Of a DNA stretch of 64,000 nt, positions 1-64,000 are shown one piece after another. Below the pieces are notes generated by a model, which was not told where the DNA came from, searched no databases, and worked only from the letters and a program-made list of their open reading frames with translations. Source of the DNA: Malacoraja senta (taxonomy: Eukaryota); NCBI GenBank assembly GCA_038087875.1, contig CM075988.1, forward strand, positions 23,748,001 through 23,812,000. The letters run 5' to 3'. Made by a program: the position numbers and the translations under genes. The number at the start of each line of letters is the position of its first letter. Position 1 is the first letter of the stretch.

Positions 1-32
1 CTATTGTCATGTGGACCGAGGTACAGTGAAAA

Positions 33-582
33 TAGACAATAGACAATAGGTGCAGGAGTAGGCCATTTGGTCCTTCGAGCCAGCACCGCCATTCAATGTG
101 ATCATGGCTGATCATCCCCAATCAGTACCCCGTTCCTGCCTTCTCCCCATATCCCCTGACTCCGCCATCTTTAAGAGCCCTATCTAGCTCTCTCTTGAAA
201 GCATCCAGAGAACCTGCCTCCTCCGCCCTCTGAGGCAGAGAATTCCACAGACTCACCACTCTCTGTGAGAAAAAGTGTTTCCTCGTCTCCGTTCTAAATG
301 GCTTACTCCTTATTCTTAAACTGTGGCCCCTGGTTCTGGACTCCCCCAACATCGGGAACACGTTTCCTGCCTCTAGCGTGTCCAAACCCTTAACAATCTT
401 ATATGTTTCAAAGAGACACCCTCTCATCCTTCTAAACTCCAGAGTGTACAAGCCCAGCTGCTCCATTCTCTCAGCATATGACAGTCCCGCCATCCCGGGA
501 ATTAACCTTGTAAACCTACGCTGCACTCCCTCAATAGCAAGAATGTCCTTCCTCAAATTAGGGGACCAAAACTGCACACAAA
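33..582 (-). mobile_element. CR1-clade LINE 3' fragment, young high-copy family. Near-identical copies at ~1277-1500, 20965-21212, 21648-22180, 27447-27926, 30017-30305, 33210-33495, 40160-40578, 42840-43202, 44767-45180, 48020-48245, 53378-53950, 62527-62680
   Basis: ORF2 C-terminus QFWSP...[14 protein letters not shown]...HFFSQRVVSLWNSLP...FKRELD, 5'-truncated, with a (CTATTGT)n tail. Confidence 0.93.
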
Positions 583-599
583 AGCTCTTGTTGCGCCCT

Positions 600-855
600 C
601 AGAACAAGCATCCTTTGTGTGCCTCTTGTCACCTCCCCCCCCCCCCCCCAGCCAACAATGAACCATTCTACATTGCCTTGATCATCGTCTACTTTGATCT
701 GTCGTTTTTACACCTTACCCATCCATATCTCTAGTTTCCCTCTCCCCTGACTCTCGGTCTGAAGAAGGGTCTCCACCCGAAACGTCACCCGTTCCTTCTC
801 TCCACAGACGCTGCCCGACCCGATGAGTTACTCAAGCATTTTGTGTCTATCTTTG
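600..855 (+). mobile_element. Penelope-like element 3' terminal repeat with hammerhead-like core
   Basis: CTGAAGA-stem-GAAACGTC at 759-786, followed by the GCTGCC...GAGTTACTC...TTTTGTGTCTA terminus shared by dozens of copies. Confidence 0.7.
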
Positions 856-926
856 TCAAAAAGAATAACGTCATTGCACATTTTATTTAAGACCTTGGCT
901 TCCTTAAAAACTCCACAGATATTTTT

Positions 927-1137
927 TTGTTTCTTCTCTTTTTTCTCTTTCTTTCTTTATTTCATCTATATCTTTTTAGTTCTATTTAGTTTAAAAAAAA
1001 AAAAAAAAGTATTGGAGACATTGTAATAATAATGGACGATATTAGTAATTTAAAAATGTAAGACTGGTATCGATTTTAATATGATATGTATCTACCTCCA
1101 ATAAAAAATAATTTTCAAAAAAATAAAACAACAAAAA
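927..1137 (+). mobile_element. Poly(A)-tailed retroposed fragment (L1-type insertion)
   Basis: ~21-bp TSD AAAAACTCCACAGATATTTTT (906-926 and 1138-1158), AATAAA and an A-rich tail. Confidence 0.75.
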
Positions 1138-1661
1138 AAAAACTCCACAGATATTTTTAAACATTCAGAAGAGCAGAGGGAGGCTATTCTGCCCCTCAAG
1201 CCTGTTTAGACTTTAAACTTTAGAGATACATGGCAGAAACTGGCCTTTCGGACCACCGAGTCGACATTGAAACCTGTCTGTGGAATTCTCTGCCTCAGAG
1301 GGCGGTGGAGGCAGGTTCACTGGATGCTTTCAAGAGAGAGCTAGATAGGGCTCTTAAAAATAGCGGAGTCAGGTGATGTGGGGAGAAGGCAGGAACGGGG
1401 TACTGATTGGGGATGATCAGCCATGATCACATTGAATGGCGGTGCTGGCTCGAAGGGCCGAATGGCCTACTCCTGCACCTATTGTCTATTGTCTATTGTC
1501 TTTAAAAGTGTTCACCCCATACACTACTTGCACTATCCTACACACTGGGGACAATTTATAATTTTACCAAAACCAATTAAGCTACAAATCTACATGTTTT
1601 GAAGTGTGGGAGGGAACCGGAGCACCCGGTCATGGGGAGAATGTACAAACTCCGTACAGAC

Positions 1662-1861
1662 NNNNNNNNNNNNNNNNNNNNNNNNNNNNNNNNNNNNNNN
1701 NNNNNNNNNNNNNNNNNNNNNNNNNNNNNNNNNNNNNNNNNNNNNNNNNNNNNNNNNNNNNNNNNNNNNNNNNNNNNNNNNNNNNNNNNNNNNNNNNNNN
1801 NNNNNNNNNNNNNNNNNNNNNNNNNNNNNNNNNNNNNNNNNNNNNNNNNNNNNNNNNNNNN
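1662..1861. other. Assembly gap (200 N)
   Basis: Run of N. Confidence 1.
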
Positions 1862-2704
1862 GTGGGAGGAATCCGAAGATCTCGGAGAAAACCCACGCAG
1901 GTCACGGGGGAGAACGTACAAACTCCGTACAGACAGCACCCGTAGTCGGGATCGAACCCGGGTCTCCGGAGCTGCATTCGCTGTAAGGCAGCAACTCTAC
2001 CGCTGCGCCACCGTGACCGCCCTGGTAAGCGTTTTATCATTTTAAAATGATAAAACACTTGCCACCTCCCATACCTGCATCTCAGGGGCCTCCACCTGAC
2101 TAGTGCGATCGACAGCGGGTCCCATAACGGCCCAAACAGCCACTTCACAACCCACAACCCACAGAACTGAAGTGAAAGCAAGTTGTCCACGAGCTGAGCA
2201 GAGGTAAATGGGCCATTCTAGCATTAGAGCCATCGAATCATAGAGTGATACAGTGTGGAAACAGGCCCATCGACCCAACTTGCCCACACCGGCCAACAAT
2301 GTCCCACCTACTCTAGTCCCACCCGCCTGCGCTTGGTCCATATCCCTCCAAACCTGTCCTATCCATGTACTAGTACACTGTAAAACACATGCACGATTGC
2401 AACGTGTTAAAAGGAACTGCAGATGCTGGTTTAAACCAAAGATAGACACAAAAGGCTGGAGTAACTCAGCGGGTCAGACAGCATCTCTGGAGAAAAGGAA
2501 TGGGTGACGTTTCGGGTCGGAACTCTTCTTCAGACTCATTTCCCATTTCGAGTGTGGGGACCCAACACAGACAGTGGAGTACAGAGTCACCAGTTGCCCC
2601 AAACTCCGGCCACTGAATGGTGAACGAGGTGTGATTGACCTGGACGATGACACGTTGGCCTGGCTCGCCTCAACGGAGCTGCAGGTCTGAAAGACATACG
2701 ACAG
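1862..2704 (+). repeat. ~840-bp near-identical direct duplication of 4759-5599
   Basis: The same SINE, unique segment, CR1 and Penelope mosaic occurs twice with only scattered substitutions. Confidence 0.93.
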
Positions 2705-5700
2705 CGAAATCTGAGGTGCTGTTCCTCCAATTTACCTTTCACTTAAAATGATTTTAGTTTTTTTCCATCCGAACTTTGCTCACTTTCCTCCTTTAAGTCC
2801 AAACATCTCATAAACTCTTTTTAAAATTTCACGGCATCTACTCAAACCCAGTCCTGTACAGAATCAACCTTCCAGCCTTGCTGGGGCCTTCACCTTCGAC
2901 TAGGAGGATGCCATTTGGCCTCCCACCACTTAACAAAATTCATGGTCGTTCTCGGTCAGTTTTGTCCGACATACATTAAGAGCTTTGATTGAGATAAATT
3001 CATCAACGGCTTCTTGCAGGTCAATTCTAAACAGGACCACACCTGCCAAGGTGGAAGTCCAATCGTCAGTTTTGCCTTTTATTCTGTACCATTTATCTGA
3101 GGATGGATGTGCTGGCGGTGGGGAGGGTCCTGAGGAGGTTTACAAGAATAATCCTGCTGATGATGGGAGTTGATATACGAGGAGCGTTTGATGACACTGG
3201 GCCTGTACTCGCTGGAGTTTAGAAAGATGAAGGGGAGATGTCATTGAAACCTCCTGGATAATGAATGGGCATGGAGAGGATGTTGCCGTTACTGGGAGAA
3301 TCTAGGACCAGAGGAAACAGCCTCAGAATAAAAGGACGTACCTTCAGAATAGAGATGAGGAAGAATTTCTTCAGCTAGAGGGTGGTGAATCTGTGGAATT
3401 TATTATCACAGATGGCTTTGGAGGCCAAGTCATTGGGCATTTTTAAAGCGGAGATTGATAGATTCTGGATTAGTAAGAGTGTCAAAGGTTACGGGTAGAA
3501 GGCAGGAGAAGTGGGTTGAGAGGGAATAATAGATCAGTCATGATCGAATGGTGGAGCAGAGGATGGGCCGAATGGCCTAATTGTGCTCTTATGTCTTATA
3601 ACCTTGTGAAATCTTTCCATCCAATCCTGTGCCAAATAATCCATGTGCCATAAACCAAAGCAGTTGAGGCCAAGTCAATGGATATTTTTAAGGCGGAGAT
3701 TGACAGTCTAGATTAGTACGGGTGTCAGGGGTTACGGGGAGAAGGCAGGAGAATGGGGTTGAGAGGGAGAGATAGAGCAGCCATGGTGGAGTAGACTCGA
3801 TGGGCCGAATGGCCTAATTCTGCTCCTATCACTTATGATCTTTGGCCAATCCAACATCTACACAATGTGGCTGTGACATGATTGGCCAAGTCACCCCAAC
3901 CCTTCTCAATGGCCTTTGCATGAAATAGCCAATGAATGTTCTTCTCAGCCCCTATCTCCTCTCCCCCTCCCCCTCACCCCCCCCATTACCACCCAGCTGA
4001 ATATCTGCTACATTTCACACACTGCCGATCATGCATCTTGTCTGCTTGTGTTTTGAGTCAGTTTCCGTGTCATTTATAGATGCCCGCAGTCGATGGCATT
4101 GTTTTGAACATGCATGATGATCACTGGTGTGTGTGTGTGGTCCAACATGGAGGTAGGATGCAATGTAACATCTGTTGGTTCAGGAACTCATCTCCGAACT
4201 CAGACTCACGTCTGGCACACGCCCCGAATATCTTTACTTTTCACGCACTCTTGACCATGCGGTTTGTCCACTTCTGTTTTTAAATCAGCTTGTGGGCATT
4301 GATAGTAAAAAACATACAAATATATATATTGAAAACACCCAGCAGCTCAGGCAGCAAATGTGGGAGGGGAACCAAGCAAGGGTTAGCATGCCTACCAAGA
4401 TGCTCCAAAGATAGACACAAAATGCTGGAAATTGCCTGGAGATGAGAGGAAATTCTTAACGGATGTTCTGGGAACATCCTTGCCTCACTCACCAGTTTGC
4501 AAATGTTTTTGTCTCATTCCCGCTCCAAATGAAGGAGCAGTGGCCCGGGTGGCACCGGGACCCAGGAATCTCTGTCAAGAGCAAACAGAAGCCCAGTGAA
4601 AATTTTAGTTTAGAGATACAGCACGGAAACAGGCCCTTCGGCCCACCGGGCCCGCGCTGACCAGCGATCTCCACACATTAACGCTATCCTACACCCACTA
4701 GGGACAATTTTTACCTTTACCAAGCCAATTAACCTACAAACCTGTACGTCTTTGGAGTGTGGGAGGAATCCGAAGATCTCGGAGAAAACCCACGCAGGTC
4801 ACGGGGAGACGTACAAACTCCGTACAGACAGCACCCGTAGTCGGGATCGAACCTGGGTCTCCGGAGCTGCATTCGCTGTAAGGCAGCAACTCTACCGCTG
4901 CGCCGCCGTGACCGCCCTGGTAAGCGTTTTATCATTTTTAAATGATAAAACACTTGCCACCTCCCATACCTGCATCTCAGGGGCCTCCACCTGACTAGTG
5001 CGATCGACAGCGGGTCCCATAACGGCCCAAACAGCCACCTCACAACCCACAACCCACAGAACTGAAGTGAAAGCAAGTTGTGCACGAGCTGAGCAGAGGT
5101 ACATGGGCCATTCTAGCATTAGAGCCATCGAATCATAGAGTGATACAGTGTGGAAACAGGCCCATCGACCCAACTTGCCCACACCGGCCAACAATGTCCC
5201 ACCTACTCTAGTCCCACCTGCCTGCGCTTGGTCCATATCCCTCCAAACCTGTCCTATCCATGTACTAGTACACTGTAAGACACATGCACGATTGCAACGT
5301 GTTAAAAGGAACCGCAGATGCTGGTTTAAACCAAAGATAGACACAAAATGCTGGAGTAACTCAGCGGGTCAGACAGCATCTCTGGAGAAAAGGAATGGGT
5401 GACGTTTCGGGTCGGAACTCTTCTTCAGACTCATTTCCCATTTCGAGTGTGGGGACCCAACACAGACAGTGGAGTACAGAGTCACCAGTTGCCCCAAACT
5501 CCGGCCACCGAATGGTGAACGAGGTGTGATTGACCTGGACGATGACACGTTGGCCTGGCTCGCCTCAACGGAGCTGCAGGTCTAAAAGACATACGACAGA
5601 AGAAGAAGACTCATTTCTCAATTCAGACGAAAGAGTCCGAAGAAGGGTCTCGGCACGGAACATCACCCATTCCTTCTCTCCTGCAATGCTGTCTGACCCG

Positions 5701-8700
5701 CAGGGTTACTCCGGCACTTTGTGCCTATCTTCTGCAGGATTACAATGCCGGATAGCAGATTGTAAAAGATTCACAGCCTATCGTTGCAAGAAAAAATAAT
5801 AAACCTTTGAAGTTCTGATGCTAATCAAAACAAAGGAAGTAGTGGGGAACAAAGTGGATGAATTCTGTAGCTGCTATCTCATGCCTTCCCTCCCCCATTG
5901 ATGTTCTCTGTTGCAGCACACGAGCATGGTTCAGTTTTCACTCACCACCCGTGTCAGATCTGATTAGACAACGCGAAGCTAATCCCACAATTGATCAGCA
6001 CGTCTGTAGTGAGTGGTAACTCAAGATCTTGATTTCAGATGAGAAACCTGAATGACTCAGATACCTTAACATGACCTTTAGATGGGTCGGGGCAGAGGCA
6101 ACACGTTCGGCATTAAATCCGGGACAGGCGCTGTTCCCGGCTCAGGGGATGGGCAAGGTTCTGACACCCCACTCTGGGAAAATGCAAACGCACGTCTCAT
6201 CTCACACCAGAGTGGCAAATCCAGGAAGACTGCGTGAAACAACAGGAAACAAATTGGGAGATCTAGGCCGTGTAGGAAGGAACTGCAGATGCTGGTTTAC
6301 ACAGAAACATAGAAAATAGGTGCAGGAGTAGGCCAATCGGCCCTTCCAACCATTCAATATGATCCTTCTGAACCTTCTGAATCTTGAAGTCGGCAGGGCA
6401 GTACTCTGCATATCGCCAACTTGGACAATTTTACATTTTATCAAGCCAATTAAACAACCCAATTAACCTACAAACCTGCACGTCTTTGGAGTGTGGGAGG
6501 AAACCGAAGTTCTCGGAGAAAACCCACGCAGGTCACGGGGAGAACGTACGTACAAACTCCGTACAGACAGCGCCCGTAGTCGGGATCGAACCGGGGTCTC
6601 CGGCGCTGCATTTTGCCGTAAGGCAGCAACTCTACCGCTGCGCCACCGTGACTGCCCTCATGGCTGATCTTCCAAAATCAGTACCCCCGTTCCATTCTCC
6701 CCATATCCCCTTGATTCCATTAGCCCCAAGAGTTAAATCTAACTCTCTCTTGAAAACATCCAGTAAACTGGCCTCCACTGCCTTCTGTGGCAGAGAATTC
6801 CACAGATTCACAACTCTCTGGGTACCTTTGAACCAAAGACAGACACAAAAAGCTGGAGGAACTCAGCGGGTCAGGCAGCATCTCTGGAGAAAAGGAATGG
6901 GTGACATTTCGGGTCGAGACCCTTCTTCAGCCCAATTTTTATCCTTGGACTAATTTCACTGGGGAAGAACATTTGGTTAGACACCATTTCCGTTTGTGTA
7001 CAAAATGGCACATTCCTAACATTAACCTCACAAAGCACATTATTGGTCCCGATGTACCGAGAGCCACACTTGTGCTTTGGAAGCACAAACTCCCTGCCTG
7101 CTGTGGGCTCACTCACTAGAGAGAGTTAGATATAGTTCCCAAGGAATCAAGGGATATGGGGAGAAAGCAGGAACGGGGTACTGATTCTGGATGATCAGCC
7201 ATGATCATATTGAATGGCTGTGCTGGCTCGAAGGGCTGAATGGCCTCCACCTGCATTTTCTATGTTTCTATGTCTATGTTTCTGTGAGACACTTGTGGCC
7301 TGGATCATCGACATTGACCTCGACTCCAATGACTTATGAAGAGCGAGTTATTTAAAGTTGGGAACTCGATAGAGACAAGAAGGCTACAACGTGCCCAGTT
7401 GGAAGATAAGGTGCAGATCAGTGTTGTAGCAGTGCAGGGGGGGGGGGGGGGGGGCATAGAGAGTGTGGGAGTGGGCCGGTGACTTAAAGTGGCAGGCAAC
7501 CAGAACTCAGGGTTACTCACTCCTGCAGAGCTGCCCTGAAAATCTATTTGGGTGCTGTCTGTACGGAGTTTGTACGTGCTGCCCGTAACCAGTGTGGGTT
7601 TTCTCCGGGTGCTCCGGTTTCCCCCCACACTCCAAAGCCGTACAGGTTTGTAGGTTAATTGGCTTGGTATAATTGTAAATTGTCCCTCGTGTGTGTGTGT
7701 AGGATAATGCAAGTGTGTGGGGATCGCAAGTGAATTGCTGTTTCACCCGGGAATATTAATCTTGCAGGGAATTGAAACAAAGTTTAATGAGATTCATGAG
7801 ATAAAGCGATTGTCCTAAACGAGAGAGATTGTGCATACAAAGTCTGTATTTTCTAAAATGGGTGCTGGCAAGATGATTTCCCTGATGAGGGGTTGGTCAC
7901 TTGCATCAGTAATAAAGATCTTTTTAATATACAAGGTAGGCAAAAATGCTGGAGGAACTCAGCGGGTGAGGCAGCATCTATGGAGCGAAGGAATAGGTGA
8001 CGTTTCGGGTCGAGAACCGGAAAGCATCTATGGAGCGAAGGAATAGGCGACGTTTCGGGTCGAGACCCGGAAGGGTCTCGACCCGAAACGTCACCTATTC
8101 CTTCCCTCCATAGATGCTGCCTCACCCGCTGAGTTCCTCCAGCATTTTTGTCTACCTTCGATTTTTCCAGCATCTGCAGTTCTTTCTTTAAAAAAATTTT
8201 AATATACAAAAAATGGACTCTTTAGTTATTCTCTCCTTTGCAAAGGCTCTGGTGGTTGGTAGTTGAATATATTCAAGTCAGAGTGTACTAGGTGTTTCAA
8301 CATTAAGATTCAAGAGAGTTTATTGTCATGTGTCCCAGATAGGACAATGACATTCTTGCCTTGCTACATTAAGGAGATGACTTGAGGAATAGGGGCAGCG
8401 TTTACGAGTGTGAAGTCGAGCTAGATTATCGACCATGAAATTATTGAACGGCAGCAACTAGATAGCGGTCCTGAGCTCCCATTTATCTCATTGGAGACCC
8501 CCTGACTATCTTTAACCAGCACTAAACATTATTCCCTTAATCCTGTATCTGTACAGTGTGGACGGCTTGATTGTAATCATGTGTAAGAAGGAACTGCAGA
8601 TGCTGGTTTACACCGAGGATGGACACCAAATGTTGGAATAACTCAGCGGGACAGGCAGCATCTCTGGGGAAAAGAAATAGGTGACGTTTCGGGTTGAGAC

Positions 8701-10094
8701 CCGTCATCATGTTTAGTCTTTCCACTGACTGGATAGCACACGACAACAAAAGAGCATTTCACTGGACCTCGGTACATGTGAGGCTAATAAACGGAACTAA
8801 AACAGATGGTCACCTCCCAAATCCAAGACTCAGCCACCAAGAGCAGCAGGAAGACATGGGCAGGTTTCCTTCCAAGTCGCACACCATCTTGACTTGGGTT
8901 GAAGCCTGGGACTCATTCCTGAACCATGTAGTGAAAGTACCTTCACCTGTGGTTCAAAATGGAGGCTCACCATTTCTCATGGGCAATTAACAATGGGCAT
9001 TCGATTAAAAAAAAAGAGAAACTATTTTGTTTGTTGGGAGAGTTCAGGAAGTCAAAATCTCAGTTAGGACACATTGGTGATAAGAACTTCCTTGAAACTT
9101 TTTGAATAAGAACATAACTCCTTTTCTCATTGCAATCAATACCTGTTGCTGAATGATCCAAACTCTCAAGTGGTGGATAATGTTCACCATTCCAGCTTCC
9201 TTCCACCTCTCTAACTAAAGCAGGAACAGTTGGAAAAGATCATCAACCTGACCTATAGACACAAAAAGCTGGAGTAACCCAGCGGGTCAGGCAGCATCTC
9301 TGGAGAAGAGGAATAGGTGACCTTTTCGGGTCGAGACCTTTCTTCAGTCAGAGTTACTCCAGCTTTTTGTGTCTATCTTTGGTTTCAACCAGCATCGGCA
9401 GTTCCTTCCCACACATCAACCTGACCCAGTCATTCATATTTCTCTCTCCACCGATGCTGCCTAACCTGTCGAGTGGCTCAACCACTTTCTGCCTTTGTTT
9501 TAGATGGCCGGTGGTATTTTCTTTAGGATCGATGTATTATGAGAAGATGAGAAGTACAAGAGTCAAAAACAAAATCTCTGCTCTGAGCGGTGGAACCAAA
9601 TAGATAAATCTCTCCCCCACCTGCATCCCTGCAGTGACTCAGACTGTGCCCTGTGGGTAGCAACTGCCCACAATGACTCATTTCCCAGCACCAAGGTTGC
9701 TGACACCCATAACACCCTTAATGTCAGTGGAAGGAACAATAATGTAGGCTCAAATGTAGTCGAAACACACTTACAATCTGTAAATGATTGAATAATTAAG
9801 ACATCAAAAGATAATAACTCCATGCACGCACTAATTATTCTTAAAGGGAATGCAGGCCTTCAATAACTTAACACAGAGTAGGCTGATTAATAAGATCAGG
9901 ACCTTTACAATCAAAGTGCACCACGCCAACTAAAGAGACGCAAAACTGAAACCAGAGTAGGAGTTGACCATAATTACTTTGACCGTAAGTGTTGTTGGTG
10001 AAGTTCCACTGCTGGGTGCATGAATTGCTTCATTCATTCAAAGGCTCCATTATTAAGCATGAGGTTTTGGTGTGCAAAAGGCAATAGTTAAATG

Positions 10095-10456
10095 GAAGAT
10101 AGACACAAAAAGCTGGAGTAACTCAGCGGGACAGGCAGCGTCTCTGGAGAGAAGGAATGGGTGACGTTTCGGGTTGAGAAGTCTGTAGAAGGGTCTCGAC
10201 CCGAAACGTCACCTATTCCTTCTGAAGTCTGAAGAAGGGTTTCGGCCCAAAACGTTGCCTATTTCCTTCGCTCCATAGATGCTGCTGCACCCGCTGAGTT
10301 TCTCCAGCACTTTTGTCTACCTTCGATTTTCCAGCATCGGCAGTTCCTTCTTAAACACCCATTCCTTCTCTCCAGAGATGCTGCCTGTCCCGCTGAGTTA
10401 CTCTAGCTTTTTGTGTCTATCTTCGGTTTAAACCAGCATCTGCAGTTCCTTCCTGC
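10095..10456. mobile_element. Palindromic (inverted) Penelope-derived element with a nested second copy. Similar structures at 7934-8187, 11826-12002, 22740-22958, 28915-29160, 32418-32658, 54636-54822, 55775-55927, 55973-56148
   Basis: Arms of ~90-130 bp that are reverse complements of each other, meeting at GGGTCTCGACCC. Confidence 0.75.
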
Positions 10457-11329
10457 ACAGTTAAATGGAAGTTGTGGAAAATGGGAATTGGTTAATATAG
10501 TGTTCCAATAATTTGTAGATTAGAACGGAGAAATGGGGGGGGGGGGGGGGGGGGGGGAGGGTCAGATATGTAAGTAAACTATAGAAGTAACAAAAGCAAG
10601 TCACTGGGACTATCATTTAACAGGATTGTATTACAGGTTGTATTGAATTTGTGTTGGGGTTACACAGAATGGCGAGAAGATCCGGAAAATATTTTAGGAC
10701 GAATCAGGAAAAAATTGAAAGGGATGGGACCACCAAAAAAAATCTTCAGGGTGATCTTTTAGACTTTTGGGTTTAGAGATATAGCACGGAAACAAGCCCT
10801 TCGGCCTAACAAGTCCGTGCCAACCAGCGATCTCCCCTTATATCCACACACACACACTATCCTACATCCTAGAGACAATTTTACAACTTTACCAAAAACA
10901 ATTAACCTACAAACCCACGTGTCATTGGAATGTGGGAGAAAACCGGAGCATCCAGAGAAAACCAACGCGGTCACTGCGAGAACGTACAAACTCCGTACAG
11001 ACAGCACCCGTAGTCAGATTTGATAGAAGTCTTCCAAGTTACAAAAGAGCTTCACTGTATTCTTGCCGCAAAGATGTTTCCACTTGTTCAGGAAAACAAT
11101 CACAGAGTGATAAATACGACAGTCACAGTGAAGTCCAATTAGGAATCACTCACACCTTCCCCAGAGAAACCATTCACCTACTCCAGATCAACGGGGTGGC
11201 TGCGGGAAGATTCACAAACTCAACCCATGCCCATCTCCTTGTGAGAAACACAGAATATTCCTCATTTTGGTGCCCAGGTCACCTCTGTCCACATTGAGTG
11301 TGCCTTGGTTTACACTCTCCGCTCCACCA

Positions 11330-12172
11330 GCCTCCCCCATTCATCACACCATCCCATACAATTCCCACTTACTTTAACAATATTCCATTAGCAGACATAC
11401 CTTCCCCTCCCCTTCACTTTCCTCATTCTGAGGGGACTGTTCCTTTCATCACTCTTCACCCAAGATGCAACTCCCATTCCTTGAAAGCATCCCAACCCAC
11501 CATCCAAACATTCATGTCGGGACAAGCAGTCATTGATTCGCCTGTCCTCTGATCTCGTGTATTGCTGATGAAGTGGTCTCCACCACGTTGGAGGAGTTGA
11601 TCGCAGATCGGGGTCACCACTTTGTGGAGTGCCCCCGTTCAGTCTGCCAGGTGTGGTGTGTCCTGAGTTACAGTGTCATAAACTCATAGAGTGATACAGC
11701 ATGGAAACAGGCTCTTCGGCCCAACGTTCCCACACTGGCCAACATGTCACGGCTACACTAGTCCCACCTGCCTGCGTTTGGTCCATATCCCTCCAAACCT
11801 GTCCTAGCCATGTACCTGGTGGACCAAAATGCTGGAGAAACTCAGCGGGTGCAGCAGCCTATGGAGCGAAGGAAATAGGCAACGTTTCGGCTTGAAAAGT
11901 TGCCTATTTCCTTGGCTCCATAGATGCTGCTGCACCCGCTGAGTTTCTCCAGCACTTTTGTCTACCTTCGATTTTCCAGCATCTGCAGTTCCTTCTTAAA
12001 CACAAGCCATGTACCTGTGTGCTTCTTAAACGTTAAGCTTCCAGTTTCCCAGTGTTAATTCTGCATCAAACTCCCTCTCTCTGCTCTTCTATCAACTCCT
12101 GCGCCGTTACAAGATGGTCCAATGTACGCTTGAGGAACAACGATACATTTTCCCTCAGGAAATGCTGTGGGC
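11330..12172 (+). mobile_element. Degenerate Penelope-like GIY-YIG endonuclease remnant, interrupted by younger insertions
   Basis: Decayed motifs SSDLVYC...GLHHVG...FVECPRSV (11545-11645) and LEEQRYIF (12129-12152) resemble Penelope SNLVYCI...LLYIGET...FAEHLRSV...KLEEQHLIF. A KLEEQHLRF scrap also lies on the minus strand near 2706-2734. Confidence 0.6.
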
Positions 12173-12265
12173 TAAGTCATGGAGCACAGAAACAGCCCTT
12201 CGGCCCAGTTTGCCCACCCCGACCATGATGCCCCATTTACACTAGTCCTACTAGCCTGTTTGGAC

Positions 12266-12654
12266 CAAAGATCCTACAGCGAGCAAGATAGATCACTCGA
12301 CGAAAAAGACGTAGTACGGTCATGGGCAGATTCATGGGTAATTTTCGGCCCCATTTCCGTAACCGGTTTCCGTCTCCGCTCCAAAGATCCCATAGGATAC
12401 TAGTGCGGAGACGGAAGCCGGTTACGGAAACATCCTTGCAAAAATAAAAGTTGTTTGGGAAAAATCTTCTCCTCATTTTCAGAATTATAATTTATTAACA
12501 CAAACTGTTCCCCCGCAACGTTGATTACACTGCGAGTCGGGTCGGTCGGGTTACAGAAATGGATGAAAAAAAGGCCCACGTTCCATTCTGTTCTACACGT
12601 CAGCCCATTGCATTTAGAAGGAGTGGTCTATCTTGCTCCACTATAGGATCTTTG
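12266..12654 (+). mobile_element. hAT-type MITE family A, copy 1
   Basis: ~33-bp TIR CAAAGATCCTA(C/T)AG...; perfect 8-bp TSD GTTTGGAC. Confidence 0.9.
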
Positions 12655-13009
12655 GTTTGGACCATATCCCTCTAACCTATCCTATCCATGTACCTGTCCA
12701 AATGTCTTTTAAATGTTTGTATTGTTTCTGCCTCAACTACCTCCTCTGGCAGCTCGTTCCATATACCCATCACCCTCTGTGTGAAAAAACATGTTGCCTT
12801 CTCATATTCCTCTTAAATCTTTCCCCTCTCACCTTAAACTTATGTCCTCTGGTTTTCGATTCTCTACTCTGTGCATCTACCTTCAATGATCTTTTACACC
12901 TTCATAAGATCACCTCTCATCCTCTAATGCTCCGTGGAACACAGTCCTAGCCTACCCAACCTCTCCCTGTTGCTCATGGCCTGAAATCCTGGCCGCAGAA
13001 ATCCTCGTA

Positions 13010-15033
13010 AATCCTCTCTGCATTTATTGAGGGCACAATAACGACTTTCACAATTTTGGGGAACTTGCTCTTGCTGTTGGTATTAGAACAAATTAATTCT
13101 GCTTTAAGCACTTTTCAAATGACCCGTTTTTTTTCACTGGAGTTTCCCGAGCTGGTCCCTGTAAATATTGTGTTGCACAGATGTCACGCTTTAATATTTT
13201 CTTGGTACTTCATGGCAAGTTCCTCTTTATCTTCGGGAGATTCCTTGCGTCGGTTTAAACATCTGGTTCATAGATTTTTTTTAAAAAACAATCAAAAACA
13301 CTTTTCAATTCTCATTAAGAATGTTTCTCCATGCAAAAACATATATTTTTTTAAATTTCATTTATTTTATGAATGTCTGTATTATATAAACAAAAACAAA
13401 AACCAGCCTCTGGACCAAAAAGGTGCAAAAAAAGTTTCAAATGAAGATCTGCGACAGTTAAATCTGTCCAAGAAACACTTCCCTGGCGGAAACCCCATGT
13501 CATGTTCGTCTCCCTTCCCTCCCAAGTCCCCCCTCCCTCTGAGAGACTCCCCTCCTCCCTCAGGTACATCTCCAGAGAATGATGTACGATGAGATCACGC
13601 CCCAAACCCCAGCCCCTGCAAGCCCTTCCTCTTCCAACCACCAATGGCCAATGTGACAGCGTGTTCTCGGACAAAACTGGTAGAAGCCTCGCGGAGAGCA
13701 GCTGAAACACAGAGGCTGAGGGGAAGATGTTGTAGGCTGGGTTGAGCAAGCGGGTTGTCATTGCAGCCGGGAGCTGGAGCGGTTCTCAGCTGCGGTACAA
13801 ACCCCCAAAGATGGATCAATTGATGGGTAATTCTGGGCTGCTGGCTGACAGCGATTAACAAGCCCTCGTGCTTTAGTTTAGGGCTCCTCCGGATTTGTGC
13901 TATGTTTCGGGCAGGTGTCCCGTGACTCCATTCACCTGTAAACCCCACCCCTCCCCTCCCCCATCAGTGAAACGACCTGCACCCTCTTGCTGTCCTTCCC
14001 ACCCATCCAGGTGTGCTCGCAGGTGAGGAGCGACCATCTTGCTGATTCCTCGGGTCCTTCCGGCCTGGTGGCAGAAACAGTCGGCGGTCTTCGGAGTTCG
14101 TGGAGTGACACCTGGAGAAACTGTCCCGCCGTTTCACGCAACGTCACACACCTGTCTCTCTGCTACCCACTCATCGGATCATTTGCCATCAAAGCTCTTT
14201 AGATTTTTTGTTTTTCTTTGGGGGCAGTGAAGTTTAACCTCACCCACCCATGCCTTTCGGGAAACCCTAAGAGACGGGAAGGAGGTCTGGTTTCCACCCA
14301 ACTCGTCGACTCCCAGTTACTCTGTCATTTTGTGTCTACCTGGTCTGCTTCCACCACAGGTCTCCGGAAACCACTGCTGCGTTCCAGGTGAACCTCCTCC
14401 CCAATCCATCCCTCCCCTCTCCACCCACCCAACCTACCCTGTGGACCCCGGTCTATCCTGCACGCACCCCGGGACAGAGATAAAACCTTGATTGAATCAG
14501 ACCCAGAGAGACACTATATATTTCCTCAGCTCTGGAGCTGATGTTTCTAATCCCACACCACAACCCTGCATTGAAACACAGGCTGGGTGTGAATGGGTAC
14601 GTCCTCAGCCTGAGAAACAGACCGGTCGTCAGGCTGGCGCAGAGATGGCTGGCTCGAAGGGCCGAATGGCCTCCTCCTGCACCTATTTTCTATGTTTCTA
14701 TGATACAGGACAATGGGCAGCTGCGGGGAGGGGAGTGGGCAGTGGGGATAGTGATGACTGGGGCCGAGACCTATGACACCCCCCCCCCCCCCTCTCAACC
14801 ACCACCCCTGCTGACACCAGGACCACCCTGACAAGATTGGCAACCCTTCTTGCGGAAGAGATCCTTCCTGGAATTTCCCCTGTCACAGTTCTGGATGGTT
14901 CTCGAGCGGAAAAAAAACAGAGTTACAGGAACCGTAAAAACAAAAATCACAGACTGAGGCGGAATATTTACAGCAATAATGAAATCCCTTTGCACAACAG
15001 CGGGCGAGGAAACCAAAATGAGAGAGGGAGAAG

Positions 15034-15067
<34 letters not shown>

Positions 15068-15350
15068 CTGAGAGAGAAATAAAATTTTTTAAATGGAAAA
15101 CGCAAATGTCTGGAAGTCTTTCGGCCGAGCTTACTCTGTTAAAAAATAATCTTTGACTCCCATTCCCCCCCCCCCCCCCCCCCGCCCCCCCACCCCACCT
15201 CCCAGCCCCTCCTCGGTATAAACTCTTCGTCTCCTCAGTTTTCTGGGCCTCACTTTTCGTAATAAAATTATTTTTTTTCAATTTTTCCCACCACTGTTGC
15301 TCCGTGACTTGCATAAACCCTAATTGTACGAAAAGTCGATGAGAGGAGCT
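13010..15350 (-). other. BCL9L: Probable BCL9L 3' UTR (distal end uncertain)
   Basis: Follows the stop codon and is largely free of young repeats, with U-rich tracts. Minus-strand AATAAA at 13366-13361 and 13028-13023. Confidence 0.55.
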
Positions 15351-15721
15351 TTAGAAGGGCATGTTGGCAGCGTTTCCCGGCCCAGGTACAAAGGTGATGG
15401 GCGTATCTAAGGACATGCTCCTCTGTCTTAACTGCTGGGGGAACATCATACTTTGGTGGGGTGGCGCAGCTAGAACGCCCACCTGAGGGGGCAGCATGTG
15501 TCCCCCCTGCCCGTACATCTCCCCCGAGAGGGAGAGGCTCCTCTGCTTGGCTTGGAGCATCATGTTCTGTTGGGCCATCAAGCTCTGCTGCGGAGACATG
15601 AGGACCTGGTGCAGGCTGTTGGTCATCACGCCGTGTTGGCCCGGCATGCCTGTCCTTGCCATCATGGGCCCCGGCACCTGCCCCGGGTGGAATATGTGCA
15701 TGCTCAGGCCCCTCTGCACCA

Positions 15722-15756
<35 letters not shown>

Positions 15757-16525
15757 CCGGCGAGGCTGGGTCGGCCGGGAGCACCCTGCTCCAGCATCAT
15801 GCTGTGAAGGTTCATGAGGTGAGGGTTGGAAGACGGGGCTTTGGGCACCTGCGGTTCTCCTTTGGGGAAGTACTGCAGCGTGCTGCTGGGCCTCTCCGAG
15901 GGAATGATGCGCGACAGGTTGAACTCGGGGATGCCGCTGGCCGACGGCCGGATCACGTCCTGAAGCTCGGGGTCGTTGAGGACCGAGGCCACTCCCGAGA
16001 GCTGGTAGCCTTCGGCCACCGAGCGGACCGACACGCCCTTGGTCATCAGGTGCGGAGGCGGGGGAGGCGGAGGCTGCTGCTGCTGCTGCTGCTGCTGCTG
16101 GGAGGGAGCCGGTCCGGTGGGCACGCCGTGCGGGGGGACCCCGTCATCGTGGGACATGGCCATCCCAGGAGGGTAGACCTGCTGCATCCCGGAGCCCGGG
16201 GACTGCAGGGGGTTGTGGGGCTGGTGCTGCATCCGCTGGAGGACCATGGGATTCTGAGGTAGCATCTGGGAGCCGCCGCCGCTCAGCGGTCCCAGCGAGT
16301 CCTGGGACGGGTGCACCATCATGGGGCTCTGCACCCCCATGCCGGGTCCGTGGCCCTCGTGCATGCCGATGCTGGGGCCCATCATGCCCGGCGACGGCAT
16401 CATGGACGGCGGGGGTTCGTGGGACAGGGGCTGCCCCACCATCCCCATCGCCAGGGGGCTGTTGGCTGATCCTGGCCCCACCACACTCTGAGACACCAGG
16501 TGCTGCTGTGGGTTCTGGCTCATTC
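15351..16525 (-). CDS. BCL9L: BCL9L last coding exon
   Basis: TTGCAG acceptor, phase 1. Contains VLNDPELQDVIRPSASGIPEFNLSRIIPSERPSSTLQYFPK and ends NMPF-TAA, as in the BCL9 family. Confidence 0.95.
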
Positions 16526-16789
16526 CTGCAAGGCAACCGAAAAGGAAGTTATAAAAATGTCCCACTCCCCTCGCCAGCCATCTTAAATCCAATGTACACG
16601 ACTAACAGGCCCCGCCACAACTTATAGGAACCCAGATGAAATTGAACAAGACATTATGACAGGTGACTAGATACTTAATCAGGTTGATCGAAGCATCATC
16701 AAGAGAGTCATGAGTGTTTTTATTGTCATGTGTCCCAGATAGAACAATGACACTCTTACTTGCTGCGGCACAACAGAATGTGTGATCAC

Positions 16790-17189
16790 CAAAGACCCTA
16801 CAGCGAGCAAGATTGACCACTCGTCGAAAAAGACGTAGTACGGTCATGGGCAGATTCATGGGTCATTTTCGGCCCCATTTCCGTAACCGGCTTCCGTCTC
16901 CGCACCAAAGATCCCAAAGATAACTAGTGCGGAGACGGAAGCCGGCTACGGAAACATCCTCGTAAAAATAAAAGTTATTTGGTAAAAATCTTCTCCTCAT
17001 TTTCAGAATTTTAACTTATTAACACAAACTGTTGCCCCGCAACGTTGATTACACTGCGAGTCGGGTCGGGTCGGGTCCGGTTACGGAAATGGATGAAACA
17101 AATGCCCAGGTTCCGTTCCGTTGCGTACTACACGTCAGCCCATTGCATTTAGCAGGAGTGGTCTATCTTGCTCCGCTATATGATCTTTG
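16790..17189 (+). mobile_element. hAT-type MITE family A, copy 2
   Basis: Same TIRs; TSD GTGATCAC/GTGAACAC. Confidence 0.88.
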
Positions 17190-17746
17190 GTGAACACAGT
17201 ACACTGTAACCAATGTCATTAACATAGGAGGAGAAATAACAATGAAGCCACAGTGAGGAGGGATTCTGTTGTTCAGGTCCAAGACAGCATAAAGAGCAGA
17301 AATGTCCATGAGGGAAGAAGTGCCTGGGACATTGCTCTGACTTCAGGCCAGTATTTATCTTGGACCAATTTTTATGGCAGAGATGATTTGGATACATATC
17401 ATTTCCATTTGTGTACATCACCGTCATGAGGCACAATATTGGCCAAGATGAACTGAGAGCTACACTTGAGTACGAGAGATGCTTTCACAAGCTCATAGGT
17501 TCTAGGAGCAGAATGAGGTCATTCGTCCCATCAAGTCTACTCCGCCATTCACTCATTGCTGGTCTATCTTTCCCTCTCAACCCCATTCTCCTGCCTTCTC
17601 CCCCCCCGACACCTGTACTAATCACAAATCTGTCAATCTCCGCCTTGAATATATCCATTGACTTGGCCTCCACCGCCGTCTGTGGCAACGAATCCCACAG
17701 ATTCACCACCCTCTGCTTTGGAAGCACAAGTTCTCTGTTCACTCAC

Positions 17747-17971
17747 CAGAGACGCCTGTGGGCTGGATCATGGACATTGACCTCTCTGGGGCCAGCTCGT
17801 CATCGGAAGTGGCGATGGTCTTAATCGCATCGTGGTAGAGCGGCGTGGAGCTCGGCATGGCGTACTTGGACATCTGAGACATCATCAGCGACAGGGGGTT
17901 CTGCGAGGGCGTTGAATCCGGAGAGTTGTACGGTAATCCGGGGCCGGGGCGCGAGGCGGAGACGATGGGGC
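17747..17971 (-). CDS. BCL9L: BCL9L coding exon 6 (C-terminal homology domain); correct frame is absent from the ORF track
   Basis: 225 nt, phase 1-1, with AACAG acceptor and G|GTGAGT donor. Hand translation: GPIVSAS...TPSQNPLSLMMSQMSKYAMPSSTPLYHDAIKTIATSDDEL. Confidence 0.94.
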
Positions 17972-18174
17972 CTGTTCAACGTGGACAGAGGGCAAAGAAA
18001 AACAGCTCTCAATATTGGTCCCATCTGATGAACCCATTCACTATTCAAGAGAGATCGTGACATGCCTCACACATACAAAAAGCCAGGAGCCAGGGGCTAC
18101 CACCGTAGGGACGCTCATTCACTTGAACTGTGGATATTCAAAGGATAGATTTACATTGGAACTGACTGGGGTCT

Positions 18175-18434
18175 ACACACACAGTGACCAACATTGGGGT
18201 ACAGGTCCACATACAGTGACCAACATTGGGGTACAGGTCCACACACAGTGACCAACATTGGGGTACAGGTCCACACACAGTGACCAACATTGGGGTACAG
18301 GTCCACATACAGTGACCAACATTGGGGTACAGGTCCACACACAGCGACCAACATTGGGGTACAGTTCCACACACGCACACCAACCAACACTGGGGTAAAG
18401 TCCCACAGGTACCGCCCAACACTGGGGTACAGTT
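18175..18434. repeat. 32-bp minisatellite, ~8 copies degenerating rightwards
   Basis: ACAGTGACCAACATTGGGGTACAGGTCCACAY at 18181, 18213, 18245, etc. Confidence 0.95.
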
Positions 18435-19158
18435 TCTCCAGGGCCAGGCACTCTCTGGGGGACAGTTGTACCATCATTCTCTCCCATTGAGGTGCAGATT
18501 GGTGAGAAACTGCCACTCCTGGACAATCTAAGCCATTTGTGAAAACCTGCATAGTTTCATGACTTCAATCTGCAAGTCTATCTGAAGCTCCTGGAAGAAG
18601 TGAGAGCTTCCAAGAGCCACGGTGGGCCCAGGTTGGGTTAAGTGGGTGTGACGGACACTGACAAATTCTGAAGCTGGCCACATCATGAAATAAAATTCTC
18701 CAGCCATCCTCAGATGAGGGGAGTAACTCAGCTACAATATCAAAAACAGCAGGACCTTCACACCTCACATCTAAATTCTCATTGAAGTCACAACAAATGT
18801 GCCTGCTGATGAAAGATCTCAATTGCACAGCATCTGGCTGCAGTTGGGTCGGAGCAAGTTTGTGGAGATGGGAAGAGATAGTGCGAGTGAGGGTGAGGGG
18901 CTGATCGTACAACTCTCAGCCAGCAGCACGTTCGTTGATCAAAGCTGTCAAGTGGCACCTTCTCATCCATCGTCTCCACGCCGAGGCTGAGCTTAGATTC
19001 TCCAAGATCTCATCACAGCCTTCGTCCAAACCTGGACCAATGACTTAATTCTGGAGGTGAGATGGCAGTGACGACTACATTTGATCCAAAGCCTGCTCTG
19101 CCTTGGCTAAGTGCTCACTCAGGTGTTCTGTATTCCAACCGTTATCTACCCCCTAGAC

Positions 19159-19334
19159 CAGTGGTTCTTAACCTATGGGGGGTCATTTGGGGCTTTGCCA
19201 GGGGTCATGAAGGGGACACAAATAACGTATCAATTTGTTGAGCCCATGTTTAGGAACCTAACAAAGGTACATACCACATACAGTGTTTGGTTCACGTATG
19301 GGCGTACTGGTGCCAAAAAGGTTAAGAGCCACTG
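19159..19334. mobile_element. hAT/Charlie-like MITE
   Basis: TIR CAGTGGTTCTTAACCT / AGGTTAAGAGCCACTG; 8-bp TSD CCCTAGAC. Confidence 0.85.
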
Positions 19335-19616
19335 CCCTAGACACAAAAGGCTGGAGTAACTCACCGGGTCAGGCAGCATCTCTGGAGAAAAGGAATAGGT
19401 GACGTTTCGGGTCGATACCCTTCTTCAGACACAACCCGACCCAAATCGTCACCTATTCCTGGTCACCAGAGATGCTACCAGTCGGTCGGAAGGGAGAGTG
19501 GACGCTGGCGCGGTTTGGCTGCCGCTGCTCTCCCTTCACATTGTGTTTCTGAATTTGTTTGTTGTCTTTTTTGGATCGAATTTCTGTCTTTAATTTGTGT
19601 ATTTGTGATGTCTTTA

Positions 19617-20196
19617 AGGCTCTGTCTCACGGTGTTGCGGTCATCGGCGGTGAAGCGCGGCGTCGCCGGTAGAGGGGACCGCACGGCAACGGCGAGAGTG
19701 CCGAGCCTATGCCACGGGAGCGCCGCACGGGTGCTGCGCGGGGGCCGAGTGATTAAGTACGGCTGGTCCCACGAGCTTGCGGTAAGTTAAAAAAAAAAGG
19801 GCGGGCCGACTGTGATGACGTCATTTCGGATCTGCGGGGCTGTGGCGGCGGCCGTGCCGCACACGTGCCTCACTGGCGGAGGCTGTGGCGGCAGTCGTGC
19901 CTCACTGGCGGAGGCTGTGGCAGTGCAAGTTCGACGCACGGCGCTCGTGCCTCACTGGCGGAGGCTGTGGCGGTGCAAGTTCGACGCACGGCGCTCGTGC
20001 CTCACTGGCGGAGGCTGTGCAGTAGGAAAAGTTTTTTGAACAGTGTTGGTTTTATTTTAGCACCGTGCGGTGTTGGGAACAACGCCGCACGGCCCCGGAA
20101 TTGTGTGTTTGACCGAGTGCACGGTCTATGGCGGCCCAGGAGCGGTAGATTCTTCCTGTTTCGCCGCCAATGACCGCAGACTCGTGAGACAGGCCT
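19617..20196 (+). mobile_element. GC-rich MITE with internal tandem repeats; second copy at ~47029-47509
   Basis: TIRs GGCTCTGTCTCACG..TGCGGTCATCGGCG / CGCCAATGACCGCA..CGTGAGACAGGCC; internal GTGCCTCACTGGCGGAGGCTGTGGCGG units. Confidence 0.8.
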
Positions 20197-23189
20197 TTTA
20201 TAACTTATTTTACTCTGATTATATGTTTCTTTGTTAAATTTTGTACGGTGTCCTTGAGACTTTTATATAGGCGCCCTTAAATAAAATCTATTATTATTAT
20301 TATTATTATTACCCGACCCTCTGAGTTACTCCAGCTTTTTGTGCCTATCTTCGGTTTAAAGCAGCATCTGCACATTCTCTACCCCCTACCTTTAAACCTG
20401 TGCTGCCCTCTACACACTATGTTAAACAATGCCCTCTACTTTCAGAGATCACCGCCATGGGTTAACGTTTCATACCATCTAGGCCCTTTTCTGCCCCTCA
20501 TAGTTTAGTCAATCAGGTGCCCCTCAGCCTCCTCCACTCAAGAAAAACAAACACCATCTCTCCAGTGTCTCTTCCAATGAAATGCCCCCATCGCAGTCAC
20601 AGTCCAGTGAGCTTCGTCTGCATCTTCCGCAACACTGTTGTATTCTTCCAAAACTGCATGGTATTGCAACTCTGGCCCAACCCAACGTTTAATAAATTAT
20701 ACTCTAACCTCCCTCCTCTTGTAACCTATGCCTGCAAGCACCGCCAACACCTCCGGACACAATGGTGGCACAGTGGCACAGCGGTAGAGTTGCTGCCTTG
20801 CAGCGCCAGAGACCCGGGTTCGATCCCGTCTACGGGCGCTGTCTGTATTGAGTTTGTACGTTCTCCCCGTGACCGCGTGGGTTTTTCCCGAGATCTTCGG
20901 TTTCCTCCGACACTCCAAAGACGTACAAGCGTAAATTGTCCCTAGTGTGTGAAGGATATGTGTGGTGAGTCTGTGGAATTCTCACAGAGAGTGGTGAGTC
21001 TGTGGAATTCTCTGCTTCAGAGGGCAGTGGAGGCATGTTCTCTGGATGCTTTCAAGAGAGAGCTAGATAGGGCTCTTAAAAATAGCGGAGTCAGGGGATA
21101 TGGGGAGAAGGCAGGAACGGGGTACTGATTGGGGATGATCAGCCATGATCACATTGAATGGCGGTGCTGGCTCGAAGGGCTGAATGGCCTACACCTGCAC
21201 CTATTGTCTATTGATATGGCGAATGTGTGGGGATCGCTGGTCGGTGCGGGATGGGTGGGCCGAAGGGCGCTGTATCTCTAAGCAGAGTGTTGGAGGAACT
21301 CAGCGGGCCAGGCAGCATCTCGGGAGAAGATGGATAGGTGACGTCTCGGGTTGGGACCCCTCTGAATGTTCGTGGTTGAGAGCCTGAAGGATTATGAATA
21401 AGTTTACTGTGGAAACCGATCTGAAAAGCTGATGATGCACAGCCCCAGCACCAAGGCTGCAGGGTGAACCGCAGGCTTAGACCGTGGCTGGGGGCACCCT
21501 CTAGTGGGAAGAGCTGCAAACTGACCACAACTTGTGATCAAAACACAAACTCAGCAACCTCTGACTATCTGATAGCAGTAGTGTGGCCATGCCCCTGATA
21601 GTCGCGTGAATCATCTCCACCCTCACTGGACAGTAGATAAACCACTATCTGATTTGAGGAAGGACATTCTTGCTATTGAGGGAGTGCAGCGTAGGTTTAC
21701 AAGGTTAATTCCCGGGATGGCGGGACTGTCATATGCTGAGAGAATGGAGCAGCTGGGCTTGTACACTCTGGAGTTTAGAAGGATGAGAGGCGATCTCATT
21801 AAAACATATAAGATTGTTAAGGGTTTGGACACGCTAGAGGCAGGAAACATGTTCCCGATGTTGGGGGAGTCCAGAACCAGGGGCCACAAACTTTAAGAAT
21901 AAGGGGTAAGCTATTATGAACAGAGACGAGGAAACACTTTTTCTCACAGAGAGTTGTGAGTCTGTGGAATTCTCTGTCTCAGAGGGCGGTGGAGGCAGGT
22001 TCTCTGGATACTTTCAAGAGAGAGCTAGATAGGGCTCTTAAAAATAGCGGAGTCAGGGGATATGGGGAGAAGGCAGGAACGGGGTACTGATTGGGGATGA
22101 TCAGCCAGGATCACATTGAATGGCGGTGCTGGCTCAAAGGGCCGAATGGCCTACTCCTGCACCTATTGTCTATTGTCTATTTATTGATAACGTTAAAGAC
22201 TTTAGAGATACAGCCATTCGGCCCACACCGAGTCCACGCCGGCCAGCGACCACCCCGCACACAAGCAATATCCTGCGCACTACATACAGGGGGCTGACCT
22301 GTACGTCTTTGGAGGGTGGTAGGAAACCTGAGCACCCGGGGAAAACCCACGTGGTCCCAGAGAGAAAGTACAAACTCCGTACAAACAATACCTGTAGTGA
22401 AGATGGAGCCCGGGGTCTCTGGTGCTGTAACTCTGCGACTCTACCCTTGTGCCCCTTGTGCCGTCGTCTCTTTGATTTATTTCTATTAGTTGGGGCACTT
22501 TAAAATTACTTTAAATTCACACACCGACGCATGTAAAAGATAAGCTTTAATTTATAAAAATGCCTTCCAATGTGCATGGTACATGCCCCACAATATTAAT
22601 TAGTACGGCTGTCAGGGGTTATGGCAGGAGAGTGGGGTTGAGAGAGAAAGATAGATCAGCCATGAGAAAACTTGATGGGCCGAATGGCCTAATTCTGCTC
22701 CTATAAACCTATCAACTTATGAACACACAAGCTAGGCTAATGGAACTCAGCGGGTGAGGCTGCATCTCTGGAGAGAAGGATTGGGCGACGTTTCGGGTCG
22801 AGACCCTGGAAGGGTCTCGACCCGAAACGTCGCCCATTCCTTCCAGGGTCTCCACCCAAAACATCGCCCATTCCTTCTCTCCAGAGACGCTGCCTCGCCC
22901 GCTGAGTTACTCCAGCATTTTGTGTCTACCTTCGGTTTAAACCAGCATTCTTTCTTGCACACTAGGCTACTGGAATCTAGCCTGATTAAGGAGTAACTTA
23001 ATTCATGGCTTCGAGTTTTTTTTTGCAGAAACTCGTCAAGCGGATGGTGAGAAACTGTAAGCCCGGGCAAGAGTCTTGGGGGCAATGGAACAGAACATTC
23101 CTCTATAGTGCGGAAAACCAGAGGCACAACTGTAAACGGATTTGATCGCGCGGCCTCTTCTCAAACTAGGATCAATGAACACGAGATAG

Positions 23190-23448
23190 CCGTCAACGCA
23201 TTTACAGAACGCCACAGGAGATCTTTCTTCCCTGCGGCTATCAAACTGTACAACCCCCCCGCCCCCCCTTCTGTCGTCGGATAGACTGACTCTCACCCTC
23301 CCCCCCCCAATCTTTGCACATCCCCCAATTCTTACCACTCGTCACTTTAATTTCATGTTTGATGTATTTTGTCTTTTTTATGACCGTCGGCAGATCAATT
23401 TCCCTCCCGGGATAAATAACGTTCTGTCGCACCGTATCTTATCGTATT
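23190..23448 (+). mobile_element. Rex1/Babar-like LINE 3' end; a second 3' end at ~38420-38565
   Basis: TERHRRSFFPAAIKLYN and a CAATTTCCC...GGGATAAATAA terminus with a TATCG-like tail. Confidence 0.65.
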
Positions 23449-24380
23449 AATAAGATAAATGACTTTAACCAGAAAGAGGTGGGATTGCGGAAATGCCCGT
23501 TTGTAATCAGTAACTGCCCTGCAGAGCAGAGGGTGGCGTTGACGGATAAACAACACGTGGCAAGCGGTGCGATGTAACGCGCGCTGCACCCACCCTGCTG
23601 ATGTGGCTGGCACAACATGTCAGGCAGCACCCGCACAGACCTTTCAGCCCATTGAGTCCATGCTCAACACGACCGTCAACAAACACAAATCCCATTTTAT
23701 TCACCTCCTCCCAGCATCTACATCCCACCCAAAAAACTGGGGGGGGGGGGGCAACTAATAGTGGGCAACCGACCGAGCAAAACACATCTTTTGGATGTGG
23801 GGAGGGGGAAACTAGTGCACCCATAGGGTGGTCACATGGAGAACATGCAAACTCCACACAGACTGCAATTGAGAACAGGATTGAACCTAGGTCACCAGAG
23901 ATGTGAGGCAGCAGCTCGATTAGCTGCCGTTCCTGGTGTCTGTAGTGAGTTAATGGGCCTTTCCCACTGTACGAGCTAATTCAAGAGTTCTCCCGAGTTT
24001 CCCCTGATTCGAACTCGGAGATTTACGGTAATGGCCGCTCGTAGGTACTCGGGGCTCTCGTGGACATTTTTCAACATGTTGAAAAATCTTCACGAGTCTT
24101 CACAAGCTTTTCCGAGCGTTTCCCGAGTGCCTGCCGTTAGCGTCACGAGCCGCTAAGAGACGTCCCCGAGCTCCGACGTACCCCTATGTACGTTCTGCGT
24201 GCTTACCACGAGTTTGATTTTTTTTTTATAAACTCGGGAGAGCTCTTGGGTAAACTCGTACAGTGGGACATGCATTGAGAGCAAACGGTTCGGTACAAAT
24301 GTATAAATGCTGCAAGGTTTGATGGCTGGGTCGGGCAGACTACCGAGTGATGAGTGTAAACACTCTGCTCCTTTTCTCAC

Positions 24381-26697
24381 CTTGCTCAATGTTCCCCAGA
24401 GGGGCTGAAGAGTTCAGGCTCATGGGCTGTTTACCCTGAGTGATGACGGGGCTCGGGAGGGTGGTCTTGGGCGACGAGGTCCACCCCGGCGAGGCGACGG
24501 ACATCGACGGAGACTTTAGCCGACTGGGAGAGCTGGCCGGGGAGCGAACGGGAAGCGCCGAGCTCAGCACCTGGGGGGACTTGATGGGGCCCGAGGCGTT
24601 GGAGGACGTCAAGCTGGCCAGCTGAGATGGTGTCTGAGGTGACTTGAGATTGGCAGAGGGGGAACTGACGAGAGGGGAGTGAACCTGGCTGATGGTCGGC
24701 GACTTGAGGTGACCCATGTTGGGGGAATTCATCTGGTTGATGTTGATGGTGAGGTCTGAAGGTCTTTGGCCTAAGCCCCTTTGGGACACTGGAAGCATGG
24801 CGGCCACATTGCCGTGGTTGCTGGATTGGTTTGAAGTCGATGTCATGTGCATGTGGCTGAGTCTGGCCGTGTTACCCATGCTACTCACGGCCATGGGTCC
24901 CCCCTGCTCAGGGCCGAACATCTCCCCGGGGTTCCCCATGCTGTTGACTTCCTGAGACATATTGGAATACTGCCCCTGGCCACCGGGGAAACCCTGCTGT
25001 CCATGATTTGGGAACGGCGACTGCATCAGAATCTTCTGAGGGTCACCCAGCATCCCGCTGCCGTTCTGGGCTCTGACGCGAGCTATCTCCTCCGCGGTCA
25101 GCACCTGGTGGGACATCATCTCCTGCGCCCTCATCTTCTGCGACATCATCATCTGCTGCTGAGGTGTCATCTGGACGTTGAGATTCATGTTCATGTTCAT
25201 ATTTACATTCATGTTCATATTGACGTTGCCGGGGCCCATTGAGGGGTCCATGTCGCGCACAGGTCCTGCCTGCCCCAGGGGAGGGCTCAACATGCCCCTC
25301 GACCCCACAAAGTCCAGACCCATGGGGTTCCCACTCACGTTGTCCCCAGGCCCAGGGAACATCCCCGAGATGGCCCCTGGCTCCATCTGTCTCTGTGCCT
25401 GCAGCATCCGCTCCATCTCCATCCCTTGGCTCATGCTGCCGATGGTGTTGGCGTTGGTCATGTTCAGCGGGCGCTGCATGGCCATTGATCTCTTTTCCAT
25501 GAGCTGCTGCCTCAACAACTCCTCCCTGGCCCGTGGGTTCATGAACCTCTCGGGGTCGCCCTGGCCTGGATGGTAGGGCATGCCTCCCTGAGGGAAAGTC
25601 CCCCCACCTCCCATCGGCGGCATGTCATCCGGCCAGGCCATCCCGGGCCGCACAGTCCTTTGCATTGGATTCATGGCGCCCAGAGCTTCCATCGGTATGT
25701 TCTGCATGGCCCCGTACCCGCCCACCCGCTGAATCTGGCTGTTGGGGAAGCGCGGGCCGGAGAAGGGGGCGGTGCCTCGGGGTTGCATGGGATCGGGAAC
25801 GTCCATGGGGCCCGTGAACCTGTTGCCCATACCCGAGGGCCATTGGTCCCCAGCTTTGCTGTGGTAGGGAGGGGGGGGCCCCCGTACTATCATGCCCCCC
25901 ATGGGCCTCTGCATCATCATCTCCTGCATCGTCCGTTGTTGAACCACCGCCTGCTCCTGCTTCCTCCTCTTCTCTTCGTAGAAGTCCTCCTGAAGCTTCC
26001 TCCAGGCCACCTGCTCTGGGGTCAGGTTGTCCTGGTTGACGGGATTCATCATCATGGTGACCTGTTGCCCCATCGGGTCGTGTTGCATCACCTCCTGGTG
26101 GTGCATGGACTCTTGCTCCATGTTTGGCCCATCCACCCCCAACGCCTGTGCTTGGGAAATCATGGACTGCAGAGGCTCCTCTGGCTTCTTCATGACCTGT
26201 TGACCATCCCCTTGGCCATTGGGGCCGCAGTTGCCCTTCATGGAGAATTCGCCCTCGCTGCTGCGCAACAGGAGCCTCTCGATGTCCCTCAGCGTCTGCA
26301 AGGAACGCTCCCTGTGCTCGAGTTGCTCCTTGGACAAGCCCTCCGTGTTGGGGTGGAGGTTCATGACCAGCGAGCCGTTGTCGTTGGGATTGTTGGCCTC
26401 CGCGCCCCCGCCGTTGGCCGGGTCGACCGGCGCCCCCTGGTGCGGGTTGGCGGGCGCGTTGCCGACGTTGGGGTGACCGCCCCCCGGTTGGTTGCCAGCC
26501 CCGCCGTTGCTCTCCATCGGTTTGGAGCCCATGTCCGAGAGCAGGGGTTCGAGCCTGGCTCCCCCCTCCTGCGGCAGCGAGCTGGGGGGCTGCAAGCACT
26601 GCTGACCCTGCTGTTGGGGCTGCGGGGTGCGAGACGGAGGCCTGTTGCGGTTCAGCTGCTCCTGAAGCCCAGACCCTTTCTGGGCGGCATGGGAGGC
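24381..26697 (-). CDS. BCL9L: BCL9L large coding exon 5 (HD2 beta-catenin-binding, HD3, M/N repeat, SP-rich region)
   Basis: 2317-nt open exon with EGLSKEQLEHRERSLQTLRDIERLLLRS (BCL9L-type rather than BCL9 DIQRMLF), LTPEQVAWRKLQEDFYEEKRRK and NMNMNVNMNMNMNLNVQMTPQQQ. CCTCAG acceptor and G|GTGAGA donor. Confidence 0.96.
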
Positions 26698-26764
26698 CTG
26701 AGGATGAGAGGAGGGAGAGAAGAGAAGTGAGATGGGTGGAGGGCACGGCATCACGTTATAGTTT

Positions 26765-27185
26765 GTCAAGTCACGTCACTTTTATTTCTATAGCACATTT
26801 AAAAAACAACTCTCGTTGGCCAAAGTGGTTTACATTGGTATAAGAATAGTATAAAAAACAACAGTGAGCTTATGCCTAGACCGCGGGATGGTCAGTAACC
26901 CCAAGTCGGCCGATCTGAGGGACCTGGAGGTGGAGTGGTGGGTGAGAAGACTTTTAATGTAGGTGGGGGCGAGCCCAGTAAGGGCTTTGTAGACATAAAG
27001 GAGGAACTTGAAATTTATTCGGAACCGCACAGGGAGCCAGCGGAGAGAGGCCAGGATCGGGGTGATGTGGTCCCTTTTTCGGGTGCCCGTCGGGAGTCTG
27101 GCTGCGATTGGCGTTTTGGACCGGTTGCAGGCGGGACAGGGAAGATTGGCTGATGCCAGTGTAGAGGGAGTTGGATATCACGGAC
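26765..27185 (-). mobile_element. L2-clade LINE 3' fragment
   Basis: NSLYTGISQSSLSRLQPVQNA and FRINFKFLLYVYKALTGLAPTYI...RSLRSAD; AATAAA plus a short tandem tail. Confidence 0.85.
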
Positions 27186-29576
27186 CAGTTGCAGGGCAGT
27201 CTGAACCACTAAATACAATTACGAGAAACATGGAGATACTAGCGGCATTGATAAGGTGGACAGTCAGAATGTATTTCCCCAGGCTGGAAATGTCCAACAT
27301 TAGACGGCATAGCTATAGAGGTGGGAGGGGTAATGTTTATACCCCATGCAAGGCCAAATTAGGGAAAGTATGGGAAGCAAGTATGGGAAATAGGGTTCCC
27401 TCCAAACCGCTTTCCCTGCATCTCATAGAAGTCATAGAAAATGTCTTTACAAGGTTAATTCCCGGGATGGCGGGACTGTCATATGCTGAGAGAATGGAGC
27501 AGCTGGTCTTGTACACTCTGGAGTTTAGAAGGATGAGAGGGGATCTTATTGAAACATATAAGATTGTTAAGGGCTTGGACACGCTAGAGGCAGGAAACAT
27601 GTTCCCGATATTGGGGAGTCCAGAACCAGGGGCCACAGTTTAAGAATAAGGAGTAAGTCATTTAGAACGGAGACGAGGAAACACTTTTTCTCACAGAGGG
27701 TGGTGAGTCTGTGGAATTCTCTGCCTCAGAGGGCGGTGGAGGCAGGTTCTCTGGATGCGTTCAAGAGAGAGCTGGATAGGGCTCTTAAAGATAGCGTAGT
27801 CAGGGAATATGGGGAGAAGGCAGGAACGGGATACTGATTGGGGATGATCAGCCATGATCATATTGAATGGCGATGCTGGCTCGAAGGGCCGAATGGCCTA
27901 CTCCTGCACCCATTGTCTATTGTCTATAAAATAGGTGCAGGAGGAGACCATTCGGCCCTTCGAGCCAGCACCGGCATTCATTGTGATCATGGCTGATCAT
28001 CCACAATCTGCAACCCGTGCCTGCCTTCTCCCCATTCCCTTGATTCCACTAGCCCCTAGAGCTCTATCTAACTCTCTTTTAAATTCATCCAGTGAATTGG
28101 CCTCCACTGCCCTCTGTGGCAGAGAATTCCACAGATTCACAACTCTCTGGGTGAAAACGTTTTTTTCTCATCCCACTTTTAAACGGCCTCCCATTTATTC
28201 TTAAGACTGTGGCCCCCTGGTTCTGGACTCGCCCAACATTGGGAACATTTTTCCTGCATCTAACTTGTTCAGTCCTTTTGTAATTTTATACGTTTCTATA
28301 AGATCCCCCCTCATCCTTCTAAATTCCAGTGTATACAAGCCCAGTCTTTCCAACCTTTCCTCATATGACAGTCCCGCCAACCCGGGGATTAACCTCGTGA
28401 ACCTACGCTGCTCTGCCTCAAGAGCAAGGATGTCCTTCCTTGGATCTCATCTCCACCCACCTCGATCTAATTAAACGGGGGGGGGAGTGAGTTGGAAACT
28501 TGCGGTACCTGTGTCCAACGTTAACTTGAATGGTTATCACCGCAGGTCCAACCCCGATTTTCCACAACCCTTGGGCAGGGCATTTCTGGATTATCCAATT
28601 TGCTGGAACAACAGAGGTCAACGGCCTCCGAGAGGAGTCCCAACGGTACCGGAACGTTCCGCCTGGGCCGAGATACCGGCTGGCAAAGTCGGCCGTGGGA
28701 ACGTGGGAACGTATCTGCCGGAGTTCCAGAGTGCCGGCCGCAGGGGGGGCAAATTCCAGCCGCCGATCGGCCGCGGAAGTCCCGGTGAGGCCTCGCCCGG
28801 CCTAGGTGCCACACTATCAATGGAATGTGTGTGCGGTTTTTCGGTTGGGGGATGGAATTCAAGTAACTTTGCCCAGCTTAAGGGAAGCGCCGTGCCATCA
28901 GTTGCTGGGAGACGAAAATGGTGGAGAAACTCAGCGGGTGAGGCAGCATCTATGGAGTGAAGGAATAGGCGACGTTACGGGTCGAGACCCGGAAGGGTCT
29001 CGTCCCGAAACGTCGCCTATTCCTTCGCTCCATAGATGCTTTCGGGGTCTCGACCCGCAACACCACCTATTCCTTCGCTCCATAAATGCTGCCTCACCCC
29101 CTGAGTTTCTCCAGCATTTTTGTCCACCGTCGATTTTTCCAGCATCTGCAGTTCCTTCTTAAAGCCCTGTCCCACGGTACGAGTTCATTCCAAGAGCTCT
29201 CCCGAGTTTGCCCTGATTCGAACTCGGAGATTTACGGTAATGGCCGCTCGTCGGTACTCGGGGGGGTCTCGTGGACATTTCTCAACATGTTGAAAAATCT
29301 TCACGAGTCTTCCCGTGCTTACCTGCCGTTAGCGAGTCTTCCCGAGCACCTGCCGTTAGCCGCTAAGAGACGTCCCCGAGCTCCGACGTACCCGCTACGT
29401 TCATTCTCCGTGCTTACCATTTTAAACTCGGGAGAGCTCTTGGAATGAACTCGTACCGTGGGACGGGGGCTTTTAAACAAAAATCGGTGGTGGAACCTGT
29501 ATTTGAACTGTGAGGGGTTGACATGCAGAGCTGAAGTGCTGCATAGAGTGAGGTTGCTCTGGGATTTTGGACTCAC

Positions 29577-29677
29577 CTTCTGATTGTACACCTTGCTCCA
29601 GTTTTGTGCGAGGTACGTTGTGGGTGTGATAAGCCACGATGGAATCTGACCGTCCCTGGATCACAGCCTCCGCAGCC
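29577..29677 (-). CDS. BCL9L: BCL9L coding exon 4 (rest of HD1); 3' boundary/phase uncertain
   Basis: GACAG acceptor. Encodes AAEAVIQGRSDSIVAYHTHNVPRTKLEQ (human AAEAVLQGRADSILAYHQQNVPRAKLDQ). The strongest donor, G|GTGAGT at 29576, is phase 1 but the next exon needs phase 0. Confidence 0.88.
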
Positions 29678-31326
29678 CTGTCATCCAACAGAGTCACAAA
29701 CGCCGTCAGCAACCTCAATGCAACGTCCACCCCCCTTGCCCCCACAATCCTCACCCAGACACGTCCCGCACCCTCACTGAATCCGCCATTGACCGCATCC
29801 CTACTTAGCCACCGCCCTCCCCCCCCCCAACCCCCACGGACTCCTTCCCAGCCCCTGGTGTAGCTTCACTTGGAAAGATAGAACGTGGGTGCAGGAGTAG
29901 GCCATTCGGCCCTTCGAGCCAGCACCGCTGGGAAAGCGAGCAAAATCCAAGGTGATGTCGGACAAAACTGTGTGGCCGTGGAGAAAGTGAAAAATGCTTC
30001 TTCCATTTTTTCAATATGATAGACAATAGACAAAAGGTGCAGGAGTAGGCCATTCGGCCCTTCGAGCCAGCACCACCATTCAATATGATAGACAATAGAC
30101 AATAGGTGTAGGAGTAGGCCATTCGGCCCTTCGAGCCAGCACCACCATTCAATGTGATCATGGCTGATCATCCCCAATCAGTACCCCGTTCCTGCCTTCT
30201 CCCCATATCCCCAGACCCCACTATTTTTAAGAGCCCTATCTAGCTCTCTCTTGAAAGCATCCAGAGAACCTGCCTCCACCGCCCTCTGAGGCAGAGAATT
30301 CCAGACATGATCATGGCTGATCATCCAGAATCAGTACCCCGTTCCTGCTTTTGCCCCCCCACATCCCTCGATTCCGTTAGCCCCAGGAGCTAAATCTAAC
30401 TTATACACCCCCTTCCTTCTGCATTCTTCCATTGCCAGGACCTAGTGGTGAAACACGGAGCCAAAGGCAATTCCACTGGAGCCAGCGGGAGTGGGGATGA
30501 CATGGAGTGGGGGAATTCTCCATCGCCTCATTCCTCGCGGGGTAGTCCGCAACAGGAGGCTGCCCTTTACTCCCACATCCCGAGAGCTTCTCCACTGTGT
30601 GGCAAATCAAATTCCTCGTCCGTGGCAAAACATACTTGGCTAATAAAGTATGATTATGATTTATCTCCCCTCAGTTTGGGTTGCATTGCACCCATCTGTT
30701 TCGTTAAGTTTGGAGGTGCAGCGGGGAAACAGGCCCTTCGGCCCGACGGGTCTGCGCCGACCGGCAATCACCCCGTGCGCTAACACCATCCGACACACAC
30801 ACACACACACACACACTAGTGGCAATTTACAATCTTTTTCCGAAGCCAAAGAACCTACAAACCTGCACGTCTTTGGGAGTGAGGGAGGAACCCGGGGCAC
30901 CCGGAGGGAACCCACGCGGTCACGGGGAGAACGTACAAATTCTCCGTTCGGACAGCACCCGTAGTCGGGATCGAACCCGGGTCTGCGGTGCTGTGAGGCA
31001 GTGCCACCGTGTTCACTTTCTCCACGGCCACCCAGTTTTGTCCGACACCATCTTGGATTTTGCTCGCTTTCCCAGCTGCAGCTTTCCCTCGCTTCTGCAG
31101 TCACTTTGAAGCAACAAAGCGGCTTCTTCCATTGTCGACCTCAGCCTCAGTTCAACTGTGCTCGAGCTCCCAGGAGTTCGTAAGTGATAGGAGCAGAATT
31201 AGGCCATTCGGCCCATCAAGTCTACCCCTCCATTCAATCACGGCTGATCTAACTCTCCCTCCTAGCCCCGTAACACCCGTACTAATCAGTTTGTGGGGTT
31301 GTTCCGCGCCCGCTCGGCACACTCAC

Positions 31327-31537
31327 ATGTTGGCCAGGTTAGTGGTGAAGACGTACACGAACTGGGACGGTGGTTTGCTGGGGTTCCGGGGGTTGACGCT
31401 GTCGGGGCGCAGGCAGGACCCGCCTGCGGGGTTGTGCGCAACGTTGGCCGGTGCACTCTCGCTGACCGTGGGCAGGGTGTTGGAGCTGGGGGAGGGTTGG
31501 ACAGCCCCCGAGAGAGCCGCCTCCACCACCGTGCAAT
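31327..31537 (-). CDS. BCL9L: BCL9L coding exon 3 (start of HD1, Pygopus-binding)
   Basis: CAG acceptor (phase 1) and AT|GTGAGT donor (phase 2). Encodes NCTVVEAAL...KPPSQFVYVFTTNLAN (human KPPSQFVYVFTTHLAN). Confidence 0.93.
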
Positions 31538-34185
31538 CTGCGCCAGAGATTGGGGGAAAAAAAAAGTCAAGAGAGTCAATCCCACCCTTGGCGTTCCTCG
31601 CGGGCCGCTCCTTCCCCGTTCGATCTCGACGTCACCCCCACCCCCCTCTGGACTTGACCCCCTGGAACCACCGCACGAGGCAAGGAACGGCTGAAGGAAG
31701 CAGGAAGCAGAAGGTGATGTGCGGGAAGGAACTGAGGTACAGGATACTGAGTTGGATGATCAGCCATGATCACATTGAATGGCGGTGCAGGCTCGAAGGG
31801 CCGAATGGCCTACTCCTGCACCTATTGTCTATGTTTCTATGTTTCTATGAACTGCAGACGGTGAGACACACAAAATGCTGGAGTAACTCAGCGGGTCAGG
31901 CAGCATCTCTGGAGAGAAGGAATGGGTGACGTTTCGGGGTTTGAGCCCCTTCTTCAGACTGTTTGGTGTATGGGGTAAACAGGGAGGTAGGAGCAGGAGA
32001 GGGGGGGGGGGGCGGGGTTGACCACAATAACGAACCAAGGTATGCTAATATCGCAGTTTAAGAATAAGAGGCAGGCCATTTAGGACTTTTTCACCCAGAG
32101 AGTTGTGAATCTGCGGAATTCTCTGCCACAGAAGGCAGTGGAGGCCGATTCACTGGATGTTTTCAAGAGAGAGTTCGATTTAGCTCTCAGGGATAAAGGA
32201 ATCAAGGGATACGGGGAGAAAGCAGGAACGGGGTACTGATTGTGGATGATCAGCCATGATCATATTGGATGGCGGTGCTGGCACGAAGGGCCGAACGGCC
32301 TACTCCTCCACCTATTGTCTATGTTTCTAATGTAGTCCTTCATTGTAACATGTAGTCAAGGGCAACACTGGTTCAGGATTACATCAGCCAATGTAAATGA
32401 AATAGAATAAGTAGCGGTGTTTAGGAAGGAACTGCAGATGCTGGAAAAATCGAAGGTAGACAAAAATGCTGGAGGAACTCAGCGGGTGAGGCAGCATCTG
32501 TGGAGCGAAGGAATAGGTGACGTTTCGGGTCGAGACCCGGAAAGCATCTATGGAGCGAAGGAATAGGCGACGTTTCGGGTCGAGACCCTTCCGGGTCTCG
32601 ACCCGAAACGTCACCTATTCCTTCGCTCCATAGATGCTGCCTCACCCGCTGAGTTTCTGGGTAAACGGAGGGACAGTAGGCTGGGACAAAGGGAGGGGAG
32701 GGGATAGGGTAGTAGCGGAGAAGATGTCATGGAAGATAACTCCCAAAAAGTAGGCCGGGATGGGCGGCATCTCCGGAGAGAAGGAATGGGTGATGTTTCG
32801 GGTCGAGAACCTGCACAGCCTGCTTTAAAGATTTTCTTTAAGAGTCTCCGATACAGTGAATGGCCACCAGATGGCGGTACAGACTGGGGCTCGCCAAACA
32901 TTAAACGCCCCCCACTTTCATCCTGTATCTGTGTGCAGTGTGGACGGCTCGTCTGTAAACATATACAGTCTTCCCGCTGACTGGAAAGCGCGCAACAACA
33001 AAAAGCTTTCACTGTACCTCGGTGACACGTGACGATAAACTAAAATAAAATAATGCTGGGGATGTAGACAGATTGATACAGCGTGGAAACAGGCCCTTCG
33101 GCCCCAACTTGCCCACACCGACCATCTACTCTATTGACCCACATCTACGCATTTGACCCACATCCCTCTGTCTACATACGTAACTGTCTGAATGCTTCTA
33201 AGTTACCATAATAGGCAATAGACAACGGGTGCAGGAGTAGGCCATTCAGCCCTTCGAGCCAGCACCGTCATTCAATGTGATCATGGCTGATCATCCCGTC
33301 AGTACCCCGTTCCTGCCTTCTCCTCATATCCCCATGACTCCGCTATCTTTAAAAGCCCTATCTTGCTCTCTCTTGAAAGTATCCAGAGAACCGGCCTCCA
33401 CCGTCCCTCTGAGGCAGAGAATTCCACAGACTCACCACTCTCTGTGTGAAAAAGTGTTTCCTCGTCTCCGTTCTAAACGGGTTACTCCTTATTCTGAATT
33501 GTACCATTCCACACGGTACAAAAACTATCTTCGGCTGGAAACATTTCCTTAAAAATACATCGCGGGCCCTCAGGGTTTGTGCCACCAAACACACGTCCCG
33601 CCAAGACCGCTGGAAACATTAGGTGCCCCAAAATAAATCTTTCTGGGGTCGGAATCAATGGAAAATCTCAAAATTAAGACTGACATTTTTTGGGCGGCTG
33701 GAACACGACGAGACTCGGAGCAAAGCAGAGAAACAGAACAGAGACAAATGTGGACTCTGGTCCAACTCCTGATTAGTTTTACCCTTTGTATGCCTCTGTG
33801 TCTCCTCCCCCTCACCCAACAATGAACTTCCTTGGTCTGCTTTGATCTGTCCTTTTCTCACCTCACATGCTCTTTGTACTATTTCATGCCTCTAGTTCCC
33901 CCCTCTCCCCTGACTCTCAGTCTGAAGAAGGGTCTCGACCCGAGGGTTCTCTCCAGCGATGCTGCCTGTCCCGCTGAGTTTCTCCAGCATTTTGTGTTCG
34001 TAAATTCATAAGCGATAGGAGAAGAATTAGGACATTCGGACCATCAAGTCTACTCTGCAATTCAATCATGGCTGATCTATCTCTCCCTCCTAACCCCATT
34101 CTCCTGCCTTATCCCCATAATCCCTGACACTAATCAAGAATCTGTTTATCTCTGCCTTAAACATATCAATTGACTTGGCCTCCAC

Positions 34186-34578
34186 CAGAGATCCGATAGA
34201 CCACGCCTGCTAAATGCAATGGGCTGACGTGTAGTACGCAACGGAACGGAACGTGGGCCTATTTTTCATCCATTTCAGTAACCCGACCAGACCCGACTCG
34301 CAGTGTAATCAACGTTGCGGGGGAACAGTTTGTGTTAATGAAATTAAAATTCTGAAAATGAGGAGAAGATTTTTCCCAAAGAACTTTTATTTTTACGAGG
34401 ATGTTTCCGTAACCGGCTTCCGTCTCCGCACTAGTTATCTTTGCTCCGCTATGGGATCTTTGGTGCGGAGACGGAAGCCGGTTACGGAAATGGGGCCGAA
34501 AATTACCCATGAATCTGCCCATGACCGTACTACGTCTTTTTCGTCGAGTGGACTATCTTGCTCGCTGTAGGGTCTTTG
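34186..34578 (-). mobile_element. hAT-type MITE family A, copy 3
   Basis: Same element inverted; TSD GCCTCCAC; splits a CR1 fragment. Confidence 0.88.
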
Positions 34579-35011
34579 GCCTCCACAGCCTGGTGTGACA
34601 GTGAATTCCACAGATTCACCACCCTCTGACTAAAGAAATTCCCCCTCATCTCCTTCTCCTTCTTAATTGTGAGGCTGTGACCTCTGGTCCTAGACTCTCC
34701 CACGTGGAAAAATCCACTCTACCCAGTGTGTAGTTCACTGGTATACACTGAAGTTAAGACACTGGAGTAACTCAGCGGGACAGGCAGCATCTCTGGAGAG
34801 ATGGAACGGGTGACGTTTCGCGCCGAGACCCTTCTTCAGACTCATCCACTCTATCCGGGCCTTTCACTATTCGGTAAGCATCTATCTATAGTCTAACTAA
34901 ACATTGGCGAGTAATTAATGGAAGATTTGAGTTGTTTGCTAACTTGAACACTGGTTCCTAAGTGAATGTTTTCCACAAGGTGTTCACCGACTCTGTCCGT
35001 GGGTTACTTAC

Positions 35012-35133
35012 TGAGCGCCGCCACTCTGGGTTTATCCTCGTCTTCACTGTCCGGTCCCGAGTACCAACTCGTCCCCCACTGTAGGGCTGCTTGCGTTCCA
35101 GAACACAGCGCCGCTTGCTCCGTGGGGGTCCAT
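35012..35133 (-). CDS. BCL9L: BCL9L coding exon 2 (basic NLS-like RSKRRCVLERK segment); 122 nt as assembled, with two apparent 1-nt insertions
   Basis: TAG acceptor and A|GTAAGT donor. Reads DGPPRSKRRCVLERKQPYSG, then in a shifted frame DE/WYSGPDSEDEDKP, matching human RSKRRCVLERKQPYSGDEWCSGPDSEEDDKP. Confidence 0.9.
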
Positions 35134-35206
35134 CTACTCGCAGCAAAACACAAATAACAAAACGCACCATCACAGGCTGGAGTTTGTCCACCTCACAGGA
35201 TCATGT

Positions 35207-35221
35207 TACACGCACACATAG

Positions 35222-35254
<33 letters not shown>

Positions 35255-35485
35255 CACACACACACACGTGCACGCCGCGCACCTGCGCGCACACACACAC
35301 ACACACGGATGCACACACACGCATAGACACACACACACACGGAGATTCACACACACGCATAGACACACACACACGCAGATTCACACAGAGGCACAGATGC
35401 ACACACACGCACACACACACACACAGATGCACACACACGCATAGACACACACACACACACATAGACACACACACACACACACGCA

Positions 35486-35529
<44 letters not shown>

Positions 35530-35657
35530 TGCACACACACGCACAGACACACACACACACACACACAGACACACACACGTGCACGCCGCGCACTTGCGCG
35601 CACACACACACACACACACGCATAGACACACACACACACACGTGCATGCCGCGCACC

Positions 35658-35695
<38 letters not shown>

Positions 35696-35758
35696 CACAC
35701 ACGGATGCACACACACGTATAGACACACACACACACGCACACACACACACACGCATAG

Positions 35759-35790
<32 letters not shown>

Positions 35791-35812
35791 CACACACACA
35801 CAGACACACACA
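35207..35812. repeat. Compound (CA)n microsatellite
   Basis: Direct inspection. Confidence 0.97.
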
Positions 35813-36843
35813 AAGCAAAATGAGTCCCATTTTTGTGACGGAGCCATCTGCTCAAAGTTTAAACACATCTTCATGGAGACACATCAAAGCTTCTAAAACC
35901 AAAAGGCCATGTGAACTGCCACAGAACCACTGGACTGGGAGGAACTGAGAGCTTAGTGCTTTCATTTACCGTCACCAGGACTGTAGGACAGCATTCTGCA
36001 AGAAACAAGGGCTGTCCACATGAGCTGTGGAGTTGGAGGTGATTGGGGATTCGGAATGAACGGGGCAATGTGTTTGAGGAGCATACTGGTCAGTGCAAGC
36101 AGCCGGAGCCATTAGGAATGGGCATAGTGGTGCAGCGGTAGGGTTGTTGCCATCGGGCGCCAGAGACCCAGGTTCGATCCCGACTTGGGGCGCTGTCTGT
36201 ATGGAGTTTGTCTATTCTCTCCGGGATCTCCTGTTCTCCAAAGACATGGAAGTTTGTAGGTTAATTGGAATCGGTAAAATTGTAAATTGTCCCTGGTGTG
36301 TAGAAGAGTGTTAGTGTGCGGTAATCGATGGTCGGCGCGGACTCAGTGGGCTGAAGGGCCTGCTAAACTACCCCCAACTAAATAAATAAATAAGGAGAAA
36401 AGGCGGGGCTGGGGAATGATTCTGCGTTCAAATTTGGATGAACCATAATGTCTTTCTTAACTTCGGGGCGTCCCAATCTCCTTGCAGCCAGTGAAGAAAT
36501 GTAGTCACGGTGGTGAAAATAAGGAATGTGCCAGGAAATCTGCACTCCACAACATCCCCAAAGGAACAGAAATATAAAAAAGGATCACCAATTGGTTGGT
36601 GGGATAGATCCATAAGTGATAGGAGCAGGATTCCCCCATGGCTGATCGATCTTCACCTCTCAACCCCATTCTCCTGCCTTCTCCCCATAACCACTGACAC
36701 CCGTACTGATCAAGAATCTATCTATCTCTGCCTTAAATACATCCAAATTCTGACCACAGTGCCAGGGGTGGTGGCATCTGCAATTCCCCCCCCCCCCCCC
36801 TCACTCCTCCTGGTAACAGTCAAGATTCAGTTTAGTTTAGTTT

Positions 36844-37482
36844 AGACCCAGCTCCTAACCTGGAGCTGGGTCTAACATCGCCCGGCGCGGCTTTAATGGC
36901 CGCGGGACTTGCTAGCGCTACCGGGGGCTCCAACATCAAGACACGGAGCGCGGCCTTGCATCGCCCAGCGCGGCTTTAATGGCCGCGGGACTTGCTAGCG
37001 CTACCAGGGGCTCCAACATCAAGACACGGAGCGCGGCCTTGCATCGCCCGGCGTGGCTTTAATGGCCGCGGGACTTGCTAGCGCTACCGGGGGCTCCAAC
37101 ATCAAGACACGGAGCGTGGCCTTGCATCGCCCGGCGCGGCTTTAATGGCCGCGGGACTTGCTAGCGCTACCGGGGGCTCCAACATCAAGACACGGAGCAC
37201 GGCCTTGCATCGCCCGGCGCGGCTTTAATGGCCGCAGGACTTATTTTCCATCGCCCGCTGGGGGCTCTGACTCTGACATCGGGAGGAGAATGGGGAGTGC
37301 AGGGGAGAGATAAGACTTTGCCTTCCATCACAGTGAGGAGGAGATTCACTGTGATGGATGTTTGTGTAAATTGTGTTGTGTCTTGGTTCTTTTCTTGTTG
37401 TATGACTGCAGAAACCAAATTTTGTTTGAACCTCATTTGAGGTTCAAATGACAATAAATGGTATTGTATTGTATTGTATTGT
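36844..37482 (+). mobile_element. Unclassified non-LTR/SINE-like element containing an 83-bp tandem array
   Basis: Ends in TGACAATAAA-TGG(TATTG)n; carries several hairpins. Confidence 0.55.
36876..37242. repeat. 83-bp GC-rich minisatellite, ~4.4 copies
   Basis: Unit starts CATCGCCC at 36876, 36959, 37042, 37125, 37208. Confidence 0.95.
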
Positions 37483-37572
37483 TTAGATTCAGATTGGAAC
37501 TGGTGAGTTACCACGCATGGTGTTAATGGGGAGAGTACTGCCCTTCGCAGGGCATCTAGTAAGTTTGTGTAA

Positions 37573-37869
37573 AGGGCCTGTCCCTCTTACGCCATTTTTT
37601 TCGGCGACTTGCAGCAGGTTGGCGAAAATTTTCACCGTGTCTAAAATCCAGCGGAGACCAGAAAACGGTACGACTCTTTGGGCGACTACTCCCGACCGTG
37701 TCGCGAGCGGGGTGACGCCTGTACGGCGGTGAGTAGTCGCCCAAAGAGTCGTACCTTTTTCTGGTCACCGCTGGATTTTCAACATGTTGAACATTTTCGG
37801 CCACCTGTTGCGGCCATGACTGGTGCTGGCAAGTCGGCGAAAAAAAATTGTGTAAGTGGGACAGGCCCT
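37573..37869. mobile_element. MITE with AGGGCCTGTCCCACTT-type TIRs (PIF/Harbinger-like). Relatives at 41775-42001, 52490-52667 (partial), 23954-24272, 29163-29471, 54377-55154, ~61050-61344
   Basis: Long terminal inverted repeats flanked by TAA/TTA; CpG-rich interior. Confidence 0.75.
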
Positions 37870-37873
37870 TAAG

Positions 37874-38086
37874 CAGCGGCGTCTTAACGCATGGGCACGC
37901 TGGGCAGTTGCCCGTGGTCCCATGCTAATCTATGTATTGTAGAATGATATTGTAGAACATGAAAACGGAGAAGAACATCGCAAGTGCATGACAGCATATT
38001 TGATTCGGCATAAAGAAACTGGAATTGTAAGGGGCCCCAGTGCACTGCTTTGCCCGGGGGCCTCTAATGCTGTTAAAACGGCCCGG
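37874..38086. mobile_element. hAT-type MITE inserted at the end of another MITE
   Basis: Imperfect TIR CAGCGGCGTCTTAAC / GTTAAAACGGCCCGG; 8-bp TSD CCCTTAAG. Confidence 0.7.
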
Positions 38087-38605
38087 CCCTTAAGAGTGCA
38101 GCCTGATGGTGAGATTTTCTAAAAATGCGGGTGGGGGGTAGAATGGTGAGCATCCTTGTCCGGTGGGACAGGAGACGAGCGGATGGTGTTTTGGTTGTCG
38201 CATGCAGTCACAATTTTCTTTTTCATTCATTGCTGCAAGTGCAAAGCCAGCAGCATTTAGTGTGTCAATTTTAAAGCAGAGGTCGATAGGTTCTTGATTA
38301 GTCAGGATGTCAAAGGTTACGGGGAGAAGGCAGGAGAAGGGGGTTGAGAGGGGAAAATAGATCAGCCATGATTGAATGGCGGAGTCGACTCGATGGGATT
38401 AATGGCCTAAGTTATTCCCCACTCCCCATCCCCAATCTTTGCACATCCCCAATCCTTTCCACTCGTCACTTTAATTCCATGTTTCATTGTGTTTTTATGA
38501 CTGTTGGCACATCAATTTCCCTCCTGGGATAAATAAAGTTCTATCGTGTCGTCCCGTACTGTATTGTTTCTGACGTGCTGCCGCCGGTGACTGCACCAAA
38601 CTCAC

Positions 38606-38903
38606 CTTTGGACTCTGTGTCGTTGACCGACGTGCCTGCGTCCCGCTGTTCTCCGGAATCCACCGAGATACTCCGCTCCCGCTTCACCTTCCCTTTCAAA
38701 GCTCCGAGGTTGGGGGGCACCGAGTTCTGGGAGCCCTTCAGCCCAGAGTTGCCGGGGGAGATCTGGCTCGACTTGCCGCCGTGGCTGCCGGCTCCCGTGG
38801 CCTTTGAGCCCAGGCCGCCGGGCGTTCCTTGGCTGGCGTTGGAAGCTGGGGCATTGCTGTTGACCGGCTTGCCGTGGTTGGGCAGCTTCGTGTCCGGGTG
38901 CAT
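38606..38903 (-). CDS. BCL9L: BCL9L coding exon 1 (exon begins at acceptor 38988; first ATG 38903)
   Basis: Encodes MHPDTKLPNHGK...LKGKVKRERSISVDSGEQRDAGT...ESK, matching recalled human BCL9L MHPENKLTNHGK...LKGKVKRDRSVSVDSGEQREAGT. Polypyrimidine-CAG acceptor at 38990-38989; phase-1 donor G|GTGAG at 38605. Confidence 0.93.
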
Positions 38904-39849
38904 TTGATTGCTCACGGCCTTTGGCGACGGCACTGGTGGGATCCGGATTTCTGTCTCGTGCTTTATTTTCAGACTGTTTTCGGAAAACCTGGCAGGGCAG
39001 AAGTTGAAAAAAAAAAGTTTAATTTAATGAGATATTAATTGCTGTTTTTCCATCGCAACAAGAATTAACAAGCCCGTTTCTTCCTATCAAATGTAATTTG
39101 CCAGTTCCGGTCAAAGCACGGGTTTAGTTTAGTTTTAGAGATGCAGCGCGGAAACTTTGGAGTGTGTGCCGATCAGCGATCCCCACACACTAACACTATC
39201 CTACACACACTAGGGACAAGTTACGGTGGCACAGCAGTAGAGTTGCTGCCTTACAGCAAAATGCAGCGCCAGAGAACCGGGTTCGATCCCGACTACAGGT
39301 GCTGTCTGTACGGAGTCTGTACGTTCTCCCCGTAGGTTTTCTCCGAGATCTTCGGTTCCCTCCCACACTCCAAAGGCGTACAGGTTTGTAGGTTAATTGG
39401 CTTGATAAAGAAATGTTAAATTGTCCAAGTTGGCGATATGCAGAGTACTGACCTGCCGACTACAAGATTCAAAAGGTACAATTTTACCGAAGCCAATTAA
39501 CCTACAAACCTGCCCGTCTTTGGAGTGTGGGAGAGAAACTGGAGCACCCGGGGAAAAGCCACACAGGTCACAGGGCAAACATACAAACTCCACACAGGCA
39601 GCACCCGCAGTCAGGATCGAACCTGGGTCTCTGGCACTGTAAGGCAGCAACTCTACCGCTGCGCCACCGTGCCGCCTCACTTACACGGTTAGTTGAAGAG
39701 CCACATAGCTTACAAGAGGCAAGAGGACACCAAGTGAGTTCACAGACTGAGGCTGCCTGGCAGTAGAGGAAATGGTGACCACTTAGCCTGGAGGCTGCTG
39801 CACTGTTTAAAATGCCATTATATTTGATGTGGTTCCGCAGGGATTTATA

Positions 39850-40140
39850 CATATCAGCTGTGGTCGAGTTGGCGGTGGATTCTTCTCATCAGATGGTTCT
39901 CGGTTCAATCCCCATCCCAGATTTGTGGGCACAAAAATGTTGGCCTGGAATGCTGCAATTACCAGGGGTGGTCTGCTTTGTTGGACTCTTCTCTTACCGC
40001 AGAGAGATCAAACCAAAGTCCCATCAGGTGGAAGTAGAGGGTTGTAAGGGCCCATTTGGAAGCATTGGGAGATTCTCCTGTTGTTCTGGCCGATAATTAT
40101 CATCCAATTACCGCTTAAAGAATCAGATTATCACACAGTA
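39850..40140 (+). mobile_element. Degenerate DeuSINE (SacSINE1-like) remnant
   Basis: Weak match to the recalled Deu-domain order: AAACC..CCC..TCAGGTGGA.GTA...ATTT..GAAG...GGGAG.TTCTCC..GTTCTGGCC.ATA.TTAT. Confidence 0.4.
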
Positions 40141-43100
40141 GGTTGTGGGAGCTGGCTGCGTACTCTGGAGTTTAGAAGGATGAGAGGATATCTCATTGAA
40201 ACATATAAGATTGTTAAGGGCTTGGACACGCTAGAGGCAGGAAACATGTTCCCGATGATGGGGGGAAGTCCAGAACCAGGGGCCACAGTTTAAGAATAAG
40301 GAGTAAGCCATTTAGAACAGAGACGAGGAAACACTTTTTCTCACAGAGAGTGGTGAGTCTGTGGAATTCTCTGCCTCAGAGGGCGGTGGAGGCGGGTTCT
40401 CTGGATGCTTTCAAGAGAGAACGAGATAGGGCTCTTAAAAATAGCGGAGTCACGGGATATGGGGAGAAGGCAGGAACGGGGTACTGATTGGGGATGATCA
40501 ACCATGATCACATTGAATGGCGGTGCTGGCCCGAAGGGTCGAATGGCCTACTCCTGCACCTATTGTCTATTGTCTATTGCGTACAAGGTGTAAATTTAAG
40601 CATGGCAGTCAATGGTGGAGCGGCCTTACAGCGCCAGAGACCCAGGTTCGATCCTGACTACGAGTGCTGTCTGTACAGAGTTTGCATGTTCTCCCTGTGA
40701 CTGTGTGGGTTTTCCCCGGGTGCTCCGGTTTCCTCCCACGCTCCAAAGACATGCAGGTTCGTGGGTTAATTGGCTTGGGAAAATGGTAAATTGTCCCCAG
40801 TGTGTGTAGGATTGTGTTAGTGTGCGGGGATCGCGAGGTGACGCTGACTTGGTGGGCTGAAGGGCCTGTTTCCGGCTCTGTATCTCGAAACTAAATTCAA
40901 CCAAACCTCAGAGCAAGAATGGGGAGGAATGTCGAGCTGATTTGCCCCCCTGTCTCCTGAAGTCACTTCTCCTAATACAACACGGGCAAAACCAGCCATC
41001 TCCCTCAACTCCAACAGTCTGAAGATGGGACCCAAAACCAAAACATTGGCTGAACATTTCCCTCCACAGATGCTGCCTGACCCACTGACTTCCTCCACCA
41101 CTATCTTTACTGAACAACGGCACGTGTCATTTAGTGAAAAGCAACAAAAAAAAGTACAGATGCTGAAAATCTGAAGTTAATGCTGGAAATACTCAGCAGG
41201 TCAGTCACAATCTGTGGCCAGTCCAGGTCAACCTTCAGCTGTCAGAATTATAAAATGGACTGGACAAGCTAGATGCAGGAAAAATGTTCCCAATGTTGGG
41301 CGAGTCCAGAACCAGGAGCCACATTCTTAGAATAAAGAGGAGGTCATTTAAGACTGAGGTGAGAAAAAACTTTTTCACCCAGAGAGTTGTGAATTTGTGG
41401 AATTCCCTGCCACAGAGGGCAGTGGAGGCCAAATCACTGGATGGATTTAAGAGAGAGTTAGATAGAGCTCTAGGGGCTGGTGGAATCAAGGGATATGGGG
41501 AGAAGGCAGGCACGGGTTATTGATTGGGGACGATCAGCCATGATCATATTGAATGGCGGTGCAGGCTCGAAGGGCCGCATGGCCTCCTCCTGCACCAATT
41601 TTCTATGTTTCTAGAACCCAATGAAAGATCCTCAGCCTGAAATAAGTCATCAGTAATAGGAGCAGAATTAGGCCATCGAGTCTACTCCGCCATTCAATCG
41701 TGGCTGATCTATCTCTCCCTCCTAGCCCCAATTCTCCTGCCTTCTCCCTGCAACCCCTGACACCCAAACGCTAAAGGGCCTGTCCCACTTGGCGATTTTT
41801 TTCGGCGACTGCCGGCATCATATCAGAGTCTCCAAAAGATTTTGAACATTTCAAAATCCAGCGGCGACAAAAAAAACGTCGCGACCCTTGAAAAAACACC
41901 GCGCGCCAATACGTCGTGACGCCGCAAATTTTTCGGCGACCTGATACGTCAGTCAATGATGCCGGCAGTCGCCGAAAAAATCGGCAAGTGGGACAGGCCC
42001 TTTAACTCTGAAACCCTCTTCAATAGCCGATGCACAACCTGCTGAATATTTCCGGCACTTGATTTTAAAAGCACCATTTATTTTTGGAAGCGAGTGTGTG
42101 AGGGTTAGGAACACGGTGAGGAAAGCTACTGGAAAATAAAACAGTGGGATGAAAATAACAGGGAACGCTGAATACGAAGGAATACATCTTTATGTCTTCT
42201 GTCTTGTATAATGTTACAGATTAAATCTGTTTAAATGGAGGTCATTATTATAACATGGCAAACGGCAGCACGGAGGCACAGCGCTAGAGTTGCTGCCTCA
42301 CAGCGCTAGAGTTGCTGCCTCACAGCGCTAGAGTTGCTGCCTCACAGCGCCAGAGACCTGGGTTCGATCCTGACTAAGGGTGCTGCCTGTACGGAGTTTG
42401 CATGTTCTCCCTGTGCCCGTGTGGGTTTTCTCCGGGTGCTCCGGTTTCCTCCCACACTCCAAAGACACGCAGGTTTGTAGGCTAATTGGCTCGGTGTTAT
42501 TGTAAATTGTCCCGAGGGCAGTGTTAGTGTGCGGGGATCGCTGGTCGGTGCGGACTCGGTGGGCCGAAGGGCCTGTTTCCGCTCTCTATCTCTAAAACTA
42601 AAAATCCAAAGCTAAAAAAGTGCGGCAGCCAATTTATGGAGGGATTGTTCCCACGGTCAGGAAGGAACAGGTAGAAACTTCCCACTGAAGAACCACACTG
42701 AAACCACATGGAATCTGTCTTGGAACTGCGGTTTGTGCAGCTTTCAGAATATCAACATGGAAAGTCACTGAATGATAGCTACACTTAGCAGATGCAACAA
42801 CGGCCCCATTCCAAATCATCTTGAATCTTTGTAGCACCAATAGACAATAGACAATAGGTGCAGGAGTAGGCCATTTGGCCCTTCGAGCCAGCACCGCCAT
42901 TCAATGTGATCACGGCTGATCATCCCCAATCAGTACCCCGTTCCTGCCTTCTCCCCATATCCCCTGACTCCGCTATTTTTAAGAGCCCTATCTAGCTCTC
43001 TCTTGAAAGCATCCAGAGAACCCGCCTCCACCGCCCTCTGAGGCAGAGAATTCCACACACTCACCACTCTCTGTGAGAAAAAGTGTTTCCTCGTCTCCGT

Positions 43101-44172
43101 TCTAAATGGCTTACTTCTTATTGTTAGACTGTGGCCCCTGGTTCTGGATTCCCCCAACGTCGGGAACATGTTTCCTGCCTCTAGCGTGTCCAAGCCCTTA
43201 ACCAACCCAGATATTAACTGCACACCAGGCGCTACTGGTGATGGGGGCAATGATAGATCAGGGATAGTGTCCATGGATAGAGAGTGAGAGCCACAGTTGG
43301 CAGAGTACACGTGTTCAGTCCCCATGGACAACTGCGTAGGAAGGAACTGCGGATGCTGGTTTACACCGAAGATAGTCATAAAATGCTGGAGTATCTCAGC
43401 GGGACCGGCAGCAACTCGGGAGAAACTGGAAAAGGCGACGCTTCAGGTTGAGACCCATCTTCGGACCAAGAGTCAGAGGCTAGACTCTGTCCGAAGAAGG
43501 GTCTCAAGCTAAAACGTGGTCTATTCCTTTTCTCCGGAGATGCCGCCTGACCCGCTGAGTTACTCCAGCATTTTGTTCCTATCGTGATAACCTGGTCGGG
43601 CACTCGGATGAGCCTGGTCTCCAATTGCCACACCAGGCCAGTGTGCAACTGGGCCATCTGCACACGCACCTCATAAGTAGATAAACACACACCTGGTCAC
43701 ATCAGTCCTGCATTTCCAGAGTTCACATCTGGCCAGACCACAGCTGGTCAACTGACTTGGGGCTAACTGCGAACAGCTGGCTGCTGCCGACCAGGATACA
43801 GAGCTAATAACATCTGCCATGGGGGGCACCTGACCAAAGTCTCACTTGCACCCCACACCTGGCCAGTGTGGTACCTGCACACACAGCTCACTGCCCCTTC
43901 TCACACACACACCTCCTCTCCCCAAAAACATCTCGCACCCACACTGACCCAATTGCTGGCGTGCTCGGACAGTCAACAGTTCAGAGAACAAATCAAAAAC
44001 CGAGTTCTTTAATCTCCAAATCACACCAAACTAAAAGTTATTCAGCAATTATGAGCGGCCAGGATGGGGGGCAACTTTTGGCAACTGTCTGATTAACGTT
44101 GATGCGACGACTCTCTTGACCTTTTGAACAGCCTTTTGTTGTACCAAAGCTCCCGAGACTTCTGTTACTCAC

Positions 44173-44615
44173 CCAGCAGTGTTTGCCCTGCAGCCCTGTA
44201 GCGCAGGCTTCACCAACGTACAGCTCTAACGTCGCTCCTTCCCCCCAGCATTGGCCTGCCGTGCCACACTAGGTGGGTGACAGGACTGCAAGCGCTCGCA
44301 GTGCTACTAGCCAGCCGCCTGCCTGCTCCTTCCCCTCCACTCACAAAGTGAGGCTTCAGTCCTCACACCTACATTGCTTCCTCCCCTCAACTTCAAACGA
44401 AAGCATGAGTCATGCCTGAAACCACAGCCTGTCGCTACACGATTTATATGTGTGGAATTCAGCTCCTGGACCCTTGTGCTTAATCTCAGGCATAAACAAA
44501 GGACCTCGTTGGCTTTTTTTTTAACTCTTGCTCGCTGGCACTCTGACGTTCTGACATACAGCCTCCTCATCCACCGCTCGGTGACCCGCAGGAATCCCAC
44601 CCTTGCGTACAGGCT
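44173..44615 (-). other. Candidate non-coding 5' UTR exon of BCL9L
   Basis: Unique sequence ending in a strong donor TGG|GTGAGT (44172), 5 kb upstream of the first coding exon. An in-frame TAG excludes a coding extension. The 5' boundary is a guess. Confidence 0.35.
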
Positions 44616-46492
44616 GAACTTGGCGGAACTAAACACCACCACCGTACCCGACCAAAATCAGACACAGAAATAAAATAAAAGTTAATTTTGGAACTTTGAG
44701 GGCGGGCACGCTGGCGCAGCGGTAGAGTTGCTGCCTCATGGCGCCAGAGACCCAGGTTCGATCCTGACAATAGACAATAGACAATAGGTGCAGGAGTAGG
44801 CCTTTCGGCCCTTCGAGCCAGCACCGCCATTCAATGTGTGATCACGGCTGATCATCCCCAATCAGTACCCCGTTCCTGCCTTCTCCCCTGACTCCGCTAT
44901 CTTTAAGAGACCTATCTAGCTCTCTCTTGAAAGTATCCAGAGAACCTGCCTCCACCGCCCTCTGAGGCAGAGAATTCCACAGACTCACCACTCTCTGTGA
45001 GAAAAAGTGTTTCCTCGTCTCCGTTCTAAATGGCTTACCCCTTATTCTTAAACTGTGGCCCCTGGTTCTGGACTCCCCCAACATCGGGAACATGTTTCCT
45101 GCCTCTAGCATGTCCAAGCCCTTAACAATCTTATATGTTTCAATGAGATCTCCTCTCATCCTTTTAAACTCCAGAGTGTACTGACGATGGGTGCTGTCTG
45201 TACGGAGTTTGTACGTTTTCCCCGAGACCGCGTGGGTTTTCTCCGGGCGCTCCGGTTTCCTCCCACACTCAGGATTTTTAGATTAATTGGCTTTGGTAAA
45301 ATTGTAAATTGTCCCCTAGTGGGCAGGATAGCGCTAGTGTACGGGGCGGTCGACGGTTGGCATGGACTCGGTGGGCCGAAGGGCCTGTTTCCACACTGCA
45401 TCTCTAAAGTGTAAAGTTGTAACTCGTTCCATTTAACGGTTTAGAAATCGCTACTCATAAGCATCTAATGGAAGGGGACAATACTGTGACTGTACAGACC
45501 AGGGGAATAGGAACAACCAGTTGATCTGCAAGACCATGTGATAATCAGTAGATCACTGCTCCTTTCAACGCAATCAACAAAGGCGGACTCATGCAGCTAG
45601 AGAGAGCCGTCACTGTTGGCCAGGGACTCGCCTTAGATCATTGAGGTGTATACAGGTGAGGCACTTTGTTCAGAATGCAATCGACTGACGCAAACATAAT
45701 GAACCAAACAAATAAAGGAATAATTCAGTGTGTGCGGGCCGCAACGCTTGAGGTGGCGGGGGTCGACATTCTTTAAGTACTGGAGGAAATTGCGGAATTG
45801 AGATAAGGTCCTCACTTGGCAATCCTGAGATTACACGACATCTCAGGATTTGAAGCAGAATTAATCTGAATAACGTTTCCGCTGGAACCAACGGCAGAGG
45901 ATGAGATATCTGGACTCCTGGTCATCCAGAGATGCTGCCTGACTCGCTGAGTTACTCCAGCACTTTGTGTCCTATTGCGTAAACCAGCATCTGCGGTTTC
46001 CAATGTAGTGGGCAATAGGGTTAGAAAGGAGATTAGAGATACGAGATACTGCAGATGCTGGGATTTGGAGCGAGCTGCTGGGTTGGGCAGCACCTGGACA
46101 GTCGATGACGAGGTCCTTAGCCAGGACCAGATACAATTGGGTGGCGCGGGTGGAGCAGCGGTAGAGTTGCTGCCTTACAGCGCCGGAGACCCAGGTACAA
46201 TCCTGACTATGGGCGCTGTCTGTACGGAGTTTGTACGATCTCCCCGCGACCGCGTGGGCTTTCTCCGGGTGCTCCGGTTTCCTCCCGCACTCCAAATTCA
46301 GGTATGTAGGTCAGTTGGCGTCAGTAATTGTACAATTGTCCCTAGTGTGAAGGGGGTGATCGCTGGTCTATCATGGCTCGATGGGCCGAACGACCTGTTT
46401 CCAACACCGTATTCCTAAACTAAACTAAACTAAATGGGTCTGTTATTCACAGATAGTGCAGACAATGCTATGTAACAGCTGAACATCTAGAG

Positions 46493-46792
46493 CAAAGATC
46501 CTACAGCGAGCAAGATAGACCACTCGACGAAAAAGACGTAGTACGGTCATGGGCAGATTCATGGGTAATTCTCGGCCCCATTTCCGTAACCGGCTTCCGT
46601 TCTCCTCATTTTCAGAATTATAATCTATTAACACAAACTGTTCCCCCGCAACGTTGATTACACTGCGAGTCGGGTCGGGTCGGGTTACGGAAATGGATGA
46701 GAAAAAGGCCCACGTTCCGCTCCGTTGCGTACTACACGTCAGCCCATTGCATTTAGCAGGAGTGGTCTATCTTGCTTGCTATAGGATCTTTG
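46493..46792 (+). mobile_element. hAT-type MITE family A, copy 4 (internal deletion)
   Basis: Same TIRs; TSD ATCTAGAG. Confidence 0.88.
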
Positions 46793-48849
46793 ATCTAGAG
46801 TCTGACTGGCCACAGAGTGAAGCTTCTACTGCGACCTGGAATGAGTCATTTACTCACCACAACCCCTTAGTTGCCCGAGTACACATCGGGGGTGAGTGAC
46901 AGGAGAGAATATCAAGGGACAAGAAAAGTCCCCGCTTGCTTGTCAATGTTGTGACAGGGTCAATGAATTTCAGAGGGAAATGCCCCTGTCACTTCTCAGT
47001 CACCCTCCCACGCCCAACCTTCCAGTAATGGCTCTGTCCCACGGGTTTGCGGTCGTTGGCGGTGAAGCGCGGCGTCGCTGGAAGAGGGGACCGCACGGCA
47101 ACCACGAGAGCGCCGCACAGATGCTGCGCGGGGGGGCCAAGTACGGCCGGTTCCACGAGCTTGCGGTTTCGGCTGATGACGTCTTTCGGATCGCGGGGCT
47201 GTGGCGGTGACCGTGCCGCACTGGCGGCGGCTGTGGCGGTGACTGTGCCTCACTGGCGGAGGCTGTGGCGGTGACCGTGCCGCACTGGCGGTGGCTGTGG
47301 CGGTGACCGTGCCGCACTGGCGCCGGCTGTGGCGGTAGGAACATATTTTTGGTCAGTGTTCGGTTTTTTTTAGCACCGTGCGGTGTTGGGAACAACGCCA
47401 CATGGACCCAGCACTGTGCGTTTGACCGCGCCCGCGGTCTCTGGCGGCCCAGGAGCGGTAGATAGTTCCTGTTTGGCCGCCAATGACCGCAGACTCATGA
47501 GACAGGCCTTTAACCCTCTCCTTGCCTCCCCCCAACACAGCAAGTTCACATTCAGCCCTACACAAGCCTTGTTGGACAGAGCCAAAACTAGCTCTGAAGA
47601 AGGGTCTCGACACTAAACGTCACCCATTCCTTCTATCCAGAGACGCTGCCTGTCCCGCTGAGCTGCTACCCAACTGTGCTGATCAGAAGAGGCTGTGACA
47701 AGCCCTCCGGTGGAAGTAAATTAACATTGTTGTCATGTCCAACCTACTACATTGAAAGAAATGCTAACACAAAGAGCTGGAGTAACTCAGTGGGTCAGGC
47801 AGCAAGTCTGGAGAACATGGATAGGTGACGTTTCAGGTTGGATCTTTCTTCAGACTGAGGGATATGGTGAAAAGCATTATAAGATATGCATCTCGTTAAC
47901 TTATTGACCACTTCTGGTAATTTCTTCTAATAATTTATTCGTTTGAAGAAGGGACTTGACCCAAAAGGTGTCCATGTTCTCCAGAGATGCTGCCTGGCCC
48001 GCTGTTACCCCAACACCTTGTGTCTGTGGAATTCTCTGCCTCAGAAGGCGGTGGAGGCCGGTTCCCTGGAAACTTTCAAGAGAGAGCTAGATAGGGCTCT
48101 TAAAGATAGCGGAGTCAGGGGATATGGGGAGAAGGCAGGAACGGGGTACTGATTGGGGATGATCAGCCATGATCACATTGAATGGCGGTGCTGGCTCGAA
48201 GGGCCAAATGGCCTACTCCTGCACCTATTGTCTATTGTCTATTGTGTCCCCTTGTCTGCAGTTTCTCATATCCACAGAAATAGTAAAGAGGCAGTGAGTG
48301 GAAAGAGGAAAGGAGTCAATATATTTCCGACTGAAGGCCCTTCATGTTGATGAAGGATTCGACCGGAACGGTTAGCTCTGTTCCTCTTTCACAATCGCTG
48401 CCTGACCCGCTGTGTCAGGCCACAGGAAGGAGGAGTGATCTTTAGATCTGGATCTTGCGTGACTGAAACCCACACACAGAGGGATGCAAAGTCTGCAGCA
48501 GAGACTCCTTGCCTTCAGCTTCTGAGACCCACAAATTTGGCAGATATTTGCTTTGGGAGCAGCTCTGGAACTGATTTCACCGTGGGCTTAATATGAGGAC
48601 AGGCAAGGTCCAAGATCTGTAATTCTACTCACAAGGAGAGGGGTGGGAGCCAGGGAACATTGCTCAACTCCGATCCATGCTCATCAAACCTGTCATAAAT
48701 GTGTCTCGGGGGCAGGGGCGGCACGGTGGCGCAGCGGTAGAGTTGCTGCCTTACAGCGATTCCAGCACCGGAGACCCGGGTTCGATCCCGGCTATCATAT
48801 ATAACCATATAACCACTACAGCACGGAAACAGGCCATCTCGGCCCTTCA

Positions 48850-49894
48850 AGTAGGTATGTTACAATACTTACCTTCAGTCGCGCTGTAATTCTGCCACTG
48901 GCCGTGTGCGCGATTTTGGCGCCTTTAAGGGGGGGGCAGGGTTAAAACGCGGGTTTCTCCTCCCTTGTCCTAGTTAATATTTTGTTGGAGTACAAGCGTT
49001 GGCTGATGAATCGTTCCTAGTGGCGATTTGTGTATTTTTTATTTTTATTAAATCGTCAATGTCAGCGCTAGAGTAATTTTAAAATCAGCTTCTGAAGCGT
49101 CAACGCCGATAACGGGGACGGATTTCACACTGGGACAGGTAAACGAAAGGGGTTTCTTTAAATGTATAAAAGTGCTTCTTAAGAAGCCTTTAATTCACAT
49201 TTTTTCATGCGACACGGTGATTTTATTCCCCGAATTAACGGCAGTGTTTTTCATGCCAATACGGGGTTAAATTCACCGCAAATGAACGTTCCAAAAGATC
49301 GCGTTCCAGAAATCCTCACTCGCAAGATGATTTAAATGCCCATTAATTTACAGGTATTAAACATTCAATTCCTTCCATTTGGCCTGTAAATTCATGAAAA
49401 TGAGATTTAAAAATTATGTTATATTGTGAATTCTTGTGTGAATGTTATTTGGACACTTAGGCTATTTAAAAATGTTAATCTATTCTTAAGAAATTGATAG
49501 ATGTTTAGATCTAGTAATTGAATTTTGTAATTAGCTACAATTAGGTAACTAACTAATTATATGCTTTACTTTCATGTCATCTAAGTAAGATTGTTTCATA
49601 TTTGTTTCAGAATGCTTCAATCTATAATAACTGGAAATTTCTTTCAGTTATCTTAATTTTTAAGAAAGTTATGGGCTTTTAACTGTCCTCGATCACAGCT
49701 TTTGTGTTAAGTCAATGGAAAAGCAATAGGGAACAAGATGCTAATTTCCGAGTATGAAAATGGCCATAACTTCTTTAATACTGAAGATATGAAAGTGAAT
49801 TAGGTGTCAAATTAAACTTCTTTTTATGCTTTATCTGATGGGATAAATTGCAGACTTTATTTTTAAAATCTCAAAATTTTGTAACATTGCTACT
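48850..49894. mobile_element. ~1.05-kb non-autonomous DNA transposon
   Basis: TIR AGTAGGTATGTTACAA / TTGTAACATTGCTACT; flanking TCA duplication; cleanly splits a CR1 3' UTR (GGCCCTTCA|AGTCC). Confidence 0.78.
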
Positions 49895-49977
49895 TCAAGT
49901 CCGTGCCGAACATTATTATTATTATTATTATTTTTTATTTATTTTATTATTATTTAAAAAAAACAAAAAAAACTTCC

Positions 49978-64000: not shown

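What the first reader, a model, noticed from the sequence alone, without database searches (positions are those of the whole stretch)
756..790. Minimal type-I hammerhead ribozyme core in a high-copy Penelope-derived short element
Seen: GGT-CTGAAGA-A-GGGT-ctcc-ACCC-GAAAC-GTC-ACC. This gives CUGANGA, stem II, GAAA, a GUC cleavage triplet and a 3-bp GGU/ACC stem I, with essentially no intramolecular stem III. Intact cores recur on the minus strand at 2506-2533, 19401-19428 and 31928-31957. Point-mutated cores lie near 5636, 6900, 10182, 10229, 33920, 34811, 47594, 52380, 53117 and 54727. Established: Penelope-like elements carry minimal type-I hammerheads proposed to cleave as dimers, and an extra A between A9 and G10.1 is a known natural variant. 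Inference: this genome hosts a very abundant non-autonomous, retrozyme-like family mobilised by Penelope machinery. I do not know whether it has been characterised in skates.
Basis: partly seen in the sequence, partly recalled or inferred. Interest (0 to 1): 0.72.

Follow-up and report, generated by a model that had tools for sequence, protein, structure and literature searches.

The report
Minimal hammerhead in Penelope end fragments
The motif is a real minimal self-cutting-RNA (hammerhead) core of a kind already known from Penelope-like jumping genes, sitting in one of about forty short, decaying end pieces of such an element scattered through this stretch, and it is probably inactive here.

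Summary
The core at 759-786 is real: 7 exact cores in the window, 0 in 100 shuffles. It heads a ~100-135 bp repeat with 61 segments at 41 loci, 8% of the window. No covariation was found. The insertions look like Penelope-like element (PLE) insertions: 12 of 40 loci are head-to-head, 5 of these 12 carry 9-13 bp target duplications, and 10 of 12 have a ~33-nt tail on one arm only. No RT or GIY-YIG gene was found, so PLE membership rests on structure. 'Retrozyme-like' is not supported: there are no tandem arrays, and 5' ends show no excess at the cleavage site (p=0.46). They stop sharply at the ribozyme's 5' edge instead (loose ends in 4 of 4 runs). A three-part palindromic unit lacking half the core recurs three times. 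The kind was described in 2014 (PMC4209133), and this scan has noted the same on other shark genomes.

The parts
612..853 (+). solo, tail-less fragment of the repeat: ~144 bp upstream pseudo-LTR-like part plus unit positions +1..+98; no target-site duplication
   Evidence: homology to the 33783 copy starts at 612; no adjacent TSD >=8
730..755 (+). pyrimidine tract ending in the family TCAG (here TCGG); resembles both an initiator and a 3' splice acceptor
   Evidence: sequence; 756 G>A in 89-94% of depth
756..758 (+). 5' strand of stem I; +1 of the unit and the place where most copies begin; third pair is private to this copy
759..766 (+). CUGANGA box (C3-A9) plus the extra A between A9 and G10.1
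767..778 (+). stem II, 4 bp, 4-nt loop
   Evidence: 85.5% of cells paired across 19 copies
779..786 (+). GAAA box, loop-less palindromic ACGU (stem III only possible between two molecules), GUC triplet; putative cut after 786
   Evidence: cleavage itself not tested
787..853 (+). 3' body of the unit up to the first 3' end cluster (+88..+101)
   Evidence: loose ends at 853/855 continue into the tail
2404..2536 (-). solo copy +1..+133 with tail; locally duplicated at 5299-5431
7933..8188 (.). three-part palindromic unit lacking CUGA, tail on one arm, 13-bp TSD
9255..9414 (.). inverted insertion, tail on one arm, 13-bp TSD
10088..10458 (.). complex inverted plus tandem insertion with TSD; one inner unit begins at the cleavage site (+31/32)
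11825..12001 (.). head-to-head insertion, tail on one arm, 13-bp TSD
19338..19479 (.). inverted insertion with an intact core (19401-19428, minus strand) in a BCL9 intron, sense to the gene
28915..29161 (.). second three-part palindromic unit lacking CUGA
31868..31961 (-). solo copy with an intact core (31928-31957)
32419..32658 (.). third three-part palindromic unit lacking CUGA
33783..33997 (+). second long copy with the upstream part; deletion through the GAAA box
34738..34842 (-). solo copy beginning at +1, flanked by a 13-bp duplication with one mismatch, which fixes +1 as a true insertion boundary
54630..54823 (.). head-to-head pair folded back exactly at the +1 TCAG/CTGA quasi-palindrome
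55974..56159 (.). head-to-head insertion centred near the cleavage site, tail on one arm, TSD

Best explanation
This is the minimal type-I hammerhead carried in the pseudo-LTR of an endonuclease-bearing Penelope-like retroelement. The 612-853 locus is one decayed solo fragment of that repeat. Model: (1, inferred from the anole PLE work) the element's RT binds RNA containing the terminal repeat and starts copying internally at one of two sites, about +98 or about +133, giving tail-less or tailed copies. (2, shown as a pattern; cause inferred) copying passes straight through the uncut hammerhead and stops at about +1. My estimate for what +1 is: a transcript start at the initiator-like TCAGTC 45%; fold-back or template switching at the local palindromes 25%; related to a 3' splice site 20%; other 10%. 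(3, shown as a pattern) many cDNAs fold back and insert head-to-head with 9-13 bp target duplications. (4, inferred) in the parent element the hammerhead can cut only as a dimer through the ACGU palindrome, probably with protein help. Cutting is not needed for insertion, and the scattered copies are inert.
For: Core 7 vs 0 in 100 shuffles. The extra A, G10.1-C11.1 and palindromic 15.2-16.2 match the PLE min-HHR definition. Inverted loci 12 of 40; adjacent exact TSD of 9-13 bp in 5 of 12 inverted loci vs 0 of 25 solos and 9 of 1000 mismatched-flank controls at >=8 bp; tail on one arm in 10 of 12, on both in 0 of 12. This is the PLE pattern in PMC8557442 and PMC3846280. Outer 3' ends: 22 of 52 at +88..101, 14 at +122..133, 6 between, 10 shorter, as with the two RT start sites in PMC11167929. 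5' termination rate 0.145 per nt at -5..+5 vs 0.008 at +13..80 (p 7e-16), and 0.012 at the cleavage site +-3 (p 0.46). Loose ends pile at 756-757 with unrelated flanks (agreement 0.31-0.38) in 4 of 4 runs from four coded organisms. PMC11167929 reports that hammerhead mutants insert normally and that cleavage needs the protein.
Against: No RT or GIY-YIG sequence is linked to this family: 0 such hits in 294 of 369 stop-free pieces scanned, and a protein search with the unit's open frame was blank. The Pfam scan is insensitive, since two LINE-like coding remnants also scored nothing. The hammerhead fold is not the predicted minimum: stem I pair probability 0.0, stem II 0.02-0.4. No covariation (1 both-sided change in 133 cells). 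The 5' wall is partly inflated because the upstream reference is a single copy, so divergent subfamily upstreams (31961, 47859, 41017) would look truncated. Two loci were joined or split by hand after the TSDs were seen; before that, 6 of 41 loci had >=8 bp vs 7 of 400 controls.
Confidence: 0.8

Rival explanations
1. Short copies are themselves templates: a self-propagating non-autonomous mini-PLE family (SINE/MITE-like), transcribed from +1 or as passengers and moved by a PLE protein. At least one subfamily has dropped the ribozyme. This is compatible with the best explanation's origin and differs in where the daughters come from.
For: The same three-part palindromic unit, with the same 4-nt junctions and the same G/A pattern at +32 in inner vs last unit, occurs at 7933, 28915 and 32419. 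Its inner junction looks like an earlier fold-back junction read on the other strand. One locus per ~1.6 kb with no coding remnant seen. Non-autonomous PLE derivatives exist in algae (PMC8557442).
Against: All three composite loci carry the tail. In the anole PLE, RT needs ~55 nt of RNA beyond its start site, so the master probably continues past +133, as a full element with a rearranged end would. Only 3 loci in one window.
Confidence: 0.35
2. A retrozyme-like family: tandem units are cut by their hammerheads, circularised and re-inserted by PLE RT.
For: Type-I core; 3 of 40 loci are short tandems; one inner unit begins at the cut site (10356) and one fold-back centres near it (56072). One contig joint going back 845->757 in run X20. 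A 2026 preprint finds retrozymes in one chondrichthyan and ties them to pLTRs.
Against: No array of complete units. No excess of ends at the cut site (3 events, p 0.46). Units run +1..+98/133, not cut-to-cut. The ribozyme is minimal rather than canonical, and the unit shows no unusual self-pairing (z -0.5).
Confidence: 0.1
3. Not a ribozyme: the likeness is accidental, and the repeat belongs to another class (MITE of a DNA transposon, or a LINE end).
For: No Rfam hammerhead hit; no covariation; stem I only 2 bp; palindromic units resemble MITEs.
Against: All catalytic positions plus three descriptor-independent PLE features are present. Asymmetric tail, two 3' end clusters and variable TSD lengths fit PLEs, not cut-and-paste elements. 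A 2-bp helix I is described for the D. virilis element.
Confidence: 0.05

Closest known systems
Minimal hammerheads (min-HHR) in pLTRs of metazoan Penelope-like elements (PMC4209133, parts 1-2 of 4 read; dimer cleavage in Lunse et al. seen only as cited in review PMC6765202)
   Same: Type-I core, no helix III, palindromic 15.2-16.2, extra nucleotide between 9 and 10.1, G10.1-C11.1; mostly single dispersed motifs; pairs on opposite strands close together.
   Different: Helix II is 4 bp (7-8 bp in the schistosome families) and helix I only 2 bp (4-5 bp typical; 2 bp in D. virilis). No flanked ORF seen here. No shark or skate named in the 2 supplement files searched.
Insertion anatomy of EN+ PLEs: inverted 5'-truncated copy, 30-40 bp tail at one end, TSD (PMC8557442, PMC3846280; passages)
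   Same: Head-to-head arms, ~33-nt tail on one arm only, 9-13 bp TSD, palindromes at the junction, solo pLTRs.
   Different: Here nearly all insertions are under 260 bp and stop at one place (+1) rather than at scattered truncation points.
PAc, Poseidon element of Anolis (PMC11167929, parts 1-2 of 4 read)
   Same: Two 3' end clusters that bracket the tail; no ends at the hammerhead cut site.
   Different: The PAc ORF starts in stem II. Here that position reads AAG in 28 of 31 copies and no ORF link was found.
Non-LTR retrozymes (PMC7229834 passages; bioRxiv 10.64898/2026.07.22.740005 parts 1-3 of 5)
   Same: Non-coding, type-I hammerhead, related to PLE terminal repeats.
   Different: Those are head-to-tail arrays of cut-to-cut units with circular RNAs. 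These are solo or head-to-head, and their ends ignore the cut site.

Membership tests
PLE minimal type-I hammerhead | CUGANGA, GAAA and NUH core in type-I order with helix II | tested here: met
PLE minimal type-I hammerhead | extra nucleotide between 9 and 10.1; G10.1-C11.1; palindromic 15.2-16.2 with no loop 3 | tested here: met
   (G-C in 15 of 19 copies)
PLE minimal type-I hammerhead | helix I of several base pairs | tested here: inconclusive
   family has 2 bp; third pair in 4 of 19 copies; no longer helix predicted; 2 bp is reported for D. virilis
PLE minimal type-I hammerhead | covariation in helices across family members | tested here: inconclusive
   1 both-sided change, 167 of 500 shuffles reach it; copies are ~88% identical decaying daughters, so the test has little power
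PLE minimal type-I hammerhead | self-cleavage as a dimer | not testable with these tools
   needs a bench assay
EN+ Penelope-like element | RT plus GIY-YIG ORF flanked by the repeat | tested here: inconclusive
   none in 294 of 369 pieces or by protein search; no genome held
EN+ Penelope-like element | inverted 5'-truncated arms with a 30-40 bp tail at one end | tested here: met
   10 of 12 inverted loci
EN+ Penelope-like element | target-site duplications of about 8-14 bp | tested here: met
   5 of 12 inverted loci vs 9 of 1000 controls; one solo with 12 of 13 matching
Non-LTR retrozyme | head-to-tail tandem units, each with a complete hammerhead | tested here: not met
Non-LTR retrozyme | unit boundaries set by the cleavage site | tested here: not met
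   p 0.46
Non-LTR retrozyme | abundant circular RNA | not testable with these tools
   only assembled contigs were available

The most novel reading that the evidence does not exclude
In this lineage the PLE machinery mass-produces ultra-short insertions whose two ends record the template in vivo: a fixed RNA 5' end exactly at the hammerhead's 5' edge (an initiator-like TCAGTC) and two internal RT start sites. Some of these mini-copies have become a self-propagating palindromic, MITE-like retroelement that has lost half of the ribozyme. The genome would then hold a very large natural record of PLE start sites, and show that the hammerhead is dispensable for mobility in vivo.
Probability: 0.3. 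Interest if true: 0.55.

Novelty: new member of a known kind. Interest (0 to 1): 0.27.

Why it matters
The motif itself adds one more family to a class described in 2014. The value lies in the end statistics. The role of the PLE hammerhead is still open (PMC8557442, PMC11167929). Here the 5' ends of 60 genomic segments show no excess at the cut site, which agrees with the in vitro result that uncut RNA is the template. The sharp +1 boundary gives a testable prediction for the element's transcript start. For annotation, a repeat filling 8% of this window would be mis-scored as miRNA-like hairpins.

Tried and rejected
Rfam scans: no hammerhead family at E<=5 on the window or E<=10 on 700-860, only miRNA-model hits on fold-back copies. 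No whole genome is held. A 31-nt motif found 0 loci in the metagenome, viral and prokaryote collections. A 20-nt motif gave 8 metagenome loci, all without further homology and judged chance. Run search: no RNA holder listed. The three 'RNA?' runs laid are guesses and contigs, so they say nothing on expression, strand or cleavage, and their depth was not used as copy number. No shared exon-like sequence upstream of +1 and no GT..AG joint among the listed joints (15 shown, 36 not shown), so a spliced template is unsupported but not excluded. The open frame through the unit found no protein relative (weak evidence). A downstream-promoter-element reading of the ACGT motif was set aside: by eye it matches 5 of 8 letters of the consensus in PMC2377424, and its expected position is recalled, not checked. 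TCAKTY occurs at 0.1% of positions, but only three of its letters are free of the ribozyme constraint, so the initiator match is suggestive only. A flip-flop hairpin reading of the composite unit was dropped: the central loop has the same orientation to the tail in all three loci. Literature searches. None listed a paper describing this family in a skate or ray; Repbase and Dfam could not be searched. Lunse et al. is not held; one search returned an unrelated paper. Not seen and possibly bearing on novelty: the supplements of the 2026 preprint (which list its chondrichthyan families) and file 1 of the PMC4209133 supplement.

Full report
Setting. The window holds a BCL9 gene on the minus strand (Pfam BCL9, E 1e-14; long frames at 38541-39023, 24340-26775 and 15351-16601). 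The finding lies about 14.6 kb beyond the last long frame, on the opposite strand. That the host is a shark, skate or ray is my recollection from the SINE and LINE content; no call named the organism. No whole genome is held.

Observation. The pattern occurs 7 times in the window and never in 100 shuffles. It heads a repeat with 61 segments at 41 loci, 8% of the window; segments over 60 nt average 88% identity to the window consensus. Numbering 756 as +1, the cut would follow +31. Two details are private to this copy. Position 756 is A in 89-94% of summed contig depth in 4 of 4 runs, and the third stem I pair forms in 4 of 19 aligned copies, so the family stem I is 2 bp. The loop is CUCG in the family. 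Only 3 of 21 copies spanning the core keep boxes, stem II and palindrome. Stem pairs show one both-sided change in 133 cells, no more than shuffles. That is expected of neutrally decaying daughters and neither supports nor refutes function. Folding does not favour the hammerhead, and Rfam does not detect it.

What it is. After dropping one local duplicate, joining one pair of loci and splitting one by hand, there are 40 loci: 25 solo, 12 head-to-head, 3 short tandems. Five of the 12 inverted loci have adjacent exact duplications of 9-13 bp, against 0 of 25 solos and 9 of 1000 controls at 8 bp or more. The unedited count was 6 of 41 vs 7 of 400 with a looser search. Ten of 12 carry the ~33-nt tail on one arm and none on both. 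Outer 3' ends fall in two groups: 22 of 52 at +88..101 and 14 at +122..133, with 6 between and 10 shorter. This is the insertion anatomy described for endonuclease-bearing PLEs (PMC8557442 and PMC3846280, passages). In the anole element the tail lies between two internal RT start sites (PMC11167929). The motif has the three features that PMC4209133 lists as emerging beyond its descriptor. The direct link is missing: no RT or GIY-YIG in 294 of 369 stop-free pieces (insensitive, as two LINE-like remnants also scored nothing), no protein relative of the unit's open frame, and no homologous locus in the collections on hand. I could not check it, and a sequence look-up did not tie it to this family.

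How it works. 5' ends are not scattered. The termination rate is 0.008 per nt over +13..80 and 0.145 per nt over -5..+5 (60 segments, p 7e-16; p 4e-14 with the 12 composite-locus segments removed). At the cut site +-3 it is 0.012, no excess (p 0.46). Contigs of four runs from four coded organisms give their largest listed 5' loose-end pile at 757, with unrelated flanks, and one solo copy starting at +1 has a 13-bp duplication with one mismatch. So the template is copied through an uncut hammerhead and ends at its 5' edge. A caveat: my upstream reference is one copy, so divergent upstreams would be counted as ends. +1 is the A of TCAGTC, which fits initiator consensus (recalled) and also follows a pyrimidine tract like a 3' splice site. 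The D. virilis intron ends at the same place relative to helix I, but no shared upstream exon was seen here. I favour a transcript start (45%). Cleavage, if any, would need two molecules pairing through ACGU, a duplex of only -3.1 kcal/mol, and probably protein, as in the anole element. Intact-box cores sit sense to BCL9 inside its introns (19401, 31928, 34812), which is consistent with little cleavage in host pre-mRNA (inference).

Non-autonomous? Three loci (7933, 28915, 32419) share a three-part palindromic unit that starts at +9/+12, lacks CUGA, and has identical junctions. They descend from one rearranged master without a working ribozyme. Whether that master is a free mini-element or the end of a full element cannot be told, as all three carry the tail. 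The retrozyme label fails on two defining features, tandem complete units and ends at the cut site.

Novelty. Minimal hammerheads in PLE repeats, widespread as single motifs, have been known since 2014. Penelope-like elements are reported as expanded in whale shark introns (10.1101/443036, two passages), and a 2026 preprint includes one chondrichthyan. My searches listed no description of this family or of the sharp +1 boundary, but Repbase, Dfam, Lunse et al. and the preprint's supplements were not seen. Verdict: real, a new member of a known kind, most likely inert at this locus. Interest 0.27; the bolder reading has probability 0.3 and interest 0.55.

Noticed in passing
window 15351-39023 (-): BCL9 coding exons; Pfam BCL9 hit in the 24340-26775 frame; introns packed with repeats.
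   Followed up: partly
window 1862-2704 and 4759-5599: Local direct duplication of ~840 bp, 98.6% identical, next to an assembly gap (1662-1861); could be recent or an assembly artefact.
   Followed up: partly
window 7933-8188, 28915-29161, 32419-32658: Recurrent three-part palindromic unit with a 50-bp internal duplication, lacking the first half of the hammerhead; a related 34-bp version at 22744-22948.
   Followed up: partly
window 10356: An inner unit begins at the predicted cleavage site directly after a tail; a single case, within chance.
   Followed up: yes
window 41017-41100, 47767-47859, 59497-59569: Divergent copies that look like an older subfamily; a matching variant appears among loose ends at 789 in runs X1 and X23. 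Copies at 41017 and 43467 read ATG at the start of stem II, as the anole element does.
   Followed up: partly
window 27900-27950 and other fold-back hits (e.g. 39331-39563, 41775-42001): Head-to-head pairs also occur among other repeats (LINE-end pieces near 27898/27948); these give spurious miRNA-model hits.
   Followed up: no
window 36876-37242, 47193-47336, 19843-20023, 18176-18434: GC-rich minisatellites with 83, 32, 50 and 32 bp units.
   Followed up: no
window 767-778: Family stem II is almost self-complementary; a two-molecule duplex is predicted at -19.7 kcal/mol against -4.8 for one hairpin, so it could drive pairing of two RNAs or fold-back of cDNA.
   Followed up: partly
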